Below are positions 1 to 64,000 of a stretch of DNA of 64,000 nucleotides, one piece after another; positions within the stretch are counted from its first letter, which is position 1; each line of letters begins with the position of its first letter. The notes beneath the pieces were generated by a model. The model ran no database searches. It had not been told where the DNA came from and was given only the letters and a program-made list of their open reading frames with translations. A program made the translations under genes and the position numbers. Source of the DNA: a plasmid; the sequence record NZ_CP124633.1. One strand, written 5' to 3'.

Positions 1-1713
1 TGGTCTGGGTGTAGGCCGTCACCTGCACACCGGCGCCGCCCGCTTTGTTGACCATGGGGATGAACTCGTCGCCAATCAGCTCGTTGAACTCGTCGGCATG
101 CAGGTTGATGCGGACCTTGCCGCCGGCGAGCGAGCCGGGCAGGCCGTCATCGACTCCATGCTTGTAGATGTGACCCGCCACCGAGACCAGGTCGCTGAAC
201 ATGGAGTTGCCCACCGCGGCGGCGACCTCGGTATCCGATAGTGCGTCGAGGCCGACATAGACCACGGCGCGTTTGCGGATGACCTGCATCCAGTCGAAGA
301 TCGGCCGCGGATCGTTGAGGTCCGCGTAGTTGGGCGAAAGCAGCTCCGAGATCCGCCCAGTGGTGAGTTTCTCCAGCAGCGGCAGCAGCGAGGCCACGAT
401 CTTGTCGAAGTAGGTCTTGTCGTAGCGCACGGCGCTCTTCAGGCCTTCCATGACCGGGTCGGCGATGCGTTTCTGTGTCAGGTACTGGTCGATGGCCACG
501 ACCCGCAGGGGCCGTCCTTTCATGTTGAACGGGATGTTCTTGTCGTTGAGCTTGCCCTCGATCTGGATGATGGTGTCCCAGGCCCTGGGATCGTGCTCGC
601 TGATGTATTTCTGGGCATATTCGACGAACAACGCATCGATGTTCACGACGTGGCGGAGGATCTGTTGGTAGTCAGGCCGGATACCCAGCGCGTGCAGCGC
701 GCGGGCGATGATGTTGACGAACCGCCAGGCGAACTCGCGGAACGCCGCGCTGTTGCCTTCGCCGGAGAGCTGGCCGGCGACGCGGGTGGCGACCTCGGAG
801 ATCCGACCGAACCGGCCGACGGCGTTGTAGCGTGCCGACAGGTCAGGATGACCGAGGTGGAACACGTAGAACTCGTCCAGGCGGCTGGCACGTTCGCATT
901 CCACGTACATACGCTTGAGCAGGTCAGCGTCGCCTTTCGGGTCGAAGACGATCACCACCTCGTAGTCCGGCTGCTCCTCTGCGCGCCGGCGCCGGTGGCC
1001 GTGGTGAACCGTCTGGGTCCGCCGGCCCATCTTCGCCCGCCGGCGTCGGCCCCGGCAGTGGGTGCGGCGAATATCCTGGGTGATGAACAGCTCCGCGAGT
1101 CGCGTCTTACCCACCCGCGTAGTGCCGAGTACCAGTGTGTGGCCGACGCGCTCGCCCAGTTGTAGGCCTACGTCCTGTTCGCGCGGCTCGATGCCATGGA
1201 GCCTAGGCAAACCGCCCACGGGCGGCAGCGGCCGTGCGGGGTTCCAGGCCACGTCCCAGGCAGTGGCTTTGGTGACCAGCTTCAGGGGGAAAGGGGCGAA
1301 CTCAAGCTGCTTCTCCAGCCGGCGCGCGCGCTCGTAGAGCGGCGAGGGCTCGACGTAGGAGGCGAACTGGGGCAGGTAGGTATCTGCCAGGCGCTGCGTA
1401 TGCTTCTGCGTCCAGCGAAATCCTTTACCGATGAACAGGTGTTCGTTGCTGACCGGCATCTCGGCGCTGGTCATCGTGTACTTCGGCAGTCGGCGAATGT
1501 TCCGCCGGTAGCGGAGCACCACGCCGGCCTGCTTCAGCCGCACGATACCCAGCCAGGCGAAGCCCAGCGCGGCCACGATGCCGAACAGCGGAGTGAGGGC
1601 GAACGTCCACGGCGCGACGATGCAGAGCGCGGCCGCGGTGAAGCACACGGTGGTGGTGTAGAGCTCCACGGCAGGCCGCAAGAGCGCTTCCAGCGGGTAC
1701 TGGCCAGCCATGG
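1..1713 (-). CDS. traD: Type IV coupling protein TraD-like (ICE PFGI-1/pKLC102 class), N-terminal ~570 aa; C-terminus runs off window start
   Basis: Own minus-strand translation from ATG at 1713: MAGQYPLEALL..., two N-terminal TM helices, Walker A GTTRVGKT, YEVVIVFDPKGD motif; absent from ORF track because its stop lies outside the window. Confidence 0.8.
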
Positions 1714-1714
1714 G

Positions 1715-1984
1715 TTACACCTTCAAGCTTGCCGGCGACTGCAGGCGGCCCGGTCGGCGGCGCTTGGCATGAAGTTCGAGCACCTGTTTCCTGGCTTGCT
1801 CGACCTCATGATCAGGCAGCATCTGCTCCAGCAGCTCGCAGAGGGACGACTCGTCCTCCAAGGCCTTGGACGTCACCTCACCGCCGTAGCGTGAGATCAG
1901 GCCGAGCAACTCCTGGTACATGAGTTGGCGTGCCTGAGCGTCGCTCGACTGCTTGATGAGCAGGGTGATCAGGTGAGTAGTCAT
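1715..1984 (-). CDS. small ICE transfer-operon protein (89 aa)
   Basis: Internal Met MTTHLITLLIKQ... of ORF 1715..2464 preceded by AGGAGT SD 6 nt upstream, directly after stop of upstream gene; upstream part of the long ORF is R-rich junk. Confidence 0.5.
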   Translation of the reverse strand: MTTHLITLLIKQSSDAQARQLMYQELLGLISRYGGEVTSKALEDESSLCELLEQMLPDHEVEQARKQVLELHAKRRRPGRLQSPASLKV

Positions 1985-1992
1985 GAGGACTC

Positions 1993-2493
1993 CTACTGCT
2001 GGATGGCGGTGGATGTGATGAGGGCGGGGTAGTGCCGCAGTCCGAGCCGGTCGACCAGGTCGTCCGCCGGCGCCGGCAATATCTGAAGTCCTTTCCCCCA
2101 GGCACGGATTTCCGTCAGGCGCGCTTCGCTGGCCACGTTCACTGCCAGGCCCACAGCGTGGAGGCCTCGGAGCTCGTCGCCTCGCTCTTTCAGCCAGGTT
2201 CGAGACAGCGTGTCGTCGCCGACGAGGAACAGAGGTTGCAGGCCTGGGGCGTTGATGGCGCGCCCCTGAACCTGGCCTGGCGAAAGGCGTGCCGAGCGAA
2301 CTGGAAACGCACCTGAGCCACGGACACCCAGGTCGCCAGGTCCTGGTATGGCAGCGGATGGCTGCGGATCCAGGCCCTGGTAGTAGGGGAGCGCTGAGGC
2401 GCCGCCCAGGTCTTCGACAACGATCAGCCCGGCGGCCCAGGCTTGAGTCGCGAACGCCGTGCAAAATGCCAGCGTGGCAAGGAACTTCTTCAT
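1993..2493 (-). CDS. exported ICE protein with cleavable signal peptide (TIGR03757-like)
   Basis: ORF 166 aa, MKKFLATLAFCTAFATQAWA signal peptide, operon context. Confidence 0.6.
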   Translation of the reverse strand: MKKFLATLAFCTAFATQAWAAGLIVVEDLGGASALPYYQGLDPQPSAAIPGPGDLGVRGSGAFPVRSARLSPGQVQGRAINAPGLQPLFLVGDDTLSRTWLKERGDELRGLHAVGLAVNVASEARLTEIRAWGKGLQILPAPADDLVDRLGLRHYPALITSTAIQQ

Positions 2494-3071
2494 GGATTGG
2501 TCACCAGCAGGTTGACGCCGAGGACTTGGCTGAGGTGGCGGGATACTGTCCTACGGTATTTGGCGGCAGGCGCGCCGCCGGCGGGGCGGTGGTAGCGGCC
2601 GGCGACCTGGATCCAGTCCACCGGTTTCCCGGGGGCAGAGGCGTACAAGGCGTCCCGCTGCTCGATCAGGATGTCGGAGGTGGCGTCCAGGTTCTTGTAC
2701 GGATCCAGGGACTCGCAGGGGCTGGAGAAACGATGTCCGTTCCAGCCGATGTTGACCTGGCCGAGGCCGGAATCGACGCTCTTGGCCCCGTAGAGGTTGA
2801 TCGCCGCGAGTAGCGCTGTGCAGGCGGCGGTGCGGGTCGCGTAGTAGTAAGATTTCCCGGCGACGTTCAATGTCCAGGGCCAGGGAACGTATTCGCCGCG
2901 CAGCAGGACCTTGCTCTCGGTCAGCGCGACCGAGTAGAGCACCTCGGCCGGAACCCCTTTGGGCAGGGCGATCTGCTTGTACGCCGGCGGAGGATCCACG
3001 GCGGCCTGAACGATGTTGGCCAGAACCAGCAGGGCGGCCAGTTGGAGGGCGCGGATTACAGACGTTGCCAT
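2490..3071 (-). CDS. lytic transglycosylase (SLT domain) of the transfer apparatus
   Basis: 193-aa ORF with signal-like N-terminus and SLT-type catalytic region (YSVALTESK...). Confidence 0.7.
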   Translation of the reverse strand: MATSVIRALQLAALLVLANIVQAAVDPPPAYKQIALPKGVPAEVLYSVALTESKVLLRGEYVPWPWTLNVAGKSYYYATRTAACTALLAAINLYGAKSVDSGLGQVNIGWNGHRFSSPCESLDPYKNLDATSDILIEQRDALYASAPGKPVDWIQVAGRYHRPAGGAPAAKYRRTVSRHLSQVLGVNLLVTNP

Positions 3072-3811
3072 CGGCCGTTCACCTCCTGGACCAGGGCGGG
3101 AAGGGCCCCGCCCAGTCCCAGGGCCATCCAGCGGCCCTCGTCATGATTGAGCGTGATCTGCTTGCTGCGAACCTTCTTCGGGTCGACGCCGGCGAGGATT
3201 GCCCAGTGCCGCACTCGCTCTGCGTCGTTCTGGCTACCGACGAAGTAGAGATCGAACTCCTTGTTCTGCTGCTGCAGGTCGCGGACCCGCTGGATGCAGG
3301 CGGTGCAGTTGTCCTGGACGAACAGGGCCAGGCGCCCGCTGCTCTGCAACGCTGGGCTCATGTTCGGGGCGCCCGACGGGTTGGCCGTGCTGCTTTCGGT
3401 GAGGCGGATGACCCCCTCGCCTGGATAGGCGCGGGCGAAGGCTTCGTCGTATGCGCGCTGGTAGGCGAGTTCCTTCTCGACCCGGCGCCGTTCGGCCTGG
3501 ACCTGTAGATCGGCATACCGCCGCCGTTCCTCTGCCGATCGCGCCTCGATGCCCAGCGCGGTCAGCGGGTCAATGCCAGGTGAGTACACGCCCCGGGGGC
3601 CTTGCATGAGCGTCTGGTAGCGGGTCCATTCCTGTTGATTCAGTCCCCACTCCTGGGCCAGGTCGCTCTGAGATGTCTGTTGTTTCAGCGTGCCGAGTTG
3701 GCTACCGGACAGCTGGCTGCTGGTCTCTCGGCTTGCCGCAGCCTCCTGGCCGACTGCGGGATAGCTCAGCAGCAGCACCAGGCCGGACAGGAGCGATACG
3801 GTTCTGTTCAT
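3056..3811 (-). CDS. exported thioredoxin-like CxxC protein (ICE-conserved)
   Basis: ORF 3056..3886; likely start at internal Met MNRTVSLLSGLVLLLSYPAVG (signal peptide) with AGGA SD; DNCTAC motif. Confidence 0.55.
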   Translation of the reverse strand: MNRTVSLLSGLVLLLSYPAVGQEAAASRETSSQLSGSQLGTLKQQTSQSDLAQEWGLNQQEWTRYQTLMQGPRGVYSPGIDPLTALGIEARSAEERRRYADLQVQAERRRVEKELAYQRAYDEAFARAYPGEGVIRLTESSTANPSGAPNMSPALQSSGRLALFVQDNCTACIQRVRDLQQQNKEFDLYFVGSQNDAERVRHWAILAGVDPKKVRSKQITLNHDEGRWMALGLGGALPALVQEVNGRWQRL

Positions 3812-3821
3812 GTGCGGGGTC

Positions 3822-4514
3822 CTATGGTTGGATGCGAACGCTGCGCGAGGCGCCGGCGACGTCGAAGTGCGCGGTACGATCGTCAAGGTCGGTCAGTCGC
3901 CAGGTCGTGCCGGCGACGGCATCGCCCTGGCGAATGAGGTAGATCTGGCTGAGCTGGGTGGATCCCGGAGGTGCAACCGACAGAAACCGTTCGCCCCCGC
4001 GATACTCCACGCCGAGGATTGAGAAGGGCGGAGGCTCGATCGGCTTGGGTTTCGGCTTGGGCTTGTCAGGGAAGGCACCGCGCTTCGGTGGAGGCACGAT
4101 CAGCGGCGGAGCCTTGGCTTGCTTCTCTTGCAGCGTGCGGACAGAACCGTCCAGCGTCTCCACTGTTGCCTTGAGCACCAGGAGATCGCCGGCCGAGGCG
4201 GTGGTTTGAGCCAGGTTCTCGACGGCGTCGGAGGCCTGCTTGGCGAAGGCCTGCGCGGCGTCAATGCGGTTGGACAGTGCCTGCTGGCCTGAGCGGAAGT
4301 CCTCGTTGCTGACCAGGTGCTGTCCATCCACGGCGTCGAGGCGCTCGTCGACTCGATTCAAGCGAGCCAGGATCGCCTCTAGCGAGGTCTTTTCCGCGGC
4401 ACTGTCCACGCCTGATCGGAGCTGAATGAGTTGGTACTGCTGGTAGCTCAGCAGGCCGGCCATTGCCGTCAAGCAGAGGCCAAGAATCATTGATGCAGGG
4501 GATGGGCGTTTCAT
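3822..4514 (-). CDS. membrane-anchored coiled-coil protein with KPKPKPKP linker (ICE transfer operon)
   Basis: 230-aa ORF, N-terminal TM segment, first gene downstream of a 450-bp AT-richer promoter region. Confidence 0.55.
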   Translation of the reverse strand: MKRPSPASMILGLCLTAMAGLLSYQQYQLIQLRSGVDSAAEKTSLEAILARLNRVDERLDAVDGQHLVSNEDFRSGQQALSNRIDAAQAFAKQASDAVENLAQTTASAGDLLVLKATVETLDGSVRTLQEKQAKAPPLIVPPPKRGAFPDKPKPKPKPIEPPPFSILGVEYRGGERFLSVAPPGSTQLSQIYLIRQGDAVAGTTWRLTDLDDRTAHFDVAGASRSVRIQP

Positions 4515-4965
4515 GAGTGTCCTCGCGCGAAGCCAGAGACACCCTCTCAGACTGCCCCCATTGAGGCAGTAGGAAATACTCGGTGAGTGGGGGTGGGATT
4601 TTTTTGGATAGGATTCTGGCGAATCGCCGGGCCTGATTCGCTATGCGAAGATCAGTCGACTCTGGGTGCCCTTCACACGCATCTAGGCTGCGTCATTTCT
4701 GGTTAACACTGCTTCGAGGAAGCCCTAGGCTATGAATACAGACCTTCCCCAGCTCGAACAAACCATCATTGAGATAGCGTGCCAGGAATTGGTTGAAGCT
4801 GGTCAGCCAAGCCAAAACTCCCTGTCATGCTATGTCGCATCTTTCGAGTCTACTCATCTGGCTTGACTCGTTCGATGGCTAAAGCCGCTTGTGCAGTGGA
4901 GCCTGGCTGAGGCGGGACACTAGCTCAAGATGAGCGTGGCCGTTGCTGGGGTGAGTTACCGACAA

Positions 4966-6300
4966 TCACTCGTCTTCGAACTCCGCCTTTCCCTTCTGGA
5001 CCATTGAGATGGGAGGTATAAAAAACATTGTCCGCTGCGCCGCCGGCATCAGGATATCTGAGGACTTGATGCTGCTGCCCTTTCGCCGCTTGGTGCCACT
5101 GTCCTTGTCGTAAACCTCGATGTCTTTGCACAGAATTGGCATGTGGAGGGCCTCGCGAACGATGCTTTCGTTGGCCATCGTGCTGTTGGCCATGCTCTTC
5201 ATCATGTCCTCGAACGTCTGTACAGGCTGTTGGTAGATCTGCCTGGGCAGCAGCTCGGAAAGCTCTCTCTCGATGCGTTTTCCGGTGACGTTATCGAAGA
5301 AATGCTCTTCACCGAAGCCAAGGTTTTGCTGATCGGTAACCTGTATATCGCGCTTAGTGTCGTACCCCACGAATAGCGCGGGCGTCATTGCGTGCGAAAA
5401 GTGGTTGCCGTACTTCCAGTGGATTTCCTTCATCACAGCGTTGGCGCGATAGCTCTTGGCGAGATGAATGAACCAGTAGGTGCGAGGGTTAGCACCAAAC
5501 GGCGTTATGAAGAATACCGTCATGAACTCTGCGCCGCTTTCTTTCAGTATGCCCTCTGCCAGGAAGCGTTGAATGAGGTGCTGCCATTCATGACGCATCG
5601 TGGCCTTGAAGGAAGGGAGTTTAGCCCACGGAATGTATTTCTCAAGGTCAATATTCTGGAGCGCCTTACGGTTTTCCTCCCGCTCAGAAAGGTAGTCAAT
5701 CAGGCTGTCAACGTTGAACGTCAGCAACACCTCAGCGTTTCTCACTTCCTGAAAGATGGCGCGGATGCTGGAGAATGGAACATCTTTGTAAGCGTACTGA
5801 TCCAACAAGAAAATTGCGCGTTGAGAGAATTTTAATTTCTTGATCTGATTTATTAGCGCAGGGAGAGCGTTGGTGAAGCGTGACTTTATCGGGAATACGT
5901 CCTTGTCTATTAAGTGCGAATATCCTTTCGCGTTAAGTACTGCGTTCAGATAATCTATGTTGTCCTTTTTGATGTCTACAAAATAGTACTTGGCAATTAC
6001 TTCGCGGTCTTGTTTTCTCAGGGTGTTAATTTCCGCAACTGTCTGGCGAACGGTCTCCAACGCGATGATCGGCGATCCATAGTGGATGCCTATACCATCA
6101 TCGTCTTTGTAAATACCCCCTCCACAGAACCCATCGATGATGCTGATTCCTATTCGAGGGATCATCTGGTTGCTCATCACGACCGTTATGTAGGAGCGAA
6201 TATAGTCCTGAATTATCTTGTGTTTGATCTTGCTGTGGGGATTAATCTGAGGATATGTCCCGGTGGAAATATTCCACTTGTACTTTTCATCCTTGGCCAT
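4966..6300 (-). CDS. TcmP-like (three-Cys-motif partner protein family) protein, 444 aa
   Basis: Low-GC ORF; N-terminal KIKHKIIQDYIRSY...IDGFCGGG pattern shared with paralog 7293..8483; adjacent to DUF5131 gene. Confidence 0.55.
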   Translation of the reverse strand: MAKDEKYKWNISTGTYPQINPHSKIKHKIIQDYIRSYITVVMSNQMIPRIGISIIDGFCGGGIYKDDDGIGIHYGSPIIALETVRQTVAEINTLRKQDREVIAKYYFVDIKKDNIDYLNAVLNAKGYSHLIDKDVFPIKSRFTNALPALINQIKKLKFSQRAIFLLDQYAYKDVPFSSIRAIFQEVRNAEVLLTFNVDSLIDYLSEREENRKALQNIDLEKYIPWAKLPSFKATMRHEWQHLIQRFLAEGILKESGAEFMTVFFITPFGANPRTYWFIHLAKSYRANAVMKEIHWKYGNHFSHAMTPALFVGYDTKRDIQVTDQQNLGFGEEHFFDNVTGKRIERELSELLPRQIYQQPVQTFEDMMKSMANSTMANESIVREALHMPILCKDIEVYDKDSGTKRRKGSSIKSSDILMPAAQRTMFFIPPISMVQKGKAEFEDE

Positions 6301-6317
6301 CCGGTAAGTCCTTTAAC

Positions 6318-7060
6318 TCAGGCTAAATTCAAAAGAGGTATTTCATCCCAGGTCTGGCCGTTTAGCAGCCGCCCGTTTGCTTTTTTAGAGCGCTTGACTC
6401 CATCCGCCCCCCATCCGCCCCACTGCTTGAAAAAGAACGCGGAACCGGAGATATCGCACTGACGATGAATGTTGTCGACCCATTCTTGCTGCATGGGACG
6501 CGCTTTCGCGCCTGACTCGCCTCCAACGATCACCCAGTGGATATCGGTCAAGTCTATTTCACCGAGATCTTCCAGAAGGGCTCCGCCGAGAGGAAGCGGA
6601 TTGTGGCATTCACACGGCGCAAGCAGTCGATACGAGGAACGCCATAGGCCTTGTCTTCGACCGATACTCCAAGCCAGGCGTTGGTAGGTGGAACGCGCTT
6701 GCTGAAGTAGTCAGCCAATCGTTCCGCGCGCTTTGTCAGGATTTGAAAGGTATGTTGCGTCGCCTCACGAATGACGTCAAAAATCTGATCGATGTAATGG
6801 TCAGGGACTTTCTCGTGAAACAGATCCGACATGGAGTTTACAAAATAGATAGTCGACTTCTTGCGCTGAAGCGGTTCGCGAAGTTTCTCTGGACGCAGGC
6901 TAAGCTTGAAACCATTTTCATAACCTGGAGTGCCCATGGCCTGCAGTCGGTGCGCCATGTTCTCGGCATAACAATGTTTGCAGCCCGGCGATACCTTGGT
7001 GCACCCCACAATGGGGTTCCAGGTCATTTCTGTCCATTCTATGCTCGTCTGGGTACTCAT
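6318..7060 (-). CDS. DUF5131 (phage Gp37/Gp68, three-Cys motif IEWTEMTWNPIVGCTKVSPGCKHCYA) protein, reading frame broken by a 1-nt deletion in a C/G run near 6578-6580
   Basis: ORFs 6554..7093 and 6318..6551 are N- and C-halves of one protein: ...FLSAEP then +2 frame LLEDLGEIDLTDIHWVIVGGESG...FFFKQWGG; likely start at MSTQTSIEWT (7060) with AGGAG SD. Confidence 0.65.
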
Positions 7061-7292
7061 TGCACTGTAACTCCTGTCGTGCGCGATGCTCATGTAAATC
7101 GGGCGCGAATCAAATGACTATCACCTTAGTGATTGGCCTTTCTGTTCGAGGTCCTGTCAAATTGTAAGTGTAACACATCTATCCAGATAATCTCAGCTAA
7201 ATAAGAATTGCTTAATATGGTATTTGGCTTACAGTCTTATGGGGTGTTAAAACTTTCTTGTCGTCGGCTGGTTTGTGGGCTGTTGGTAGAAA

Positions 7293-8483
7293 CTAAAAAA
7301 TCTCTTTTGGCGAAAATGATTCTGCGCAGAGCACCCAGCGCTCACTTTTCCTCGGCCAATGAGGCCTTACTGGATTCTTTGTCCGCTTTCGAACATCCGC
7401 ATCCAGATTTATGATTTTCCCTTCTTTAGCTAGATCTTTGAATGCGAGTTGCAGATCCGTCGGATAGAGGTCGGTTTCCTCAAGGAAGCTTGCCCAGCAA
7501 TCATTGTCCACGAGCAATGGTGTGGCGGATAGGCGTGTCAGCAAATACTTTTTGGCGAGCATCCTGTTGTCCCGAACATTGACTGGCTCGGGCTGATCCT
7601 CAGGTGAGGAGAAGAGGTCATTAACAGGAAGCCTCTTGCTCGATTGCCGCCTGAGCTTGGTCTCGAACTGACTGACACGCTGAACCATATCCATCTGCTC
7701 GGCGGCCTCTTTGAAGACAATTAGCCCTTTAGAATGTCGCGTGAGATAGATCAGGAAGTACAGGACGCGGTCCATGCCCGGCCGCTCAACGGTAACGTAC
7801 GCAGTCTTGCCGTTGTAGATATCTCCTACCGCCTGGCGGTATTGGGAAACAATAATTTGTCGCCGCTCGGTTGCCGACTCTTTGCCTGAAAACGTGATTG
7901 CCTTACCGAGCAACTCTTCAACGTTCGCTTGCTGGGCCGTCATCGACATTGCTCGGTTGAGGAAGTCGTACATCAGGTTGATGAGAAACTCGGCTCTGTT
8001 CAACGCCAATAGCGGCGCCAGTACCGGTGCGTTGATAACCTTTCGCCAGCCCTTGGGATCAATGAAGAAGAAGGTGAAGCCAAGTTTGGCCCAGCTTGCG
8101 ATATCTTCGATTTTCGTCGTGTAGTCGCCGTGCATGCAGCTGGCGTCTACGACACTGCCCGTATCGTTGGAAAGGAATCTCTGCAGCTTCGCAAAAGCAT
8201 TGTCGTTTTTTTCGATATACAGGGCGCGGAATCTCACCTTTGCGCCATGCTGCTCTTCAAGCGTCTTCGCGCAATCCTTCATCAGGCTCAACGAGATACC
8301 AATGGAGGTGTCCCGCAAGTCATCAGACTCTTCCGACCAGGGGCCGGCGAAGCAGTCGACGTAATTGATCACCTTCTCACTGCGGCCGATGATCATGATC
8401 AGCCGCTGCAAGTAAGTTCTCAGAATGGTGTGCTTGACGTATGCCTGTTCTCTGCCCTGATATTCTATCGGCATCAAAGACAT
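7293..8483 (-). CDS. TcmP-like paralog, 396 aa, with C-terminal wHTH-like tail
   Basis: YVKHTILRTYL...VDCFAGPW pattern homologous to 4966..6300 along most of its length; start MSLMPIEY with perfect AAGGAGGTGA SD. Confidence 0.55.
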   Translation of the reverse strand: MSLMPIEYQGREQAYVKHTILRTYLQRLIMIIGRSEKVINYVDCFAGPWSEESDDLRDTSIGISLSLMKDCAKTLEEQHGAKVRFRALYIEKNDNAFAKLQRFLSNDTGSVVDASCMHGDYTTKIEDIASWAKLGFTFFFIDPKGWRKVINAPVLAPLLALNRAEFLINLMYDFLNRAMSMTAQQANVEELLGKAITFSGKESATERRQIIVSQYRQAVGDIYNGKTAYVTVERPGMDRVLYFLIYLTRHSKGLIVFKEAAEQMDMVQRVSQFETKLRRQSSKRLPVNDLFSSPEDQPEPVNVRDNRMLAKKYLLTRLSATPLLVDNDCWASFLEETDLYPTDLQLAFKDLAKEGKIINLDADVRKRTKNPVRPHWPRKSERWVLCAESFSPKEIF

Positions 8484-8689
8484 TTCACCTCCTTGTTGAC
8501 CCATCTCGGTCTCCTGCCACGGATCGGCTAATCACGTTGAGCGACGTCGTAGTGGCTATACGGTATCGTAGCCCTCGTGGCGTGGCTATGGGGGCGGGGT
8601 ATGCTTAAGTGCTGGTCGCTGAAACCAGTAGAGCGTCGCGGTGTGAATCGCCGCAGGTTTCGTGGAGGCCGTTTCGTTTAAGTCAGGCC

Positions 8690-9145
<456 letters not shown>

Positions 9146-9202
9146 CTATTTCGAAAAACTCGCATTTATTTCGAAAGCCTACAACTTCGATAAGCATTAT
9201 AT

Positions 9203-9226
9203 AAAAAAGGCCACTCAAAGGTGGCC
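9203..9226 (-). terminator. intrinsic terminator after the methyltransferase-helicase operon
   Basis: minus-strand ggccacctttgagtggcc hairpin followed by TTTTTT, 8 nt after helicase stop. Confidence 0.6.
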
Positions 9227-9233
9227 TATCTGT

Positions 9234-11519
9234 TCATGCTGCAATGAGTTGTCGTGCCAACGCCATCTCCACCGAATCTCCGTCTTGGTTCAATGAGTCG
9301 AGACCTGACTCGGGAACGTCTCCCGACGTGCTCTGAGCCACAGCGATCTTCTTGGCCATCAGTTGCAAGCAGGTGATCTGCGAGCTGCCGGCGTAGCCGA
9401 AGAACACCACCCGCACCGGGTGCCTCTGCCCGATCCGCCACGACCGCCGCGCGGCCTGCTGCAGGGTGTACACGTTGTATCCCGTCTGCAGGAACGCGAT
9501 GGTCGGGAAGTCGAGCAAGTCCAGGCCGGTCTTCACCAGTTCCGGGTTGGTGATCAGCACATCGATGCCGCGTTCAACCTGGTCGAGGATCCAGTCCTCG
9601 CGCCGAGAGGTAACGACCGAAGCACGTAGCACTGCCACCTTCAGCCCAGCCTGCTCGAGCACTTTCTTCAGCCTGGACGTGGTGTCGCGCGTTCCGCTGT
9701 AGACCGTGTAGGCCAGGACCTTGCGGCCCTTCGCTTTCTCCTCGAGGCAGAGGTCCAACAGCGCCTGTTCCTTTGGCATCAGTTGCTCGTCGCCGAAGAT
9801 CGCTGGCACGAAGGCCAGTGTGTCCCGGGTTCGCGGATGCTTGACGATCTCCGGTCGGAAACAGCAGTCCGGCCAAGCCAGCAGCACGTTGAGGACCACG
9901 CCCAGGAGCGTGGTATCTCGTCGCGCCAGAGCCTGGCGGAGCTCCGCTGTCAGCGTGGCCGCCAGGCGCTGATAGGCCGAAGCCTGATCCGGCGCCATGG
10001 GCACGTCGACGAGCTCTTCCTGGTAGTCGGGCAGTACGTTGCCGCCGATGTCCCTGAGCTTCAGGAACACGGTGAACGGCAATACGAAGCGGTGGATGCC
10101 CTTCGGGCCGAAGCCGGGAGCCTTCACCGTGCGTACCGAGAGCTTCTTGCCCCGGGCTGTCTTGTGCGAGTCACCATCGCGTTCGGTGTAGATGTCCTTG
10201 AGCACGCCGTGGTCGCGCATGAACGACATGGCTGCTGGAGCCATGCTGCCACGCGCGTTGGGCCGGTAGCCGTCCTCGATCATGCGCTGGGTGAGGATGC
10301 GGAACAGGAGGTAGAACAGGTCGTCGGCGTAGCCGCCCATGAGCGTTCCGGTCAGCAGCACGGTTTTCCGTGCCTTGGCTGCGAGAACGCCCATGGCCTG
10401 GCCCTGGGCCGAACTGCTGTTCTTGTACTCATGCCCCTCATCCACCACCAGCAGGTCGAAGTAGCCATCAGGTAGGTAGCGCTTGATGAACTCGGTCGGT
10501 TGGTAGCCTCCTTCGCCGAAGCCGAACTCGATGTTCGCCATCGATCGCTCCATGCGTTTGGCCTGCCGATCGCTGAAGACGAAGTTGCCCTTGGCGTCCA
10601 TCAGGTTGATGAACTCCGAGACGTTGTCCACCAACATCGTGGCCAGGAAGTCCTCGCCGAAGTCGTTCAGCAGGCGCTCCGCCCTGACCGGGCCGATGGT
10701 TGGAATCCGACACATCGACTTGAGGATCGTTGCGCGCCGGCTGCCGCCGTCAGGCTTGCCTGGCCGGATCAGCGTCCAGAGCGCCCCACGGCAGGAGGAA
10801 CAGGTACGTCGACGGTCACCACGCTCGAACTCCTCCACCGTGACCAGGTTGCCTTCCAGGTCCTCAAGGACCTGGCCGCAATCCGGGCACGCAGCGAGCA
10901 ATTGACCGCCAGCGGCGCGTTTCCTCCAGCAGGCGAGTCGCCAGTGGAAACCCATCCGCATCCGCACGCGGCCGAGGATGAAGAACTCCTGGCGCCCGTC
11001 GTAGGCGTCGCCCATCTGATCTCGCAGCTTGAGCAGCTTGAGTAGAGTATCTGGGCCGTTGAGTACCCAGACGCGGGCGCCTGGGATGGTCTCCAGTATC
11101 TCGCGGCGCCACTTGTAGACCAGGTGCGGCGGAGAGACGACCAGGGTCCGGCGATAGCCGGCCGCGTGCATGACCGCTGCGACAGCGATGGCCATCATGG
11201 TTTTCCCGGTGCCCATCTCGGCGTTGATGATCCCGGCCTGCTCGTTACGGTCCAGCAGCAGGGCGGTGATGGCCTGGACGACCTCGGCCTGGGCCGCGAA
11301 GGGCTTGCGCTTGAGTCGGTCCATCACCAACTGGCGGTGAGCGTTGTCGGATCCGGTATAGACCGGGGGGTTGGAGCGATTGAGCGACTCCAGGAGCTCG
11401 TCGCCGAACTCGTCGATGAAGTCGGTCAGGTTGATGTTCAGGGGGAGGCGGCCAGGGCGGCCGGTTGGGTCAGAGCGTTCATGTGCATCTCCTGCAGGTG
11501 AAGGAAGAAAGCAGGGCAT
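9234..11519 (-). CDS. SNF2-family helicase with Zn-ribbon (CPDCG...CSSCRG) and HhH (IPTIGPVRAERLLNDFG) insertion; true start probably ATG at 11482 (MNALTQPAALAAS...) joined through a C5/C6 homopolymer frameshift near 11449-11453
   Basis: Walker A AEMGTGKT, motif II VVDEGHEYKN, helicase C motifs; strong CAGGAGAT SD serves the +1 frame short ORF that fuses in frame if one C is added. Confidence 0.8.
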   Translation of the reverse strand: MPCFLPSPAGDAHERSDPTGRPGRLPLNINLTDFIDEFGDELLESLNRSNPPVYTGSDNAHRQLVMDRLKRKPFAAQAEVVQAITALLLDRNEQAGIINAEMGTGKTMMAIAVAAVMHAAGYRRTLVVSPPHLVYKWRREILETIPGARVWVLNGPDTLLKLLKLRDQMGDAYDGRQEFFILGRVRMRMGFHWRLACWRKRAAGGQLLAACPDCGQVLEDLEGNLVTVEEFERGDRRRTCSSCRGALWTLIRPGKPDGGSRRATILKSMCRIPTIGPVRAERLLNDFGEDFLATMLVDNVSEFINLMDAKGNFVFSDRQAKRMERSMANIEFGFGEGGYQPTEFIKRYLPDGYFDLLVVDEGHEYKNSSSAQGQAMGVLAAKARKTVLLTGTLMGGYADDLFYLLFRILTQRMIEDGYRPNARGSMAPAAMSFMRDHGVLKDIYTERDGDSHKTARGKKLSVRTVKAPGFGPKGIHRFVLPFTVFLKLRDIGGNVLPDYQEELVDVPMAPDQASAYQRLAATLTAELRQALARRDTTLLGVVLNVLLAWPDCCFRPEIVKHPRTRDTLAFVPAIFGDEQLMPKEQALLDLCLEEKAKGRKVLAYTVYSGTRDTTSRLKKVLEQAGLKVAVLRASVVTSRREDWILDQVERGIDVLITNPELVKTGLDLLDFPTIAFLQTGYNVYTLQQAARRSWRIGQRHPVRVVFFGYAGSSQITCLQLMAKKIAVAQSTSGDVPESGLDSLNQDGDSVEMALARQLIAA

Positions 11520-11586
11520 GCACGTCCCTTTCGGGTATCGGCATACCCTGCAGGGTGGAGTGGAAGGAATCGCCGTGGGGGCGAGG

Positions 11587-13032
11587 TCAGTAGTCGCTGG
11601 GGAGCAACAGGGTGGTCGAACTGCGATCAGCCTCAGTGATGATCCAGAGCCTGGATTCGCCGCCGGCGTCGATGTCGTAGGACGACAGCAGCCGATCGCC
11701 GAACTTCAGGGCTCTCTGGTTGGTGTTCCAGTCTTCCTGGTCCAGCGTCCCCCAATCTCCCGCCAGATGGCGGTTCAGCAAGGGCGCTGGGTTGAGTTGA
11801 CCGATTTCCACCAGGTGGCTAACGGCAGCGGTCATTACGACCTGGCCAGGGTTGAACAGCAGCGGTTCCGGGGTAGGCTCAGGTTGGGGCTCTTCAGCTT
11901 CTTCCGTGGTTGCGGCCGAGGAGCTGATGGTCAGCACGCGGCCCTGATTGACCGAGGAAGGTGTCATTTCCCATGCCCGGATGATCGGGATGAAACGGTC
12001 GGTGAGGATCCTCACCTCGGTGATGTTGCCGTCGTCGTCTTCGGTGAATTCGGTCTTGCGAACCTTGTCCTTGTAGGTGTCACCCTTCACGACCAGGATC
12101 CGGCCCGACTTCGATTGCACGACGCCGGATATCGCGCCGGCGGCCAAGGCCAGGGCCAGGTGCCAGCGAGACAGCTCGCGGACTGGTGGGCGCGGCTGCA
12201 GCCCCGCTTGCGCGAAGTGCAGGTTGAAGTCAGGCCAGAGACCTCGCAGCCGCTGGATTTCACCGGCGAACTGCTCCGGCTCCAGGGTTACTCGGTAGAA
12301 GTGCTCCAGCTCGCTGGTGGCCGGCAGAACCACGTAGGGTTCCCATGGCCAAGCCGCTGGAATTTCCTCGGCCTTTTCCTGGCCCGCGTCGATCGCCTGC
12401 AGGCGAGACCTCACCTGATTGGCGTCCGCCCGGGCCAGGTCCTGCCGACGGACCCGGATGCCGAAGATCACCACCTGCTTGAAGGTAGGATCCGCGGCTG
12501 CGTAGATGTGCAGGCCAGTGAAGTGGTTGCTCAGCCAGCCAGACAGCTCATCGTCCAAGACGTAGTGAGGAACAATCAGGACCATGACGCCGCCGTACTG
12601 CAGCAACGGCAGGCAGCGCTGGTAGAACGCTTTCTCCAGACGCCGGCGGCCGCTGCCCTGGTACTGCGACGCACCGGAGTGGTCCGCCACCAGGTCGCCA
12701 TAAGGCGGGTTGAGCCAGAGCAGTCCGAACGACTGCCTGCTGATCATGGTGTCGAAAAGGTCACTGTGCAGCACTCGGTCAAGCAAGCCACGAGCGTGGT
12801 CGGCGCGCTCGCGGTCGTACTCGACAGCGAGGGCTTGGACCTGATCGCGGCCGAGGGTGTGCGCTGCCTCAGCCAGGGCAACCCCCTCACCGGCGCAGGG
12901 ATCACAGATCCTCATTCTGCCCGACGGGGCAGGAGCGAGGGCCTGCAGAGCGCGTTCGAGGGTGACCTCATCGGTAGGGAAGTAGCCGTTGCGTGCAAAG
13001 TTGCGCGCCAAGCGCGGGAACATGAGGGCCAT
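11587..13032 (-). CDS. gamma-class N6-adenine DNA methyltransferase with ~200-aa C-terminal domain of unknown function (...WIITEADRSSTTLLLPSDY)
   Basis: motif I DPCAGEGVA before motif IV LNPPYGD; 481 aa; operon partner of the SNF2 helicase. Confidence 0.8.
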   Translation of the reverse strand: MALMFPRLARNFARNGYFPTDEVTLERALQALAPAPSGRMRICDPCAGEGVALAEAAHTLGRDQVQALAVEYDRERADHARGLLDRVLHSDLFDTMISRQSFGLLWLNPPYGDLVADHSGASQYQGSGRRRLEKAFYQRCLPLLQYGGVMVLIVPHYVLDDELSGWLSNHFTGLHIYAAADPTFKQVVIFGIRVRRQDLARADANQVRSRLQAIDAGQEKAEEIPAAWPWEPYVVLPATSELEHFYRVTLEPEQFAGEIQRLRGLWPDFNLHFAQAGLQPRPPVRELSRWHLALALAAGAISGVVQSKSGRILVVKGDTYKDKVRKTEFTEDDDGNITEVRILTDRFIPIIRAWEMTPSSVNQGRVLTISSSAATTEEAEEPQPEPTPEPLLFNPGQVVMTAAVSHLVEIGQLNPAPLLNRHLAGDWGTLDQEDWNTNQRALKFGDRLLSSYDIDAGGESRLWIITEADRSSTTLLLPSDY

Positions 13033-13062
13033 GGGGCCTCCTTGAGTCTGAGAGGGATGGCT

Positions 13063-13666
13063 CAGGCTTGCGCCTGAGCATCGGTGGTAAGAATGCTTTC
13101 GCGGATCAGCTCACCGAGGGTGGGCTCGAGCACGTCGACCCGCAGGGCGAGTCGCCAGGCGCAGACGTTGCCGATCGTCCCGGGTAGGGCCGTCAACATC
13201 TGGTGCTGGGTGAGGACCTCCATCACCGGCTCGCGCCAGTGCTGCAGGAGGGGAGCGGACAGGTTTCCATCACCAGCGGCCAGAGCCTCTGGTGTGGATC
13301 CTCATCGCGCTGCAGGAGTGCGAAGGCGAGGTGATTGCCTCGGTCGGGCGCCGAGGCGCGCCGATCGAACAGCCAAAGATTGAGCAGGCTGCCGAACAAC
13401 GTGCCGCGGAACTGGCGGGTGGTGCGTTTCTCCAGGAGATCCTGGTTTGGGAAGACAGGTAAGCGGCGGCCGTCCACGATGATGTGGAAATGGTCGATGC
13501 CATTTTCTTCCCGGCCCAGCGTCAGCCTGGCCAGGAACTCTTGTGTCACGGTGTCGCGGCCCCAGGCCGAAAGAAAGACCAGGTTGCGCTGCTCGTCGCA
13601 CACGCAGGCGTCGACGTACAGGTCTGGGCACTCTTCGATCTGGTAGAGCGGGGTGGGACTGGGCAT
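13063..13666 (-). CDS. hypothetical protein; ORF 13223..13666 (147 aa) plus overlapping 53-aa frame (MEVLTQHQMLTALPGTIGNV...) probably one ~200-aa protein split by a C-run deletion near 13250-13253
   Basis: CAGGAGG SD before 13666 ATG; +2 frame after ctcccctcc reads ...LPLLQHWREPVMEVLTQ... continuously. Confidence 0.45.
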
Positions 13667-13757
13667 AGGAACCTCCTGGAAGGAGGAGCCACGCCGCCCT
13701 CAAGGGGCGGTGAAGCCCCTCGGGGTGTAGTCCAACTGGTGCAGGGGAGCGTGGTGG

Positions 13758-14012
13758 CTACCGAACGCTCTTGGTGTGAGGGTCGAACCTGAGCCCATCG
13801 GCTTGGTGCAGCGGCCCTTGGCCGATCAGGAAGACCTGGCAGAGGTACTGATCGCGTAGCGCGACAGCCGCTTCCGCCTGCTCCAAGGTCAGCGACAGCT
13901 CCTCGATGAACAGGTCGATGAGCTCGTCGTCGCCGGCGACGTCGTTGTTGGACAGTTGATCCTCGAGGTAGGCGAGGGTTTCCTGGGTGAGGTTGGTGAA
14001 CAGTGGGTTCAT
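13758..14012 (-). CDS. small highly acidic protein (84 aa), possible DNA-mimic/anti-restriction-type protein
   Basis: AGGAGC SD; EDQLSNNDVAGDDELIDLFIEELSLTLEQAEAA; flanked by CCCTCAAGGG hairpins. Confidence 0.45.
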   Translation of the reverse strand: MNPLFTNLTQETLAYLEDQLSNNDVAGDDELIDLFIEELSLTLEQAEAAVALRDQYLCQVFLIGQGPLHQADGLRFDPHTKSVR

Positions 14013-14079
14013 GGTGTGCTCCTGGTGGTAGACGAGGAGCGCCCTTGAGGGAGCCCCTCAAGGGAAGTGGTTGGTGCGG

Positions 14080-14442
14080 TCAGGCTTGGTGTTCTTGCGT
14101 CAGACGGTCTCGCCACTCCTGGTTGGTCTCATCGTGAGCCAGATCCAGGAACTCCAGCGGACAGCCGTAGTAGAACGGGCCTGCTTTCTCCGGAATGGTC
14201 TTGTAGCCCCATTGCCCGGCCGAGCAGTCCAGCAAGTGCAGCTCGATCATGGTGATCGAGTGACCGGCCGGCTTGCCGAAATAGAATCCGGCAAGGTGGA
14301 AGGTTCGTTTTACGACAGTCCAAAGTTCATTGCCGGAGACTGCGTGTGCCAGCACCTCGGTGCTGCCTGCGAAGGTACTGGTTGGGGCCAGCAGCTCACG
14401 CAGCAGGTCTTCCTTCGTCTGATGTGAGAAAAGCCATCCCAT
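14080..14442 (-). CDS. hypothetical protein (120 aa)
   Basis: ORF with CAGGAGCAC SD. Confidence 0.5.
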   Translation of the reverse strand: MGWLFSHQTKEDLLRELLAPTSTFAGSTEVLAHAVSGNELWTVVKRTFHLAGFYFGKPAGHSITMIELHLLDCSAGQWGYKTIPEKAGPFYYGCPLEFLDLAHDETNQEWRDRLTQEHQA

Positions 14443-14544
14443 AGGTGTGCTCCTGTGGTTGGCCAGGTCTCCCTGACGGGAGAACCCGGCAGGGGTGGGT
14501 AGGGTGTTGCTTCAGCGTGTTGCGCGCTCAAGGCGCTGGAGGAG

Positions 14545-15336
14545 TCAGCTGGTTGACAGAGCAACGCCAATAGCAGCAGCGCTTACAGCCATTGCGCTGA
14601 TAGCCTGGTGGGTGGAACAGGTTGTAGTAGCACTCCGGGCTGCCGTGCGGCGCTCGTAGTCATCGTCTAGCGACTGATTGACCCCGGCTTTGGCTCCAAC
14701 ATGGAGAGGGCACGCTTTGCGGGTCCACACTTGTTTTTTGAAGTCGAGCTCATAGCCCAGCGCGCCGAGTCGCACACATTGTTGGCGTAGTCGCTTGCGG
14801 TCGACCGTGGTGTCCAGCTTGACGATTTCGCCTAGCGGCCAGACCGTCCCGAACAGTTCTGCATCTGCGTCTGTGTCCAGAGTGGCGGCCTGCTCTGCAG
14901 GAGCCGGAGGGTCCATACCGAAAGGCGCGTCGTCCCCGGTTGCAGCGGGGCGCAGAGGCTTCGGTTTCTGGGGCGACTTCGGCGGTGCCGCCGGTGCGGC
15001 AGTGGGTTGCTGGATCGCGGGCACTTCGTCGAGCGGATCCACCTCATTGCCAGAGAGACGCTCTGCCTCCTCGTCGCTGAGGTTGTCCACGTCGTCCAGA
15101 GTCATGCTGTCGAGCTTCGCGCGGATCTCGACGACCAGCCGGCCGCCGGTGGTGTAGTAGGAGGGACGGATCTCGGTGATGGCGAAATCACCGCGGTACT
15201 TGCCTTCGATGTGCTGGTCCAGGAGAGCGTCCTTGATGACGAACTCCCCGATCGAGGTCGAGAGCTTTCCCACGTTGAACTCGCCATTGCGACCGTTGAT
15301 GGTTCGAATGGCCAACTGGCCGGGTATGTTGATCAT
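14545..15336 (-). CDS. DUF3275-like ICE protein with Pro/Ala-rich acidic linker
   Basis: ORF 14545..15459; start taken at MINIPGQLAIRTINGRNGEF because upstream extension is R/S-rich junk. Confidence 0.5.
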   Translation of the reverse strand: MINIPGQLAIRTINGRNGEFNVGKLSTSIGEFVIKDALLDQHIEGKYRGDFAITEIRPSYYTTGGRLVVEIRAKLDSMTLDDVDNLSDEEAERLSGNEVDPLDEVPAIQQPTAAPAAPPKSPQKPKPLRPAATGDDAPFGMDPPAPAEQAATLDTDADAELFGTVWPLGEIVKLDTTVDRKRLRQQCVRLGALGYELDFKKQVWTRKACPLHVGAKAGVNQSLDDDYERRTAARSATTTCSTHQAISAMAVSAAAIGVALSTS

Positions 15337-15391
15337 GGCGTGACCTGCGAAAAGGATGATCCCGCCGAAGCGGGATCGTGGTGAGGGAGAA

Positions 15392-15742
15392 CTACTCGGT
15401 ATCCGGGTTGCCCTGGAGGCTTTCTTCCTGCAGCTCGATGCGCAGGTAGGAAGGCTCATCGGACGGCTCGACTATCGAGAGGACCAGCAGCGCGAGCGCG
15501 CGGTCCTGCCCCTCTTCCTCCTTGTGGTACAGGTGGAATTGGATGTGCTTCGCGGTCGGCTGGAGCGAAAGCTCCTGCCAGGCGGTTTGAACGACACTGG
15601 CCAGCCGGGTGCCCATCTCGTCGACCCTGGCAGGGTTGGCGAGATAGACCAGGCGCAGCCAGGCCGCGTTGGTGAGAACGATCGGGAGTTTGAGGTACGC
15701 AGCAGTGTGACCTGCGCTGGAGTGGTTGTTGAGAGAGGTCAT
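15392..15742 (-). CDS. hypothetical ICE protein (116 aa)
   Basis: ORF with GGAGAC SD. Confidence 0.5.
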   Translation of the reverse strand: MTSLNNHSSAGHTAAYLKLPIVLTNAAWLRLVYLANPARVDEMGTRLASVVQTAWQELSLQPTAKHIQFHLYHKEEEGQDRALALLVLSIVEPSDEPSYLRIELQEESLQGNPDTE

Positions 15743-15977
15743 GAGAGGTCTCCGAATACGCAGGCCTCTCCCGCGGGGATGAGGTCCCCGCGTGGGTGGG
15801 TAGGATGCACTCCATCACTTGCGTGATGCGACCGCGCTGCCGAGTGCTGTGGCGGTCTTGGGTGGGTTAGCGCTTGCGCGCCGGAGCCTTAAACCCTGGC
15901 TCCTTGGGAGGCGCTGTCAACGACAGCGAGCCAATTCGAATTCGGGGGCTGGCGGGATTTCCCGCCGGCCGGATTGC

Positions 15978-16685
15978 TCAATCGTCATAAAGCGGCAGGC
16001 CCTTGAGCGTGGGCGCGAATGGATCAAGTACCAGGAGCCGGATGTCTGCTTGTCCCGCGAGGTGAAGCAGATCGACCAGGTGTTCGTCGAGGCCGAAGTC
16101 AAGCTGTTCTTGTCGAAGAGCGGCTGCGGTCATCTCCAGGATCTCCAGACACTCATCCGTCCAAGGGGTGTTGTGCAAGCGAAAGCCCACGGCACCGTGC
16201 TCGTTACACCAGAAGAGCGATACCAACACCGAGGGCAAGCGGATTGGCATCTTGGTCGAGAACCTTTCGTAGAGGCTATTCCACGCCCTGATGGGTAGAT
16301 GTGTTTTTCTGATCTCCCAGCAGCGGTTATAACCGCCGCCGAACGAAAGGTATCGAACGACACTCTCGGCTTCGGTCAGTGAGTATTGATCTCCGATAAG
16401 CTTTTTTCTGCCGTCCTGCTCACCGTAGATGCTGTAAAGTACGTTTCTCACTATTCCTTGGTGAGGGCATTTTTCAACTCTTTCATCGTCTAAGTCTTGG
16501 GTTACCACGGCGAAATCGCCATTGAAGTAGCACTGCTCGCACTGAAAATATTCGTCTGGGAGGTGCTGCTGGGTTTCATGCAGTGCGCGGTAGCACGGTA
16601 GATTGTCGCCTTCGTCAGTGATCTGCAGGTTTCGCTCGATGCGGAAACTCTCATAGCCGCGAATAAACGGATTGAGTTGAGTCAT
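15978..16685 (-). CDS. Cys-rich hypothetical protein (CYRALHE...CEQCYFNG...KCPHQG), lower-GC cargo
   Basis: 235-aa ORF, GGAGAT SD, local drop in GC. Confidence 0.55.
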   Translation of the reverse strand: MTQLNPFIRGYESFRIERNLQITDEGDNLPCYRALHETQQHLPDEYFQCEQCYFNGDFAVVTQDLDDERVEKCPHQGIVRNVLYSIYGEQDGRKKLIGDQYSLTEAESVVRYLSFGGGYNRCWEIRKTHLPIRAWNSLYERFSTKMPIRLPSVLVSLFWCNEHGAVGFRLHNTPWTDECLEILEMTAAALRQEQLDFGLDEHLVDLLHLAGQADIRLLVLDPFAPTLKGLPLYDD

Positions 16686-16785
16686 GGGGTATCTCCGGTT
16701 GCCGGGAAGCCCATGCCCTTGGAGGCTATGGACCTCCAGGTGAGTAGGGGCGCCGAAGCGCCCAGGTGATGTCGAGTTGTTGTAG

Positions 16786-17064
16786 TTAACGCGATAGGTG
16801 TTCTTCTTTACGCCGAGCCTTCTGGTATCGCTCTACCAGGCCATAGTATTGAAGTACCGGTGATGTGCTCGAGTCGCAACCATGCTCACAGTCGGCCTGC
16901 GCCAAAGCTTCGATTGCATCTTGAATTACATAGAGCTCGATACTGAGTCCTGCATCGCCAAACTCATCAACCAAGCCTTTGCACAGAATGTACTCGAACT
17001 TGCTTTGTGCGGCTTGTACTCCGATGTTGAGTAGAGCTGGGAGCCTTTCTGGGTATGTGTTCAT
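16786..17064 (-). CDS. hypothetical protein (92 aa)
   Basis: ORF, start at MNTYPERL. Confidence 0.4.
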   Translation of the reverse strand: MNTYPERLPALLNIGVQAAQSKFEYILCKGLVDEFGDAGLSIELYVIQDAIEALAQADCEHGCDSSTSPVLQYYGLVERYQKARRKEEHLSR

Positions 17065-17168
17065 GGTGAGTTCCAATTCGTAATCAAATCGGAGAGGTCA
17101 CCTCCCAACAGGGGTGATGACCCCGTCTGGGTTGAATTAGAAGATGAACATGGGCAAAAGGGTAAAGC

Positions 17169-17366
17169 TTAATATTCCCGTTGCGTCCAAGTACCGTTGT
17201 CTAATGCCTGTTGAGCAAGATCGCGGGAGGGGTAATATTCAACCGACTCGCGCGAGGCTGGTCCTTCTTCATCAAGGGTGCCGATATAGAAGCCGGCGTT
17301 GGACATAAGAACCTGCAGCGGCAGTTCGAGACGAAGATGGGCGAGTGCCCGCTTTCCGTATTGCAT
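17169..17366 (-). CDS. hypothetical small protein (65 aa)
   Basis: start MQYGKRAL with AAGGAGA SD. Confidence 0.45.
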   Translation of the reverse strand: MQYGKRALAHLRLELPLQVLMSNAGFYIGTLDEEGPASRESVEYYPSRDLAQQALDNGTWTQREY

Positions 17367-17439
17367 GGTGATTCTCCTTTCGGTAGGAAACACCAGTCCC
17401 AAGGGGACTGAGGTCCCCTAAATGGGAAATGTTTGGCGG

Positions 17440-17598
17440 TTAGGCCAGGGCAGATACCTGGGCATTGTTGCTGGCTAGGAACAGCCAGGCGAAGTTGCAG
17501 AAATGCCTGCTGAGCAGCAACTCGTCCTCGATGTCAGAGAGGCAAACTTCCTCTACTTCCGGCAGGGCGGGCAGATCTACGATTTGGATATTGCTCAT
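17440..17598 (-). CDS. hypothetical small protein (52 aa)
   Basis: start MSNIQIVDLP with GGAGAT SD. Confidence 0.35.
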   Translation of the reverse strand: MSNIQIVDLPALPEVEEVCLSDIEDELLLSRHFCNFAWLFLASNNAQVSALA

Positions 17599-17735
17599 GA
17601 TGATCTCCAGATAATGGAGAACACCACGCCCTGGGGGAGATGGTGCCCCCCGGATGGGTATGCGATGAAGAGTGGCGCATAGCGTAGGTAGTGAAAGGCC
17701 CTCGGGATGAGGGCCGGTATTCAATCAAGCCGTGC

Positions 17736-18215
17736 TCAAGCAGCGGCTTGTTCAGCAGGGGCTGCGGGTTCACCTTGCGGTTCGCCTTGGCCTTGCTGGG
17801 CTTTTTCAGCTTCTTCCTTCGCATCGTAGACGGTGGTGCCATCTACTTTGATCCAGGAGATGAAGAGCAGCCGGCCTTTGAGACTTGCGTCGGGCCTGCC
17901 TTGTTTCTCGCCTTTCTGGTGGATGAAGGGATCCGCCCAGATATCGCCGATACGGAAGGAAATCAGAACCTTCTTCTTGGCCTCGACTGCTTCCTTGCAA
18001 CGGCGGACAAGCTTTTCAGCCTGGGCGCCGACCACTTTGCAGTCGATGTAGGAGTATTCCACGCTGTCTGCCGCGCCATGGAGGGCTGCGACGGTTACGG
18101 CGAGGAACGGTTCACCTCGGCGGATCGGTACTTCGCGGATGCGATTGAGGTAGCCGATACCGGTGGTGTGCAGGTCGAAATATTTGGCTTCTTGGGCTTG
18201 GGTGTTGTTGCTCAT
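17736..18215 (-). CDS. DUF3577/STY4534-like ICE protein
   Basis: start MSNNTQAQEAKYFDLHTTGIGYLNRIREV; Gln/Glu-rich C-terminal tail. Confidence 0.6.
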   Translation of the reverse strand: MSNNTQAQEAKYFDLHTTGIGYLNRIREVPIRRGEPFLAVTVAALHGAADSVEYSYIDCKVVGAQAEKLVRRCKEAVEAKKKVLISFRIGDIWADPFIHQKGEKQGRPDASLKGRLLFISWIKVDGTTVYDAKEEAEKAQQGQGEPQGEPAAPAEQAAA

Positions 18216-18480
18216 GATGGTTCTCCAGTTTCGTAAGCGAAAGCGGAGAAACACCTTGCCCGTCAGGGAAAAGTATTCCCCGCATGGGTCGGTATTGGGA
18301 GGTAAATCTGAGGGAGAGGGCTTCCATCAACCTGTGGTTGATTGATCGCGCTACCGGAAGCTGGTGCGATCTTGGGTTCGATCTACACGGAAGTCCGTGT
18401 CGTAGTCTTTCAGATCATGACTACTGGGGGAGGGTTGCCGACAACGTCAGCAGCTCACGGGGTAAAGGATGGGCAGGGGA
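18216..18480 (-). repeat. ~265-bp leader element, copy A (homologous to 19317..19570)
   Basis: shared blocks gcggagaaacac, attccccgcatgggtcgg, gctaccggaagct, ggtcttgggttcgatc, gttgccgacaacgtcagcag. Confidence 0.5.
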
Positions 18481-18504
18481 AAAATGAATGTCAATACCCT
18501 TGAA

Positions 18505-18536
18505 ATGAAAAAAGCGCCCAGTGTTGGGCGCTTTCA
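18505..18536. terminator. bidirectional intrinsic terminator
   Basis: aaagcgccca-gtgt-tgggcgcttt perfect 10-bp stem flanked by A-run and T-run. Confidence 0.55.
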
Positions 18537-18539
18537 TGG

Positions 18540-18674
18540 TCAATGATGACGGGGAAGAATCCGATGTTTTTGGCACCAGGTCTTGACTTGAGGCCAACTG
18601 AACCAGAGGGCTATGCCGGAGCAGATAACCACCAGGCTGGTCATGATGATCATGCCGAACTCGGTCTGGGACAT
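18540..18674 (-). CDS. small hydrophobic peptide (44 aa), tentative
   Basis: own translation MSQTEFGMIIMTSLVVICSGIALWFSW...; below ORF-track size cutoff. Confidence 0.3.
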   Translation of the reverse strand: MSQTEFGMIIMTSLVVICSGIALWFSWPQVKTWCQKHRILPRHH

Positions 18675-18675
18675 T

Positions 18676-18852
18676 TCACTCCTCCTCCTCGGTGAGAGCG
18701 ATACCTATGAGCCAGATTACCATACCCATGACGAAAGCATATGCCGTCAGCAAGCGGTGCTCGCTGAGGAAGATGCCCACCAGGCTCGCCGCAACGGCAG
18801 TGGTACCGATTTTTCGTAGATCGTCTGCGAATGCAGCACGCTTCGATTTCAT
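18676..18852 (-). CDS. small membrane protein (58 aa) ending TEEEE, tentative
   Basis: own translation MKSKRAAFADDLRKIGTTAVAASLVGIFLSEHRLLTAYAFVMGMVIWLIGIALTEEEE; GAGGAA SD. Confidence 0.35.
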   Translation of the reverse strand: MKSKRAAFADDLRKIGTTAVAASLVGIFLSEHRLLTAYAFVMGMVIWLIGIALTEEEE

Positions 18853-18926
18853 GGTTTTCCTCGATGAATGCCGGAAAACCGTCCCCGCGGGAAGGTTTCC
18901 CGGCAGGGGTTGGTGAGAGGTACGGA

Positions 18927-19316
18927 TCAGCAGGTCAGCGGATCAACCGGTGCGATCAGTTGATCGAGGGAGCCCAGCTTGAGCTCCTTCCTGACCGGTG
19001 TTTTGGCCTTGGGTGTCGCCTTGGCCGGTTTGGATTTGCGCGCGCGCTTGGGCTTTTGCACTTCGCGCGTGTTGGCCAGATACCAGTCATTGAGGTTGAC
19101 TTTCTTCAACCGGACGATCGCCGGGACGTCGCTGATGTGTTCCAGCTCTTTGGCGGTCGGGCCAGCAAGCATGGCGGGCTCGATACGCTGGACACTCGAC
19201 GCAACCGGTGCTTGTGCTTGCACTACGACCGGAGGGCGACTGAGCGCTCTGCGGAACTCACGCACAACACTGCCGAGGGCAAAGCCGATTTCGAAGCTGG
19301 TGGATTGCTTGGACAT
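18927..19316 (-). CDS. Lys-rich putative DNA-binding protein (129 aa)
   Basis: GCAGGAGAAAC SD; C-terminal KPKRARKSKPAKATPKAKTPVRK. Confidence 0.45.
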   Translation of the reverse strand: MSKQSTSFEIGFALGSVVREFRRALSRPPVVVQAQAPVASSVQRIEPAMLAGPTAKELEHISDVPAIVRLKKVNLNDWYLANTREVQKPKRARKSKPAKATPKAKTPVRKELKLGSLDQLIAPVDPLTC

Positions 19317-19570
19317 GGTGTTTCTCCTGCAGGTTGAGGGTGCGGAGAAAACACTGGCCCTGGCGGGGAAGTGGATTCCCCGCTGGGTTGCGGAAGGGAG
19401 CTTCTATCGACCGAGGCCGACCGACCGTGCTACCAGAAGCTATACGGTCTTGGGTTGGATCAACACGCTGGGCTGTGCTGCAGCACTTCGGATCCGAGCT
19501 GCATGGGGCATGTCGCTGACAACGTCAGCAGATCACGCGCTCATCATCGAAGCGGGGGGCGAAAGTGTCA
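19317..19570 (-). repeat. ~255-bp leader element, copy B (homologous to 18216..18480)
   Basis: see copy A. Confidence 0.5.
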
Positions 19571-20235
19571 AGGTCAAGCAGGAGGGGGAGCGGATGCAGG
19601 ATGCAGCGGGCGGAGAGCGAGGGCGGAAGAGCGCGGCTGGTAGAAACCCTGTCAAAGGTTTCCCCAGCCGTGTCTGGAAGGGGAGTCAAGTGAGCCACCT
19701 GTGGTTGAATCGTCGATCCCTGGGCATTGATCGTCTCGATCCCATCACCCGGCCATTATCGTGGCTTGGCCAGCAAACAGTAGGCACGCATCCGCGTACA
19801 AAGGGAGCCCTGCGTATCACCGGCGGGCCACCGGCAGGGAGAAGGATCCCGATGGGTAGCCTGATGGTCCTGGAGCAGGAGCATCAGGCTACCCATGGAG
19901 AGGGAAAAGGAGGGGCCGTAACACCAGTACGACCCTTAAATCGAGGAAACACCGAACCTCTTGAGAACCCTATGTGCCTTTAAACTCGCTCGACACGAGT
20001 TGACGGCTGCATGACAAGCAAAAGAACAGGGAGACACAGGGAGAATTCTCAACCAGATCCGCACGCCCCACCCGGTGTTGTAGCGTGCTTACGGTTTGGC
20101 GATGAGGCGAACCTGCATCACCAGGGCGCTACTGATGACCGTCAGTAGCCAGCGGGGTGAAATCAAAGTTGATGGCATTATGTGTTCAGAAGGCCGGTTT
20201 ATCAAGCAGCGCCGGGGTTTACTGGCTTCTGGAGG

Positions 20236-20673
20236 TTATTTGACCGCGACCACCGCGCCCTCGGGGATGGGAGCAGGGAGCGCAATGGCAGTGGCTCCGA
20301 GGCGGCGTGTGACTAACTGGCCGTTGCGCCTGACGCCAACTAGGTCGGATTCCGTACCGGCATCCACGGCTGCCGCCAGCCCTGCCGGCGGCGAGGCGAT
20401 GAAGGCGTAGCTGGTGCCGGCGGCGATGTAGCCCTGAAGCCGCACTGGCTTGCGGAACCAGGCCGGTAGACCAAGAGCGGAGTCCGCCGGCGAACCGCTG
20501 AAACCGGGGTTGGCGTGTGCGTACTCCGCCAGCCTGGCGCGGTAGAGCAGCAAGCTCCTGGCCAGGGTGTCGACCTCGGCCAGTTCGGCGCTCGAGGTCG
20601 CGTGGTCGCTTTGTACACTCAGCCAGGTCCCGGTGAGCAGGGCGAGCAATAGGGCAATCCAGAGCAGCGGCAT
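20236..20673 (-). CDS. pilM: type IVb pilus protein PilM
   Basis: last gene of R64/PAPI-1-type pil cluster; N-terminal TM MPLLWIALLLALLTGTWL. Confidence 0.65.
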   Translation of the reverse strand: MPLLWIALLLALLTGTWLSVQSDHATSSAELAEVDTLARSLLLYRARLAEYAHANPGFSGSPADSALGLPAWFRKPVRLQGYIAAGTSYAFIASPPAGLAAAVDAGTESDLVGVRRNGQLVTRRLGATAIALPAPIPEGAVVAVK

Positions 20674-20690
20674 GATATCTGGACGACTCC

Positions 20691-22070
20691 CTAGTTGAGG
20701 TAGGTTGCCGTCACACGCATGCCGGCGGAGTTACCGAATCCTGCGAGCACAACGGTGCTGTATAGGCAGAACCGGTGTCCGGCTTTAACCATGGCGGAGA
20801 TCGAGGCGTCTTCAACTACGTCAGCGTTTCGCCCAGCGGTGGAGCGCGCTTGACCGACGATCACTCCATCGACTTCCAGGCGCAGAACTCCGGGGCCGGA
20901 GCCATTGATCAGCGCGTCCCTGGAGACCGCTTGGCAGTGGGTGCGGGGTCGGTTATCGGCGGGATACTGTGCCAGCACCACAGGGGTGGCGATATTCACG
21001 CCACTGGGCCGTTTCCACAGCCCATCGGTGCAGAATAGGGGGCCGCTGTTGTCTCTGCCTACCAGGCCATTGGGGGAGCATCCTGCATTTTCTGCCGCCA
21101 AACCATTGATCTGAAGGTACTCGCCGACGGTCGTTCTGCCTTCGGAGGTGAGCTTTCCTCCTCTGAGCTCACCGCCGGTATAGACGCTCTTGTTCATCCA
21201 CGACCTGACCCAGGCGCTGTCGCTCATGTACCAGCCACCGTCCCATTTCTCGTTGTACCAGCCCGAGTTGCCGCGGGTCCTGAACCAGCCTCCGGTGTAC
21301 GTCTCGCCGGCGACGTCAGCAGTGCCGGCTTTCACCGTGCCAGTGGCTGTCACGTTGCGCGCGCTGATGTCCGCGCTGGTCGTGATGTTTCCGCTGGCGG
21401 TGATCGCTCCGGCTGCTGCGATATTGTTGCCGCCCATATTCAATGCCGTGTTCATCCGGTTGAGCTCGGGATGACCCGGGACGGCATTGCGGTAGAGGTA
21501 CTCGTTGGCGATGGCACCGTCCTGGAAGAACAGCGCCGTCGCCAGGTGTCCAGCACCGGGAGCGCTACCGAAATTGCTTAACGCCACCTGCCAGGCGGCG
21601 CCCTGAGCAATGCCGGTATTGGTTTTCGAGATGTAGCCACCCTGGGCGCCCATGAGCTGGGCGATCCGCCGGATCGACATCTCCGGGGCCGCTTGCCCAC
21701 CCGTGGTGACGATCAGCGTTTCGAGTTGGTTCGCGGCGGGCTTGCGAGCCCGCACCTGGTACTGCTGGCCGAAGATGTTGGTGTCGCTGAAGCCTGCGGG
21801 CAGGTAGCGGGTGTTGCGCAGCATCGGGACGGTGATCACCGCCGGGGCCGTGGCGCCGGCGCTGGCCAGAACCGTGCTGAAGTTGTCCTTCAGGTACTTC
21901 TCCGCTGCCTTGGCCACCTGCTGTTGCTGCTGGGCCGCGTGCTGTTCATTCAGGCCGTCTAGATAGCTCATCAAGACTGAAATCCCGCCGGTAGTCGCGA
22001 TGGCGATGATGATCAGGGCGATCATTAATTCAATCGAGATAAAGCCGCGGTTGATCTTGGTGTTATTCAT
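20691..22070 (-). CDS. pilV: type IVb minor pilin / adhesin PilV
   Basis: prepilin leader MNNTKINRG/FISIELMIAL, Gly/Thr-rich; no shufflon repeats seen. Confidence 0.75.
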   Translation of the reverse strand: MNNTKINRGFISIELMIALIIIAIATTGGISVLMSYLDGLNEQHAAQQQQQVAKAAEKYLKDNFSTVLASAGATAPAVITVPMLRNTRYLPAGFSDTNIFGQQYQVRARKPAANQLETLIVTTGGQAAPEMSIRRIAQLMGAQGGYISKTNTGIAQGAAWQVALSNFGSAPGAGHLATALFFQDGAIANEYLYRNAVPGHPELNRMNTALNMGGNNIAAAGAITASGNITTSADISARNVTATGTVKAGTADVAGETYTGGWFRTRGNSGWYNEKWDGGWYMSDSAWVRSWMNKSVYTGGELRGGKLTSEGRTTVGEYLQINGLAAENAGCSPNGLVGRDNSGPLFCTDGLWKRPSGVNIATPVVLAQYPADNRPRTHCQAVSRDALINGSGPGVLRLEVDGVIVGQARSTAGRNADVVEDASISAMVKAGHRFCLYSTVVLAGFGNSAGMRVTATYLN

Positions 22071-23019
22071 AGGTTGGCTCCCACAGGCTTCTGCGAGCCT
22101 GGCGATTCACGTCGTCCTCAAGCAGGTGAATCTGCTGCCGGCGAATCTTGTCGCGCATGGCGACGGAGTCCATCCCGGTGAATAGCAACGGTTCCGCATG
22201 CAGTCGTCGAGCTGCGCCATCGCTTACCAGTTCCTGGCAGATCACGCCCTGAATGCCTTCAGCCACAACATCGTAGGCATTGGACGCGAGGGGTTTGGCC
22301 AGGGTGATAAGCCGTTCGATGGCTTGCGGGCAGTTCTTGGCGTGGATGGTCGATATGACTAGGTTGCCGTTCAGCGAAGCTTTGCAAGCCTGATAGGCGG
22401 TGTCTTCGTCGCGGATCTCGCCAATCAGCACCAGGTCGGCTCCGGTACGCAGCGTGCGCAACAGGGCTTCGCTGTAGCCTCCCGAGCGTCGCGAGGTCCT
22501 GACCTGGATACAGCGGCCTAGGCCATGCTGGCCGCTGAGATTGGTTTCCTGCGGATCTTCGACGGTGAAGCCCACCCCGCCCAGGGTTTGCAGTCGGGCG
22601 AGGATCAGAGAGGCGGCAGAGGAGGTTTTTCCGGTCGCCATATCGCCACAGAACAGAATCAACCCCTGCAACTGCGGAGCCATCAGGGCGGAGACCACTT
22701 CGCTCGGATAGCCGATGTCTTCGAAGCTTCTGACTTGGGCCGTCGATCGGCGCAGCACGAAGACACTCCCGCCGTTGAAAGCATCTTCCAGTTGGGTAAC
22801 GCGCAGTAGCACGCCGTCGACGACGATGGCGAACTCAGGATCCTGCAGCTCCTCCAGCGTTTGCCTGCAGATCTGGAGCAGTTCCTGGGCGTGCGGCTCC
22901 CACTCGCGAGGCACTTCGACTCGGCGCGCGCCGGCGCCGGCCAGGCCTTTCACGTCGGCGAAGCCTTCACCGAGGTAGAGGTCGACGAACTGGGCCTGGA
23001 TGATCGGGTTCACACTCAC
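22063..23019 (-). CDS. pilT: PilT-like ATPase
   Basis: Walker A GDMATGKT, PilT/VirB11-like layout. Confidence 0.7.
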   Translation of the reverse strand: MSVNPIIQAQFVDLYLGEGFADVKGLAGAGARRVEVPREWEPHAQELLQICRQTLEELQDPEFAIVVDGVLLRVTQLEDAFNGGSVFVLRRSTAQVRSFEDIGYPSEVVSALMAPQLQGLILFCGDMATGKTSSAASLILARLQTLGGVGFTVEDPQETNLSGQHGLGRCIQVRTSRRSGGYSEALLRTLRTGADLVLIGEIRDEDTAYQACKASLNGNLVISTIHAKNCPQAIERLITLAKPLASNAYDVVAEGIQGVICQELVSDGAARRLHAEPLLFTGMDSVAMRDKIRRQQIHLLEDDVNRQARRSLWEPTYE

Positions 23020-23546
23020 GAACTATAGGTCCAGGTGATGCTGTTGCTGTCGCTGCTGCAGGCCTGGGTCGCGGCTGCGGTGGTCACTTCTCCGGTGATC
23101 GCGGATCCGCTGTTGATCTTGGTCTGCTCGAAGGTGTTCTTCGCGATCTTGGTACTTAGGGTGATGCAGGCGTCCTTGGGCAGCTTGCTGGTGGTGATCG
23201 AGAAGCCCATGCCGGTGGACGAGACAGTGACCGATCCGCCGTAGACGTTGTAGACGACGCCGGAGGAGACACTCATGTTCTTCGGCACGCCGTTGATTGC
23301 GATCAGGCTCGGGATCAGGTTGGTACCGCTGGAGCCGTAGCCCGAAGAGGTCTTCAGGGCGCGTGCGTTGGCCGCAATGACGCTGATGTTGCGCTGTTCC
23401 TCGTTGGCGTTGGACGAACTGAACATCCCTGCCGCTGCGGCCAGCCCCAGGCCGACTCCGATGGCGATGATGATCAGCACGATGATCATCTCGATGGAAA
23501 CGAAACCGCCCTGCGTCGGACGGGAAGTGCGTTGCGTAGTGCTCAT
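23016..23546 (-). CDS. pilS: type IVb major prepilin PilS
   Basis: leader MSTTQRTSRPTQGG/FVSIEMIIVLIIIAI with Glu+5. Confidence 0.8.
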   Translation of the reverse strand: MSTTQRTSRPTQGGFVSIEMIIVLIIIAIGVGLGLAAAAGMFSSSNANEEQRNISVIAANARALKTSSGYGSSGTNLIPSLIAINGVPKNMSVSSGVVYNVYGGSVTVSSTGMGFSITTSKLPKDACITLSTKIAKNTFEQTKINSGSAITGEVTTAAATQACSSDSNSITWTYSS

Positions 23547-23567
23547 GGAGCGCTCCTTGGTGAGGTT

Positions 23568-24653
23568 TCAGTGGTTCATGGATTGGATGAGCTGCTGTGC
23601 CTGGTAGGCGCCGAGCAGGACCAGGATCATCAGCGCGCCGATGAAGATCAGGGCGAAGTTCTTCACCAGCCCGGCGGCCAGCTCGATCTGCTTGAGGCTG
23701 GTCTCCTGCCAGCGGCGGCTGAACTTGACCAGCGCTTCGGAGAAGCCTCCCCGGTTGGCGAGGATGCACAGGTACTGGATGGCCTGTCGGTCGGGGAAAT
23801 CGTGACCGGCGCTGCGAAGGGCGACTCCCAGGTTATGGCCCAGGCCCACGCCGTAGCGGGCAGCTTCCAAGCGCTGCTTCAGCCAGGGCGGGGAGATCTT
23901 GATCATGCTGGCCAGGCTGTCGTAAGGGCGTATGCCGGCGTTGAGCATGACCGCCATGTTCAGCAGGAAGGTGGTGCCTTGGAGCATGCGGTAGATGGAC
24001 CAGGGCGGCAGCGTCCGGTCCAGCCAGACCCGGCCTTTCCAGCGGTAGGTCGGCAAGGTGACGATGACCACCACCGTGAGAGTGATGACGGCGACCAGAA
24101 CGTAGATACCAGGTCCTGTGACGAAGCTGGCAATGGCGTTGAGCGTGGCGAGTGGGCCGGTCCAGGTGACTGGGTCGGAAAGCCTGGCCAGGCTGGGGAC
24201 CATGCGATAGGCCACGATGCACAGCAGGAACACCATCATGGCGGACAGCGCCGAGGGGTAGAGCAGCGCCTGCCAGATGGTGGCGCGGATCCTGGCCTGG
24301 GCCTCGACCAGGGAGACGGCATCGCCCATGGCCTGAACCAGGTTGCCGCTCATCTCGCCGGCTTCGATCAGCGCTCGCTCCTGGGCGGGCAGATAGAGCG
24401 CCATGGCGGTGGCCAGACGCTTGCCGTTGGACAGCCCCATCAGCGCTTCGCGACTGGCGATGGCCACCGGATGAAACGGATGCTGTCCCTCATGAGCGAA
24501 GATCTTGTGTACCTCTGCCACAGCGTCCTTCAGCGGGACCCCGTTTTCGAGCAGGGTGGACATGCTTTCGTAGAACTGCAGGCGTTCCTTGCGACCGAAC
24601 TGCTTGCTGTAGAAGGCGAACTGCAACTGCTCCCAGAAGCCCCCCATCAGCAC
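23568..24653 (-). CDS. pilR: pilus inner-membrane platform protein PilR (GspF family)
   Basis: 361 aa, three TM blocks. Confidence 0.8.
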   Translation of the reverse strand: MLMGGFWEQLQFAFYSKQFGRKERLQFYESMSTLLENGVPLKDAVAEVHKIFAHEGQHPFHPVAIASREALMGLSNGKRLATAMALYLPAQERALIEAGEMSGNLVQAMGDAVSLVEAQARIRATIWQALLYPSALSAMMVFLLCIVAYRMVPSLARLSDPVTWTGPLATLNAIASFVTGPGIYVLVAVITLTVVVIVTLPTYRWKGRVWLDRTLPPWSIYRMLQGTTFLLNMAVMLNAGIRPYDSLASMIKISPPWLKQRLEAARYGVGLGHNLGVALRSAGHDFPDRQAIQYLCILANRGGFSEALVKFSRRWQETSLKQIELAAGLVKNFALIFIGALMILVLLGAYQAQQLIQSMNH

Positions 24654-26227
24654 GCCTCCTGCGAGTAGAAGCTATCGTCGAGCAGATGCTCATCGAAGTC
24701 GAGTGGCCCAATGAAATCCTCGACCATCTGCGGGTCGAACATGCCCTCGTTGATGCGGCGGATGGCGTGGGCGTGCTTGGTGATGCCCTGCATGGTCTTG
24801 ACCCAGTAGTTGCGTGCCTCGGCTGGGCCGCCTTTGGCGAACACACGCATGAAGGCCAGGGTGGGCATCACCACCTCGGCGACGATCGAGCGGCCGTTGA
24901 CCCCGGAGCCACGGCAGGCCTGGCAGCCAGGCCCCTTGACGTACACCTGGGAAACATCGGTCAAGCGCTGGACCCGTTCGACCAGATCGGGCGCGAGCTG
25001 GTCTTGGTGGTCTTGGAAGCGCACTTTGCAGTGGGGGCAGAGCTTGGGCAGCAGGCTCTGGTTGATCAGACCGGTCAGCAGGGCCGGATCGAACAGCAAG
25101 CCGGGGTCGACGCCCAGGTCCTTGAGGCGCTGGACAATGCCGATCGCGCTATTGGTGTGCAGGGTCGACCACAGGCCGTGCCCGGTCATCGCGCCACGGA
25201 AGGCGGCGACAGCGGCGAAGAGGTCGCGCACTTCGCCGATCATCATGTAGTCCGGATCCAGGCGCATGCCGTTGGCGATGCCTGCGGCCCAGGCCTGGCG
25301 TTCTGCGTCTGGGTCAGTGGCGTCATAGACCAGTGGGGTCTGGTTGATGCCTTCGCCGCGAATGCGGTATTCCGGTGGATCCTCGATGGTCAGGATATGC
25401 TTGGATCCGCCATGCAGCTTATCGAGTCCTTCCATGGTGACCTTCAAGGTCATCGACTTCCCTGACCCGGTGGGGCCGGACAGGATGTTGATGCCGTAAG
25501 GCATGCGCATCATGCGATCGAACAGCGCGTTCTGCTCGGGCAGGTAGCCGAGCTGCTCCAGGCTGTCGAGGCCGGTATCGTCGTAGAGCAGCCGCAGGAT
25601 CATCAGGAACCCACCGGCGCGCGGGCGGGTCGCGATCCGGGCGCCGAACAGGTTCAGCTTCTCGACGAAGGCCTGGCTCATCCGCGCGTCCTGGTCCAAT
25701 TGCGGCTTGAAAAGCGGCTCGGCCACGTCGCACATGGACTGGTAGATGGTTGCGCAAAGTTCGTGCAGTTCCTGGCTGCGGTACTGCTCGACGGTCTTCA
25801 GCAGGCCGTCGACGCGGAAACGGATCTTGCTGCCGGTGCCGGCGGGACTCACGACGAAATGCACGTCACTGGCGCGCAGCTCTGTGGCCTTACGAATGAT
25901 CTTGACCACGCGCTCCTGCATCTGGGTGGCGCGCTGGCCATCGCTATCGACCAGGCCGTCCATGGCGACGGCGCGGTAGAGCTGGTGAATGGTCTGCAGG
26001 TCGGTGAGGTTGAGCTGGTATCGGAAGCCACGGCGATCGAGACGGTCGATGAACGACAGAACGTGAATGTCGTTCTGGTGGCTCTCCGATAGATAGAGCG
26101 TGCCGTCGGCGGCCAGGGCCATGATCTCTTGCAGGTGTTTCGAGACCTCCCACTCGCCACCGTCGGCGGTGAGCAGTTGGGTCACCATGGAGGGCTGTGC
26201 AAGCGCGGCAATTTGAAGGTTCGTCAT
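24647..26227 (-). CDS. pilQ: pilus assembly ATPase PilQ (GspE family)
   Basis: Walker A LSGPTGSGKS, CxxC tetracysteine. Confidence 0.85.
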   Translation of the reverse strand: MTNLQIAALAQPSMVTQLLTADGGEWEVSKHLQEIMALAADGTLYLSESHQNDIHVLSFIDRLDRRGFRYQLNLTDLQTIHQLYRAVAMDGLVDSDGQRATQMQERVVKIIRKATELRASDVHFVVSPAGTGSKIRFRVDGLLKTVEQYRSQELHELCATIYQSMCDVAEPLFKPQLDQDARMSQAFVEKLNLFGARIATRPRAGGFLMILRLLYDDTGLDSLEQLGYLPEQNALFDRMMRMPYGINILSGPTGSGKSMTLKVTMEGLDKLHGGSKHILTIEDPPEYRIRGEGINQTPLVYDATDPDAERQAWAAGIANGMRLDPDYMMIGEVRDLFAAVAAFRGAMTGHGLWSTLHTNSAIGIVQRLKDLGVDPGLLFDPALLTGLINQSLLPKLCPHCKVRFQDHQDQLAPDLVERVQRLTDVSQVYVKGPGCQACRGSGVNGRSIVAEVVMPTLAFMRVFAKGGPAEARNYWVKTMQGITKHAHAIRRINEGMFDPQMVEDFIGPLDFDEHLLDDSFYSQEAC

Positions 26228-26235
26228 GGCGGTAC

Positions 26236-26769
26236 CTACTGGATGAACGGCTGCGGTACCGCCCCGGGCAGCGCCGGCGGAACGGAGGCGCCTTGGGCCG
26301 AGGAGGCGGCTTGGGTGGGGGCAACGCTGGAGAAGCCCACGGGCACGCGGTTGCCGTCCTTGTCGGTGAGTACGACCTGGTCCAGGGAGATCGACTCGAC
26401 GCGGTAGTTGCCCGGCAGCTCCGCGCCGCTGGCGGCGTCCACCTCGTACCCGCCCGGGAACAAGAATGTGGCAGTCATCTTGCCGCCGGCGCCGTAGATG
26501 GTCCGCACCACCGGCGGAACCGGCTGCGTGATCGTCGGCGGCGCCGGCGGCACCGGCATGGCGAACGTCTGCCCCTGGGCGCTGACGACCTGGCCGGTTT
26601 CGCCTTTGCCCTCCAGTTGCCGTTGCGCCGTGGCCAGACGCACCTTGGCCTCGGTGAGGATGGCCTGGGCCTGGATCTCCGCCAGTTCGCCAACGGTGCC
26701 GGCGCAGGCCTGGCCGGACGCGAGGAGGAAGAGCACGGCCACGGCCATGCCGATCGGCTCAGTTCGCAT
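26236..26769 (-). CDS. pilP: pilus biogenesis protein PilP
   Basis: signal peptide, cluster position. Confidence 0.65.
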   Translation of the reverse strand: MRTEPIGMAVAVLFLLASGQACAGTVGELAEIQAQAILTEAKVRLATAQRQLEGKGETGQVVSAQGQTFAMPVPPAPPTITQPVPPVVRTIYGAGGKMTATFLFPGGYEVDAASGAELPGNYRVESISLDQVVLTDKDGNRVPVGFSSVAPTQAASSAQGASVPPALPGAVPQPFIQ

Positions 26770-28084
26770 AGATTTCTCCTGTGACAGTCCAGTCCAACTG
26801 GCTGTCCTTGAGCGTGGTTTCGAGGTTGGTGATGCGGACCCCGGCGGCGGGCAGCCCCTGGAAGGTCAGGTCTGCCGGGAGCCTGGTCTGGGCGCTGAAG
26901 GTGAATTTCTTCCAGGAGGGCAACACCAGTTGCTGCTCCGTCGCCGCTTCCGCGCCAGGAAGGGGAGGGGTTGTCTCCTGGCTGATCGACAGCTTGGGCT
27001 CGACACCCTGACGGTAGAGATGGCTGGTCAGCGCCTGCAGCGTGTCGTCGGCTGGCTGCAGCGGCTCATCGCTACCGATGGCGACTTTCAGGTCAACCTT
27101 CAGGGCCGCGGTGTTGCCGTTGTCGATGACGAAGGCGGGGCGGCCGGTGAACAGGTGCTGGCTGGCCGCTGTCAGGTCGGCTGCCGTGCTGTTGCCGGTA
27201 CGGTGGTAGGTGGCGACCAGGACCCTGCCGTCGCACTTGCTGGATTCGAAGAGCCAGCCCTGGATCGACAGCGACAGTACCCCCGTTGCCTTGCTACAGG
27301 CGCGTAGCATGTCCTCGAGGTCAGGCATGAGCGTCCAAGGCTTCTGCAATGACGCCAGGTCCAGCGGCTGCTTGGCCTGGGCGTTCTTCTCGGCCAGCTC
27401 GGCGAGGCGCCTCTGCTCCTCGAGGAGCGCGGCTTGTCTGGCGAGCTCTTGCTGGTGGGCATTCCATAGGTAGTAGGCGGTTAGCGACCCGCCTACCAAG
27501 CAACCGAGCAGGGCCACTGCCGTCCACTCCCTGGCGGACAAGCCGAAGGTGAGTTGCCGGAGGCGGTAGTCGCGCCGCAGGCGCTTCGGCGCGAGCAGCT
27601 CCTCGATGTCGAAGTCCTTGACGGGGAAATCGAACCCTTCGGGAACGAAGACCTGTGCGTTTCGCAGCACGCCGCGCGTAGAGAGCTTCCTGACCCGGTC
27701 CCGGGCCTCGTCGAGGGTGGTGACCACATCCTGCCCGGGGACAATTGCGCCATCGAGCGTGGCGACCAGCGCGTAGCGGTCCTCGTCGATTTTCCAGCAG
27801 GCCAGGAAGTCGCCGTCGAACTGGCCTGAAAGCGCCGAGGCCAGGGAGTACATGCCCTTGACTGCGCCTTGCGACTTCGAAACGAAGCCGGCCTGAATCA
27901 CCGTCGGCGAATGGCGGATGGCAACGATGTCCAGATGCTCTTCCTTGCCCAGCTTGCGCGCTTCCTTCATGTACTGCCGCTGGCTGGACAGCGGCCGCCA
28001 GAACAGGCCGCTGACGAACTTGTTGCCGTGGTAGCTCAGGATCGAGACGTCTGGTCCACGGCTGCCGAGGTCAGGCTTCTCCAT
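26759..28084 (-). CDS. pilO: pilus biogenesis protein PilO
   Basis: 441 aa, central TM, cluster position. Confidence 0.7.
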   Translation of the reverse strand: MEKPDLGSRGPDVSILSYHGNKFVSGLFWRPLSSQRQYMKEARKLGKEEHLDIVAIRHSPTVIQAGFVSKSQGAVKGMYSLASALSGQFDGDFLACWKIDEDRYALVATLDGAIVPGQDVVTTLDEARDRVRKLSTRGVLRNAQVFVPEGFDFPVKDFDIEELLAPKRLRRDYRLRQLTFGLSAREWTAVALLGCLVGGSLTAYYLWNAHQQELARQAALLEEQRRLAELAEKNAQAKQPLDLASLQKPWTLMPDLEDMLRACSKATGVLSLSIQGWLFESSKCDGRVLVATYHRTGNSTAADLTAASQHLFTGRPAFVIDNGNTAALKVDLKVAIGSDEPLQPADDTLQALTSHLYRQGVEPKLSISQETTPPLPGAEAATEQQLVLPSWKKFTFSAQTRLPADLTFQGLPAAGVRITNLETTLKDSQLDWTVTGEIYAN

Positions 28085-28087
28085 GGT

Positions 28088-29797
28088 TCAGCCCAGCACG
28101 ACGGGGGTGATCAGCACCACGATGACCTCGCGCTTGGTATTGCGGGTCAGCCCGCCGCCAAGCCCGAAGAACCCAGCGTCGCCGGTGCCGACCTTGTTGG
28201 TGTCCTCGGTGGTCTGGTCGAAGCCGGAGAGTACCAAGGTCTCGCCGCTGCGCAGGCGTACCTTCTGGTCGAACAGTTGTATGTCGTAGCTCGGGAACTG
28301 GGCTTTGGAGTCCCCGCTGGTCTGCATTTCGAACGTCGGCCGGGAGGTCATGTTGATGTTGATCTTCAGCAGCATCTCGCCGCTTTCCATCACGAACGGC
28401 AGCAGGCTCATGTTGTAGCCGCTGGTCACGGCGCCCGGGATCAGCGAGGTGGTACTGCCGACCTGGGCGACGTTGGAGATCTGGCTGGAGGCCAGGTAGC
28501 TGTCGTAGCGGCCGATCTGGATCGGCGCCGACTGGAGGTTGAGCGTGGTCACGGACGGGGAGCGGACGGTCGAAACGCGGCCCTGCTGGGCCAGCGCCTG
28601 GACCATGGCTTTGGAGCCAGCCCAGGCGCTGTTGGCGGTATCCAGGATGCTCACGGAGCCGGAGATCGCACTTTGGTCGATGCCCGGCATGGTGTTCTTC
28701 AGGCCGATGCCCCACTTGTTGTTGAGCGACTTGTAGACCAGGTTCCAGTCGATCCCCAGTTGATCCTTGTCGGTGAGGGCGACCGAGAGCACGTTGACGT
28801 TCAGCAGCACCTGCTTGGTGATGCTCTCGTTCTCCCGGTTGACCAGCTGCTGGACACGGTTGAGGACCTCTGGACGGTCGGTAACGGTCAGGGTGCCCGT
28901 GGCACGCGACAGCGACATGCGTCCCATGCTCGGCGTCAGCATCGAGTTGATGCTGTTTTCTATGTCGCTGAGGATCGAGGTCTTCAGCTCAGAGCTGGTT
29001 GTCTGCTTGCTGCCGGAGTCGCCGCTGATGCCGGAGCTGCCATTCTGCCCAGTGGATCCGGAGCCATCCCCGCTGATGCCGGCGGCCGTCGTCATACCAG
29101 AACGCACGGTGGAGTCCACCGTATTGACGTCGTCGAAGGCGTAGATGCGGAAGGTCCGAGTGTCCAGGTAGTAGAACTCGACCCGTTTCTCGGTTGGGTT
29201 GTAGCGCCAGGACACGCCGGCGCGGGCGGCGATGAGATCGAGGAATCCGCTGACCTTGCCGTTCCATTTGATGTTGTACAGCGACCGCGGGCCGTAGGAC
29301 CCGAAGCTCGACCCGATGCTGCCGCCGGCACCTAGGGACATGCCGTTGGCGACGGAGGCAGGAAACAGCATGGTGGCCATGTCCTGGCCGCCTTGGATGG
29401 GCGGCGGGGCGTTGCTCGCGCGCTGCTGAGGTTGCAGGGCAAAAGCGGCCGGGTTCAGCGCGTCGGGCGTGATACTGACCGCCAGGTGGCATTGGTTGAT
29501 GACTTCCTGGGCGGCCTCCTGCAGCGACGCTGCGCCTGCAGGGCGCCACGTCACGATGCAGTCACTGGACAAGGTGTGCGAAACGCTCAGAGGCTTCGTG
29601 CTGACCCAGGGTTTGTCGGAGAACACCACCGTATCGCGGCGATCCGGTCGGGTGTTGCGCATCTGTGCTGCGATCGTCGACGCGGAATCTGCCGTGGCTT
29701 CGACACGATCCGCCGACTCGTTCACCCGTGCGACCGAGCAACTGGCCAGCGCGGGGATCAGGAGGCAAGGCAAGAGGTTCTTCAGGGGGGCACGCAT
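28088..29797 (-). CDS. pilN: lipoprotein secretin PilN
   Basis: lipobox LIPALASC, secretin C-domain, Gly/Ser-rich linker. Confidence 0.85.
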   Translation of the reverse strand: MRAPLKNLLPCLLIPALASCSVARVNESADRVEATADSASTIAAQMRNTRPDRRDTVVFSDKPWVSTKPLSVSHTLSSDCIVTWRPAGAASLQEAAQEVINQCHLAVSITPDALNPAAFALQPQQRASNAPPPIQGGQDMATMLFPASVANGMSLGAGGSIGSSFGSYGPRSLYNIKWNGKVSGFLDLIAARAGVSWRYNPTEKRVEFYYLDTRTFRIYAFDDVNTVDSTVRSGMTTAAGISGDGSGSTGQNGSSGISGDSGSKQTTSSELKTSILSDIENSINSMLTPSMGRMSLSRATGTLTVTDRPEVLNRVQQLVNRENESITKQVLLNVNVLSVALTDKDQLGIDWNLVYKSLNNKWGIGLKNTMPGIDQSAISGSVSILDTANSAWAGSKAMVQALAQQGRVSTVRSPSVTTLNLQSAPIQIGRYDSYLASSQISNVAQVGSTTSLIPGAVTSGYNMSLLPFVMESGEMLLKININMTSRPTFEMQTSGDSKAQFPSYDIQLFDQKVRLRSGETLVLSGFDQTTEDTNKVGTGDAGFFGLGGGLTRNTKREVIVVLITPVVLG

Positions 29798-30920
29798 CAG
29801 TTCTTGCGCTCCTTGACGATGATCAGGGACTGCGGCCGGCTGGCGTTCACCAGGAAGGGCCGTTCGGCAGCGTCATACAGCGGGAACAGCTCGGATACCA
29901 CGTCCTCGAAGGAGCCGTGGAAGGTCAGAGGAGCTTCGATCGGATAGTTGAGATCCTGCGGCTCCCAGCGGACGGTCCAGCGTGCGCGCTTGGCCCAGGC
30001 TTCCAAGGTGTCGCGCAGGGTTGATCCCGTTTCGGCTGACCAGGACTGTGTCAACTGCCGGCTCGGCTCTGTCGGCGTGAGCACCTTGACCGGAGGGGCG
30101 GAAGCCACGGTGGCCGGAGTGGGCGGCGTGGACTTTACGGCGGAAGCCAGGGGCTTTATCGGTGCCGAAGCCGCGGGAGGAGAAGAGGGGTGGCCATCCT
30201 TGGCCGGTGCGGCTGGGGGGAGCACAGTGGTGGATTCAGGCTTCTTGGTCGGAGCGGGGCTGGTTGTGATCGGCGCCGGCGTTGGCACCGAGGCGACCAC
30301 GACGGGCGATTCCAGCGTGCTGACTTTTTCCGTGGAGGAGGGTTGCGCTACCGCCGCTGGAGTTGGGGCAGCGGGCTTCGCATATAGTTGCTGGACCGGT
30401 TTCGGCCTCGGCGCCGGGGAAGTTGATAGCCCGGGCGCAGCACGAAGCAGACCTGCCGCGCGACCTCGTCGACCTTCACCTGCCAGGCAGGGCCGGAGAG
30501 GACCTGGAGGGTGTTGCGCAGGGTCATGGGGCCGAGCTTGTACTGAGCCGCCGGCAGCGGCCGGGTGTAGAGGATGTTCACATGACCGGCCTCTGCCGGG
30601 CACAGCGAGTAACCCGAGCGGCTCATCACGTACTGCATGGCGTCCTTGACACTCGGGTTCATGCTCGACGGGATGGTCACGTCGATAATCTGTGCCATCA
30701 GGTCGCGCTGGCCAGCGTCCGGCTGGGTGCTGACCAGGGTGTAGCGCCCGTAGCGCACGACGGGCTCCTTCTCCGGCTGTACGCCATTCGGGTACAGGTC
30801 CGGTGAGAGCAGGTCTGGATTGCGGCTGCTGTCGAAGGCGGGCCTGGCCGGCTCAGCCTTGTGGGTCGTGCAGCTGGCGAGCAGCAGGCACAGCGTGAGA
30901 GTGGTCAACTGCCTGGTCAT
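29797..30920 (-). CDS. pilL: pilus lipoprotein PilL, reading frame broken by 1-nt deletion in C/G run near 30416-30419
   Basis: N-domain ORF (lipobox LLLASC, start MTRQLTTL with AAGGGGG SD) ends GYQLP...; TcpQ-like C-domain (SWSAETGSTLRDTLEAWAKR...IIVKERKN) continues in +2 frame after Pro/Ala linker. Confidence 0.7.
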
Positions 30921-31095
30921 TGAGGCCCCCTTTGATGATGGGGCACACAATGGCAGGCCAATCGCCATGCCTCAGCAGGAAATACTCGGCAACAGGGTAG
31001 GGGATTTCTTTGGCCCACCCGCAGGATTGTGCTTCAAGGGGAGCCAACAGAATTTGGAACAAAGCGTGTGCTAAGGCTGCGTGCGATTGACTGTT

Positions 31096-31113
31096 TGTGA
31101 TTTATAAGTCACA
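31096..31113 (+). promoter_or_regulatory. operator-like palindrome TGTGAtttataagTCACA with embedded TATAAG -10
   Basis: immediately upstream of toxin-antitoxin operon. Confidence 0.4.
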
Positions 31114-31121
31114 GTTGGCCC

Positions 31122-31421
31122 ATGGTTGAAGTCAAACAAACCGCCACTTTCATGGCATGGGAAAGCAAGCTAAAGGATCGGCGGGCTAAGGCCGTGATCG
31201 CCGCCCGTATCTTCCGATTGGCGAATGGACTACCCGGCGATGTGTCACCAGTCGGCCAGGGTGTGAGCGAGTTGAGGATTCACTATGGCCCAGGCTATCG
31301 GGTGTACTTCCAGCAGCGCGGGACGGAAATCGTCATTCTGCTATGTGGTGGAGACAAGAGCAGCCAGGCCAGGGATATAGAAATGGCGAAACGCCTGGCA
31401 AATGAGTGGAGGCCGCAATGA
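31122..31421 (+). CDS. RelE/ParE-superfamily toxin (addiction module killer, HigB-like)
   Basis: 99-aa ORF, toxin first, ATGA overlap with antitoxin. Confidence 0.8.
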   Translation: MVEVKQTATFMAWESKLKDRRAKAVIAARIFRLANGLPGDVSPVGQGVSELRIHYGPGYRVYFQQRGTEIVILLCGGDKSSQARDIEMAKRLANEWRPQ

Positions 31422-31708
31422 CCGAGCAAATTTATGATTATGACCCCGCGCAAGCGCTGGACAGCCCGGAGGCCATGGCTCTGTTCATCGCAGACGCTTT
31501 GGATACTGGAGACACCGCCTATATCGCTAAGGCTATGGGAGTCGTGGCCCGCGCCAAGGGGATGACGGAGTTGGCCAAGGAAACGGGTTTGGCCAGGGAG
31601 CAGCTTTACAAATCGTTTAGTGAGCGCGGGAACCCTACATTGAAAACCATGCTGGCAGTAATGCGAGCTCTGGGAGTTGATCTGACCGCCCGCCCGCATG
31701 CTCAGTGA
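31418..31708 (+). CDS. HTH antitoxin (addiction module antidote, HigA-like)
   Basis: MTEQIYDYDPAQAL...ELAKETGLAREQLYKSF HTH. Confidence 0.75.
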   Translation: MTEQIYDYDPAQALDSPEAMALFIADALDTGDTAYIAKAMGVVARAKGMTELAKETGLAREQLYKSFSERGNPTLKTMLAVMRALGVDLTARPHAQ

Positions 31709-31790
31709 GAACTCGTCCAGTTAGAGTTCTCTCTCCCGATCCTTGGCTATCACTGGTGAATCGAGTTGCTGGGCTCACTCATGTATCGTG

Positions 31791-32123
31791 CTATCGCTCA
31801 TACCTAGGGAATAGGACTTCCCTAATCTTTGAATCCATCACTGACTCTATCTCGTCATAGGTGAAGGGGTAGCGTGCAACTTCATCCTCGACGAGTTCTA
31901 TGTATAGCGCTGGAACTGTAGGTTCCCGGTGAAGGTAATATAAGGCGATTGCTGTCGCCATTTCGCAAAGTCTATCTGGGTCGGCCAGCGTTTCCTTAAT
32001 GTTCGCTAGCAGCTCTGGAGAGGCGGCATGTGCGAGCTCGTAGAGCGCCTCGATCTTCAGCAACGCTTGCAGCACCATATTTCTTCTGTAGTCGATAGTC
32101 GGTGAGGGCTGCTCGAATCTCAT
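31791..32123 (-). CDS. hypothetical protein (110 aa), low GC
   Basis: start MRFEQPSPTIDY with AGGAGATG SD. Confidence 0.45.
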   Translation of the reverse strand: MRFEQPSPTIDYRRNMVLQALLKIEALYELAHAASPELLANIKETLADPDRLCEMATAIALYYLHREPTVPALYIELVEDEVARYPFTYDEIESVMDSKIREVLFPRYER

Positions 32124-32263
32124 TTTTGGGGCATCTCCTGCTGAACAGTCGTGTCGTTGTGATCGAGCTTGCTTCCTGCTCCTCCGTGTTGCAGCAGGAA
32201 GTGCTCGGTTGGTGCGAGTAGTTTTTTTGCTGTGTCGATCAGCGGCTGGTTCAACCCGAGTAA

Positions 32264-34240
32264 TCAGCGTTCGGCAAGGCTTGCGGCCAAAAGCGCACGG
32301 TTTCCGTCGACCTGCTCGGGCTCGATGAGGTCCTGGGCAACCTGGCGTTTCGCGTTGAGCAGTTGCCACAGCTGCTCGTCGATCGTGCCCTCGACCAGTG
32401 GGATCTTCACCACCACCATGCGGAGCTGGCCGTTGCGGTACGCGCGGTCCTCGGCTTGTTCCTGCTGACCTGGAGTCCAGGGCAGGCCGAGGAAAAACAC
32501 GTAGTTCGCCGCAGTGAGGTTGTTGCCCGTCCCGGCGGCCGCCGTGGTGCAGATGAACACCCGGCAGTCGGGATCCTGCTGGAAGCGATCGATCGCTTTC
32601 TGCCGCTTGGTGAGCGAGTCATTGCCCACCAGCGTGACGCAGCCGTGCCCGGCCTGCTCGCAGAGTTCTTTCAGCGCAGCCACGGTCGGCTTGAACTCGC
32701 AGAACAGGATCACCTTGTCCTCGGCGTCGAGCTCGCTCAACAGGTCCATCGCCACGCGAACCTTCACTGTTTCCAGGTAGCGCCGCAGCGCGCCGAGTCT
32801 CGCGAAGACCGGTCGGTCCTCGAGGCGCAACAAGTCGTATTGCTGGCGTTCCTCGGTGGAGAGAGCCACCTTCAGCAACTGCCGCTGCTTGCCCTTGAGA
32901 TTGGGCAGTACGTCCTTGCGCCTGCGCAGCATCCAGTCGCCCAGTTCCGCCCGCAGGCTCTGGCGGAACTCGGGGTTGCCGGCGAAACGGTCGCAGAACT
33001 CTTTCAGCGGCAGTTGGCCTATTGGGTGGCCCGAAAGGCGCAGCAGGGTGTGCAACTCGGTCTCGCGGTTGAGAACCGGCGTGCCGGTGAGCAGGTAGCG
33101 ATTCGGCACCTGGGCGGCGATGTCGAAACCGTGCCGCGTGCATTGCGCCGTCGGTTCCTTCATCCGTTGTGCCTCGTCGATTACCATCACGGCGAAGCGA
33201 GAAGCGTTGGCGACGAAGGGGCTCAACTGCTCGTAGTTGACCAGGATCCACTGAGCCTCTGGGTCGTCCTGCTGGATGGTCACGATGGCCGAGGGATAGA
33301 CCTCCTGGATCTCGCGCTGCCAGTTGATCAGCAGGGTAGCCAGGGTGATGACTAGGATTGGTCTGCCGGCCGCGCGGATCGATGCCGCAATGACCGCCTG
33401 GCGGGTCTTGCCCAACCCCATGTCGTCGGCCAACAGGGCACTCGTTCTCTGCAGCAAGTGAGCGATGCCGGCTGGCTGGTGAGCCAGTAGCGAGTAGCCC
33501 TGCAGTGCCGACTCGATATCAGCTGAACTGTACTCGGTGCGCTCGATCTCCGGCACCGCGGCGAGGTAGATGTCACAGGCTGACTCGTCCTCCAAGGATG
33601 GCGCTGCCGGTTCCTGCTGTGGACCGCCGATGCTCATGCTGGGCAGCTCGGTCGCCGGCGCGAAACTACCGTCGCTGAGCAGCTCCTGGACGGTATCCAG
33701 TATCTCGAATTGTTCTTCGGCGAGGCCAAGCTCCAGGATCAGGTTGCTGCGAAGCAGCTCAGGTGTGGCGTCGATGCGCCAGGAGCTCGATGGACGCAGG
33801 AACACCCCGCGCATACGCCGAGCCACCGCCACCACACCGGGATGGAACTCGCCTGACAGCAGGACGCCGCCTTCGGCCAGCGGCGCGATGCGCAGCAGCA
33901 AACCCCAGGTGAAGGCCTGTCGGTCAAGCGAGGCCTGTGCAGATTCGACCATGCCGCTGAAGTCCCGCCAGGACTGTGAGTGGAGGCCTCCAGCGAGCTC
34001 GGCGAGTCGGTTGTATAGAGAGTCAAGTTCGGGCAGCAACTTGGCCTTGGGGACCCGCCAGTAGCGGTGCAACGGATGCTCCCGGGCGCTGATGAAGAAG
34101 CCGGACAGTTCCAGCAGCGCGCGGTTGCTGCCTGCGATGTAGGGGATCTTCAAGCCGAAGTCGTAGCCGTCGAAGATAGCCCGCTGCAGAAGCGTCGAAG
34201 GAGTTGCGGAGGTACGGTTGACCAGGCGTGGACGGTTCAT
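32264..34240 (-). CDS. SNF2-family helicase (ICE backbone)
   Basis: Walker A DDMGLGKT, DEAQ box VIDEAQ; start MNRPRLVNRT overlapping upstream stop (ATGA). Confidence 0.8.
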   Translation of the reverse strand: MNRPRLVNRTSATPSTLLQRAIFDGYDFGLKIPYIAGSNRALLELSGFFISAREHPLHRYWRVPKAKLLPELDSLYNRLAELAGGLHSQSWRDFSGMVESAQASLDRQAFTWGLLLRIAPLAEGGVLLSGEFHPGVVAVARRMRGVFLRPSSSWRIDATPELLRSNLILELGLAEEQFEILDTVQELLSDGSFAPATELPSMSIGGPQQEPAAPSLEDESACDIYLAAVPEIERTEYSSADIESALQGYSLLAHQPAGIAHLLQRTSALLADDMGLGKTRQAVIAASIRAAGRPILVITLATLLINWQREIQEVYPSAIVTIQQDDPEAQWILVNYEQLSPFVANASRFAVMVIDEAQRMKEPTAQCTRHGFDIAAQVPNRYLLTGTPVLNRETELHTLLRLSGHPIGQLPLKEFCDRFAGNPEFRQSLRAELGDWMLRRRKDVLPNLKGKQRQLLKVALSTEERQQYDLLRLEDRPVFARLGALRRYLETVKVRVAMDLLSELDAEDKVILFCEFKPTVAALKELCEQAGHGCVTLVGNDSLTKRQKAIDRFQQDPDCRVFICTTAAAGTGNNLTAANYVFFLGLPWTPGQQEQAEDRAYRNGQLRMVVVKIPLVEGTIDEQLWQLLNAKRQVAQDLIEPEQVDGNRALLAASLAER

Positions 34241-36132
34241 CGGTCTTCCAACCGAGTGAGCAGCCACTTCGCCGTGGCTTCGGCGAGGCCCGCCTTCCAG
34301 CGACCATCGGCGAAGCGTGTCATGTGGGCGGTCATGTCGGGCCAGTTCAGGTTCGTCGCTATGGCTCCAGAGCGAATCCGTTCCATGAACCAGTGGTATG
34401 CCTGGCCGGCAGGGGAATCGGCCGGCACGGGGTTATTATCGAATTCGCGCAATTGCACCGTGGAAAGGTGCTGGGGATTCCAGGGCCTACCTAGAGGCTC
34501 GCCATGTTCACGCCTGAGCTCCAATTCGGCAGAGGCCAGTGGGCGGCCAGCCTCACGTACTGAGAGCAGTCGGCAGTCTCCTCGATAGGCGGCCTGGTCG
34601 TAGCTATCTATGCAATGGGCCAGCGCGATATGTTCGGCGTAGAGGGCGGCAGGGCAGCGGAGCTCGACGATCTGCAGGCCATTGGGGCAAGCGATAAGGC
34701 CGACAGGCAGCATTCCCTCCCAGGTGGTGTACTCGTCGGTGTCGACCAGATCGGGCAGGCTGCTCTGCACTGCGGCGCGCAGTTCCCTCTGGACCTGGTG
34801 GTAGTCGTCCACCAGGTTGCCAGCCTGTCGGTAGGTACAATGACCCAGGTACGCCTTCAGGGCGCTGCGCGCCTGCCGAACAACCTGTGAGCTCCCCTGG
34901 TCGAGGGCGGTATAGAACTCCTTGATGTCTCTCAGGCGTGCAGTGATTGCAAGCCATGCCGGATCCTGCCAATCCGACGGGCAGCCGTTGAAGAGACGGT
35001 TGTAGTCGGGCTTGGCGTTGTGAACTTGCCAAGGGATCGCATTGTAGGCGGCATAGAATGCTGTCCATTGAGCGCGAGTGATCGGCCGCCGGTTACCTAG
35101 CGATGCTGCCATAAGGAGAGTATGCCATCCCGAATATCGGCCTTCCCGTTTGCGATGGAAGAGAGCTCCTCCCGCACGGCCGGGACTGACGTGACTAAGA
35201 AATCGAATCGAGGCCCGTGGCGCCTGAAATAGCCAGGCGAAAAAGTTGATGACCGAAATCCCTTCGTCCGCGACCTGCCCAAGAATACGGGCCATATCGA
35301 GGTTCAAGTCGCATGGCACGGCGGCGGCCTGCGGTCGTTCACTGTCAAGCAGGGAAAAAGGGCAAGGAAGGAAATGGCAGATGCTCTCGCCGTTGTCGTT
35401 GGTCGTCGTGTGGGGCCAGACTCCCTCCTCGCAATCCACCAGTAGCGGCGTCAAGACCGGCTGAGTCTTCAGCATTTGCAGCCGGCGCATCTGGTCGCCT
35501 TGAGCCAGCCAGTTGTAGAGCTGGGGCGAGAGGCACCGAACCGAGCGGATGGCGAACAGCAGATCTTGGTCCAGGACCTGTCTGAAGGTTCGCAAGACCG
35601 CTCCGATCTGCTTCAAGTAGAACCGGCGTCTCGGTGAGTAGTATCGATTGTGGCTGACTGATGGATACTGACTCTTGGGGAATGAGCCGAGGTCCTGACG
35701 CGCTAACTGAGTGGCCAACCCCTGTGCCCTCTGGGTGTAGGAGCTGAGCACAGGAACGGCATCGTCGAACTTCTTGAGGCGCTGCAGCAGCTTCAACGCT
35801 CCGGCTGGGGACGGCGTGCTTGCAGGGATACGATGGGCAGGTTTGCACTCCCACGCACCGATCAGTTGACCGTCGAAGACCTGGAGCAGAGGCCCTGCGC
35901 GCATGATGGTGTAACGCACACCATTATCCGCAGCGACGGTGATGCACCAGCACCTGGTCGTAGAGGTGCTGCGCAGGTAGTGACGGATGAACTTGGTTCG
36001 AGCTGTCCCTGCGAGGGAGAAATGCGTTGCCCAGGTGTTGGCAACGGCGAGCTGCCGCTCGCTGTAACGGGCCAGAGATGGATCCTGTAGCGGCCCGCTA
36101 GGGGAGGCGTTGTCGAGTGGTGCCACGCGCAT
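34237..36132 (-). CDS. large conserved hypothetical protein (631 aa)
   Basis: long ORF translationally coupled to helicase. Confidence 0.55.
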   Translation of the reverse strand: MRVAPLDNASPSGPLQDPSLARYSERQLAVANTWATHFSLAGTARTKFIRHYLRSTSTTRCWCITVAADNGVRYTIMRAGPLLQVFDGQLIGAWECKPAHRIPASTPSPAGALKLLQRLKKFDDAVPVLSSYTQRAQGLATQLARQDLGSFPKSQYPSVSHNRYYSPRRRFYLKQIGAVLRTFRQVLDQDLLFAIRSVRCLSPQLYNWLAQGDQMRRLQMLKTQPVLTPLLVDCEEGVWPHTTTNDNGESICHFLPCPFSLLDSERPQAAAVPCDLNLDMARILGQVADEGISVINFFAWLFQAPRASIRFLSHVSPGRAGGALFHRKREGRYSGWHTLLMAASLGNRRPITRAQWTAFYAAYNAIPWQVHNAKPDYNRLFNGCPSDWQDPAWLAITARLRDIKEFYTALDQGSSQVVRQARSALKAYLGHCTYRQAGNLVDDYHQVQRELRAAVQSSLPDLVDTDEYTTWEGMLPVGLIACPNGLQIVELRCPAALYAEHIALAHCIDSYDQAAYRGDCRLLSVREAGRPLASAELELRREHGEPLGRPWNPQHLSTVQLREFDNNPVPADSPAGQAYHWFMERIRSGAIATNLNWPDMTAHMTRFADGRWKAGLAEATAKWLLTRLEDR

Positions 36133-36445
36133 GCTCCTGTGTAAGCGAGCAGCACTGTGGCTGGTCGGTGTGCTACGGATCGATGGGAAATGTTCAGGCC
36201 ACGCGGCCTGTATTTCTTTGGATTACGAGGCCAGGAACACCAAGTGGACGCTGAGAGTCACTGCAAAGAGAATTAAAACGGTGAAGCTGAACATCATGAC
36301 CTTCATGGCCACTGACCTCAAAAGGAGCCCCCGACAGGCCTGTGTGCGGGAACAGGGTGTCGGGGGCGGGGAACACGCCGGGGATATACAGCGTGTATGG
36401 CTGAGCGTAGCTGGCCCGAATAGCGATGCAAGTCTGACAGCGAGC

Positions 36446-37198
36446 TCAGCCTGAAATGAGACATTTCAGCCTTGCCTTCCAGCCTCGCGGTTGCTCTTCA
36501 GATGGTTTTCCCCGAATGAGGTCGATGAGTTGCTCCCTCGCCTGTGCTTCATTCAGGGATCTTTCCTCCTGGGTCTTGAGGTTCAACCAGTTCAATGTGG
36601 TCTGGTAGGTGTCCATTTTCCAGCCAGCGGTATCTTCCCGACCCAACTGCAAGCGCTCCGGATGAACTTGCACAGGCAGCCCTTGTAGCAGGACCTGTTG
36701 CCGGAGTTGCCCGTACAGGCGGTAGAAGGCGTCGTTGACCTGGTAGTGGTTGAGCGTCACGTCGTGGAGCTGGCTCTTCTGCTGCTCGGCCAGGAAGAAT
36801 CGAGCAATACAGGTGCGGTGGTTGCCGTCGGAGCCGACGTAGAAATTCAAGCCATCGAGTGTGTTGTAGTGGATCGCGGGCCTGCGCTCCGTTGGCTGCA
36901 GGTAGTAGCTCGGGTTGTCCAACAAGGCCTGCAGGTTTCGCTGCATTCGCTTGCCGCCAGTGAGGAAGTCGAGCCAGGACCTTCCCCGGTAGTCTTTGCG
37001 GTCGGTACCCACGACGCGGAACACATTGATCGATCCCGTCTCGGTCCAGTAGTGGCTTTGAAGGAAGGCGTGCTTTTCCTGGGGGTAGGCTTCCTCCCAC
37101 GACAGCAGGACCTCTGATGCCCATGCTGGCGGTTGCTCGACTTGCCTGCGCACGAAGTCGAAATTGAGGTTCCTGTCGGTACTGGTCTGCATGTTCAT
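36446..37198 (-). CDS. hypothetical protein with ParB/sulfiredoxin-like DGNHRTCIARF motif
   Basis: 250-aa ORF. Confidence 0.5.
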   Translation of the reverse strand: MNMQTSTDRNLNFDFVRRQVEQPPAWASEVLLSWEEAYPQEKHAFLQSHYWTETGSINVFRVVGTDRKDYRGRSWLDFLTGGKRMQRNLQALLDNPSYYLQPTERRPAIHYNTLDGLNFYVGSDGNHRTCIARFFLAEQQKSQLHDVTLNHYQVNDAFYRLYGQLRQQVLLQGLPVQVHPERLQLGREDTAGWKMDTYQTTLNWLNLKTQEERSLNEAQAREQLIDLIRGKPSEEQPRGWKARLKCLISG

Positions 37199-37206
37199 GT
37201 ATTTAT

Positions 37207-39126
37207 CTATAGCCCGCGCGGGTTGTCGAAGTCAGGTTGGCCGTTCTTGGTGGGATAGCTGACTTTGCAGCCGGTGGTGCGATAGCCGCTGCAGCCCCAG
37301 AAGTCGAAGCCGCTCTTGCCGGCTTTCTTGCGGTGGACCAGGGGCAGACCGCACTTGCCGCAGAGGAAGTCACTGGCCGGCGCCGTGGGAGCGCTGGCGG
37401 TAGAGCTTGCTCGCGGGTCGCCCTGTGCGCTGGGATGCGCGCGCAGCGTCTGCAGCTCTGACTGCAGGAGCTGGTAGAACTGCTGGACCACGTTCATGTA
37501 GGTGTCCTCGCTGTTGGCGATCCGGTCCAAGGCGACCTCGAGGTTGCGGGTGAAATCGAGGCTGAGGAAGCTGAAGTTGTGCTCCAGGAGCGCGATGGTG
37601 GCCTCGCCCAGCTCGCCGGGGACCAGGCTTCGCCCCTTCATCTGCACCTGGCCTTTGTCGATGATGTTCTTCACGATCGAGGCGTAGGAGGATGGCCGAC
37701 CAATCCCGCGGCGCTTCATCTCGCCCACCAGGCTGGCATCGGTGAAGCGTTTGGGAGGGGTGGTTTTCTTCTCCAGGACCTCGCCGCTGTAGACCTTGAG
37801 TATCTGGCCTGGCTCCAGCGCCGGGATGGGGCTTGAAGGCGTTTCGTTCTTTTGCTCCTCGGCATCATCGCCCTGCAGCAATTTTCTCCAGCCAGGCACG
37901 TTCAACAGCTTCCCTTTGGCGCCGAAGCGCAGCGGCTTTTTGTCGGGGCCGACGCCCAGGAGGGTGATGGTTCTCACTGCGTACACGGCAGCTTCGATCT
38001 GGCTGGCAAGCGCGCGAACTCGAATGAGCTGGTACAGCGCCTGCTCATCAGCAGTTTCACCGGCGGTAGCGGCCATCCAGTCGGTAGGGGTGATAGCGGG
38101 GTGGCCTTCCTGAGCGTCTTGGTCCGCTTTGAACATTCGCTGTTGCTCTACACACTTCAGCCCCAAGGCTTTGGCGACAGCACGGATATCCGGCATCGAG
38201 TCCTTCGAAATATTGGGGTTGTCCGTTCGGTGGTAAGTGATGAGCCCCTGTTCATACAGCCGCTGGGCGACTTTCATCGTCTTGTCGGGTGACCACTTCA
38301 GTGCATTTCCGGCTGCCATCTGGAGCGAAGAGGAGATGAACGGTGCCGGAGGCGTATCGGTTTCTTCGCCATCAATGCAGGTCTCGACGATCACATTGCG
38401 TATAGCCCCCACCAGTTCTGCGAGTTGACGATCCTGGACATACGGAAATTCCTTGCTGGCAAACGTGGGCACTGGATCCCACTCCGCCTTCCAGGTGCGG
38501 CCGTCGCTGGGCGAAACGAAGGCCAGTTCCACCCCGAAATGCTTGATTGGTGTGAAGGCGCGAATCTCCCGCTCTCGCAGGACCACCAGGTACACAGCGA
38601 CGGACTGCACGCGCCCGGCGGTGGTTGGCCTGCCCATCACGCGCCGCAACTCTGGCGTGACCAGATATCCCACCAGGCGATCGATGACGCGACGGCATTC
38701 CTGCGAGGCGACCTTCGGGAGGTCCAGGCGACGCGGCGAGCTGAGTTCGGCGCTGATGCATGACTTGGTGATCTCTTTGAAGGCAACGCGCTTGTAGTTC
38801 TTGATCCCGGCAGCCTGGAGTATGTGCCAGCCGATGCTTTCGCCTTCCCGATCCGGGTCGGATGCGACGTAGACTTCCACGGCTTTCTGCCGCAGCTCCT
38901 GCAGCCGTGCGACGATTTTTTCCTTGCCCGAAAGGATCTGGTAGTGGGGTTTGAAATCCTGGCCTACGCCGACGGTGAGCATCTGCGGATCCTGGCCGTG
39001 AACGGGTAGGTCTCTGATGTGACCGGCAGTCGCTTCGACCTGCCAGGTCACGTCGGGACGAATGGAGGGGAGAAGGGACCGCAGCTTTTTCAGCTTGCCC
39101 GGGGCTTCAATGATTACAAGGTGCAT
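37207..39126 (-). CDS. topB: DNA topoisomerase III (type IA) with C-terminal zinc ribbon
   Basis: Toprim N-terminus MHLVIIEAPGK, CGKCG...C...C tail. Confidence 0.85.
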   Translation of the reverse strand: MHLVIIEAPGKLKKLRSLLPSIRPDVTWQVEATAGHIRDLPVHGQDPQMLTVGVGQDFKPHYQILSGKEKIVARLQELRQKAVEVYVASDPDREGESIGWHILQAAGIKNYKRVAFKEITKSCISAELSSPRRLDLPKVASQECRRVIDRLVGYLVTPELRRVMGRPTTAGRVQSVAVYLVVLREREIRAFTPIKHFGVELAFVSPSDGRTWKAEWDPVPTFASKEFPYVQDRQLAELVGAIRNVIVETCIDGEETDTPPAPFISSSLQMAAGNALKWSPDKTMKVAQRLYEQGLITYHRTDNPNISKDSMPDIRAVAKALGLKCVEQQRMFKADQDAQEGHPAITPTDWMAATAGETADEQALYQLIRVRALASQIEAAVYAVRTITLLGVGPDKKPLRFGAKGKLLNVPGWRKLLQGDDAEEQKNETPSSPIPALEPGQILKVYSGEVLEKKTTPPKRFTDASLVGEMKRRGIGRPSSYASIVKNIIDKGQVQMKGRSLVPGELGEATIALLEHNFSFLSLDFTRNLEVALDRIANSEDTYMNVVQQFYQLLQSELQTLRAHPSAQGDPRASSTASAPTAPASDFLCGKCGLPLVHRKKAGKSGFDFWGCSGYRTTGCKVSYPTKNGQPDFDNPRGL

Positions 39127-39241
39127 CGTCGGAGTCTCTCGGAACAGTCGGTCGAACTGTCGCGATTAGTGAGTGGGCCAACAATGAGAAATGAACGGTG
39201 CGTTGTTGCAGTTTTCGGGAGGTGCTGTAGAGCGGGATCGA

Positions 39242-39439
39242 TCAGAAATCGAGCTGCTGTTGCTGCTCCTGGGCAAACCCTTTCAACCAGGACGCCCGCA
39301 TCGCAGGATGACTGTAGGGGCAGTCGAACACCCGTAGCCCTTTCCGCGCGGCCTCAGCACCAATAGCCCGTACAGTCCGGTGGGGATCGTTGAAGTGTCG
39401 TCTGTCCAGCTTGTCGGTACCGGTCGCTTTCTTTGACAC
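39242..39439 (-). CDS. crpP: CrpP-like Rmf-fold small protein (65 aa; GTG start), family originally reported as ciprofloxacin-modifying but later disputed
   Basis: (M)SKKATGTDKLDRRHFNDPHRTVRAIGAEAARKGLRVFDCPYSHPAMRASWLKGFAQEQQQQLDF; GAGGTG SD before GTG; ORF track's upstream ATG lacks SD. Confidence 0.55.
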   Translation of the reverse strand: MSKKATGTDKLDRRHFNDPHRTVRAIGAEAARKGLRVFDCPYSHPAMRASWLKGFAQEQQQQLDF

Positions 39440-39465
39440 ACTGCACCTCGTACTGGTCGAGATTT

Positions 39466-39932
39466 CCGAATCGGAAGTTCTTGCCACCAGCAACTTCACG
39501 AACGGGCGGCCAAAATTAAGGATGCTGGTTCATCAGCTGTTTCCGGTATAACTGATCATGTTGGTTGCTCCAGTCGCTGGAATGCTTGTCGATGTTGCGG
39601 GCGGCGAAGAATGGTTCTAGCCACCTGCAACTTCACGAGTGGGCGCGGTAAATTAAGACCGGCGTTTCACCGTCGCTTCGGCAATGCGCTGAGCCACTCG
39701 GATGAAGGTCGCTCGATCTTCTTCCTCCATAAGCGCCATGCACTTCAGTACGGAGATCTCGTCGGCGCTGAGGGGAGGCCTGGTCAACGGCTCTGGGCAA
39801 TGTGAACCTGCTTGGTCATCTTTCCTGTTCATGGCGGATTTCCTGTCGGGCGAGTCTTTGTAGAGGCTGCGGGCGGCGAAGAGTAGTGCTTGCCACCCGC
39901 AGCTTCACGAATGGGCGGCCAAAAATTAAGCC
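39466..39932. repeat. three 55-65-bp direct repeats (39466..39521, 39597..39660, 39867..39932) sharing core GCCACCnGCAaCTTCACGAnnGGGCGgcnAAAATTAAG
   Basis: read directly; each follows a gene end on the minus strand (ssb, 59-aa ORF) or precedes crpP. Confidence 0.6.
39653..39832 (-). CDS. hypothetical small protein (59 aa) between repeats, tentative
   Basis: own translation MNRKDDQAGSHCPEPLTRPPLSADEISVLKCMALMEEEDRATFIRVAQRIAEATVKRRS. Confidence 0.3.
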   Translation of the reverse strand: MNRKDDQAGSHCPEPLTRPPLSADEISVLKCMALMEEEDRATFIRVAQRIAEATVKRRS

Positions 39933-39937
39933 ACCTG

Positions 39938-40426
39938 TTACATGGGGATGTCGTCGTCGAAGGCGCTGTCGTAGTCCTGCTGCGAGCGCGCATCCTGCTG
40001 AGTAGGTTGCGGCGGCACCTGCCGAGTCTGCTGATGCTGGGTCGATTGGCCATTGGTCGACGGCAACAGGGTGACCTCGGCCAGGCGATGCGGAAGGATG
40101 GAAATGCGCGAGGCTTCGACCTTCAGCGCCTGGACTTCTTCGCCTGACTCTTTGTCGGGCCAGCGGTCCATGATCGCCCGGCCTTCGACCTTGACGCGCA
40201 TCCCTTTCGCGAACAGTTCGGCGAAACGCTGGGCATCCTGATGCCACCACTCGACGCTGCACCAGAAGCCGCCGCGATCCTTGTAGCCACCTTGGCCATC
40301 GGGAATCGAGTTGTCGAACATCACGTTCAGTCGCAGCAACTGCCGCGGGGGATTGTTGCCGTTCGGGAAGCTGCGGTGCTCCGGCGCCGAGCCGATGTTG
40401 CCTTCCCAGAAGACGGGGGTAGCCAT
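39938..40426 (-). CDS. ssb: single-stranded DNA-binding protein
   Basis: OB-fold N-domain, Gln-rich linker, acidic tail DDDIPM. Confidence 0.85.
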   Translation of the reverse strand: MATPVFWEGNIGSAPEHRSFPNGNNPPRQLLRLNVMFDNSIPDGQGGYKDRGGFWCSVEWWHQDAQRFAELFAKGMRVKVEGRAIMDRWPDKESGEEVQALKVEASRISILPHRLAEVTLLPSTNGQSTQHQQTRQVPPQPTQQDARSQQDYDSAFDDDIPM

Positions 40427-40455
40427 GATGAATCTCCAGTCGGTTGAGTCGGGGG

Positions 40456-41286
40456 TTAGTGGGTGGAGCGTGGTTTGAAGGGGGAGCGAGTGGCGCGGCT
40501 GGCCACGTACCCGAGCAGTTCACGGGTTTGCCGAGCCGTTGCAGCCAAGGTGTTGGCCATGTGCTCCTTGAACACTTCGCTGGCCAGCTTTTCGACGCCG
40601 CTGTCGTAAAGGGAGTTGAACAGCAGCTCCGCGTCATGAGCGGAGCGCAGCAAGCCGTAGAGCAGGTCCTTGGCGATGGAGGAGCCGGCCACGCTGGGCA
40701 AGGACTTGGCGGCCACACCTTCACCGATGATCTGCCCCTGGAGGAAGTTCAGGGCCTGCTTGATCTGCTCGGGATTCGCCGCGTCCAAGGACTCGACGGC
40801 CAGGTAGTTGCATACGACCTGTTCTGTCCTGGGTCGGGCCGGCTCGCCGAGGGTGTGGTCGCGCATCAGGTCGAGGGTCTTGATAGCGAACTGGAGCAGG
40901 TGGTTGTGGCTGAGGATCTCGGGTTGCTCGATGATCGCCTGTTCCATCTTGTTGAAGGCGTTGATGTAAGCGACCTTCCAGTGCATAGCCTCCTTGCCAG
41001 TGAACCCCATGCAGAGAAGGGTGAAGCCGTCGCGAGTCATGCGCACGTATGGCTCTGGCCTGTTGTTCGCTCCTGTGCGGGAACACTCCTCAAAATTGAG
41101 GAGTGCAAAATCCTCGGGACATTCCAAGTTTTTGATATCCCGTAACACGTTGTCGTGCCTCTTCCGAAAATGCTTGGCGACGTCGAGGCTGGTCGTGGTG
41201 GGCTTGCCGCCGATGATCTCGACGCTGACCTCGGTGGAGGGCTGGGCTTTGGTGTTGGAAACGGTCTTGCTGCTGATGTTGCTCAT
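40456..41286 (-). CDS. Rha-family phage-type regulatory protein
   Basis: start MSNISSK with GGAGAGA SD; TTSLDVAKHFRKRHDNVLRDIKNL. Confidence 0.6.
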   Translation of the reverse strand: MSNISSKTVSNTKAQPSTEVSVEIIGGKPTTTSLDVAKHFRKRHDNVLRDIKNLECPEDFALLNFEECSRTGANNRPEPYVRMTRDGFTLLCMGFTGKEAMHWKVAYINAFNKMEQAIIEQPEILSHNHLLQFAIKTLDLMRDHTLGEPARPRTEQVVCNYLAVESLDAANPEQIKQALNFLQGQIIGEGVAAKSLPSVAGSSIAKDLLYGLLRSAHDAELLFNSLYDSGVEKLASEVFKEHMANTLAATARQTRELLGYVASRATRSPFKPRSTH

Positions 41287-41333
41287 GTTGTCTCTCCGTT
41301 GGTGATCGTTTCGTCGAAGGTAGAGCGGTACAG

Positions 41334-41882
41334 CTACATGCCCACGGAACCAGGGCGGGTCTGACTCTGCTGCAGTCGGCCCATGAACTCGGCCTCGGCC
41401 TGGCCCATCTTTTCCGCGCACTCGGCGGCCTGCTTGCCGATGGAGTGGATCAGGCTGATCTGCATGTTGAGGGTGATGCGCTGCAGCTCCATCTCGTAGA
41501 GGTCTTGCAGCAGGTATTCCGGGGTCTTGTCCTGGCGCAGCATTTCCGCCCACACCCCGACGCCCATCCGCCGGGTTGCAATGTGCTGCCAGCGAAGAAA
41601 GGTGGTGCGGGCGGATGTGCGCTGCTCGATGAGTCGGGTGGGCAGTAGAGTGAAGGGTGGGCGACGAACCTGGGCCAGCAGTCCCTGGGCAAGTTCAAGC
41701 AATCCCTGCTCCAGGACTTCGCACTGTTCCGCCAACTGGGCCAGCTCCCCCTTACCTTTAAAAGGCTTTAAAAGGCCTTTTAGTGAGGCACTGTGTTGCA
41801 GCGCCTGGAAGGCAGTTTGTTGCAGTGGGCGGAAGGCACTTTGTTGCAGAGCGCCTTGCTGGTCCTTATCGAGCTGCCGCAT
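41334..41882 (-). CDS. hypothetical protein; N-terminal 40 codons coincide with a DNA repeat array (see 41735..41887), start may be downstream TTG
   Basis: ORF with GAGGA SD at 41882. Confidence 0.45.
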   Translation of the reverse strand: MRQLDKDQQGALQQSAFRPLQQTAFQALQHSASLKGLLKPFKGKGELAQLAEQCEVLEQGLLELAQGLLAQVRRPPFTLLPTRLIEQRTSARTTFLRWQHIATRRMGVGVWAEMLRQDKTPEYLLQDLYEMELQRITLNMQISLIHSIGKQAAECAEKMGQAEAEFMGRLQQSQTRPGSVGM

Positions 41883-41887
41883 TCCGA
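41735..41887 (-). promoter_or_regulatory. three ~24-bp-spaced direct repeats CTGCAACA(A/C)A(G/C)TGCCTYC plus palindrome AAAAGGCCTTTT
   Basis: read on minus strand between stop of 41888..42616 and body of 41334..41882; same CTGCAACAA motif ~90 bp upstream of topB (39204..39211). Confidence 0.4.
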
Positions 41888-42616
41888 TCAGTCCTCGAGC
41901 TCGACACGGTCAGCGTCATCATCGGCATCACTGTCAGAGCGGCCCCGGGTGATCGGCGGAGCGAAGTTCGAGCGTCGGGTGCCCTCCAGGATGTCCTGCG
42001 GGATCTCGCCGAACTTCTCGTACATCTTCCGCGCGGCTTCGGCGCGAGCATTGTTTGCGGCGAAGTCGTCGCGAGTAGCGCCCGAGAACTGGTAGCTCTG
42101 GGCCAGACCAAAGAGGCTGCGCAGCACCGACGCACCTTCGTCGAGCCAGACCTCCATGTCGCGGCGACCGACCAGCCCGACGTGCTGGGCCAGCAGGATT
42201 CGACGGGCGAGTTCGTCGTAGTTGGTCAGGAGATAGACTGCCTTGAAGCCGAGAGGGTTGGAGATGAACAACGGGACCTTGACCGGTGTGACGGACAGGT
42301 TCTCGGAGATATCGAGGGTCGCTGGCAGCTTGGCCATGACGTCATCCAGCCGCTGGTCGATGGCCTTGAGTGCGGCTTGGCAGATCTCGACTTTCTCTTC
42401 GATCTGAACCAGCCACCAGTCGGAGTACGGATCGTCCTGTGCCGCCCCGCGGTGCATGCGATTCACGTAGGCGCAGAAGCCGGAGAGGCCGAGGATGCTG
42501 TGCTTGGCATCCGACTTCTGCCTGCCTGTCCAGATGCGGGCGGCGTGATAGGTGTGAAGCGTCAGGGCGACATCGCTGCGGAGAGAGCCGATCTGAAGCC
42601 GATGGGTTTCAGCCAT
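41888..42616 (-). CDS. conserved ICE protein (TIGR03761-like)
   Basis: start MAETHRLQIGS with AAGGAAC SD. Confidence 0.5.
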   Translation of the reverse strand: MAETHRLQIGSLRSDVALTLHTYHAARIWTGRQKSDAKHSILGLSGFCAYVNRMHRGAAQDDPYSDWWLVQIEEKVEICQAALKAIDQRLDDVMAKLPATLDISENLSVTPVKVPLFISNPLGFKAVYLLTNYDELARRILLAQHVGLVGRRDMEVWLDEGASVLRSLFGLAQSYQFSGATRDDFAANNARAEAARKMYEKFGEIPQDILEGTRRSNFAPPITRGRSDSDADDDADRVELED

Positions 42617-42772
42617 GGTGCAGTGTTCCTTTATAGGGAAGGGGTTCGGCCACATCGTGCTGATCGGGGTAGGAGCGCGCAGTAGGAAATACATGGTTCG
42701 CCGCTGGGGTATTTCCGCTGGCAGTGCGGGTTCATCATCATCCCGCTTGCGGCTCATGGAGGTTGGCTTCCT

Positions 42773-42970
42773 TCAGCTCTTGGCCCCCTCGGGGGCGTTG
42801 TCTATCGCTACGTCGACGCAACTTTTGAGCTTGCCGAGCAGCTCGCTCAGTTCCTGCAGCTCCGTAAAGTCGATAGGCCATTCATCGTTGTCGTTGAATA
42901 GGGTTGCCAGCCCTAGCAGCCGCTCGAATTCGAGTTCGTCCATAGGGGCATACACGATTGAGTCGCACAT
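42773..42970 (-). CDS. small acidic protein (65 aa) immediately downstream of the 57-bp array, tentative
   Basis: MCDSIVYAPMDELEFERLLGLATLFNDNDEWPIDFTELQELSELLGKLKSCVDVAIDNAPEGAKS; AGGAA SD; non-repetitive, protein-like. Confidence 0.3.
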   Translation of the reverse strand: MCDSIVYAPMDELEFERLLGLATLFNDNDEWPIDFTELQELSELLGKLKSCVDVAIDNAPEGAKS

Positions 42971-43004
42971 CTTTTCGGTTCCTATTGGGTGGGAGAAGTT
43001 GATA

Positions 43005-43965
43005 GCCGCCACCGGCGCCGAAGTCAGTTCCTGGTGGAGTGGTTCCAGTGGAACCACCCAACTCGCCGCCGGCGCCGAAGTCAGTTCCTGGTGAAGTGGT
43101 TCCAGTGGAACCACCCAACTCGCCGTCGGCGCCGAAGTCAGTTCCTAGTGGAGTGGTTCCAGTGGAACCACCCAACTCGCCGCCGGCGCCGAAGTCAGTT
43201 CCTGGTGAAGTGGTGCCAGTGGCACCACCCAGCTCGTCGACGGCGCCGAGGCCTGGTCCTGGCGGAGTGTTGCCAGTGGCAACACCCAGCTCGCCGTCGG
43301 CGCCGAAGTCAGTTCCTGGTGAAGTGGTTCCAGTGGAACCACCCAACTCGCCACCGGCGCGGAGGTCGGTTCCTGGTGAAGTGGTGCCAGTGGCACCACC
43401 CAGCTCGTCGACGGCGCCGAGGCCTGGTCCTGGCGGAGTGTTGCCAGTGGCAACACCCAGCTCGTCGACGGCGCCGAGGCCTGGTCCTGGCGGAGTGTTG
43501 CCAGTGGCAACACCCAGCTCGCCGCCGGCGCTGGGGTCGGTCCCTGGTGGGGTGATTCCAGTGGAACCACCCAACTCGCCGTCGGCGCCGAAGTCAGTTC
43601 CTGGTGGAGTGGTTCCAGTGGAACCACCCAACTCGCCGCCGGCGCCGAAGTCAGTTCCTGGTGGAGTGGTTCCAGTGGAACCACCCAACTCGCCACCGGC
43701 GCGGAGGTCGGTTCCTGGTGAAGTGGTGCCAGTGGCACCACCCAGCTCGTCGACGGCGCCGAGGCCTGGTCCTGGCGGAGTGTTGCCAGTGGCACCACCC
43801 AGCTCGCCGCCGGCGCTGGGGTCGGTCCCTGGTGGGGTGATTCCAGTGGAATCACCCAACTCCTCGACGGCGCCGAGGTCGATCCTTGGCAGAGTGTTTC
43901 CACTGGAAACACCCAGTTCGCCACCGGTGCCGAGGTCAGGACCTGGCAGAGTGATGCGGGCCGCA
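43005..43965. repeat. ~17 tandem copies of a 57-bp repeat (unit ...GAAGTCAGTTCCTGGTGGAGTGGTTCCAGTGGAACCACCCAACTCGCCGCCGGCGCC); matches the sixteen-57-bp-repeat putative oriV described for pKLC102-type elements
   Basis: period counted directly; two frames on each strand stay open across it. Confidence 0.85.
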
Positions 43966-43999
43966 TCACCAAAAAACACGACGCCCGACCGAGACTTTC

Positions 44000-45331
44000 T
44001 CATGGCTCATCACCCCGCTCGGATGGCACGCTCGATCCGTGCCTGGGCCGAATGAGGTCCTTGAGCCGGCTGAGGACTTCGTTCCCTGTCCGGGTATCCC
44101 CCTTCGGCTGAACCTGAGGCTGTGTAGGCGTTGTGGGGCTTGGTGGTGCCGGAGCACGACTGGGGCGTTCCGCTGCTGGGATGGTTCGTTCAGCCGGTTC
44201 TTCCGGAGCCCAAGAAGCGTTGAACTTTCCCTGGACTGCACGCTGGATGAGCGTCATGAGGTAGCCGAACGGATTACCGACGGTTCCGCCGGCACATCGG
44301 TGCCGCCACTGCTCGATGATGGGTAGCCGAAGCTCCTCGGACACCCGTCGGAGCGCGCTTACCGCCTGGAACCGTTGCTCGCCCTCCAGTCCGTTCAGGA
44401 GATCCTGCCAGTTCGGATGTGCTTCCTCGCGTGTTCGCGGTTGTACTGGTTTTTTAAATACAGAATCTTGTTTGTATGTATACGTACTATATGAGTTCGG
44501 CATCCGAACCAAGGGCGTACTCGGCGGATTCTGTCTGGGTTCGGCATCCGAACTCAGCGGTAAAGCGCATTGCTTGCCGCTGATTTCACTGAGTTCGGCA
44601 TCCGAACTCGGGGTTGAATGAGGTAGATCGGGCAGAGTTCGGATGCCGAACTCTGCCGCTGGATCTGCTTCGAGCTGACTATCGATAGCCCATTGCTGGT
44701 GGTTCAAGCGTCCCTCGAGCTTCTCCAGATGGGTTGGGAGGCGGCGACCAACGTCCGGGTCATCCCTGAACTCCCGCCATGTGACCTGGCCGATTTCGCG
44801 TATGGCTCGGTTGCTGTCGCCGGTGGACTGGCTCAGCAACTGCATGTAGTCGGGGTCCAGCTCCAGGGCTTCTGCCGGGGATACCGGTTCGTCGTGGAGG
44901 ATGTAGACGTTGCCCTGTACTTGCCCGTTGAGGTCGTTGCGCAGGCGACGGCCGAGACTGAGCCAGCGTGTCAACCGAAGGACCTTGAGTGCCTTGGCGA
45001 TGGTTTCGCGCGAGGCGATCTTACCCGGCTGCATGCCGAGATAAGGGCGTAGTTGCTCGTATGTAGGGAACGCGGTCAGCCCGTCGTCGTTGATGAGCAA
45101 GCGGAACACTTGCCAGCAGTTCCGCTCCAGCGGGGTGAGGCGTTTATCCAGCAGCAGGCGCCGAGGAACGGTTTCATGCGGGTTGCCGCTGAAAATGATG
45201 CCGGAATATTGTTGAGCCAGCGGTTCGCCGCTCTCGGCATCAAGCCGCTTCTTAAACAAGTGGGCCTCGAGATGTCCCGAGGCCGAGTCCAGCAGAGTCG
45301 AAATGGGAAAGCGCGACAGCCTCATTGTCAT
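44000..45331 (-). CDS. STY4528-like ICE replication-initiator protein
   Basis: 443-aa ORF, N-terminal wHTH domain, low-complexity linker, conserved C-domain ...NPFGYLMTLIQRAV... Confidence 0.6.
   Translation of the reverse strand: MTMRLSRFPISTLLDSASGHLEAHLFKKRLDAESGEPLAQQYSGIIFSGNPHETVPRRLLLDKRLTPLERNCWQVFRLLINDDGLTAFPTYEQLRPYLGMQPGKIASRETIAKALKVLRLTRWLSLGRRLRNDLNGQVQGNVYILHDEPVSPAEALELDPDYMQLLSQSTGDSNRAIREIGQVTWREFRDDPDVGRRLPTHLEKLEGRLNHQQWAIDSQLEADPAAEFGIRTLPDLPHSTPSSDAELSEISGKQCALPLSSDAEPRQNPPSTPLVRMPNSYSTYTYKQDSVFKKPVQPRTREEAHPNWQDLLNGLEGEQRFQAVSALRRVSEELRLPIIEQWRHRCAGGTVGNPFGYLMTLIQRAVQGKFNASWAPEEPAERTIPAAERPSRAPAPPSPTTPTQPQVQPKGDTRTGNEVLSRLKDLIRPRHGSSVPSERGDEP
44408..44655. promoter_or_regulatory. 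origin-like module inside the rep ORF: 45-bp AT-rich tract (44446..44490) plus four GAGTTCGG-CAT/ATG-CCGAACTC palindromes at 44486, 44539, 44593, 44637
   Basis: read directly; arms 6-11 bp, spacing 53/54/44 bp. Confidence 0.45.
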
Positions 45332-46083
45332 GGTGTCGTATCGCCTTCGGACTGAACCAGGTTGAGGAGTTGCTGCTGCGCAGACTCAATCTCCAAGCGG
45401 GGGCTCTGTGGCGGGTGAGCCGTAGGCGAGGGGAGGTGAGCGCTGACGTTGGCCAGGTAAAGGGTGGCGGGCTTGGCCTGTTCTTTCCTGTTTGGTTGGT
45501 AGAGGCTGTCTTTCAACCAGCTCTGGATGAGAGACCAAACGATGGCGAGGCTGATGAACTCTGGACTGTCTTGTTCGACTCCGGCGTTGACTTCCTCGGT
45601 GAGGATCATCGCGATGTCCAGCAACTCCATGCTGTCCTCGAGGCGGACCTGGTTTTCCTGCATCAGGTGCTCCCAGCGGAACCAAATCTGGCGTTCGGTC
45701 TGTTCGTCAAGTTGCCGCCAGCGACCGCGGCGCGGGTGGATCTCCAGGATCAAGCGCTTGGTGGCGGTGTCCTCCGGCGACAGACCGAAAAAGCTCTGAA
45801 TCATCGTTGTGGTGGCTCCCAGCTTCAGTGCGCGTTCGATCTGCAGCTCTTCCTGCGCGCTGCGCTCGGCTGTGGCCAGGATTTTCTCCATGACGTCGAT
45901 GTTCACTCTGACGTCTACCCAAGAAACCGGGGTATTGGTCAGGATGCTCATGACGGCGGGCTGTTGGAGCTGGGCCAGGATCTCCGGCCGCAGTCCCATC
46001 TCGGCACAACGCCTGAGCTGGCCGTTGCGCAGGTGGTTGATCACCTGCGTCAGGACCGCTTCATTGATCAACGACTTCGACAT
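45328..46083 (-). CDS. DUF2857-like ICE protein
   Basis: 251-aa ORF, ATGA coupling. Confidence 0.5.
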   Translation of the reverse strand: MSKSLINEAVLTQVINHLRNGQLRRCAEMGLRPEILAQLQQPAVMSILTNTPVSWVDVRVNIDVMEKILATAERSAQEELQIERALKLGATTTMIQSFFGLSPEDTATKRLILEIHPRRGRWRQLDEQTERQIWFRWEHLMQENQVRLEDSMELLDIAMILTEEVNAGVEQDSPEFISLAIVWSLIQSWLKDSLYQPNRKEQAKPATLYLANVSAHLPSPTAHPPQSPRLEIESAQQQLLNLVQSEGDTTP

Positions 46084-46110
46084 GTCGATCCCTCCCCTAA
46101 TCGTGCGAAA

Positions 46111-47844
46111 TCACTGGTCGGTAGCTGCTTGCTCGGAGGCGGCCGGCGGCAGCTCAAGGTCAACCAGACGTCGGGCAAGACGAATTATCCGGAACAGTTT
46201 CACCAGGGCTTCGTCATTGAGACGGCCTGCCTGGCTGGATGGCTGATCGCCTGTGGTGGGTTGGCCCAGCAGCAACTGAGCGAGGCCAGCTGAGAATTGA
46301 AACTCGCCCAGGGCGTCGCGGCAGGTCTGCTGGTCGTGTGAGTTCAGGACGACTTGGACCTGGCCGCTGAGCGCTTGAAGCAGCGTGATGAGGTGCAGCG
46401 CTGAATCAGTAATCTCAGGGTCTTCATTGGGCTCGCGATACGTGTAACCCACACCGCCCTGGATCCTGACGATCTCGCCTGGGGCGCCGACGTGCAGAGC
46501 GATTTCTTCAGCCAGATCAGCGATGTGCTGTCGCAGGATTTCGGAGGTGTCGATCGACCGCTCGATGTACCAGAGGTCGGTGATCGGGTGCAGGCCGCCG
46601 ACTTGCACCGGGATTGCGTGAAGAGCTGTTTCTTCGAAGACAGGTAGATGTTCACCCTCGAGAGCGGCCAGACGTTGGCGAGTCTGCAGGATCTTGGTCG
46701 ATACCGGACTCACGATATGGCCTGCCAAGAGCGCTGCATGCTCCTCATCGGTCAGTTGCTGCTGTTGTACAGGTAGCGGCGGAGTTGGCGGGGTAGAGGG
46801 ATTACCCGGGAGGCTATTGGTCTTGGACGTTTGGAGGCCGGCAGCGGGGCTCTGTGATTGTGCTTGTCCAGTAGTCGACGCGGCAGGACTTTCCTGCCCT
46901 ACTGGTGGGATTTCAGGTGGTGCGGCAGGTGCGGGCAGGTCGACCAGAGTGCCCCGGCGCTGTTCCTGCTGGCCGTTGGTGATCTCGAGCAGGATCTGGT
47001 CATAACGCAGGCCCAGGGGCCGCTTCATCTGATCGATGAGCTCGTCCTGGAAGCGGTCGAATATGAACTCGTCAGGGCTACTGTCGAAGATTGCCAGCGT
47101 GTCCTGGAACAGCATTTCAAAGTCAATCCCTTCACCGGCGTATAGACGTGCCCAGCAGGAGGATGCCGACTTTCTGAGTGACAGGAGTTTTTCGATTTGC
47201 GGTTTACCGAGCCCTGAATACAGCATCACAGGGATGGCTGGCAGCAGTATCTCAACGGCATCCAGCATCTTGCTGATGTGTGAATGTGAAACAGGATAGC
47301 CGTCATCGGTGAGCTTCCGTGACAGCTCGCGGATGCCGACCGGTTCGCCTTTCTCCTCCTCATACCAGGCTTTCGCTTTCTGAATGCCCACGGCTCGCTC
47401 GATGAACTTGAGGTCACCCTTCAGATCGTTCTCAGCCAGGTGACCAGTCAGCGCGATGATTTCGCCGCGCTGCTTGTCCCAGGGCCTGAACAGGCAGTTG
47501 AAGCGGAAGTAACGTTCGTCGCCGGTTTCTTTGTAGAGCTCGTTGAGAATTTCCAGGCGAGTGTTTCCGCCGTTGCGAATGCGGTATTTGTCTTCCCCAG
47601 GGCGTCGAGTCACTGGTGGCGGCGTATCGAGGCCTCGATGCCGGATCGATTCTTTCAACTCATCGTATTTCGGGTTTCGAGTGGTCCGGGGGTTGTCGTG
47701 CCAGGGGAGGACCTGGTCGAGTGTCAGCACCATGGGCGTGTCGCTGATCGGGTCCGACAACTGTTCCAGAACGGGCGGCGCGGTGAAACCAGGGGCAAGT
47801 AGCCGGTCTTTCAGATCTTGCGGGTTGATCTTGGCCATACTCAT
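46111..47844 (-). CDS. parB: ParB-family partition / nuclease-domain protein (PFGI-1 class)
   Basis: 577 aa, N-terminal ParB-like domain ...KYRIRNGGNTRLEILNELY. Confidence 0.75.
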   Translation of the reverse strand: MSMAKINPQDLKDRLLAPGFTAPPVLEQLSDPISDTPMVLTLDQVLPWHDNPRTTRNPKYDELKESIRHRGLDTPPPVTRRPGEDKYRIRNGGNTRLEILNELYKETGDERYFRFNCLFRPWDKQRGEIIALTGHLAENDLKGDLKFIERAVGIQKAKAWYEEEKGEPVGIRELSRKLTDDGYPVSHSHISKMLDAVEILLPAIPVMLYSGLGKPQIEKLLSLRKSASSCWARLYAGEGIDFEMLFQDTLAIFDSSPDEFIFDRFQDELIDQMKRPLGLRYDQILLEITNGQQEQRRGTLVDLPAPAAPPEIPPVGQESPAASTTGQAQSQSPAAGLQTSKTNSLPGNPSTPPTPPLPVQQQQLTDEEHAALLAGHIVSPVSTKILQTRQRLAALEGEHLPVFEETALHAIPVQVGGLHPITDLWYIERSIDTSEILRQHIADLAEEIALHVGAPGEIVRIQGGVGYTYREPNEDPEITDSALHLITLLQALSGQVQVVLNSHDQQTCRDALGEFQFSAGLAQLLLGQPTTGDQPSSQAGRLNDEALVKLFRIIRLARRLVDLELPPAASEQAATDQ

Positions 47845-48110
47845 GCCTCCGCCACCTGAGGCGTGTTCGCCGCAGCCAGCTCTGCCTGCAGACGCTGGTT
47901 CTTGGCGAAGAGCTCGTCGACCATTCGGTTCGCTCGAGCGAGTTCTTCTTCGAGCTCGTTGCTACGCTCCAGCCGGTAGACGATCTCGCTGTTGGCCGAG
48001 CGGTGGTTATGCGCGGCTTTTTGCTTGAGTTGATCGCGGAGCCCTTGCGGCATGCGTACAACAAACTTGTCTTCTGCGTGTTTGCGGTCGATCGAAGTAA
48101 CGTTCTTCAT
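47841..48110 (-). CDS. Arc/MetJ-type ribbon-helix-helix DNA-binding protein
   Basis: FVVRMPQGLRDQLKQKAAHNHRSANSEIVYRLERS. Confidence 0.65.
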   Translation of the reverse strand: MKNVTSIDRKHAEDKFVVRMPQGLRDQLKQKAAHNHRSANSEIVYRLERSNELEEELARANRMVDELFAKNQRLQAELAAANTPQVAEA

Positions 48111-48130
48111 ATTGTTCTCCTGCAGATCGC

Positions 48131-49021
48131 TCAGTACTGAGCGACCGTGGTCTGGAATGAGGGCGATGGAGACGCATTACTGGCCTGGAAGAAATCCAGT
48201 TGTGCCAACCCCTCAAGCGCTGCGCTGTTGAGCCAGAGGCGTTCGATTCGCTCTCTGGAGCCGTCTGCATAGGCGTGGCGGTCGACTCTGTGCCAGGTGG
48301 TGTAGAGCTCGTCGTAGAGTGGGCAGGGATATCCGGAGAGCACCACCATGCCGCGCAGCCGCTTGAGGAATGCCGCCAGCTCCTTGTGCTGGTTGTCGTC
48401 CAGTTCGTACCGGTACGACTTGCCTGTGGCGTTGTGGCGCACCTTCGTGCTGCGGGTCGAGTGGACATAGGGCGGATCCACGTAGTGCAGCGTATTCGGC
48501 CGGTCGTGATATTCCATCAGCGCGAGGGCGTCGCGGTTTTCGATCACCACGCCCTGCAGGCGTTCTGTTATCGCGGTCAGCGTGTCGGGGTAGTTGCGCC
48601 AGTCCAGTGCAGGTCCGGTACCGGATCTGGTCGAGGTTGAGCGGAACCCTGTACGTTCGCCGGACGCAGCTGCGGTACCGAAACCTTGCAAGCTTCGGAT
48701 TACCATCCGCCGCGCGCGCTCGAGCGGATCGGACGTTTCCGCGTAGCTGGCTTCGAACTCTTCCCGGGCAAACGGGGTAAGCGCCAGGGCCTGGCGCAGT
48801 TGCTCACCGTGATCCCGCGCGACGCGGAACAGGTTCACCACGTCCCCGTCGAGGTCGTTATAGATCTCGGCGTAGCTGCGGGCTTTCCGGAGCAGGACGG
48901 AGGCTGCGCCGCCGAAGGGCTCGACGTAAGTGTGATGTGGCGCCAGGTGCTGGATGATCCAGGGAGCAAGTTTCCACTTGCCTCCGTGGTAGCGCAGGAT
49001 TGGGCGACGAACCCCTTTCAT
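48131..49021 (-). CDS. DNA adenine methyltransferase, D12/Dam class (orphan)
   Basis: N-terminal [12 protein letters not shown], motif IV YVDPPY. Confidence 0.75.
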
Positions 49022-50040
49022 GACGTGCTCTCCTGCTCCGCCTTGCGGCGCTTGAGCTGGTCGCGAAGCTGAGTGGGGAGGCTGCTGATCCGGAGTGTGT
49101 CGCGCTCCTCGTCGTACTCGATCCTGGAGCCCAGCAGGTGCGCCTCGAAGCTGATCGACAGGCCTTCGGCACGGCCGGTGAAGCGGCGGAACTGGTTGAG
49201 GGTGCGCTTGTCCGCCGGGATTTCCGGCGACAGGCCATAGTCCTTGTTGCGGATGTAGTCGTAGAACGCCCGCGGTTGCTGGTCGTCCATCAGTTCCGAG
49301 AGTGCGTCGAGGGTCATCGGCTCGCCGATGCGCGCCTGCGAGGTGGCGTAGTCGACCAGCGTCTCGGTCTTCTCACGGGCCTGCTGCTCGGCCATGCCCT
49401 CGCTTTCCACGAAGTCGCTGAAGGCCTTGAGCAAGGTACGGGTTTCACCGGGTGAGTCGATGCCCTCCTGGCAGCCGATGAGGTCGCGGAAATAGTCGGA
49501 GGTCTTCTTCCCGCCCTTGCCCTTGATGAACGAGATGTACTGCATCGACTGCTTGTTGTTACGCCACTCGGAGATGTTGATCCGCGCCGCCAGGTACAGC
49601 TGGCCGAAGTCGAGGTGGCGCGATGGGGTGACCTCCAGCGACTCGTTCACCGCCACGCCTTCGCTGTGGTGCAGCAGGGCGATCGCCAGGTAATCGGTCA
49701 TGCCCTGCTGGTAGTGGGCGAACAGCACGTGGCCGCCGGTGGAGAGGTTGGACTCTTCCATCAGCTTCTGCAGGTGCTCGACCGCTTCGCGGCTGAAGCT
49801 GACGAAGTCGCGGCCGCCCTCCAGGTACTCGCCGAGCCAGCCGCTGAACGGGTAGGCGCCGGACTCGCCCTGGAAGAAGCCCCAGGCCTTGTTCTTGGCG
49901 TTGTAGCTTTCGTTGAGGTCGGCCAGCAGGTTCTCGATGGCCTGGGAGTCGCCCAGCTCGGCGTCGCGCGCGTGGAGCACGGCCGGGGTGCCGTCGGGCT
50001 TCTTCTCGATCAGGTGGACGATGGCGTGTTTGATAGGCAT
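49018..50040 (-). CDS. ndpA: nucleoid-associated protein NdpA/YejK family
   Basis: [11 protein letters not shown] and C-terminal [18 protein letters not shown] align with E. coli YejK blocks. Confidence 0.85.
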
Positions 50041-50273
50041 CAGAAAGACTCCTGGTTCAGGGAACGCTGCCTGTCGGCTCGACGGAGCATGGCGCGGGCA
50101 TTGAGCTCGCCGCGTGCGTCGCTTGGCGTGGAAGAAATGAAGATCGAGGCGCAGCCGATCTTGCTGAGCTTCAAGTGGCCGCCGGCGGAGCGGTCGACGC
50201 TCCAGCCTTCGGCTTGAGCGAAGGCCACCAGCCGGCGGACGCTTTCCCGGGCGCCGCGAAGGAAACTACGCAT
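50040..50273 (-). CDS. small protein with weak YcfA/HicA-like pattern ([14 protein letters not shown]), tentative
   Basis: start MRSFLRG with GAGGAGA SD. Confidence 0.3.
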
Positions 50274-50508
50274 CCGTGGTCTCCTCACTACTGTTGAGCT
50301 GCAGCCAGGTCTCCATCTCTGCCAAGGAGCGGGGAAGGCTATCGGTGGCGGCGGCATCCAGGAGGCGTTTCACCAGCGCCTGAAGGCTGCGACGATCGTT
50401 CTGTCGGCTGCAGGCCAGGTCGTCATGCGCGGAACGCAGCATGCGGACCTCTGTGCGCAGTTGAGCGAGCTCGTCCTCAGCCGGCCGGTAAGCGGTGACG
50501 TCAGGCAT
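50266..50508 (-). CDS. hypothetical protein (80 aa)
   Basis: ORF, operon context. Confidence 0.4.
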   Translation of the reverse strand: MPDVTAYRPAEDELAQLRTEVRMLRSAHDDLACSRQNDRRSLQALVKRLLDAAATDSLPRSLAEMETWLQLNSSEETTDA

Positions 50509-50758
50509 CGTGCGCTACCTCCTTGGGATTTCTACAGGACAGTTCCCAGCGGCTCTCGATGCGCTTTTCGTGGTCGCCTGCCTGTGCCGGCATACGGGTG
50601 ATGTAGGCGTTGTCCTCGCCAAACAGCCGTTCGGCAAGGCGGGAGGCTGCCACCTTGTCGCTCCAGGTGCAGGTCGCTCTCTGCTTCTGAATGGTATTGG
50701 TCCAGAAGCCGGCGCCATCGAACTTGACGATGCACTGATAGGTCTGGGATGCCTTCAT
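50501..50758 (-). CDS. hypothetical protein (85 aa)
   Basis: ORF, overlapping starts/stops. Confidence 0.4.
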   Translation of the reverse strand: MKASQTYQCIVKFDGAGFWTNTIQKQRATCTWSDKVAASRLAERLFGEDNAYITRMPAQAGDHEKRIESRWELSCRNPKEVAHDA

Positions 50759-51282
50759 GATTCGGCCTCCTTACTGAGTGCATCACCGACCTGAACGGCC
50801 ACCAGTTCGGGCAACTCCGGCTCATGCCCGGGATAGTTGTTGGCCAACTGATGCAGGAACTCACGTGCGGCGTCCTTGCTGCCTGCAATGCGGAACACCG
50901 CGGTGAGGTGCTGGGAGCCCTGAGTGCCGCAGCAGAGGTGCGGCACCAGGCTCACTTTCAGCGAGCAACTGAACAGGTGGCGAGGGATCCATACCGACCA
51001 GAAGTAGGCTGAAAGCAGTTGCCCCGGAGCGCGCGTAGTGACCACCAGGGTTCCGGCCTGGGTGGTCGAGATTTCGATGTACCCCAGTTCCTCCAGCTCA
51101 CGAAGCTCTCGCTCCATCGAACTGGGTGCGACCGTGCTCTCGTCCCGCGAAAGGCGCGAGATCACTTGGCTGAGGGCGTCCAGCTCGATGGGGTTGACCC
51201 CAACGTGATTGGCATGAACCACCGCCGAGTCGGTGAACGCGGCCGAGGCGTGGATACTCGGAAAGCGGGCTTCAGTGTTCAT
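50755..51282 (-). CDS. hypothetical ICE protein (175 aa)
   Basis: start MNTEARFPSIH with GGAGG SD. Confidence 0.45.
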   Translation of the reverse strand: MNTEARFPSIHASAAFTDSAVVHANHVGVNPIELDALSQVISRLSRDESTVAPSSMERELRELEELGYIEISTTQAGTLVVTTRAPGQLLSAYFWSVWIPRHLFSCSLKVSLVPHLCCGTQGSQHLTAVFRIAGSKDAAREFLHQLANNYPGHEPELPELVAVQVGDALSKEAES

Positions 51283-51457
51283 CAAAGACAGCCTCCAACT
51301 GATGGACGTCGTAGCTCCCGCAGCAGGGGCAGACCAACACCTCGGCTTCTCCTTCTGGGGTGTTCTCGGCGGGAAGAATCTGGCGCACCAGGTGGTATGG
51401 CTGGTGCTGACCACAATTCATGCACTGGTGGGTGACCAGGTGCTGGGAAGTGTTCAT
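51272..51457 (-). CDS. zinc-ribbon small protein (CMNCG...CPCCG), 61 aa
   Basis: start MNTSQHLV with AAGGAG SD. Confidence 0.45.
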   Translation of the reverse strand: MNTSQHLVTHQCMNCGQHQPYHLVRQILPAENTPEGEAEVLVCPCCGSYDVHQLEAVFDEH

Positions 51458-51633
51458 GCATGGGCTCCTTGCCGGCTTGGGCCAGCAACTGGCAGCGGAA
51501 GATGAGATGAAAAATGAGGTTGCAGGACCGGTAGCGCTGAAGGCGTGACGGTCGCTGCTAGAAGGAGCCGGACACATCCGGTGGTAAGGTTGGCGTCGCC
51601 AAACAAACCCACCCAGACCACAGGAGGTCCGGC

Positions 51634-52080
51634 ATGACGAACGAATACCGCTTTGGATACGACGAGATGCTTATCCAGATCCAGGCATGCGTTCCTGACT
51701 CACAAAACGGGGACGGATTGGCTATGACGATGGCCAGAGCCCAATGGATAAGCCAAGTCTTTGTGCTGTGTACCCTTGGTAACTCACTGGCACGTGACAA
51801 AGGCTGGAGGCTATGGGGCATGGATGCCATTGAGTATGCGCTCATGCGTCGCTACTCCTGGCCACTGGAAACCATTCGGGAGATGCCAATTCGGGATAGG
51901 TGGCTAGCACTGCATGAAGAACTGGCGGATTTGCAATGGGATGAAGAGGCTCAGCAGGTATGGCTAGCGAAGATCGAACCAGTGCTGCCAGGCGCACCGG
52001 GGACGGACTACGACGTCTGGCGTTCGGATGCGCCAGGATTTCAATTACCCCAAGCTCCTGGCTATCTAGTGGTCCGGTAA
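51634..52080 (+). CDS. hypothetical protein (148 aa), low-GC plus-strand island inside a minus-strand operon
   Basis: AGGAGG SD 6 nt upstream; AT-rich codon third positions unlike neighbours. Confidence 0.5.
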   Translation: MTNEYRFGYDEMLIQIQACVPDSQNGDGLAMTMARAQWISQVFVLCTLGNSLARDKGWRLWGMDAIEYALMRRYSWPLETIREMPIRDRWLALHEELADLQWDEEAQQVWLAKIEPVLPGAPGTDYDVWRSDAPGFQLPQAPGYLVVR

Positions 52081-52462
52081 CGAATGCTTCGGGTCTCGAG
52101 CGCTTATCGGGCCAAATCTGTTCGGGGTCGATCCTGACCACCGTGGAAAAGCGATAGCCGTGCTCCTGCCAGTGCAAGACTGCCCCGCACCGGTGACTAA
52201 TCAATCCCTCCTGCTCGAGCCGCTGAGCCACCCAGCTTGGGCGTAGCCCTCCGTATGGTATGTCCTCACGGCTGTTAAGAACGTACTCGATGACACCGTG
52301 GATGAGGGCAGCGCTGGGAACAAGTAGGCAGGCATCCAATAGCCAGGCATTGGCGGCGGACCCGTCATACACTCGTCCGTGGTGGCAGAAGTTCTGCAAG
52401 GCTTGTATCCATTCGGCGCTCGCTATCGAAAGGAGATTGTTAGCGGGCTGCTGGTCACGCAT
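51842..52462 (-). CDS. hypothetical protein; 3' ~240 nt overlap antisense with 51634..52080, true stop uncertain
   Basis: start MRDQQPANNLL with AAGGAG SD (same ccggcaaggag 11-mer as before 51457). Confidence 0.4.
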   Translation of the reverse strand: MRDQQPANNLLSIASAEWIQALQNFCHHGRVYDGSAANAWLLDACLLVPSAALIHGVIEYVLNSREDIPYGGLRPSWVAQRLEQEGLISHRCGAVLHWQEHGYRFSTVVRIDPEQIWPDKRSRPEAFVTGPLDSQELGVIEILAHPNARRRSPSPVRLAALVRSSLAIPAEPLHPIANPPVLHAVLATYPELASPEWFPVARSSDA

Positions 52463-52518
52463 GACTAGACTCCTTGCCGGCTCCCGCCGGCGAGAGATCG
52501 GAAGTTCAATGAAGGGGC

Positions 52519-53862
52519 TCATGCAAGAGCTCCCTGCCAAGTTGGTGCAAGGTCGGCGAAGCGGGTCTGGTTGGCGATGAAGGCGGCGCGGACGGTGCCG
52601 ATCGGGCCGTTGCGGTACTTGCCGATGATGATTTCGGCGATGCCCTTGGCCTCGGTGTTGGGGTGGTAGACCTCGTCGCGGTACACGAACATGATCACGT
52701 CCGCGTCCTGCTCGATTGCGCCGCTCTCACGCAGGTCTGCGTTGTTCGGTCGCTTGTTCGGCCGGTTCTCCAGGCTGCGATTGAGCTGGGACAGGGCCAC
52801 GACGGGGCAATCCATCTCCTTGGCCAGTGCTTTCAGCGAGCGGGAGATCTCCGAGATCTCGGTGGCTCGGTTTTCCAGGCCTGGGCAGCGCATCAGCTGC
52901 AGGTAGTCGACCAGGATCAGTACGGGGTGGCCGTACTTCCTGGCTGCACGGCGAACCTTGGCGCGCAGCTCTGTCGGCGTCAGGTTGCCCTGGTCGTTGA
53001 TGACCAGTCGGCTGCCATAGTCGTTTATGCGCTGGATCGCGACGGTCAGCCTGGGCCAATCCTCCTCTTGCAGTTGGCCCTTCATCAGCTTGCCAAGGTC
53101 AAGGTGGCCGAGCAGGGCAGCAAGCCTGAACAGCAGCTGCTCTGCTGGCATTTCCATGCTGTAAACCTGGACAGACTTCTGTTGGTCGCTCTGCAGCGCG
53201 GCGTCGATCAAGTTGAGGGCAAACGACGTTTTGCCCATCGAGGGACGGGCACCGACGATGATGAGATCCGACTTCTGTAGTCCGCCGGAGAGCTCGTCGA
53301 GATCCTTCAGGCCTGTCGGGACCCCCGTTACCGTCACGTTGTTGTTGAAGCGGTAATCGATGGTGTCGACGATCTTCGCGAGGCCCTTGTTGATATCGAC
53401 AAAGTCGGACTTGTGCTGATCTTGGCCGAGGGCGAACAGCTTCTGCTCGATCTCCTCCTGAACCTCACAGGGATTCGCCTGGTGGTTCGAGGCGGTTCTG
53501 GTGCAGTGGTGCCCGAGAGACATCAACTGCCGCAGGTGCGCCCGATCGCGAACGATCTGCGCGTAAGCCTCGATATTGGCCACGGAGGGCGTGTTGTCAG
53601 CGAGCTGGCCGAGGTAGGCCAGCCCACCGGCTTCTGGAAGGTCTTCGATCGCTTCCGACACTGTCACGACGTCAAACGGGGCGTCCTTCGCGGCCAACTC
53701 GCTGATGGCGGTGAAGATCAGCCGATGTTCATGCCGGAAGAAGTCCTCCTTCTGCAGGTGATCGCCGACAATGTCCCATGCCGCGTTGTCCAGCATCAGA
53801 CCGCCGAGTACCCCTTGCTCCGCCTCGACGGAGTGCGGCGGCGTGAGTTCCAGAACACTCAC
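52519..53862 (-). CDS. dnaB: replicative DNA helicase DnaB
   Basis: N-domain HSVEAEQGVLGGLMLD, Walker A GARPSMGKTS, RecA-like core. Confidence 0.9.
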   Translation of the reverse strand: MSVLELTPPHSVEAEQGVLGGLMLDNAAWDIVGDHLQKEDFFRHEHRLIFTAISELAAKDAPFDVVTVSEAIEDLPEAGGLAYLGQLADNTPSVANIEAYAQIVRDRAHLRQLMSLGHHCTRTASNHQANPCEVQEEIEQKLFALGQDQHKSDFVDINKGLAKIVDTIDYRFNNNVTVTGVPTGLKDLDELSGGLQKSDLIIVGARPSMGKTSFALNLIDAALQSDQQKSVQVYSMEMPAEQLLFRLAALLGHLDLGKLMKGQLQEEDWPRLTVAIQRINDYGSRLVINDQGNLTPTELRAKVRRAARKYGHPVLILVDYLQLMRCPGLENRATEISEISRSLKALAKEMDCPVVALSQLNRSLENRPNKRPNNADLRESGAIEQDADVIMFVYRDEVYHPNTEAKGIAEIIIGKYRNGPIGTVRAAFIANQTRFADLAPTWQGALA

Positions 53863-54077
53863 TTCGAGTCCTCCCGGCCGATCTGCATGAACGTGCTTCC
53901 GCCCGGGGCGCCGATGATCTCTAGCGCTTTCACCTCCACCTTGGCGGACTCGATGATCACCGAACTCACATGAGCCACCGCTTTCGCGCGTTCGATATCC
54001 AGAGGCTTCTCTTCGTCAAGCAGGCCTTCGATGGTGGCAAAGAGGTGATTACGCAGATCCTCAATCTTGTTTTTCAT
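53859..54077 (-). CDS. hypothetical small protein (72 aa)
   Basis: ORF coupled to dnaB. Confidence 0.4.
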   Translation of the reverse strand: MKNKIEDLRNHLFATIEGLLDEEKPLDIERAKAVAHVSSVIIESAKVEVKALEIIGAPGGSTFMQIGREDSK

Positions 54078-54788
54078 GCTCGACCTCCTGAATGGTGCGC
54101 TTGAGCTTGCTGATGACGCGGATTGCGCTCTTCAGCTCAGGTGGATAGCGATGGATGGAGTTGCGGCGCATGCGTTCGGCCCGGGTGATGAGCTCCAGGT
54201 TGTCGATGACGACGTTCTGCTTGTTGTTGTCCTTGAAGCAGACGCAATGGCCGGTTGGGATGGGGCCGAAGTGTTCTTCCCAGAGCAGGATGTGCATGCC
54301 CTTCCAGTCCCGGGGGGATAACCGGTATCCGAGATCTTTCGTTGCAGGTAGCCATCAGCGCTGACCCGTGTACTGCCGACTGGGAGCCATGTGTGGGGCT
54401 TTTGCCCCTTCTTGAACTGCGTTTCCGACGAGCGTCCTCGCGCGAGAAGCCCCTTCATGCCGCAGTTCCATGGCGTATGCCCCTTCTTGAACTGCGTTGC
54501 ATTGCCTTCGATTTGAAGCTTCCGGCCGCAGGCCTGCAGAATCTGCTTGGCGAGCTCTGGGCTTTTTTTCAGTCCTAAACGGTGGGCTTTGGCGTAGATC
54601 TGCTGGACCGTTTTGTTCAACCTGGCTGCTAGGACCTCGTTCGGCATATCCGGATACAGGCGCAACAGCACCAGTTCCTGTTCGGCAGTCCAGATTTCGC
54701 GGATGCAGCGCTCCTCTCGGTTGCTGAATTTGCTGCGGGCACGCACCAGGGCCTCGTAGGCGATGGTCGAGAGAGCAGAGCGAGTCAT
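54061..54788 (-). CDS. phage-type HNH endonuclease, frame broken by 1-nt deletion in C6/G6 run at 54312-54317
   Basis: ...WLPVGSTRVSADGYLQRKISDTGYP then +1 frame RDWKGMHILLWEEHFGPIPTGHCVCFKDNNKQNVVIDNLELITRAE. Confidence 0.65.
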
Positions 54789-55486
54789 CGGGAACCTCCC
54801 TGCTCGAGCGCGCCCTGAACTCGCCGGCTGACGCCGCGGTGCAGGCGAGTGTTTTTGCCGTGCTCCCAGCCTGCGTGCAGCGAAGCCTGGTCATAGGCCA
54901 GGGGCTTCGTCGGCGCTGCCGGCTCCAGGAGTTTCAGCTCCGGATGGTGTAGTTCGAGGTAGGCCTTGATGGCTGCTTGAGTCGACTCGTCCGGCCTGCC
55001 GGCAAAGTCACGTACCAGCGAACGCACTGCGAGAAGCCAGCCTTCGACGAAGAGCTTGCTGCGACGGCGCTTGGTCGACAGCTTGCAGCGCTTCTGTTGA
55101 GCGACATGAGCCGAGCGCGCCGCCACCAGTTGGTGGTGGAGCGTAGAGTAGGCGTGAGCGGCTAGCTCAGGGCCGATCCCTCGGCCCATGAACTTGAACG
55201 TCCAGCCCGCTGGCATCGCGTATGCCGCCAGGTAGTCGCAGCCGAAGGAACTGGCGCAGATCCCGGCCAGTTCATGCAGCCATGGGGCAGGAGAGCGCCT
55301 GGTTCGAGTGGGAACGCACGCGGTCTCCACCGTGTGGGCCGAGATCTCCGCATCGCTGAGGTCGAACTGGCGCTTCAGGATCGCGGCCTGGCGCAATGCG
55401 GTTTCCGCTTCATTCGGCGTGGCCCCCTTGGCATTCGCAAGGGCCATCAGCTTCTCGACCTTGGCAAGGACTTTTTGCTTGTCCAT
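54785..55486 (-). CDS. DUF2786-like protein
   Basis: MDKQKVLAKVEKLMALANAKGATPNEAETALRQAAILKRQ. Confidence 0.55.
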   Translation of the reverse strand: MDKQKVLAKVEKLMALANAKGATPNEAETALRQAAILKRQFDLSDAEISAHTVETACVPTRTRRSPAPWLHELAGICASSFGCDYLAAYAMPAGWTFKFMGRGIGPELAAHAYSTLHHQLVAARSAHVAQQKRCKLSTKRRRSKLFVEGWLLAVRSLVRDFAGRPDESTQAAIKAYLELHHPELKLLEPAAPTKPLAYDQASLHAGWEHGKNTRLHRGVSRRVQGALEQGGSR

Positions 55487-56172
55487 TACGCGCCCCCCTT
55501 GCAGCAGGTTGAGCCCTGCTCGGTGGCGGAGCGGTCCAGGCGCTCGATCTCGGCTAGCACCAGGGCGCCGGCGCGTACCAGGTTCTCGCGCGCCGACTTA
55601 GGCTTCCACCACTCTTCGTCCCAGGGCCAGAACAGTGCAGAGCCATTCCGAATGCCGCCCGGCCAGTCGGTGCCGATGCCGCCGGCATGGAGTGCGTAGC
55701 AGCCGGCTGCCTGGGCGATCTGGCCAGCGCTAGCGTCGTCGTTGCTGGTATCGAAGCCTTCGACGGTGATCTGGCGCCGGCGCTCGGCCTGTACATCGAG
55801 CCAGGCCTGCGGAACAGGGGAGAGGTTTGAAGTTGGGTAAATTCGGTCTGCGACCTGCCGTACCCGGTCGACAATATCCAGGGCTGCTACGTTGCCCAGT
55901 GCGACCTCCAGGGCGGCGAGCAGGTTGGCCATCAAGAACTGCTCACGCTCGTCCGCGTGGCTTTTTGCGCTTGGGCGCCTGTTCCAGTCGACCTGTGCTG
56001 AATACCTCGCTGTTACCGGGTCTGGCTCGCAGTAGGACGGCCCGATGTGAACCTGGCAGTCCTGGCATTCAATGGCACAGTTCCAGGCATCGGTGTCGAG
56101 CAGCTCGGGTTCCAGCATTCGAATGTTCGTGCTGCTGCAGAGCGGGCAGGGCTTGAGCTTGGGGTCACTCAT
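55486..56172 (-). CDS. Lar-family-like zinc-ribbon protein (restriction alleviation-type N-terminus) with C-terminal domain
   Basis: MSDPKLKPCPLCSSTNIRM...CQDCQVHIGP. Confidence 0.5.
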   Translation of the reverse strand: MSDPKLKPCPLCSSTNIRMLEPELLDTDAWNCAIECQDCQVHIGPSYCEPDPVTARYSAQVDWNRRPSAKSHADEREQFLMANLLAALEVALGNVAALDIVDRVRQVADRIYPTSNLSPVPQAWLDVQAERRRQITVEGFDTSNDDASAGQIAQAAGCYALHAGGIGTDWPGGIRNGSALFWPWDEEWWKPKSARENLVRAGALVLAEIERLDRSATEQGSTCCKGGA

Positions 56173-56999
56173 GGCCTGCCTCCCTGCCCGTCGTCGGTGC
56201 TGGGCTTAGCTTGGGAGGAGCCGGCGGCGAGCAGGTCGGCCAGCTCGTTTTCGGTGTCCCAATCGATCTGCTGAAACACATCCTTTATCTCGTCGAGTGC
56301 CGAGCGGCATTTGTTCCAGTTCGCGTACACCTTGTCTTCGTCGTAGATGTTCCGGCCCCGGTACGCGTCGACCTGCTCAGGATCGAGCTGCGCCTTGATG
56401 GCGGCGAAGTGTTCGAGGCGGACCAGGCGGTAGCCATCAGGCACGCTGTGCTGAGCCTTGGCGGGCGGGGCTGAGCCTGCGAGAACTTCACGCACCTTCT
56501 CGATGCCATGCATCACCGTGGTCGGCCATGAGCCATGGTCGGCAGCGTTGACCACTACCCGCAGGACGTGCTCCAGCTCCGCGACCCTGGCCTGGGCGAC
56601 GTCGCGCTGATTCAAGGCCTTGGCACAAGCCTCGCTGAGCAGGCGCTCATGCTGTTCTGCTGCCGCATCGAGACCGATTGGACTCAGGTGCTCTCCGAGC
56701 GGTCGCACGTACTGACACACCGGGCCGTTATCGGTATCGTGGATCGACAGCACGAACCAACCGGCGCCTTCGGGCCGCGTTGGGATCCACTCGCTGTATC
56801 GTTGGTCCGAACGGGCAGAGTCGTAGAGGCGAGGCGCATCCGACTCCATGAAGACGTTCTGCAACTCCAGTCCAAGCCGGCGCAGAGTTTCCTGCGCCTC
56901 GCTGGAAGAGCAGTTGTCGGCCAGGTCCGGATAGTTCGGATGGGTCCAGAAGCCGAACTGATCGCGTTCGACCAGGTGGGCTTGAATCATAGGCTTCAT
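56169..56999 (-). CDS. hypothetical protein (276 aa)
   Basis: start MKPMIQAH with GAGGGGGG SD. Confidence 0.45.
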   Translation of the reverse strand: MKPMIQAHLVERDQFGFWTHPNYPDLADNCSSSEAQETLRRLGLELQNVFMESDAPRLYDSARSDQRYSEWIPTRPEGAGWFVLSIHDTDNGPVCQYVRPLGEHLSPIGLDAAAEQHERLLSEACAKALNQRDVAQARVAELEHVLRVVVNAADHGSWPTTVMHGIEKVREVLAGSAPPAKAQHSVPDGYRLVRLEHFAAIKAQLDPEQVDAYRGRNIYDEDKVYANWNKCRSALDEIKDVFQQIDWDTENELADLLAAGSSQAKPSTDDGQGGRP

Positions 57000-57492
57000 G
57001 CCAGCCCCCCTCGCTCATGCCAAGCACTGCACTTGCCTCTGCGGCCAGTTGCTGGCCTTCCGGGCTAGGCGAGCTGCCGACGAAGAGCATCAGCCGCTCG
57101 ATGACCTTCACGGTGTCCTGGGAGGGTTGGGCGAACTCGGCCAGGTGATCGATGGCAGTCGCGATATTCCAGATAGCCCTGTTCATGTCCCGCTGGATCA
57201 TGTGGATCGAGCTGGCATTGGCCGCGATGGCCAGTTGCGACTTCGTCTGCAACAGTAGGTCGTGGGCGATTTGGAGCAGGGCGTTCTGCAGGGGCTGTCC
57301 ACAGGCACGCTGCTGAGCGCGAACCGGAGCGACAAGGCCCTGCAGCATCGCAGCACCTTCAGCCTCGACCAGCAGATTGTCGGAAGCACCGGCGGCAGCG
57401 CCTGCTTTGGCCATGTAGCCTTGCACGTAGGCGTCGAACTGGGTCTCGGCGATCAGGCTCAGGATGAGGTTGTTGCGGTTCTGGAGGTTCAT
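56996..57492 (-). CDS. hypothetical protein; current frame reads through G6 run (57005-57010) to 56728, with G7 it would stop at 56996 and couple to downstream gene
   Basis: protein-like sequence up to ...AVLGMSEGG then junk. Confidence 0.4.
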
Positions 57493-58226
57493 ATGAGACC
57501 CTCCGGAGCCGATTGCAGAGCGTCTGTCCAGAGCCGAAGGGTTTCCTGCTCCTCGCTGGTCAGAGCGATCTGTGCGGTGCAGTCAGCGACCTTCTGTTTG
57601 ATGACGCGCAGGCGCTCCTCGACTTCACTGCCATCGTCATAGGCGATTTCGTTAATCAGATGACTAATGAAGTCACATCGCAGGCTCCCCACCTGACTAG
57701 CGAAATACTCGGCTTCACTGCGCCACCCGATGAGCTGCTTGGGACGCTCCAGCCAGCGTTTGAGTTTTGAGTGGAGCTGGTGCGTGGAGTACAGAGGATC
57801 GAACACCTTGGCCCGGTTGTAGATCAACGCGATCTGCAGGATTTCCAGCCGCTCTTCGAGCGTATTTCCCGGAAGCGGGTAGTTCGAGGCGACCAGTTGC
57901 TTGGCCAGGCGCCCACGCAGCTCACGCCGTTTCTTGGCTTGTTTCTCGTCGCGATCACGCTTTTCTTTCGCATGCTCAACCTGCTTGTTCACCGAGTCGA
58001 GCAGGCGCGCAGCGTCTTGTAGGAGCTGTTTTTGTTCGAAGCTCAAGTAGCAACCCAGCTTCCCGAACAGGTCGGTACCGCCACCAGTCAGCTTGCGTAT
58101 TTCTCGCGCAGCGCCGGTCAATTTGGCCTGCTGGCTCCGAAGGTCGGCGGCGCTGCCGAACTTGTTCAGTTGCAGCACAAGTTCCGCGTCGACGTCGCGG
58201 GCTTGGGTGATAGGAGTCTTCGCCAT
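57489..58226 (-). CDS. hypothetical coiled-coil protein (245 aa)
   Basis: start MAKTPITQARD; between parA and downstream genes. Confidence 0.45.
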   Translation of the reverse strand: MAKTPITQARDVDAELVLQLNKFGSAADLRSQQAKLTGAAREIRKLTGGGTDLFGKLGCYLSFEQKQLLQDAARLLDSVNKQVEHAKEKRDRDEKQAKKRRELRGRLAKQLVASNYPLPGNTLEERLEILQIALIYNRAKVFDPLYSTHQLHSKLKRWLERPKQLIGWRSEAEYFASQVGSLRCDFISHLINEIAYDDGSEVEERLRVIKQKVADCTAQIALTSEEQETLRLWTDALQSAPEGLI

Positions 58227-58227
58227 G

Positions 58228-59093
58228 TCAGCGCCCTCCCTTGACCAGTGCTGCAACCGCCTCCGGCGTCAGCGCCAGGAAGCGGTCAGTCCACTCGGGA
58301 AAGACCTCGATGGCCAGGTTGCGGATGATTTCCAGCGCGGGCGCGGATGTGCGATTCGAGGGTTGCCGCGTTTCGAGGCGGTGCGCTGGTAGCCCGCGCG
58401 ATGCTGCGTTGCGAAACACGACGGCATCCGGGACAGTCGTTTCGAGCACAGAAATGTCCTGATGCTCATCGAAGATGGCACGCACATTCTCGTGAATCGC
58501 CCGGGAGTCATTGGTCTGGTCCAGGCAGTTGATGACGATCTGTACATTGGGAATCCGCATGCCGAGGCGCTCGTAGGGACGCAGTCCATCGAGCATTTGC
58601 ATGGTGCCGCGGTTGAACTCGCGGGCAGTGAGCATGTTGGGCTGTAGGGGGAAACAACCAGATCCGATGCGAGCACGACCATTTCGAGTAGGGCGGAGCG
58701 CGCACCTTGGGTGTCGATCAACACCAGGTCGTAGCCCTGTTTCAAGGACGGCATGAGGTTTGCCAGCCGGAGCCGGCCATCGGGCGCCTGGAGCAGTAGG
58801 TTGTTGAGCTGGTTGTTCTGGTCGTTGGAAATCACGACGTCCAGGTTGGGGATAATCGTCCTGGAGATGATCCTCGCTGGGTCAGTTATGTTGGCGGCGA
58901 GCAGGTCGTAGATGCCGCCCTGGGCGACTTCAGGAAGCTCGTAGTACGAGGATAGGGAGGGCTGGACGGGGTCCAGATCGATGAGGAGGGTTCGTATGCC
59001 TGCGTCGGCGCAAAATGCACCGAGGTTGGCGGCGGTGGTGGATTTCCCTACACCACCCTTGGTGGATACAATTGAAGTCGCTTTCGCACTCAT
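58228..59093 (-). CDS. parA: ParA/Soj partition ATPase, frame broken near 58636-58650 (G5 run)
   Basis: N-half STKGGVGKST Walker A in ORF 58269..59093, C-half MLTAREFNRGTMQMLDGL in ORF 58228..58635; adding one C gives DLVVSPLQPNMLTAREF. Confidence 0.8.
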
Positions 59094-59186
59094 GTCTACA
59101 GCCTCTAATGTGGGGTCATTAGAGGCTGCTAAACAGACTCGTTGTAACGGGAGTGGAAACCCTTCCTAGACGACCTTGGTCCAAAT

Positions 59187-59252
59187 GGCTTTTAACCAAT
59201 TGGTTGGCTTTTAACCAATTGGTCGTAGGTTCGAATCCTACACGACCCACCA
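59187..59252 (+). other. att core: 3' 49 nt of tRNA-Lys(UUU) (TTGGCTTTTAACCAATTGGTCGTAGGTTCGAATCCTACACGACCCACCA) preceded by a 17-19-nt tandem duplicate of the anticodon-arm segment; no 5' half of the tRNA
   Basis: read directly; anticodon loop CTTTTAA, T-arm GGTTCGAATCC, CCA end. Confidence 0.8.
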
Positions 59253-59364
59253 TTTTCGACGGGGCGAGTTGCATAGGTCTAGGAAGGGGTGTTACGCCGG
59301 TTCTTGTCTAGCAGCCGTCTGGGCCGAACATTAGGCCCGCATTGACGTGATGTCAATATGGAAT

Positions 59365-59396
59365 AGCCCGCCTATTTAGGTGGGCTTTTCTGTTTC
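59365..59396 (+). terminator. hairpin agcccgcc-tattta-ggtgggct followed by TTTTCTGTTTC
   Basis: read directly; adjacent 6-bp inverted repeat ATTGAC-gtgat-GTCAAT at 59341..59357. Confidence 0.45.
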
Positions 59397-59588
59397 TAAG
59401 GCCCTGAAGCCATGGGATTGGCCCTGAGCTGGCCGCTCATACCTATCTGTAGGCGTAGCAAAGCACCTCCGACGTAATCTGCGATTACAGAGGGTCATGC
59501 GGTGATAGCCGCGAGAATTCAGGGCTCTGCGAGTGCGCCGGCGTTGATGTGCAGAGGCCCTCGCTTATTTCAGATTTTCCCTACCGGC

Positions 59589-60890
59589 CTACCGATCGGC
59601 CAACGGGGGGCTTGCTTTCTTTCCGACAACGGTACCCCATCTAGGAGCGCAGTTGCCCTCGGTTGTCGTCAGGCTTGCCTGTCGCAACAGGTGTTGGGCC
59701 AGCAGCGCGAACAGCAAGTCCTGTTCGGAGTTGTCCGCTGGTGGGGGTACCGCGTCGGCTCTTCTTTGAGTACAGAAGGGTGGTGAGTTGTAAGCCTGAA
59801 TCTCCTGATCAGACCCCGTACTCGTCACTTCTGCTGTGGGTACCTGTGTCGACGGACTGCTTCCTCTCTGAGTTGGGCGTGGCAGCGCCGGCCTTGAATG
59901 AGCCGCCTTCTGCGGCGATCCACTGTAATCGACCTTTTGGGTCTGTGCCACGGCGCCCTGAGCTAGGCTTCGCTCGTTAAGCACTGCCCGAATCTGATCG
60001 TGATCCGTCTCGATATAGCTCATTGTTGTTTGGATGTTGGAGTGGTTGAGTAGATCCTTGGCGACATGGATATTGCGCTCATGCTGCTTCATCAAGTCGG
60101 AAGCCAGGGTGTGCCTGAATCGATGGGGCGTCATTCGTACCCCGGTCTTCTCGGTCAACTTTCTGTACATCGCCTCGACTTGGTCGGCATTCATTTCCTT
60201 GCGTGCATAGTGGCGTGAGAAACGATTCACATTGAATAGCTGGTCGTGGTGGCTCATGCTTACCTGCTCGGCTTCCTGGAGTAGCCGCCGTATATGGGGG
60301 GCTATCCCATCGGTGATGGGGACGGAAAACTCTCGGTGGGTTTTCTCTGTCTCAGCCCGGATCAGGATCATTTTTCTTTTCCAGTCCACATCGCACTTAC
60401 GAATGCACAGCAGCGCATTCAGACGGATGCCGGTTTCGTAGAATGTCTCGAATACGCACCGCCAGAACCAAACCGGAGTGATTCGTGCGCGTTCCCCCGT
60501 GCAGTGCTCGGAGCTATCTAGCACTTTCAGCCAGGAGCGAGCGCTTTGTATGGCATCGAGTGCTACTGTCTTGCTCGGCCGCTTTGGCGGCGTCACTCCG
60601 GTTTTCTTGAAAGGATTGATTTGGCTGTGGGTCAGCAGTTCGTACTCAATGGCATATCCCCAAACGGTGCGCAGGTGGCTCGAGTAAGTGTTCCAACTGC
60701 GTTTGGATAGCCCCTGCTCCAATACCTTTCGTCTCCATTCCAATACACTCCGATGAGTGATTTCCTGCACGGTGACTGTGCTGCCGAAGTGCTTCATGAG
60801 CGCTCTGGTTGCTGCTCGATAGGTCTTCTGGCTGGCCTCTCTGAGGTCGTGTGCGAAGAGATATTCCTCGGTCAATTGAAGTGGGGTCAT
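59589..60890 (-). CDS. int: tyrosine recombinase / integrase (XerC-like)
   Basis: HRFRHTLASDLM...TTMSYIETD catalytic box; C-terminal ~90 aa low-complexity tail may be artefactual. Confidence 0.85.
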   Translation of the reverse strand: MTPLQLTEEYLFAHDLREASQKTYRAATRALMKHFGSTVTVQEITHRSVLEWRRKVLEQGLSKRSWNTYSSHLRTVWGYAIEYELLTHSQINPFKKTGVTPPKRPSKTVALDAIQSARSWLKVLDSSEHCTGERARITPVWFWRCVFETFYETGIRLNALLCIRKCDVDWKRKMILIRAETEKTHREFSVPITDGIAPHIRRLLQEAEQVSMSHHDQLFNVNRFSRHYARKEMNADQVEAMYRKLTEKTGVRMTPHRFRHTLASDLMKQHERNIHVAKDLLNHSNIQTTMSYIETDHDQIRAVLNERSLAQGAVAQTQKVDYSGSPQKAAHSRPALPRPTQRGSSPSTQVPTAEVTSTGSDQEIQAYNSPPFCTQRRADAVPPPADNSEQDLLFALLAQHLLRQASLTTTEGNCAPRWGTVVGKKASPPLADR

Positions 60891-62817
60891 TCCACACCCC
60901 CTTCGGCATCGGTGATGACCGTGAGGCTTGGGTTGTCCAGAGGCTGCACAGGGAACAGCAGTTTGGGATCCTGGAGCAGGTATGCCTTGAGCTCTTTCGT
61001 CTTGCGAGGACCAGAAACCTTGATGGTCCAGATGTTCAGGTTCTTATTGGTCTTTCGGTGAAGACCCTGTTTCTCGAACGCGCGTTGCACCAGCTTCCAG
61101 CCGGTCGTCTCCTTGGCCTGGGCCAGCTTTTCGAGCTCTGGATGCTCATGGACATAACGCTTGAAGATTCCTGGTGTGACCAGCATGGCGGTCCCGTCGA
61201 CGGTATGTATCAAGGCTTTGGTGTCGTTGATGAACAGGCGACGGGCCGCGGTGCCAGCTTTCATCCAGCCAACGAATCCCTGTCCCAGATCAGTGCTTCT
61301 GCTAGGCATAAATACGTCTTCAACTGTTTCAGGAGCGCAATCTGTTGGCTCCTTGTTCCCTAGTGGCTGCTGTAGGTTCTCCTCCCCGCGAGTGTTCGTA
61401 GGAGAAGCAGCCGGTGAGTCGTGGCTAGTGTCTAGCTCTTCTGGTGGCGAATTGATATTACCAAGAAGTGCGTACAAATCGTCTGTTTCTTCTTGATCAT
61501 CAGTTGAGGGTTTCGCAATCGCCTGTATGTCGTTTGACGGTTTCGCAATGGTCGGCGCAGGCTGGCGGAGCGTCATCTTGGCTTCTGGCGCCTGTCGCTG
61601 TTCAATCGGATCGTTGGGGATTTCGCAGGTCGTTTCCGGCTTTTCAGGGGAGGCGTTGCCCTCTTCAATAACGAGTGATCCGCTGTAGGAATCAGGCCGC
61701 TCGGCAGGGTCAGCCCAGATCAAGGCTGGAGCGATCTTGAGGAGCGTGAACTTGTTTCTCCACCCAGCACCATTGTCTATCGTGGCCGTCCAGATGGCCT
61801 TGTCTTCGGCGTTCGTCTGGATGACGGCCTGGTCCTGGAGCATGTTGAAGAATGGCGCGTTGGAGGAGGGGACCCCTTCGATTCCCTGAGCCAGCAGGTA
61901 GGCTCTCAACTGATCGGCCGCGGGCTTGCTCACCAGCCAGAGTGCGTCCTGAGTCAGCCATCCATCGGACGGGCCGCTAGGTTGATTCAACTTGAACTTG
62001 TCCTTCACCAAGAAGCGAAGGCCGTCTGCCAACTGCCGCTGCAGCGACTGCTTCGGTGCAGCCAGCGCTCGATCCGGATTACCCCCAGCTCCTGCGCGAC
62101 TGAGGCCTGGTCTGCCTTCACGACAATCTCACCGAGGATCCCGGCGTGCTCGTACTGCCCTGCGAACAGATAGATCAATTGAGCCCACAGCTCTGGAAAG
62201 CGACTGAGCCAGTCGAGTGCAGTGCGCGGTAGCAGTTGGTGGATGAGTAGCGCTGAGGCTGCGCCGTGGAGTTGGTATTCGCGGGACTTCACATACTTGA
62301 AGCGGTAAGGCTGGTTGATCGGTCCGTTCCAAGGGTGCCAGGTGCTGCCGTCCTGCAACTCCACCTGCAGGTCGACGACGATCTTGCCTATGTCGTGAGC
62401 CAGGGCACCATAAGCCGCGGCAGCCGACCAGGCTTCAGCCTGGGCTGACTGTGACTCCGGCGCTGCGCCGATCGGGAGCAAATAGGTCTGTCGTACCTTC
62501 AGTGCGTAGGCCACGATCTCCAAGCCGTGATCGATCATCCCGCCTGGATGGGCATGGTGATGGTTCTCCGAAGCAGGGAGTTGCTGGACCAGCTCGGCGT
62601 AGTTGGCCAGTGGTCGGCGGTAGATCTCCTCGAATTGCTGCTTGGACAGCGAGGCGCGCTGCCAGATGTTCTCCAGTAGCTGCCGCCGACGAGGCGTGCC
62701 GAGCAGCTCCATACTGCTCAGAGGAGGGAGGAATCCCCCGGGGGCAGCTTTGGTTAGTGGGCTGAGGGAAGGCTTTCTGGAGATCCAGGAAAGGAGTTGA
62801 AACATGGGAGGCTCCAT
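60887..62817 (-). CDS. traI: MobH-family relaxase TraI (HD-domain, PFGI-1 class), frame broken at G5 run 62081-62085
   Basis: HD motif HHAHPGGMIDHGLE in ORF 62005..62817; C-domain ORF 60887..62032; with G6 reads ...VAQELGGNPDRALAAPKQSLQRQLADGLRFLVKD. Confidence 0.7.
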
Positions 62818-63134
62818 GACGATTCATGGAGCGGGCTTTTCCGCCAGATCAGGGGTTGGCAACAACGATAAAACAACGGTAGCGGGGAAGGGTATTTTGT
62901 TGGCAATATGCCATCTTGGTCTTGTGCTTTACCTGGGAGGAACTGGGCCAGGCTCAACCATGGGGCACCTGCTGGTGAATGTTCACCCGTAGCCTTTTCG
63001 TGTTCGCCGGCGCGAACGCAGCCATTTCTGCCTTCCGGCAGGCCCTTTCGGGTAGGGCTTTTACCCTTGTGGACCATTCCCTTCGCCCTTCAAGCCCATT
63101 TCCCCTTTGGGCCATTTGCTCCTGCTACAGCTGC

Positions 63135-63266
63135 TCACCGATGGGGCAGGTATTGATCCAGATCCATGGAGTCGTGAAGCACGCGAACCACCTCGAGCAC
63201 CTGGTCTGTCGCCACTCGGTAGAAGACGAAGTGCCTGGGCCGAACAACCTTACCGACGTTGGGCAT
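63135..63266 (-). pseudogene. C-terminal remnant of a ParE/RelE-family toxin
   Basis: MPNVGKVVRPRHFVFYRVATDQVLEVVRVLHDSMDLDQYLPHR; no intact N-terminus in frame. Confidence 0.3.
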
Positions 63267-63416
63267 GAGCGGCAGTAAATGAGGTGGATGCTGCGCAAGC
63301 TTGCGCCTACTTCTTCACGGTCGAGGCCACTCGATGTTCTGGGCACGGGTTGCCAATTCAGCTGTTTCGGCGTATAGATGATGGCAGTATGCCCTTTTCT
63401 GGGGGAGAGGAGGTTG

Positions 63417-63761
63417 ATGATGAAGGCACACGCCAACAAAGGTTTTGCCGCCCGGGTTGGTTATGCTCTGGGCACGCTTGTGCGCTTCTGCCTACATGAT
63501 CGTCGGCCTGTCGCGCGCTGGGCCAAGCGAGTCAGCCTGTTGGTGGTGCTGCTAGTTGTGCTTGTCCACAACTTTACCTGGCTGGCCAGCGTCTCACTGT
63601 CGTTGCTGTGTATGGGGCTGGTAGGCTGGGCTTTAGTAAGAAGTGATATGAAGTTAATGTCGGCCGAAAATAAGATAAGCTTATTTGATCGCGAGAATGG
63701 ATATCGTGATGGCCTATCTGGCTATGGTCATTATATAAATGGGATGCGTGTTGATGACTGA
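63417..63761 (+). CDS. membrane protein (114 aa, two TM helices), AT-rich 3' end
   Basis: GGAGAGGAGG SD before ATGATG at 63417. Confidence 0.5.
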   Translation: MMKAHANKGFAARVGYALGTLVRFCLHDRRPVARWAKRVSLLVVLLVVLVHNFTWLASVSLSLLCMGLVGWALVRSDMKLMSAENKISLFDRENGYRDGLSGYGHYINGMRVDD

Positions 63762-63795
63762 GGTTTGGCCTGGTAGAACCAGGCCAATTTCAACA

Positions 63796-63999
63796 TTAGT
63801 TACCTTTCTGGATACCGGTAGACACTGTCTTAATACCTGACTCAGCGAGGTTTCCCGCTCTTTCTCCCGCTTTGCCAACAGCGTCTGTACCAGCTTGAAG
63901 TCCACCTAGGACCGATCCTACGCTTACTCCTGCCCAGCCTACAGCTGTTATCCATAGCATGGGTAAAATAACGAACATCGCCCCCATCACAAAGTTCAA
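63796..63999 (-). CDS. hydrophobic hypothetical protein, start at or beyond window end
   Basis: ORF abuts window end. Confidence 0.3.
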   Translation of the reverse strand: MNFVMGAMFVILPMLWITAVGWAGVSVGSVLGGLQAGTDAVGKAGERAGNLAESGIKTVSTGIQKGN

Positions 64000-64000
64000 T

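Follow-up and report, generated by a model that had tools for sequence, protein, structure and literature searches.

The locus and its reading frames

The analyzed window, the whole 64-kb stretch of plasmid DNA, contains a single tandem array at positions 43007..43953, with a period of 57 bp, 16.6 copies, 84% matches, and zero indels in the TRF output. Each 57-bp unit carries one dyad-symmetric site, and the 17 palindromic cores are located at 43039 + 57k, with the final one at 43951..43969. The array of ∼17 copies of a 57-bp unit that had been noted in the first-pass annotation is thus confirmed by both TRF and the count of the cores. The core arms have an 8-3-8 arrangement that can be extended to 11-1-11, with just one base between 11-bp arms. 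A site of this type reads GGGTGGTTCCACTGGAACCACTC, with the variants GTGTTGCC..GGCAACAC and GTGATGCG..CGCATCAC. All 17 exact copies of the core in the window belong to the array. A degenerate core pattern matched 21 times in the window, these 17 exact matches included, versus 2.3 expected by chance; none of 100 shuffles reached 21. The GC content is 63 to 67% in the array and 67% in the consensus 57-mer. Together with its cores, the array extends over 43007..43969 (no strand assigned) and, judging from the sequence comparisons described below, could represent a multicopy set of bisS/parS-like loading sites.

The array starts 30 nt past the stop codon of an STY4528-family gene (44000..45331, minus strand), which is labelled “replication protein” (NCBIfam NF040582, E = 3e-111) and corresponds, by synteny with the ICEclc-like locus L060, to orf96323 of ICEclc. 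Its product has no Pfam or PDB relatives and no detectable kinship to known initiators; its AF2 model is poor (pLDDT of 51.7), and residues 195-306 are disordered. Inside this ORF, in two different codon phases, there are three GAGTTCGG-N3-CCGAACTC palindromes (44537..44653, no strand assigned), which adjoin an AT-rich dip at 44440..44499 (GC of 0.30) and correspond to the “bisS-3” candidate of ICEclc and to the “23-bp palindrome” of the PFGI-1 oriV.

Farther upstream, on the same minus strand, the element encodes a DUF2857 protein (45328..46083; Pfam PF11198) that shows 37% identity (E = 5e-44) to the ORF in the BisC position of L060 and a 577-aa ParB-family protein (46111..47844; TIGR03764) that aligns along its full length with the ORF in the BisD position of L060 (43% identity, E = 8e-131). 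The ParB-family protein carries a C-terminal activator domain and a GGNTR (GxxR) motif, which aligns with the GNTR of L060 that holds the published R95 of GxxR. These two proteins are homologs of BisC and BisD, respectively, with the bisC homolog located directly downstream of the bisD homolog, as in L060; the BisD homolog is proposed to bind the array. On the downstream side, the array is followed first by a gene of the AcaB/PFL_4669 family (41888..42616, minus strand; PF08900 and TIGR03761), which occupies the position of inrR in ICEclc, with an in-frame upstream ATG at 42757 and a conserved start context AAGGA...ATGGCTGA. Its RHH-type activator product is another possible array binder, albeit less well supported than the BisD homolog.

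The first-pass annotation had described a minus-strand ATG overlapping the stop codon of the upstream (rep) gene and a coupled frame that encodes a 19-aa repeat protein. Indeed, the ATG at 44003..44001 overlaps the stop codon at 44000..44002 (ATGA) and opens a 373-aa reading frame (ORF373; 42882..44003, minus strand) with a predicted product made of GELGGSTGTTPPGTDFGAG-type 19-aa repeats (Gly/Thr/Pro). ORF373 spans all 17 units, so that ∼85% of its length consists of the palindromic, potentially protein-binding sequence, and terminates 43 codons beyond the array, within an acidic 65-aa ORF (42773..42970, minus strand; PGAP annotates 56 aa of it) that is read in another frame. The frame said to run into this acidic segment also exists and is the second minus-strand frame. 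However, the statement that two frames stay open on each strand holds for only one frame per strand: the ORF373 frame and a 338-aa plus-strand frame are stop-free, the second minus-strand frame is interrupted by a lone TAG (43142..43144, minus strand) in phase with the acidic ORF, and the second plus-strand frame contains two stops. In the consensus 57-mer, five of the six frames are open; at least five are open in 25% of composition-matched shuffles, with a mode of 4. Such openness is what would be expected by chance at 67% GC, so it means little by itself and was rejected as evidence of coding. The GC content of ORF373 by codon position is 0.69, 0.69, and 0.56; the third position is thus lower than the first two, unlike in the flanking genes, whose GC3 is 0.66-0.79.

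Conservation of the palindromes and their relation to bisS

In nearly all of the ∼70 related loci, palindromes are found directly downstream of the STY4528-family gene, with variable spacing (25 to 132 bp), spacer sequence, and copy number (2 to 25). The pKLC102-type elements from Pseudomonas aeruginosa that were compared contain 8 to 17 tandem copies. The conserved feature is the 19-23 bp palindrome GTGnTnCn-N3-nGnAnCAC, rather than the whole 57-mer. Among 45 distinct register-defined units, the arms pair in 98.1% of the cells, compared to 31-53% in slid controls, and double-sided changes are seen at three of the eight arm pairs (51 cells), which was not matched in any of 500 shuffles. Arm positions 1-3, 5, and 7 are invariant in sequence, a pattern typical of protein recognition, and positions 4, 6, and 8 vary while the pairing holds. 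The symmetric variation at the latter three positions inside one array is not explained by a single sequence-specific binder and counts against binding by the BisD homolog.

Covariation that keeps the pairing rather than the sequence is compatible with functional single-stranded hairpins, which could be either mRNA stem-loops that affect stability or translation rate or structures in the transferred or lagging single-stranded DNA that affect priming or SSB handling. All units fold as predicted, with z scores of -4.3 for RNA and -5.5 for DNA that were not equaled in any of 200 shuffles, and ssb and other DNA-handling genes are located near the array. However, G.T wobble mismatches are not in excess over A.C mismatches (27 versus 20), and neither strand is favored, so the constraint acts on the duplex; selection for an RNA-specific hairpin was rejected owing to this lack of a G.U excess. 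The invariant arm positions are of the kind recognized by proteins, and the homologous ICEclc site acts as duplex DNA with BisD (PMC12409273). A search of Rfam found no match at the gathering score; with no hits even near that score and only spurious miRNA models, a known RNA family was rejected. All this makes the hairpin explanation very unlikely.

In ICEclc, bisS is the experimentally demonstrated loading site of the ParB-like CTP clamp BisD, and two BisD-bound sites, 2 kb apart, bind BisD alone, in the absence of orf96323 (PMC12409273). The accumulation of BisD at the site, seen as foci and by ChIP, and the site-stimulated CTP hydrolysis have been demonstrated experimentally for ICEclc only; bisS-1 has been reported in inrR, and bisS-2 in ssb (PMC12409273). 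The bisDC genes are conserved and functional in P. aeruginosa ICEs. The published bisS consensus, GAGCTATCCCCnGGGGATAGCTC, was found exactly in 17 ICEclc-like loci retrieved in the same search, and in 13 of these, it occurs 177 nt past the stop codon of the orf96323 homolog and again ∼2.0 kb downstream, which matches the two BisD-bound sites of ICEclc (PMC12409273). Graded variants across the loci connect bisS to the core in the window, and within one element, for example, L075 or L060, the proximal and distal sites belong to a single variant.

The window site, GGGTGATTCCAcTGGAATCACCC, has 11-bp arms and shares the architecture of the bisS consensus, an 11-bp inverted repeat with one central base. 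The two are identical at only ∼6 of 11 positions per arm, with intermediate variants found in other loci, and the array occupies the position of bisS, between the homologs of orf96323 and inrR. By sequence comparison, the conserved palindrome is therefore a positional and architectural homolog of bisS. As in ICEclc, the gene order is ParB-like bisD, bisC/DUF2857, orf96323/STY4528, the sites, inrR/AcaB-like, DUF3158, and ssb; both elements have a long odd-centered dyad of up to 11 + 1 + 11 bp, and the BisD and BisC homologs are full-length. In contrast to ICEclc, which has two sites here plus one near ssb, the window contains 17 tandem copies spaced at 57 bp. They have diverged arms, vary symmetrically within the array, and are located inside a coupled ORF. 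A second, distal site ∼2 kb away near ssb was not found, as there are no further cores in the 64-kb window. A site at ssb may not be a defining feature of the system, the array itself supplying 17 sites.

These data suggest that the array most likely represents 17 palindromic docking sites for the island’s own ParB-like, BisD-type clamp. This arrangement resembles sopC of F, a ParB-bound centromere array of 12 repeats of 43 bp with an inverted repeat in each. Both consist of tandem direct repeats with one dyad site per unit for a ParB-family protein encoded nearby. Whereas sopC is non-coding, with nearly identical units, the array studied here has covarying arms and an open, coupled reading frame, and the ParB homolog carries an activator domain of the kind used in transcription control.

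The replication-origin annotation

The same locus has a different label in pKLC102, where Klockgether et al. reportedly described in 2004 a putative oriV consisting of 16 repeats of 57 bp. The resemblance in unit length and copy number that had been pointed out in the first-pass annotation is a genuine sequence match, with 16 units at the homologous place in NC_019202. According to the 2004 reading, the 57-bp units are iterons bound by the STY4528-family protein, and they would serve as a vegetative origin for theta replication of the episomal pKLC102. The tandem direct repeats do adjoin a gene that NCBIfam names a replication protein. The homologous region of PFGI-1, with 46-bp repeats that each contain a 21-bp inverted repeat, upstream of PFL_4669, has also been described as a putative oriV (PMC2647930). 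Further, the pKLC102 episome can reach ∼30 copies, and an oriV has been postulated (PMC7685784), so some origin must exist, and an origin role might hold for this array. The STY4528 gene also contains, 450-650 bp away from the array, an AT-rich dip along with another set of conserved palindromes.

However, this oriV was inferred from sequence alone and was still referred to as “postulated” in 2020 (PMC7685784), and the current analysis yielded no support for its acting as an origin. Over the entire 64 kb, the GC skew stays positive, with no switch at the array, although this test has little power for an element of such a size. A search for DnaA boxes with up to one mismatch found none within 7 kb of the array. 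The array itself is GC-rich, and the single AT-rich dip is located in the STY4528 ORF, at a distance of 470 bp. The element conserved among the relatives is a dyad at changing distances, not a fixed direct repeat, and the presumed initiator has no recognizable relation to known ones in Pfam and PDB searches. The homologous sites of ICEclc bind BisD without orf96323 (PMC12409273), and ICEclc replicates via the relaxase TraI and oriT1 (PMC6561031). An iteron-type origin thus appears unlikely, and the sequence evidence favors ParB-clamp loading sites over the oriV label of pKLC102 and PFGI-1.

Maintenance of the coupled frame and its possible role

Although open frames per se are uninformative, the ATGA-coupled frame behaves differently from the others. 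It is stop-free in 27 of the 33 rep-proximal arrays, compared to 10 of 33 for the palindrome-equivalent mirror frame (p = 5e-5) and to only 1 of the 13 rep-distal arrays (p = 5e-6); the loci are phylogenetically non-independent, so these p-values are optimistic, and the argument is comparative only. In most rep-proximal loci, the ORF starts with an ATG or TTG that overlaps the upstream stop codon (NTGA). In 12 loci, it ends exactly 8 nt past the ATG of the downstream gene, and in two more, 7 nt short of this ATG. The unique leader and tail segments contain 0-1 stops in the ORF frame versus 2-4 in the other frames. Also in favor of translation, PGAP annotates the coupled ORF in pY89, a form shared by many database proteins. 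Since stops have been kept out of the coupled frame during evolution, ribosomes very probably traverse the array, and the same DNA probably serves as both a set of binding sites and a translated sequence. Translation of this frame is probably under selection, judging from its conservation among the loci. On the other side, arrays persist without an open frame in the rep-distal group and in six other loci (L010, L024, L027, L049, L057, and L077), which counts against translation being needed, and in one locus (L095), the ORF is cut short by a unit of 56 bp. A search for promoter or terminator consensus sequences between the upstream (rep) gene and the downstream gene found none, which is weak evidence in favor of translation. 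The inrR gene of ICEclc has its own promoter, so that the need for coupling is not obvious.

The peptide itself shows no sign of selection. The entropy of the unit variants at codon positions 1, 2, and 3 is 0.52, 0.545, and 0.505, respectively, with no codon periodicity in the unit variants or in the tail segment, and the codon differences among the unit variants comprise 245 nonsynonymous and 83 synonymous ones (75% nonsynonymous). Accordingly, purifying selection on the peptide or its tail was rejected. The leader and tail peptides are unrelated from lineage to lineage, and the compensatory DNA changes in the palindrome arms change the encoded amino acids. The encoded peptide therefore looks like a by-product whose sequence is unconstrained. 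The idea of a translated array, raised in the first-pass annotation, survives in this limited form: the open frames that had prompted it are to be expected by chance, whereas the comparison among loci supports the maintenance, in many lineages, of an open ATGA-coupled frame.

The opposite assumption would be that selection acts primarily on a genuine repeat protein, made of the 19-aa Gly/Thr/Pro repeats, which in some strains are followed by an acidic C-terminal domain, and that the palindromes are incidental. The coupled start and the maintained frame agree with this assumption, and so does the in-frame fusion of the coupled repeat ORF with the conserved acidic domain in pY89, L003, and many database proteins; one metagenomic variant restores the fusion by an internal frameshift. 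In the window, the acidic ORF is shifted +1 relative to ORF373, and it is likewise out of frame in pKLC102 itself. Alignment and junction typing attribute this shift to an extra A in the run at 42972..42975 (minus strand), which consists of four A residues in the window and in pKLC102 and of three in L003, where the coupled and acidic ORFs are fused. This length difference appears to be an ordinary indel polymorphism. A programmed +1 frameshift at CGA-AAA-G that would join ORF373 to the acidic ORF was considered and dropped, since the four-A run is too short and no supporting signal was found. Neither the repeats nor the acidic ORF has relatives in the PDB, and the repeat protein has none in Pfam or NCBIfam. 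Together with the prevalence of nonsynonymous changes, the persistence of the palindromes in arrays with stops in every frame and with periods of 58, 70, or 80 bp makes a primary role for the protein extremely unlikely.

On balance, the array is probably best described as an amplified set of bisS-like BisD-loading sites embedded in an evolutionarily maintained ATGA-coupled ORF with an unselected peptide. We infer that the BisD homolog binds these sites; the loaded clamp would then slide along the element DNA and act jointly with the BisC homolog to switch on the transfer-competence promoters. It might also aid in positioning of the excised element. Ribosomes would read through the array from the ATGA start on the stop codon of the STY4528/orf96323-type gene, and the peptide sequence would be dictated by the DNA sites. 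As for the reason why translation would matter, the favored guess is that it sustains transcription and translation across ∼1 kb of binding sites within the operon.

A stronger version of this model is that the array is an obligatorily translated platform for loading the ParB clamp, with coupled transcription-translation controlling the system. Under this version, which we consider doubtful, selection would keep a ribosome-traversable frame from the orf96323-type stop to the inrR-type start, and coupled transcription and translation would push or clear BisD-type clamps along the direction of transcription or, alternatively, prevent Rho termination over ∼1 kb of DNA with bound protein. Clamp loading and downstream activation could thereby be tied to the firing of the alpA-bisDC operon. 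The repeat polypeptide would be tolerated as a by-product, its length depending on how many binding sites the array contains.

Protein-binding sites inside coding sequences have precedents: the iterons of the lambda ori sit inside gene O. In that case, as in bisS-1 and bisS-2, dyad binding sites are read by ribosomes, and the coded stretch is poorly constrained or disordered. In contrast to these examples, nearly the whole ORF373 consists of sites, and its product has no known function. If this interpretation holds, conservation of the frame provides a testable case of simultaneous selection on DNA for protein binding and for translatability, the product itself being free of constraint.

Islands of the pKLC102/PAPI-1 type spread virulence and resistance genes in P. 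aeruginosa, and the repeat has been annotated as a replication origin for two decades. Should it instead be a 17-fold amplified loading array for the BisD-type ParB clamp, the assumed replication module of a large ICE family would need to be re-read, along with the “rep_cluster_322” typing in MOB-suite and the name “STY4528 family replication protein.” The site copy number, which differs among the P. aeruginosa-type elements compared, would then be a candidate dial for activation of transfer competence or for episome positioning. The current analysis also explains the disagreement of gene callers at this locus: some records contain the coupled ORF, others an antisense ORF, and still others no call at all.

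Array anatomy and copy number

The array is a single tract of 57-bp tandem repeats (43007..43953 in the Tandem Repeats Finder output, with a period of 57, 16.6 copies, 84% matches, and no indels). Every in-register unit carries a dyad-symmetric core, giving 17 cores at positions 43039 + 57k, the last of which is GTGATGCGGGCCGCATCAC at 43951..43969. A degenerate core pattern has 21 matches in the window versus 2.3 expected; 17 of these are exact, and all of them fall within the array. Both counts bear out the ∼17 tandem copies reported in the first-pass annotation. Directly upstream lies the STY4528-family gene rep for the “pathogenicity island replication protein” (44000..45331, minus strand). 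The suggested ATGA overlap with its stop codon holds: the rep TGA shares bases with the ATG of a 373-aa open reading frame (ORF373; 42882..44003, minus strand) that spans the entire array. A second minus-strand frame does run into an acidic segment, a small ORF (42773..42970, minus strand) with which it is in phase; the only stop in this frame is at 43142..43144 (minus strand). Instead of two open frames per strand, just one per strand is fully stop-free. Frame openness alone is uninformative as a sign of coding: the consensus unit (67% GC) has 5 of its 6 frames open, and the same is seen in 25% of composition-matched shuffles.

The window is part of an integrative conjugative element (ICE) of the pKLC102/PAPI-1 family and is matched at 93.5% identity by pKLC102 (NC_019202) and at 97.9% by pUM505. 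Klockgether et al. reportedly described in 2004 “16 highly conserved 57-bp direct repeats” in pKLC102, and the array is the repeat region that is named oriV in the pKLC102 literature. This equivalence, proposed earlier, is corroborated by the 16 units found at the homologous place in NC_019202. The copy number ranges from 8 to 17, with 8 units in pY89, 11 in Pseudomonas paraeruginosa ATCC 9027, 13 in a Taiwanese megaplasmid, and 17 in genomes with the exact rep allele of the window, wherever the assembly spans the array. Annotation of the array varies: several NCBI assemblies show an antisense 335-aa ORF, others show the ATGA-coupled ORF, and the RefSeq entry for pKLC102 has no annotation over it. 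In the window, the antisense frame occupies 43039..44055 on the plus strand; gene callers are in conflict here and in four of the related loci (L086, L087, L089, and L090).

Dyad-symmetric cores as putative BisD loading sites

The comparison set comprised 80 loci encoding relatives of the STY4528 protein (38 to 96% identity). In nearly all of them, palindrome arrays or pairs follow the STY4528-type stop codon, with periods of 36, 39, 56, 57, 58, 60, 70, 78 to 81, 100, 101, or 141 bp and pairs at 132 bp. The spacers show no sequence relation from lineage to lineage, and every unit contains the core GTGnTnCn-N3-nGnAnCAC or one of its relatives (e.g., GCTATCCCCnGGGGATAGC). Five P. aeruginosa-type elements supplied 45 distinct 57-nt units of defined register, in which 98.1% of the arm positions are complementary, compared to 31 to 53% pairing in slid controls. 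Double-sided changes occur in 3 of the 8 arm pairs (51 cells), and none of 500 shuffles reached these pairing and double-change values. Arm positions 1 to 3, 5, and 7 are invariant in these units; the variation at positions 4, 6, and 8 is symmetric. A selected RNA hairpin would be expected to leave a strand bias, yet single G.T and A.C mismatches are about equally frequent (27 versus 20), and this option was rejected. On sequence comparison, the selected feature is a DNA dyad, neither the 57-mer nor a peptide, since the arms covary, the core persists despite the varied periods and spacers, and no strand bias is seen. The symmetric arm variation within one array may stem from a hairpin or cruciform state or, alternatively, from quasi-palindrome correction. 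In two loci (L054 and L055), a type II palindrome, ATGATTCCAGTGGAATCAC, straddles the STY4528 stop codon, so that the ATGA overlap is there part of the putative binding-site core.

The best-supported reading of the array is that of tandem bisS/parS-like putative loading sites for a ParB clamp of the BisD type. BisD of ICEclc, which belongs to the same ICE family, is a ParB-like, CTP-dependent clamp that loads at two parS-like bisS sites (GAGCTATCCCCnGGGGATAGCTC), one at inrR and the other 2 kb away at ssb, spreads ∼50 kb along the direction of transcription, and, together with BisC, switches on the transfer-competence promoters; a palindrome within orf96323, CTTCGGAtTCCGAAG, is a third candidate that gave no foci (PMC12409273). 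The ICEclc gene order, alpA-parA-shi-bisD-bisC-orf96323-orf95213-inrR, is shared by the ICEclc-like loci (L057 to L082). The exact published bisS sequence is present in 17 of these, and in 13 of the 17 it lies 177 nt past the STY4528/orf96323 homologue stop codon, with a second copy ∼2.0 kb downstream; a copy with one mismatch is found at +46 in ICEclc-like loci. The window has a BisD homologue (46111..47844, minus strand), a BisC homologue (45328..46083, minus strand), the STY4528 gene, the array, an AcaB/PFL_4669-family gene that occupies the inrR position, and then genes for a DUF3158 protein, a Rha-type regulator, and ssb. The first of these, a ParB-family protein, is 43% identical over its full length to the BisD-position protein, with its GGNTR aligned with the published R95 in GxxR, and the second, a DUF2857 protein, shares 37% identity with the protein at the BisC position. 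The window core resembles bisS of ICEclc in having arms of up to 11 bp about one central base (e.g., GGGTGATTCCAcTGGAATCACCC) but differs from it in that the arms share only ∼6 of 11 positions, and graded variants in other loci bridge the two. Proximal and distal sites of one element are the same variant (as in L075 and L060), a signature of a shared trans-acting reader. It is this combination of shared neighborhood, BisD and BisC homologues, core architecture, graded variants, and same-element variants that leads us to read the array as bisS-like. Conserved, functional bisDC genes are found in P. aeruginosa ICEs, and the BisD homologue of the element itself is the proposed loader on what would be an amplified bisS-like platform. 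The array is best viewed as a new version of the system described for ICEclc in 2025.

Half-parS heptamers (GTTYCAC) number 19 in the window, 7 of them within the array (43048..43681). Each GGTTCCACTGGAACC core is similar to the chromosomal parS, TGTTCCACGTGGAACA, less one base pair, so host ParB might be a further binder of the array cores.

The origin label

The pKLC102 origin was still “postulated” in a 2020 review, which gives up to 30 episomal copies (PMC7685784). That the array serves as this origin is not supported. There is no GC skew switch at the array, as the skew is positive in 30 of 32 2-kb bins and has no lasting sign change anywhere in 1..64000; DnaA boxes are absent within several kilobases of the array; the array has a high GC content; neither Pfam nor PDB contains a relative of the STY4528 protein, whose predicted structure model is poor; and ICEclc replicates after excision via TraI and oriT1 (PMC6561031). 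With all five lines unsupportive, the earlier match to the pKLC102-type oriV stands for the locus, and the origin label lacks support. The skew pattern fits unidirectional (rolling-circle or transfer-type) replication or a purely transcriptional bias.

If any origin-like module exists, a better candidate than the array is found inside the STY4528 ORF, where three GAGTTCGG-N3-CCGAACTC palindromes (44537..44653, in two different codon phases) adjoin a 60-bp AT-rich dip (44440..44499; GC, 0.30). These palindromes encode EFGxRT or SSDAELS, depending on the codon phase, map to a predicted disordered stretch of the protein, are kept in all Pseudomonas-type loci, and are missing from the ICEclc-like ones; the PFGI-1 paper included them in its oriV (PMC2647930). 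The three may form an origin-like module within the gene, or they may correspond to the bisS-3 candidate of ICEclc.

Translation through the array and the genes beyond it

In 33 loci, the array starts no more than 150 nt from the upstream stop codon. Of these rep-proximal arrays, 27 have no stop in the ORF373-equivalent frame versus 10 for the mirror frame, which reads the palindrome identically on the opposite strand (P = 5e-5, optimistic because the loci are non-independent). Over 12.9 kb, the ORF373-equivalent frame has 18 stops versus 79 to 183 in the other frames. Thirteen loci have an inserted membrane-protein gene that separates the upstream gene from the array. It encodes ∼249 aa in one group (L006, L007, L012 to L014, L028, and L052; 0..712 after the rep stop) and ∼130 aa in another (L004, L008, L029, and L031; 16..409). 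Such rep-distal arrays have stops in all frames and periods that are often not multiples of three (58, 70, or 80 bp); 1 of 13 is open (P = 5e-6, likewise optimistic given the non-independence). In the 249-aa group, the start of the inserted gene lies 8 nt ahead of the rep stop codon's end (ATGAGTGA).

The coupled ORF starts with ATG or TTG over the upstream stop in most proximal loci, and this start is kept although the C termini of the upstream proteins differ. In 12 loci, drawn from the 36-bp and 39-bp array groups as well as one 57-bp group, its end falls exactly 8 nt past the downstream ATG (ATGGCTGA), and in two more it falls 7 nt ahead of that ATG. The unique leader and tail segments have 0 to 1 stops in the ORF frame versus 2 to 4 in the other five; the probability of zero stops in leader/tail shuffles is 0.01 to 0.22 per locus, and several lineages with unrelated spacers concur on the open coupled frame. 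Ribosome passage through the array has probably been selected, because the ORF frame is kept open compared to the mirror frame and the rep-distal arrays and because the coupled start and end are maintained. The idea that the array might be translated therefore finds its backing in this maintenance and not in the open frames, which are at chance level. One inferred reason is that translation may avoid an untranslated, Rho-sensitive kilobase inside an operon. The ICEclc transcript has been mapped as one unit from alpA to orf96323, and no terminator or promoter consensus was found between rep and the downstream gene of the window. Translation is not indispensable, given the rep-distal arrays without an open frame.

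The peptide itself has probably not been selected, as suggested by several features of the sequence. Unit variants show no codon periodicity (entropy of 0.52, 0.545, and 0.505 at codon positions 1, 2, and 3), nor do the tails; 245 of 328 differing codons in unit variants are nonsynonymous; the leader and tail peptides of different lineages show no relationship; the GC content of ORF373 is lowest at the third codon position, unlike that of the flanking genes; and no protein family matches the coupled ORF. An unusual further property of the array is therefore its translationally coupled frame, which is maintained in evolution and has a product that is free to vary.

Fusion of the coupled repeat ORF to the acidic 65-aa ORF depends on the length of an A-run at 42972..42975, which is A4 in the window, pKLC102, and many other genomes and A3 in L003; the one additional A shifts the acidic ORF to the +1 frame relative to the coupled ORF. 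Both states are common in P. aeruginosa. L003 encodes a 313-aa fusion analogous to the 246-aa protein annotated by PGAP in pY89, which extends from the rep stop codon to the acidic domain, and many P. aeruginosa database proteins of 180 to 208 aa consist of the leader, repeats, and acidic domain. In one P. aeruginosa genome (L095, 3869..4441), a 56-bp unit shifts the frame of the coupled ORF and cuts it short at 190 aa, and in the metagenomic protein P0160 an internal frame switch in the array restores the fusion. Because fused, unfused, truncated, and restored states all occur, the fusion is common but dispensable. Protein family and PDB sequence searches yielded no homologue of known function for the acidic ORF. 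In the window, this ORF would have to use a start of its own; an AGGA precedes the ATG at 42970 by 9 nt.

The AcaB/inrR-like ORF has an alternative in-frame upstream ATG at 42757 (minus strand), preceded by GAAGGAAG and 15 nt past the acidic ORF stop. With the resulting 289-aa form, used by some annotations, translation would run nearly unbroken from rep to the AcaB/inrR-like gene. Farther downstream, the N-terminal part of the DUF3158 gene contains a 24-bp tandem repeat (41786..41849; 2.7 copies), which Tandem Repeats Finder also detects in most related loci. The same gene carries CTTTAAAAGGCTTTAAAAG (10 bp × 2; 41756..41774) within the LKGLLKPFKGKG motif of its product, and this sequence is kept at the equivalent place in distant relatives.

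What the first reader, a model, noticed from the sequence alone, without database searches (positions are those of the whole stretch)
44408..44655. Origin-like module embedded inside the replication-protein ORF
A 45-bp A+T-rich tract (ttttttaaatacagaatcttgtttgtatgtatacgtactatat) lies within the low-complexity linker of the STY4528-like Rep gene. It is followed by four copies of the palindrome GAGTTCGG-CAT-CCGAACTC at roughly 54-bp spacing. The last copy is inverted (ATG centre) with 11-bp arms. The ORF stays open across the module. The encoded peptide is repetitive (EFGIRT three times). A DNA-unwinding-element plus iteron layout inside rep is typical of some plasmid origins. It is an alternative or additional candidate origin to the 57-bp array next door.
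Basis: seen in the sequence. Interest (0 to 1): 0.7.

Follow-up and report, generated by a model that had tools for sequence, protein, structure and literature searches.

The report
Candidate replication origin inside its initiator gene
Four palindromic DNA boxes and an easily melted A+T-rich core lie inside the coding sequence of a mobile-element "replication protein" gene, are conserved as DNA across a large family of integrative conjugative elements, and are the best candidate for that family's long-postulated but never mapped replication origin.

Summary
The palindromes and the A+T tract are real and far beyond chance, though several details in the finding are wrong. The gene is on the minus strand. 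Spacing is 44/54/44. EFGIRT is encoded once, not three times. The locus is the pUM505/pKLC102-type replication and regulation module of the PAPI-1/PFGI-1/ICEclc/SPI-7/ICEHin1056 element family.

Selection acts on the DNA, not the protein. In six genes only 66% identical, all 48 arm bases are invariant, including 16 of 16 third codon positions (14% gene-wide). The boxes are read in three frames and their centres vary.

Two to five TTCGG-N3-CCGAA boxes, mostly 44/45 bp apart, occur at the same place in relatives from Alpha-, Beta- and Gammaproteobacteria. A GTAC/TACGTA-flanked A+T core follows them. They encode a predicted disordered linker.

The protein's N-domain model is closest to RepA_N initiators, whose origins also lie in the linker-coding centre of rep. 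No replication or binding data exist.

The same palindromes were already described in silico for PFGI-1 (2009). One ICEclc copy was tested as a ParB-like BisD site in 2025 and was negative.

Verdict: a conserved cis-acting DNA element, most likely an intragenic origin. It is a new member of a known kind.

The parts
44000..45331 (-). STY4528-family 'pathogenicity island replication protein' gene (443-aa ORF; RefSeq homologues start at the third codon, 45325). It has an N-terminal winged-helix domain (aa ~55-198), a disordered linker (aa ~199-306) and a helical C-domain (aa ~308-367).
   Evidence: NCBIfam NF040582, E 3e-111, 372 bits against a cut-off of 130. 100% amino-acid match to pUM505 and 96% to pKLC102. 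AF2 model with per-domain confidence.
44631..44657 (.). Box 1 in gene order: GGCAGAGTTCGG-ATG-CCGAACTCTGCC, 12-bp arms. Read as A-E-F-G-I-R-T-L.
44591..44609 (.). Box 2: GAGTTCGG-CAT-CCGAACTC, 8-bp arms, 44 bp from box 1. Read as P-S-S-D-A-E-L-S.
44535..44557 (.). Box 3: CTGGGTTCGG-CAT-CCGAACTCAG, 10-bp arms with one mismatch, 54 bp from box 2. Read as L-S-S-D-A-E-P-R.
44493..44509 (.). Box 4: GAGTTCGG-CAT-CCGAAC, 44 bp from box 3. Read as V-R-M-P-N-S. One arm (CCGAAC on the coding strand, 44495-44500) begins the 24-nt invariant run.
44477..44500 (.). Longest invariant nucleotide run of the whole gene among six divergent homologues: CCGAACTCATATAGTACGTATACA on the coding strand. It contains TACGTA (44481-44486), GTAC (44484-44487) and GTATAC (44478-44483).
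   Evidence: (24-nt run; the next longest is 8 nt)
44443..44492 (.). A+T-rich core bracketed by GTAC motifs at 44443-44446 and 44484-44487; candidate DNA-unwinding element. Encodes ...NSYSTYTYKQDSVFKKPVQ... in the disordered linker.
   Evidence: GC 21-22%, the lowest 45-mer in the window. The 40-mer at 44452 is the least stable of 64 kb. GTAC/TACGTA enrichment at this position in 120 homologues.
42893..44000 (.). Neighbouring array of 57-bp repeats, the published 'oriV' repeats of pKLC102. Each repeat carries an odd-centred palindrome GTGNNNCCA-N-TGGNNNCAC. It is context and probably a separate function (a ParB/BisD loading array).
   Evidence: Positional analogy to the ICEclc bisS core CTATCCCCaGGGGATAG in L011/L012 and PMC12409273.
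45328..47844 (-). Upstream partners in the same transcriptional direction: a ParB-family (BisD-like) gene at 46111..47844 and a DUF2857 (BisC-like) gene at 45328..46083.
   Evidence: TIGR03764 E 3e-121; PF11198 E 7e-44
52519..53862 (-). Element-encoded DnaB-type replicative helicase; best match is the SPI-7-type island model, below its cut-off. It is the likely machinery loaded at the origin.
   Evidence: NF040583 E 1e-179, 598 bits, below its 655-bit cut-off. TIGR00665 DnaB 502 bits against 385.

Best explanation
The module is a cis-acting double-stranded DNA element overprinted on the linker-coding part of the STY4528-family gene. It is most likely the vegetative origin of the pKLC102/pUM505-type element. 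Inferred mechanism: dimers of the element's own STY4528 protein bind the four dyad boxes (consensus CTGAGTTCGG-N3-CCGAACTCAG, 44/54/44 bp apart) through the RepA_N/DnaD-like winged-helix N-domain. The resulting nucleoprotein complex melts the adjacent GTAC-bracketed A+T core. The conserved C-domain then recruits replication machinery, plausibly the element-encoded DnaB helicase. The peptide encoded by the module is only a flexible tether, as in pSK41 Rep. Shown here: the DNA-level selection, the family-wide conservation, the location in a predicted disordered linker, the extreme meltability, and the fold similarity. Inferred: who binds the boxes, and that replication starts here.
Confidence: 0.55

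Rival explanations
1. The module is a protein-binding array with a non-replicative role. One option is an operator or roadblock by which an element-encoded regulator controls expression of this gene and the downstream inrR-ssb genes; candidates are STY4528 acting as a transcription factor, the Arc-like protein, PFL_4669/InrR, or BisC. The other option is an accessory centromere or ParB-related site.
For: Dyad symmetry with a free 3-bp centre is the classical operator form. The gene sits in the ICEclc bistability operon alpA-...-bisD-bisC-orf96323 (PMC7423338). Antar et al. treated the ICEclc copy as a candidate ParB-like site, bisS-3 (PMC12409273). ICEclc-type elements keep two boxes although their known replication is relaxase-driven (PMC6561031).
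Against: mCherry-BisD formed no foci on bisS-3. BisC ChIP peaks lie at promoters with a different 15-nt motif (PMC12409273). There is no sigma-70-like promoter in 43900-45400, and the ICEclc inrR-operon transcription start maps just downstream of orf96323, not in its linker (PMC2892462). The boxes occur nowhere else in the element. An operator model does not explain the tightly linked, equally conserved GTAC-bracketed A+T core.
Confidence: 0.17
2. The element works as single-stranded DNA. The four palindromes extrude as hairpins on the transferred or displaced strand. They would act as a single-strand origin or primosome-assembly site for complementary-strand synthesis after conjugation or rolling-circle replication.
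For: The stems are 8-12 bp with 3-nt loops. The family transfers as ssDNA and, in ICEclc, replicates from oriT (PMC6561031). Single-strand origins are known in other integrative conjugative elements (reviewed in PMC5812530). Strand displacement was suggested for pKLC102 (cited in PMC2647930). The uniform GC skew is compatible with unidirectional or rolling-circle replication.
Against: The stems are invariant in sequence rather than covarying across lineages that differ 35-70% elsewhere, which points to base-specific readout. Loop sequences, usually important in single-strand origins, vary freely. Fixed 44/45-bp spacing is not needed for independent hairpins. The RepA_N-like protein link has no role in this model.
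Confidence: 0.13
3. Selection acts on mRNA structure. Four hairpins in the linker-coding RNA would control translation, stability or processing of the STY4528 transcript, or an antisense RNA would control copy number.
For: The palindromes would fold in RNA of either strand. Antisense control is common in plasmid rep genes (PMC5703833).
Against: No Rfam family matches; only sub-threshold microRNA-hairpin noise appears. No promoter-like site exists on either strand. Arm sequences are invariant with little compensatory variation within lineages. The conserved A+T/GTAC block is not structured.
Confidence: 0.05
4. The repeats reflect a repetitive protein linker or chance, with no function in the nucleic acid.
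For: The region encodes a low-complexity, predicted disordered segment.
Against: The same DNA box is read in three frames as three different peptides. Third codon positions in the arms are invariant in 16 of 16 cases. 0 of 100 shuffles give four copies. The residues that appear conserved in the linker (E246, S261, E264, R276, P278) are those dictated by the boxes.
Confidence: 0.01

Closest known systems
Putative oriV of PFGI-1 (Pseudomonas protegens Pf-5; Mavrodi et al. 2009, PMC2647930) and the postulated oriV of pKLC102
   Same: This is the same element in a sister island. Its A+T-rich first half has four copies of the palindrome CTGAGTTCGGAATCCGAACTCAGT. A G+C-rich array of direct repeats follows, each repeat containing an inverted repeat, just upstream of the PFL_4669 homologue. 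It was interpreted as oriV from sequence alone.
   Different: That paper stated that PFGI-1 encodes no Rep protein and treated the palindromes and the array as one intergenic-style origin. Here the palindromes are shown to lie inside the STY4528-family ORF. They are under frame-independent DNA selection, universal in the family, and separable from the array, which varies in unit (57, 46 or 36 bp, or single sites).
ICEclc 'bisS-3' candidate site in orf96323 (Antar et al. 2025, PMC12409273)
   Same: CTTCGGAtTCCGAAG in the ICEclc gene at the same position in the conserved gene order. It is the TTCGG-N3-CCGAA box of the ICEclc-type loci L011-L014.
   Different: It was considered only as a ParB-like BisD loading site and gave no BisD foci. 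Neither its second copy 44 bp away, nor the A+T/GTAC core, nor a replication role was discussed in the passages I read.
RepA_N replicons of Firmicutes (pSK41, pTZ2162, pAD1) and V. cholerae PLE RepA (PMC5703833, PMC7145576)
   Different: There is no sequence-level RepA_N signal. The boxes are 44-54 bp apart rather than tandem. The C-domain is conserved across genera rather than genus-specific. The host range is Proteobacteria, and the element carries its own DnaB.
RepC of repABC plasmids (Cervantes-Rivera et al. 2011, PMC3155836)
   Same: oriV lies inside the initiator gene at a large A+T-rich region. Silent mutations that change the A+T content abolish replication. Weak RP-C_C hits recur in the STY4528 C-domain (15 of 59 members).
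   Different: RepC origins have no iterons or palindrome arrays. The Pfam hits are all below threshold.
ParB-parS and BisD-bisS loading sites
   Same: These are palindromic sites inside coding sequence next to a parB-family gene.
   Different: The experimentally defined bisS is GAGCTATCCCCnGGGGATAGCTC, with an odd centre and 11-bp arms. The neighbouring 57-bp-array palindromes resemble that class. The TTCGG boxes have a 3-bp centre and failed the BisD focus test in ICEclc.

Membership tests
STY4528 family (NCBIfam NF040582) | Whole-protein score above the curated cut-off for the equivalog model | tested here: met
   372.5 bits against a cut-off of 130, E 3e-111; model positions 1-323 cover aa 43-372
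pKLC102/PFGI-1-type putative oriV (literature definition) | Four copies of the ~23-bp palindrome CTGAGTTCGG-N3-CCGAACTCAG in an A+T-rich stretch | tested here: met
   compared with the sequence quoted in PMC2647930
pKLC102/PFGI-1-type putative oriV (literature definition) | An adjacent G+C-rich array of direct repeats, each with an inverted repeat, upstream of the PFL_4669 homologue | tested here: met
   57-bp array at 42893-44000 with 16 palindromes; PFL_4669/AcaB gene at 41888..42757
pKLC102/PFGI-1-type putative oriV (literature definition) | Supports autonomous replication | not testable with these tools
   No experimental mapping was found in the papers searched; still described as 'postulated' in 2020 (PMC7685784)
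RepA_N-type replicon | RepA_N domain (Pfam PF06970) in the initiator | tested here: not met
   No Pfam hit at E up to 10, none among 59 relatives, and no PDB sequence hit
RepA_N-type replicon | N-terminal domain with the RepA_N/DnaD winged-helix fold | tested here: inconclusive
RepA_N-type replicon | Origin with repeated Rep boxes in the central, linker-coding part of rep | tested here: inconclusive
   The layout is met: the boxes and A+T core encode aa ~222-296 of a predicted disordered linker. Origin function was not tested.
RepA_N-type replicon | C-terminal domain specific to the host genus and binding the host primase | tested here: not met
   The C-domain is conserved from Haemophilus to Tistrella: tblastn coverage reaches aa ~370 and A365 is an invariant column. 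Primase binding cannot be tested.
repABC RepC | RP-C / RP-C_C Pfam domains above threshold | tested here: not met
   Only sub-threshold RP-C_C hits, best E 0.01, in 15 of 59 members
Classical iteron origin (Rep_3 type) | Tandem direct repeats of about 20 bp plus DnaA boxes and an A+T-rich unwinding element | tested here: not met
   The sites are dyads 44-54 bp apart, and there is no DnaA box with up to 1 mismatch in 43800-45500. An A+T-rich element is present.
ParB/BisD loading site (parS / bisS) | Bound by the cognate ParB-family protein, which nucleates foci or spreading | not testable with these tools
   In the literature, the ICEclc counterpart bisS-3 gave no mCherry-BisD foci (PMC12409273). 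The pKLC102-type ParB has not been tested.

The most novel reading that the evidence does not exclude
STY4528-family proteins would be the proteobacterial counterpart of Gram-positive RepA_N initiators. The true oriV of the whole PAPI-1/pKLC102/PFGI-1/SPI-7/ICEHin1056/ICEclc superfamily would then be the box-plus-GTAC/A+T module hidden in the linker-coding part of the initiator gene. The repeat array long labelled 'oriV iterons' would instead be a ParB/BisD (bisS-type) loading array. That would relocate the origin, reassign the array, and show that overprinting an origin on a rep linker arose, or was retained, across phyla.
Probability: 0.4. Interest if true: 0.7.

Novelty: new member of a known kind. 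Interest (0 to 1): 0.5.

Why it matters
This family of integrative conjugative elements carries virulence and resistance cargo in P. aeruginosa, Salmonella Typhi, Klebsiella and Haemophilus. Some members persist as multicopy episomes. Their vegetative origin has been only 'postulated' for two decades.

The comparative evidence narrows the candidate to about 220 bp, with defined protein-binding boxes and a defined initiator domain. That makes the question directly testable by mini-replicon, EMSA and ChIP experiments.

It also gives a clean natural example of DNA-level selection overprinted on a disordered protein linker: the same box is read in three frames. Finally, it suggests that the adjacent repeat array should be re-examined as a ParB/BisD loading site.

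Tried and rejected
1. ParB/BisD loading site. Rejected as the leading idea because the ICEclc counterpart gave no BisD foci (PMC12409273).

2. Internal promoter in the A+T tract. The sigma-70 scan found none on either strand. The ICEclc inrR transcription start maps outside the linker.

3. Known RNA family. Only sub-threshold microRNA-like hairpin noise appeared.

4. GC-skew mapping of the origin. Skew is uniformly positive across the window and across the 88-kb pZDHY95-VIM-2, tracking gene orientation, so it is uninformative.

5. DnaA boxes and IHF consensus near the module. None were found.

6. Sequence-level links to solved structures or Pfam Rep families. None were significant. Foldseek against the PDB gave only generic winged-helix hits with E of 0.26 or more.

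7. Dispersed-operator hypothesis. The boxes occur only here in 64 kb.

8. Correlating box subtype with protein residues to identify the binder. Not attempted, because box types coincide with clades and are phylogenetically confounded.

9. The genome-contig scan with the single protein gave only six Pseudomonas loci. Breadth came instead from the plasmid collection and a metagenome pattern scan.

Full report
**What is in the sequence**

The 15-nt core GTTCGG-CAT-CCGAAC occurs exactly at 44495, 44539 and 44593, and with an ATG centre at 44637. No other copy with up to 2 mismatches exists in the 64-kb window, even with the centre left free, and 0 of 100 shuffles reach four copies. Start-to-start spacing is 44, 54 and 44 bp. 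The extended arms are 12, 8, 10 (one mismatch) and 6-8 bp.

The quoted A+T tract is at 44450-44492. It is 43 nt long with 21% GC. The 40-mer at 44452 is the thermodynamically least stable of the whole window: dG -43.4, against a mean of -61.7 and sd of 3.5 for 42000-47000.

The only long ORF across the module is on the minus strand, 44000..45331, 443 aa. In that frame the four boxes are read as EFGIRT, SSDAE, SSDAE and VRMPN, so three different frames are used.

**Context**

The ORF is an STY4528-family 'pathogenicity island replication protein' (NF040582, E 3e-111). It is 100% identical to the pUM505 protein and 96% identical to that of pKLC102. On the minus strand the gene order is:
- dnaB (best match the SPI-7-type island helicase model)
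- yejK
- a Dam-like methyltransferase
- arc
- parB-family gene (BisD-like)
- DUF2857 gene (BisC-like)
- STY4528
- the 57-bp repeat array
- PFL_4669/AcaB (InrR-like)
- a 182-aa ORF (41334..41882) at the position where pKLC102 has its DUF3158 gene
- a Rha-family gene
- ssb
- topA

This is the replication, partition and regulation module of the PAPI-1/pKLC102/PFGI-1/ICEclc/SPI-7/ICEHin1056 element family.

**Selection acts on the DNA**

I made a codon alignment of six Pseudomonas homologues with mean pairwise nucleotide identity 66% and protein identity 53-60% to the window protein.
- All 48 GTTCGG/CCGAAC arm columns are invariant. That includes 16 of 16 third codon positions, against 14% of third positions gene-wide and 8 of 122 in the strongly conserved N-domain.
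- The centre triplets are invariant in 1 of 12 columns, and the inter-box spacers in 13 of 73.
- The longest invariant nucleotide run in the whole gene is 24 nt: CCGAACTCATATAGTACGTATACA (44477-44500). It links box 4 to the A+T core. The next longest run is 8 nt.

Because the same box is read in three frames, the constraint cannot be on the protein. The few near-invariant residues in the linker (E246, S261, E264, R276, P278) are by-products of the boxes.

**Breadth across the family**

Eleven distant loci from the plasmid collection were examined. Ten have 31-43% protein identity and come from Stutzerimonas, an ICEclc-like P. veronii element, two Ralstonia, the alphaproteobacterium Tistrella, Serratia, Duffyella, Erwinia, Klebsiella and Salmonella SGI4. 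Each of the ten has 1-3 perfect TTCGG-N3-CCGAA boxes, or 2-4 allowing one mismatch. All lie 650-850 nt into the gene, with 44/45-bp spacing recurrent, and no box with fewer than two mismatches lies elsewhere in those 5.6-7-kb loci. ICEHin1056, the eleventh, carries three GAGTTCC-N-GGAACTC variants at the same place.

A blind scan of metagenome contigs for two boxes 44/45 bp apart returned 120 loci. Of these, 113 lie inside an ORF matching the family profile, and the other seven are unrelated repeats. Among 107 distinct genes, 80 have two boxes, 12 have three, 11 have four and 4 have five. Spacings are 44 (113 cases), 45 (17), 54 (12) and 33 (6), though the 44/45 class was imposed by the query.

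The flanking pair -1/+13 covaries (G-C 134, C-G 75, T-A 13 of 256 distinct boxes), which preserves the dyad.

Downstream of the last box, 111 of 120 genes carry at least two GTAC motifs within 90 nt. GTAC density there is 3.98 per 100 nt against 0.14 in the rest of the gene. TACGTA density is 1.77 against 0.006. GC drops to 0.46 from 0.62.

**The protein**

The AF2 model (43-sequence alignment) has three parts:
- a confident N-domain at aa ~55-198, pLDDT mostly 75-94, with a winged helix;
- a linker at aa 199-306, mostly below pLDDT 50 (217-306 continuously), which is what the module encodes;
- a confident helical C-domain at aa 308-367.

There is no sequence-level link. However, sub-threshold hits to RP-C_C (the RepC C-terminal region) recur in 15 of 59 diverse members and to HTH_36 in 6 of 59.

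**What the literature already says**

- Mavrodi et al. 2009 described the putative oriV of PFGI-1. Its A+T-rich first half has four copies of CTGAGTTCGGAATCCGAACTCAGT. Its G+C-rich second half has 46-bp repeats. The authors stated that PFGI-1 encodes no Rep protein (PMC2647930).
- The pKLC102 origin is still described as 'postulated' (PMC7685784).
- Antar et al. 2025 noted CTTCGGAtTCCGAAG in ICEclc orf96323 as the candidate site bisS-3. mCherry-BisD formed no foci on it. The true loading sites are GAGCTATCCCCnGGGGATAGCTC, in inrR and ssb (PMC12409273).
- Replication of excised ICEclc depends mainly on TraI and oriT1, with a hint of 'further alternative replication mechanisms' (PMC6561031).
- In pSK41, Rep binds four Rep boxes in the centre of its own gene, and the encoded linker is dispensable (PMC5703833).
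- In repABC plasmids, oriV lies in an A+T-rich region inside repC (PMC3155836).

**Interpretation**

The best-supported reading is a double-stranded cis element, an intragenic origin of the RepA_N/RepC style. STY4528 dimers would bind the dyad boxes. The neighbouring GTAC-bracketed A+T core would melt. The C-domain would recruit the replisome, plausibly through the element's own DnaB.

The selection, location, meltability and fold resemblance are shown. The identity of the binder and the initiation of replication are inferred. I put this at about 0.55.

Rivals are:
- a non-replicative operator or accessory partition site (0.17);
- a single-stranded hairpin element such as a single-strand origin (0.13);
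- an mRNA or antisense structure (0.05);
- a protein-level repeat or chance (0.01, refuted).

Points against the origin model are the absence of any functional data, the relaxase-dependent replication of ICEclc, the lack of DnaA boxes and of a skew switch, and the modest strength of the structural link.

**The array next door**

The 57-bp repeats each hold an odd-centred palindrome, GTGNNNCCA-N-TGGNNNCAC, with covarying arms. The same slot in ICEclc-like loci holds the bisS core CTATCCCCaGGGGATAG. In other lineages the slot holds arrays of 36-bp or 57-bp units, or single sites.

By position and form, the array is more likely the ParB/BisD loading region than a set of iterons. If so, the two candidate origins would be two different functions. 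This is an inference that I did not test further.

**Novelty and score**

The palindromes and their origin interpretation are published for a sister element, so the finding is not new in kind. Five points are added here:
- the module lies inside the STY4528 ORF;
- it is under frame-independent DNA selection;
- it is universal across the family, with conserved 44/45-bp spacing;
- it includes a conserved GTAC/TACGTA-flanked core;
- the encoded protein resembles RepA_N initiators, which use the same gene-embedded origin design.

I rate it a new member of a known kind, interest 0.5. The more ambitious reading relocates the family's oriV and reassigns the array. It has a probability of about 0.4 and would merit about 0.7.

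Noticed in passing
window 42893-44000: The 57-bp repeat array carries 16 odd-centred palindromes, GTGNNNCCA-N-TGGNNNCAC, with covarying arms, plus GTGATGCGGcCCGCATCAC. The same slot in ICEclc-like loci (L011, L012) holds the core of the experimentally defined BisD loading site bisS. The array may be a ParB/BisD loading or centromere-like array rather than oriV iterons.
   Followed up: partly
window 42882-44003 (minus strand): A 373-aa ORF made of GGELGG.TG.TPPGTD repeats runs through the array. It is probably an artefact of a repeat unit that is a multiple of three (57 = 19 x 3). No CDS is listed there for pKLC102 in the plasmid collection's incomplete gene table.
   Followed up: partly
window 44443-44487 and 120 related genes: GTAC and TACGTA motifs are enriched about 28-fold and about 300-fold in the 90 nt after the last box, across the whole family. 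They bracket the A+T core. The reason for this particular motif is unexplained.
   Followed up: partly
window 44000-44410 (C-domain of the protein); alignment A2: Sub-threshold Pfam hits to RP-C_C (the RepC C-terminal region) recur in 15 of 59 diverse family members and to HTH_36 in 6 of 59. This hints at a remote link to repABC RepC, another initiator with its origin inside its own gene.
   Followed up: partly
window 48131-49021 (minus strand): A Dam-like D12-class adenine methyltransferase gene sits between yejK and arc, as in pUM505. pKLC102 lacks it at this position.
   Followed up: no
window 44409-44416: An extra half-box, CAGTTCGG, lies on the far side of the A+T core. It is present only in the pKLC102/pUM505 lineage and not in the more distant Pseudomonas homologues.
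   Followed up: no
L141 7774-8259 (pZDHY95-VIM-2): A second family named by NCBI as an 'STY4534 family ICE replication protein' is annotated in a related 88-kb circular element. That element lists no conventional plasmid Rep gene. I did not check whether the window has a homologue.
   Followed up: no
whole window; L141+L142: GC skew is uniformly positive on one strand across 64 kb of the window and around the whole 88-kb relative, following gene orientation. No origin or terminus signature is visible anywhere.
   Followed up: yes

What the first reader, a model, noticed from the sequence alone, without database searches (positions are those of the whole stretch)
58228..60890. parA, tRNA-Lys 3' fragment and int are contiguous: a circular (attP-type) junction, with a duplication inside att
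In integrated PAPI-1/pKLC102-type islands, soj/parA and int lie at opposite ends. Here they flank a 49-nt 3' tRNA-Lys segment that lacks the 5' half of the tRNA. So the window is from the episomal or plasmid form or from a tandem junction. Inside the att core, the anticodon-arm segment GGCTTTTAACCAATTGG is tandemly duplicated. That duplication could be a scar of imprecise recombination, or could alter the crossover site.
Basis: partly seen in the sequence, partly recalled or inferred. Interest (0 to 1): 0.6.

Follow-up and report, generated by a model that had tools for sequence, protein, structure and literature searches.

The report
Circular-form attP junction of a PAPI-1-type ICE
This is the well-known joint formed when a Pseudomonas aeruginosa PAPI-1/pKLC102-type mobile island closes into a circle, and the only unusual detail is a 19-base repeat in the attachment site that no related sequence shares and that sits in a visibly error-prone assembly.

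Summary
A ParA/Soj gene (58228-59093, minus strand), a 3' fragment of tRNA-Lys (59205-59252) and a tyrosine-recombinase gene (59589-60890, minus strand) are contiguous. No tRNA 5' half exists anywhere in the window.

The same joint occurs in the circular plasmids pUM505, pY89 and a B-3509 plasmid. Window 17399-64000 differs from pUM505 by one substitution, eight single-base homopolymer deletions, a repeat-number change and the duplication. The identical integrase sits beside intact tRNA-Lys genes in at least 10 chromosomes. An otherwise identical ~82.5 kb island is integrated in chromosome CP124626.1. So this is an ordinary attP-type junction of the PAPI-1/pKLC102 family. A head-to-tail tandem copy cannot be excluded.

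The duplication is real in the sequence. It is an exact 19-bp unit (TGGCTTTTAACCAATTGGT x2, 59186-59223), not 17 nt. It is absent from all 36 related att sites examined and from three public collections.

parA, the relaxase and three other genes are frameshifted at G/C runs, and these run lengths differ between copies of the same element. That is the signature of a low-accuracy consensus. I judge the duplication a joining artefact at the att node (about 55%) or a private mutation (about 45%). Low interest.

The parts
58228..59093 (-). parA/soj gene of the island, first gene of the parA-end operon. Here it is frameshifted by a missing base in the G-run at 58647-58651 (coding strand C5, against C6 in pUM505).
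   Evidence: ORFs of 274 aa and 135 aa. Pfam AAA_31/CbiA/ParA on the N-terminal part. The intact 288-aa ParA is annotated in pUM505. The single-base gap is shown. Related assemblies also show C5, C7 and C8 at this tract.
59099..59128 (.). Perfect inverted repeat with 12-bp arms (CAGCCTCTAATG / CATTAGAGGCTG), 5 nt upstream of the parA start codon. It overlaps the likely ribosome-binding site. It is a candidate operator or translational hairpin for parA.
   Evidence: I2. The columns are invariant in pUM505, B-3509, pY89 and pKLC102. The function is inferred.
59160..59171 (.). Left conserved box CCCTTCCTAGAC. It forms an inverted pair with 59277-59288 and is a candidate arm-type or accessory-protein site of attP.
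   Evidence: I1. 'AAACCCTTCCTAGA' is invariant in five attP sequences and present in all attR sites displayed. Protein binding is inferred.
59186..59204 (+). Extra copy of the 19-bp unit TGGCTTTTAACCAATTGGT (the anticodon arm of tRNA-Lys, with CTTTTAA at 59189-59195). It is absent from every relative examined.
   Evidence: Absence is shown.
59205..59252 (+). The 48-nt att core, i.e. the 3' part of tRNA-Lys(UUU) from the anticodon stem to the encoded CCA. The presumed 7-bp crossover (overlap) region is the anticodon loop CTTTTAA at 59208-59214.
   Evidence: Identical to the chromosomal tRNA-Lys 3' part in attL loci. The 45-nt core is present once in each of 36 related loci. Arm sequences diverge immediately left of CTTTTAA (TGG/TGT/TAT), which places strand exchange at or to the right of that point. 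That placement is an inference.
59277..59288 (.). Right conserved box GTCTAGGAAGGG, the inverted partner of 59160-59171. The arms are 105 nt apart here. From the 19-bp insertion I compute 86 nt in relatives.
   Evidence: I1. Present in all attL loci.
59365..59396 (+). Plus-strand intrinsic terminator (AGCCCGCCTATTTAGGTGGGCT + TTTCTGTTTC). It most likely terminates the tRNA-Lys transcript once integration rebuilds the gene at the int end.
   Evidence: The weak Rfam hits here are driven by this terminator hairpin. The native tRNA terminator stays with attR. The role is inferred.
59589..60890 (-). int, a 433-aa XerC/XerD-like tyrosine recombinase of the island.
   Evidence: Pfam PF00589 and Phage_int_SAM_5. 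NCBIfam Xer-like models match, all below their cut-offs. The exact protein is found next to tRNA-Lys in at least 10 chromosomes.
60887..62817 (-). mobH/traI relaxase gene, overlapping int by 4 nt. It is split into two ORFs by a missing C in a C-run near 62081.
   Evidence: ORFs 60887-62032 and 62005-62817. Pfam TraI_2 and TraI_2_C are split across them. The gene is intact (639 aa) in pUM505 and most chromosomes. The gap is listed.

Best explanation
The region is the attP junction of a PAPI-1/pKLC102-family integrative conjugative element (the pUM505 lineage, about 82.5 kb) of Pseudomonas aeruginosa, captured in its closed-circle (episomal or plasmid) form.

**How it works.** The island's XerC/D-like integrase recombines the 48-nt core, which is the 3' part of tRNA-Lys from anticodon stem to CCA, with either of two chromosomal tRNA-Lys genes. 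Strand exchange is most probably in the 7-nt anticodon loop CTTTTAA, flanked by CCAAWTGG-type inverted core sites.

- **Integration** rebuilds an intact tRNA-Lys next to int, where the island supplies a terminator. It leaves the 48-nt fragment next to parA at the far end.
- **Excision** brings mobH-int and parA back together on one strand, as seen here. According to the literature, this is the configuration in which soj/parA is driven from a promoter at the int end.

**The duplication and the frameshifts.** The 19-bp duplication, and the frameshifts in parA and mobH, are most likely not biology of the family. The window has the signature of a low-accuracy long-read consensus. The duplication starts exactly at the first base where the attP arm and the tRNA gene become identical. 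That is where an assembly graph would end the island edge, so an untrimmed 19-nt overlap at circularisation would give exactly this sequence.

**What is shown and what is inferred.** Shown: the anatomy, the family membership, the arm identities and the singleton status of the duplication. Inferred: the crossover position, the role of the conserved boxes and the artefact mechanism.
For: **Junction and family**
- The junction arrangement is identical to three circular plasmid records.
- The window is collinear with pUM505 across the junction and across that record's origin. It shows 0 substitutions over 17399-43000 and 1 over 44000-64000.
- The same Int lies beside tRNA-Lys at both known attB loci. 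parA ends lie beside chromosomal genes.
- The window's two arms equal the attR and attL arms of the CP124626.1 island, whose att sites are single-copy.
- There is no tRNA and no 5' half in the window.
- A 16.6 x 57-bp repeat array is present. It is oriV-like by my recollection of pKLC102, which fits a replicating episome.

**Literature**
- ICEPae1161 is flanked by 48-bp repeats, has parA at one end and traI-int at the other, and its circular form was shown by PCR (PMC6945700).
- soj is expressed from a promoter joined to it on circularisation (PMC2654960 citing Qiu 2006; PMC2704930).
- pKLC102 coexists as episome and integrated copy, at about 30 episomal copies per chromosome (PMC10413270).

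**Low-accuracy consensus**
- Eight single-base deletions relative to pUM505 all fall in G/C runs.
- By my mapping of them onto the pUM505 annotation, six fall in annotated genes, including parA, mobH, a TcpQ-domain gene and an HNH gene.
- The run lengths differ among the window, L019 and L029 with no substitutions between them.

**Duplication is a singleton**
-.
Against: - No reads were available and the source contig was not identified. Circularity itself is therefore not shown, and a head-to-tail tandem copy gives the same 64 kb.
- A perfect 19-bp tandem copy is not a typical long-read consensus error. The proposed circularisation-overlap artefact also requires that the contig was rotated or wrapped afterwards, which I cannot check.
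- The shared parA and mobH frameshifts in the window and CP124626.1 could be real mutations of that lineage rather than systematic errors.
Confidence: 0.7

Rival explanations
1. Tandem junction. Two copies of the same island, or two related islands, sit head to tail at one chromosomal tRNA-Lys. The internal joint between them looks exactly like attP.
For: Neighbouring islands at these sites do occur. In L031 the att fragment next to parA is followed by a diverged copy of the int-side arm sequence, with an ExoU (patatin) gene nearby. L040 shows the same neighbouring chromosomal genes in its gene table. In LR134308.1 (L017) the parA-att is followed by int-side arm sequence and then IS elements. 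The 64-kb window is shorter than the ~82.5 kb island, so it cannot show a second copy either way.
Against: All full-length matches to the junction in the plasmid collection are circular records. The family is documented to replicate as an episome. None of the roughly 30 chromosomal places retrieved for Int or for the genes next to parA showed parA next to its own int.
Confidence: 0.18
2. The 19-bp duplication is a genuine private mutation of attP, arising by replication error or template switching at the ACCAATTGGT palindrome. It has little or no selected function.
For: The two copies are 100% identical, which is unlike noisy consensus. The unit ends exactly at the end of a 10-bp palindrome. 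The duplicated allele folds into a 12-bp hairpin as single-stranded DNA (-14.9 against -10.7 kcal/mol), so the sequence is structurally prone to slippage.
Against: There is no microhomology at the duplication boundaries (direct reading). It is absent from every relative, including the attL and attR of the otherwise identical CP124626.1 island and the Logan contig L019. The assembly is demonstrably unreliable at small indels.
Confidence: 0.3
3. The duplication is a product of aberrant integrase action. It creates two tandem core sites that change where the island crosses over.
For: It lies in the roughly 20 bp of the element where Int acts, among about 46 kb compared with pUM505. That placement is unlikely by chance. 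The duplicated allele contains two complete CCAAWTGG-CTTTTAA-CCAATTGG units.
Against: Tyrosine recombination is conservative and cuts 6-8 bp apart (established knowledge). The duplicated segment runs from 3 nt left to 9 nt right of the presumed overlap, so its ends do not match cleavage positions. Unequal exchange would need a second CTTTTAA-like overlap 19 bp away, and the single-copy site has none. No other instance exists in 36 att sites or three collections. The location is explained equally well by att being an assembly-graph node.
Confidence: 0.08

Closest known systems
pUM505 (NC_016138.1), 123-kb conjugative plasmid of P. aeruginosa carrying a PAPI-1-like backbone
   Same: Window 17399-64000 is collinear with it and differs by 1 substitution. 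The order parA - att - int - mobH, the Int protein, the left arm (CCAAATGGC) and the right arm are all the same.
   Different: pUM505 has a single att core, an intact parA and an intact mobH. It carries about 54 kb of extra cargo (chr, Tn3-family and IS elements) where window 4792-17398 resembles pKLC102 instead. There is one repeat unit (52 nt) of difference in the 57-bp array.
PAPI-1 (strain PA14), pKLC102 (clone C) and ICEPae1161: tRNA-Lys-specific ICEs with a XerC/D-like integrase
   Same: The att is the 3' 45-48 nt of tRNA-Lys. The parA/soj operon sits at one end and traI(mobH)-int at the other. They integrate at PA4541.1 or PA0976.1. They have a circular or episomal form in which soj is joined to the int end.
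   Different: pKLC102 and pY89 have TGT instead of TGG left of the anticodon loop, giving 45 nt of identity rather than 48. None has a duplicated anticodon arm.
Integrated copy of the same island in chromosome CP124626.1 (GCA_029961285.1)
   Same: It shows zero substitutions against the window in 4.8 kb (L010), 21.5 kb (L027) and 9.2 kb (L029). It shares the parA C5 and the mobH frameshift.
   Different: There the island is integrated as clpB - tRNA-Lys - int ... parA - att - PA4541-type gene. Both att sites are single-copy. Several homopolymer lengths differ.
ICEclc Pcirc and Tn916-type circularisation-dependent promoters
   Same: Closing the circle puts a promoter from one end in front of a gene at the other end. 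This is reported for PAPI-1 soj. Here mobH, int and parA all read the same way across att.
   Different: No promoter was located here by the sigma-70 scan. The direction of control is toward parA, not toward int as in ICEclc.

Membership tests
PAPI-1/pKLC102-type ICE (tRNA-Lys-specific, MOBH/MPF_G) | XerC/XerD-like tyrosine recombinase next to the attachment site | tested here: met
   PF00589 at 4e-24, and Xer-like NCBIfam matches below their cut-offs. The exact protein sits beside tRNA-Lys in at least 10 chromosomes.
PAPI-1/pKLC102-type ICE (tRNA-Lys-specific, MOBH/MPF_G) | att core equal to the 3' 45-48 nt of tRNA-Lys | tested here: met
   59205-59252 is identical to the tRNA-Lys 3' part in attL loci. 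The same 45-mer is present in 36 related loci.
PAPI-1/pKLC102-type ICE (tRNA-Lys-specific, MOBH/MPF_G) | parA/soj operon at one end and relaxase-int operon at the other end when integrated | tested here: met
   Integrated relatives show this. It is described for ICEPae1161 in PMC6945700.
PAPI-1/pKLC102-type ICE (tRNA-Lys-specific, MOBH/MPF_G) | MOBH relaxase, MPF_G transfer genes and type IVb pilus cluster | tested here: met
   TraI_2 and TraI_2_C. The window is collinear at 99.6-99.7% identity with the pUM505 stretch that carries the pil cluster, and pUM505 is typed MOBH/MPF_G. The relaxase ORF is frameshifted in this window.
PAPI-1/pKLC102-type ICE (tRNA-Lys-specific, MOBH/MPF_G) | Excision, circular form and transfer shown experimentally | not testable with these tools
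   This needs PCR across attP and attB, and mating assays, on the source strain.
attP (junction of the closed circle) as opposed to attL or attR | Left arm is the island's parA-side arm and right arm is the same island's int-side arm, with no chromosomal flank | tested here: met
   Arms are identical to attR (L029) and attL (L010) of the same island in CP124626.1.
attP (junction of the closed circle) as opposed to attL or attR | The molecule is a free circle rather than a tandem array in a chromosome | not testable with these tools
   The window (64 kb) is shorter than the island (~82.5 kb). The source contig was not found.
Functional tRNA-Lys gene | Complete cloverleaf with acceptor 5' strand and D arm | tested here: not met
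   ARAGORN reports 0 genes. The 5' half is absent at up to 3 mismatches. The Rfam hit lacks a D arm, with 6 nt in place of 15 and mismatched acceptor pairs.
Genuine sequence variant (not an assembly artefact) | Supported by independent reads or independent assemblies | tested here: inconclusive
   No second instance was found in 47 loci or three collections. The window shows homopolymer errors. The reads themselves are not available.

The most novel reading that the evidence does not exclude
The 19-bp duplication is real and gives this island two adjacent crossover sites.

- Exchange at the int-proximal copy would rebuild a normal tRNA-Lys and carry the duplication into attR.
- Exchange at the parA-proximal copy would insert 19 nt into the host tRNA-Lys anticodon arm and inactivate that gene copy.
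- In either case one set of conserved flanking boxes moves 19 bp (almost two helical turns) away from the core.

That could lower integration efficiency and bias the element toward life as a plasmid.
Probability: 0.1. Interest if true: 0.4.

Novelty: already known. Interest (0 to 1): 0.15.

Why it matters
It matters little beyond annotation. The window can be labelled as the circular-form junction of a pUM505/PAPI-1-type island, and its 'parA' and 'mobH' should be flagged as probably mis-called at homopolymers.

If the duplication were confirmed by accurate reads, it would be a natural attP allele with two tandem core sites. Such an allele could be used to map where this family's integrase exchanges strands, and to test how spacing between core and flanking boxes affects integration versus episomal maintenance. 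Neither has been worked out in detail for PAPI-1-type elements, as far as the papers I could read show.

Tried and rejected
1. **Finding the source contig by exact-protein look-ups.**
   - The frameshifted 274-aa ParA product and the two small ORFs that span the duplication are not on record.
   - The 135-aa ParA C-terminal fragment, a 761-aa helicase, and the 245-aa and 276-aa genes next to parA returned only integrated chromosomal copies or short contigs.
   - One contig of 50-200 kb carrying the helicase was counted but not displayed.
2. **Searching for the duplication junction.** Exact searches in genome and metagenome contigs, and a looser pattern (two anticodon arms within 30 nt) in genome, metagenome and viral contigs, found nothing relevant. 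The single metagenome hit (L048) is an unrelated tandem array of ~30-nt units with no tRNA.
3. **'The window is pUM505 itself': rejected.** Window 1-17398 does not match the corresponding pUM505 stretch and resembles pKLC102.
4. **'The tRNA hit above Rfam's gathering score is a real tRNA': rejected**.
5. **'Slippage between short direct repeats made the duplication': rejected.** The only internal repeat (TGG...TGG) is 15 nt apart, not 19, and there is no microhomology at the boundaries.
6. **Primary papers not held.** Qiu 2006 and Klockgether 2004 were not in the library, so their content is cited second-hand.
Full report
**What is in the sequence**

Between 58228 and 60890 the minus strand carries a ParA-family gene (58228-59093) and a 433-aa tyrosine recombinase gene (59589-60890), followed by a MobH/TraI_2 relaxase gene (60887-62817). 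Between parA and int lies the 3' part of tRNA-Lys(UUU), running from the anticodon arm to the encoded CCA at 59252. ARAGORN finds no tRNA in the whole window. The tRNA's 5' half has no match at up to three mismatches.

The anticodon arm is present twice, as an exact 19-bp tandem repeat: TGGCTTTTAACCAATTGGT at 59186-59204 and 59205-59223. Chance expectation for the core 15-mer is 0.03 copies per window. An Rfam tRNA match at 31.3 bits (59187-59249) arises only because the first copy is forced into the acceptor and D-arm positions. It is not a tRNA.

**What it belongs to**

A 3-kb query across the junction matches three circular P. aeruginosa plasmid records end to end: pUM505, pY89 and an unnamed plasmid of strain B-3509. 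All three share the gene order parA - att - int - mobH. Over 58000-61000 the window differs from pUM505 in only two ways: the 19-bp insertion and one missing G in a G-run inside parA.

Over the larger collinear stretch, window 17399-64000 against pUM505 97226 through the record origin to 20442, I found:

| Difference from pUM505 | Count or size |
|---|---|
| Substitutions | 1 |
| Single-base deletions in G/C runs | 8 |
| Change in a 57-bp repeat array | 52 nt, about one unit |
| Tandem duplication in att | 19 bp |

Window 1-17398 instead resembles pKLC102 (97%). It lacks the roughly 54 kb of cargo that pUM505 carries there.

**The integrated state**

The exact Int protein occurs in many assemblies. 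The ten places shown are all chromosomal, with int next to an intact tRNA-Lys beside clpB or beside queC/tolB. These are the two known target loci of this family.

The gene next to parA, and a second nearby gene, were found in chromosomes with parA followed by a 45-48-nt tRNA fragment. After the fragment come chromosomal genes, IS elements, or in one locus (L031) a diverged int-side arm near an ExoU gene.

One chromosome, CP124626.1, carries an integrated island of about 82.5 kb (my calculation from the record coordinates of int and the parA-adjacent gene). It shows no substitutions against the window in any of the three stretches retrieved. Its attL (tRNA-Lys plus int-side arm) and attR (parA-side arm plus 48-nt fragment) are both single-copy.

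The window's junction is therefore exactly what recombination between that attL and attR would produce, plus 19 extra bases.

The literature available to me agrees:
- ICEPae1161 is flanked by 48-bp repeats, with parA at one end and traI-int at the other. Its circle was detected by PCR (PMC6945700).
- PAPI-1 excises, circularises and re-integrates at either tRNA-Lys. Its soj is required for maintenance and is expressed from the circular form through a promoter joined to it on circularisation (PMC2704930 and PMC2654960 citing Qiu et al. 2006).
- pKLC102 coexists as episome and integrated copy (PMC10413270).

**Anatomy of the site and the likely mechanism**

Comparing arms across the family, the parA-side arm varies right up to the base before CTTTTAA: TGG in the pUM505 lineage, TGT in pKLC102, pY89 and many attR sites, and TAT in L025. 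Everything from CTTTTAA to CCA is invariant. Strand exchange must therefore occur at or to the right of that point.

The 7-nt anticodon loop, flanked by CCAAATGG and CCAATTGG, has the form of a core site with a 7-bp overlap. That placement is my inference from general tyrosine-recombinase behaviour.

Other features around the core:
- **Flanking boxes.** A conserved 12-bp inverted pair, CCCTTCCTAGAC (59160-59171) and GTCTAGGAAGGG (59277-59288), flanks the core. These are candidate arm or accessory sites.
- **Terminator.** A plus-strand terminator at 59365-59396 sits where it would terminate the rebuilt tRNA-Lys at attL. The native terminator stays at attR.
- **Shared transcription direction.** mobH, int and parA all read the same way across att, and no minus-strand terminator was detected between int and parA. 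This is compatible with the reported circular-form expression of soj.

**Is the duplication real biology?**

*Arguments against:*
- It is absent from all 47 loci fetched. Of these, 36 hold a single copy of the core, including the otherwise identical island in CP124626.1 and the Logan contig L019, which reads straight through a single copy.
- It is absent from the genome, metagenome and viral collections. The one loose-pattern hit is an unrelated repeat array.
- The window is unreliable at small indels. All eight single-base differences from pUM505 are deletions in G/C runs. Mapping them onto the pUM505 annotation, six fall in annotated genes and shift the frame, including parA, the relaxase, a TcpQ-domain pilus gene and an HNH gene. 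The lengths of such runs differ among the window, L019 and L029 with no substitutions among them.
- An element with an inactivated relaxase, partition gene and pilus gene, yet essentially no substitutions relative to an intact relative, is better explained by consensus error.
- The ends of the duplicated segment lie 3 nt left and 9 nt right of the presumed overlap, so they do not match recombinase cut sites. There is also no microhomology at the boundaries.
- The left end coincides exactly with the first base at which the attP arm and the tRNA gene become identical. That is where an assembly graph containing both integrated and excised forms would branch. An island edge with a 19-nt untrimmed overlap, closed into a circle and then rotated or wrapped, would give precisely this sequence.

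*Arguments for:*
- The copies are perfect.
- The unit ends at the end of a 10-bp palindrome.
- The duplicated allele can form a 12-bp hairpin, so a replication error is plausible.

I put artefact at about 55% and a real private mutation at about 45%. Within the latter, an integrase-made scar is about 8%.

**Episome or tandem?**

Neither the window nor my look-ups can settle this. The window is shorter than the island and the source contig was not found.

The circle is favoured for three reasons. Every full-length match in the plasmid collection is a circular record. The family is known to replicate episomally, and the window carries a 57-bp x 16.6 array that is oriV-like by my recollection of pKLC102. 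And none of the roughly 30 chromosomal places retrieved shows parA next to its own int.

Adjacent islands do exist at these loci (L031, L040, L017), so I keep about 18% for a tandem junction.

**Verdict**

The attP reading is supported and already well known for this family. The duplication is an unsupported singleton in an error-prone sequence, and there is no evidence that it is a recombination scar. Interest is low unless accurate reads confirm it.

Noticed in passing
window 58647-58651 (parA); loci L017, L019-L026: The poly-C tract in parA (coding strand GTTGTTTCCCCC(C)T) has different lengths in independent assemblies. It is C5 in the window, L019, L024, L025 and L029. It is C6 (in frame) in pUM505. 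It is C7 in L017, L021, L023 and L026, and C8 in L020 and L022. The 135-aa C-terminal fragment that results is on record in 39 blocks, against 1838 blocks for the neighbouring gene. This is probably a sequencing-error hot spot, but real slipped-strand switching of soj is not excluded.
   Followed up: partly
window 19583, 19901, 30415, 51563, 54311, 57004, 58646, 62081: Relative to pUM505 the window has eight single-base deletions, all in G/C homopolymers. By my mapping onto the pUM505 annotation, six fall inside annotated genes. The closest relatives (CP124626.1 and a Logan contig) carry a partly different set. This points to a low-accuracy, long-read-type consensus for the source assembly.
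   Followed up: yes
window 43007-43953: A tandem array of 16.6 copies of a 57-bp unit at 84% identity. It resembles the iteron-type oriV I recall from pKLC102. It holds 52 nt (about one unit) more than pUM505 at 43493-43544.
   Followed up: partly
window 59160-59171 and 59277-59288: A perfect 12-bp inverted pair, CCCTTCCTAGAC / GTCTAGGAAGGG, flanks the att core. It is conserved in pKLC102, pY89, pUM505 and in all attR and attL sites displayed. These boxes are candidate binding sites for Int arms or an accessory protein, and I found no description of them in the papers I could read.
   Followed up: partly
window 59099-59128: A perfect hairpin with 12-bp arms lies 5 nt upstream of the parA start codon and covers the likely ribosome-binding site. 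It is invariant in five elements. It may be an operator or a translational control element for parA.
   Followed up: no
window 59365-59396: A strong plus-strand terminator lies just inside the int-side arm. It resembles the native tRNA-Lys terminator that stays at attR, so the island seems to bring its own terminator for the rebuilt tRNA gene.
   Followed up: partly
window 1-17398: This stretch matches pKLC102 (97%) rather than the corresponding part of pUM505. pUM505 has about 54 kb of cargo (chr genes, a Tn3-family transposon, IS elements, further integrases) between the points matching window 4792 and 17399. The element in the window is therefore a mosaic, cargo-poor relative.
   Followed up: partly
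L002 (CP117975.1) and L035 (CP117974.1): Strain B-3509 has an integrated copy of this island lineage in its chromosome. It also has a separate 14.4-kb 'circular plasmid' record that carries the parA-att-int-mobH junction. This may be an assembly by-product of reads from the excised form, and it shows that attP joints of this family can surface as odd extra contigs.
   Followed up: no
L017 (LR134308.1), L031, L040: Some chromosomes show parA-att followed by int-side arm sequence and then IS elements (L017). In L031 the att is followed by a diverged int-side arm with an ExoU gene nearby, and L040 has the same neighbouring chromosomal genes. These are remnants or neighbours of other islands at the tRNA-Lys loci.
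   Followed up: no
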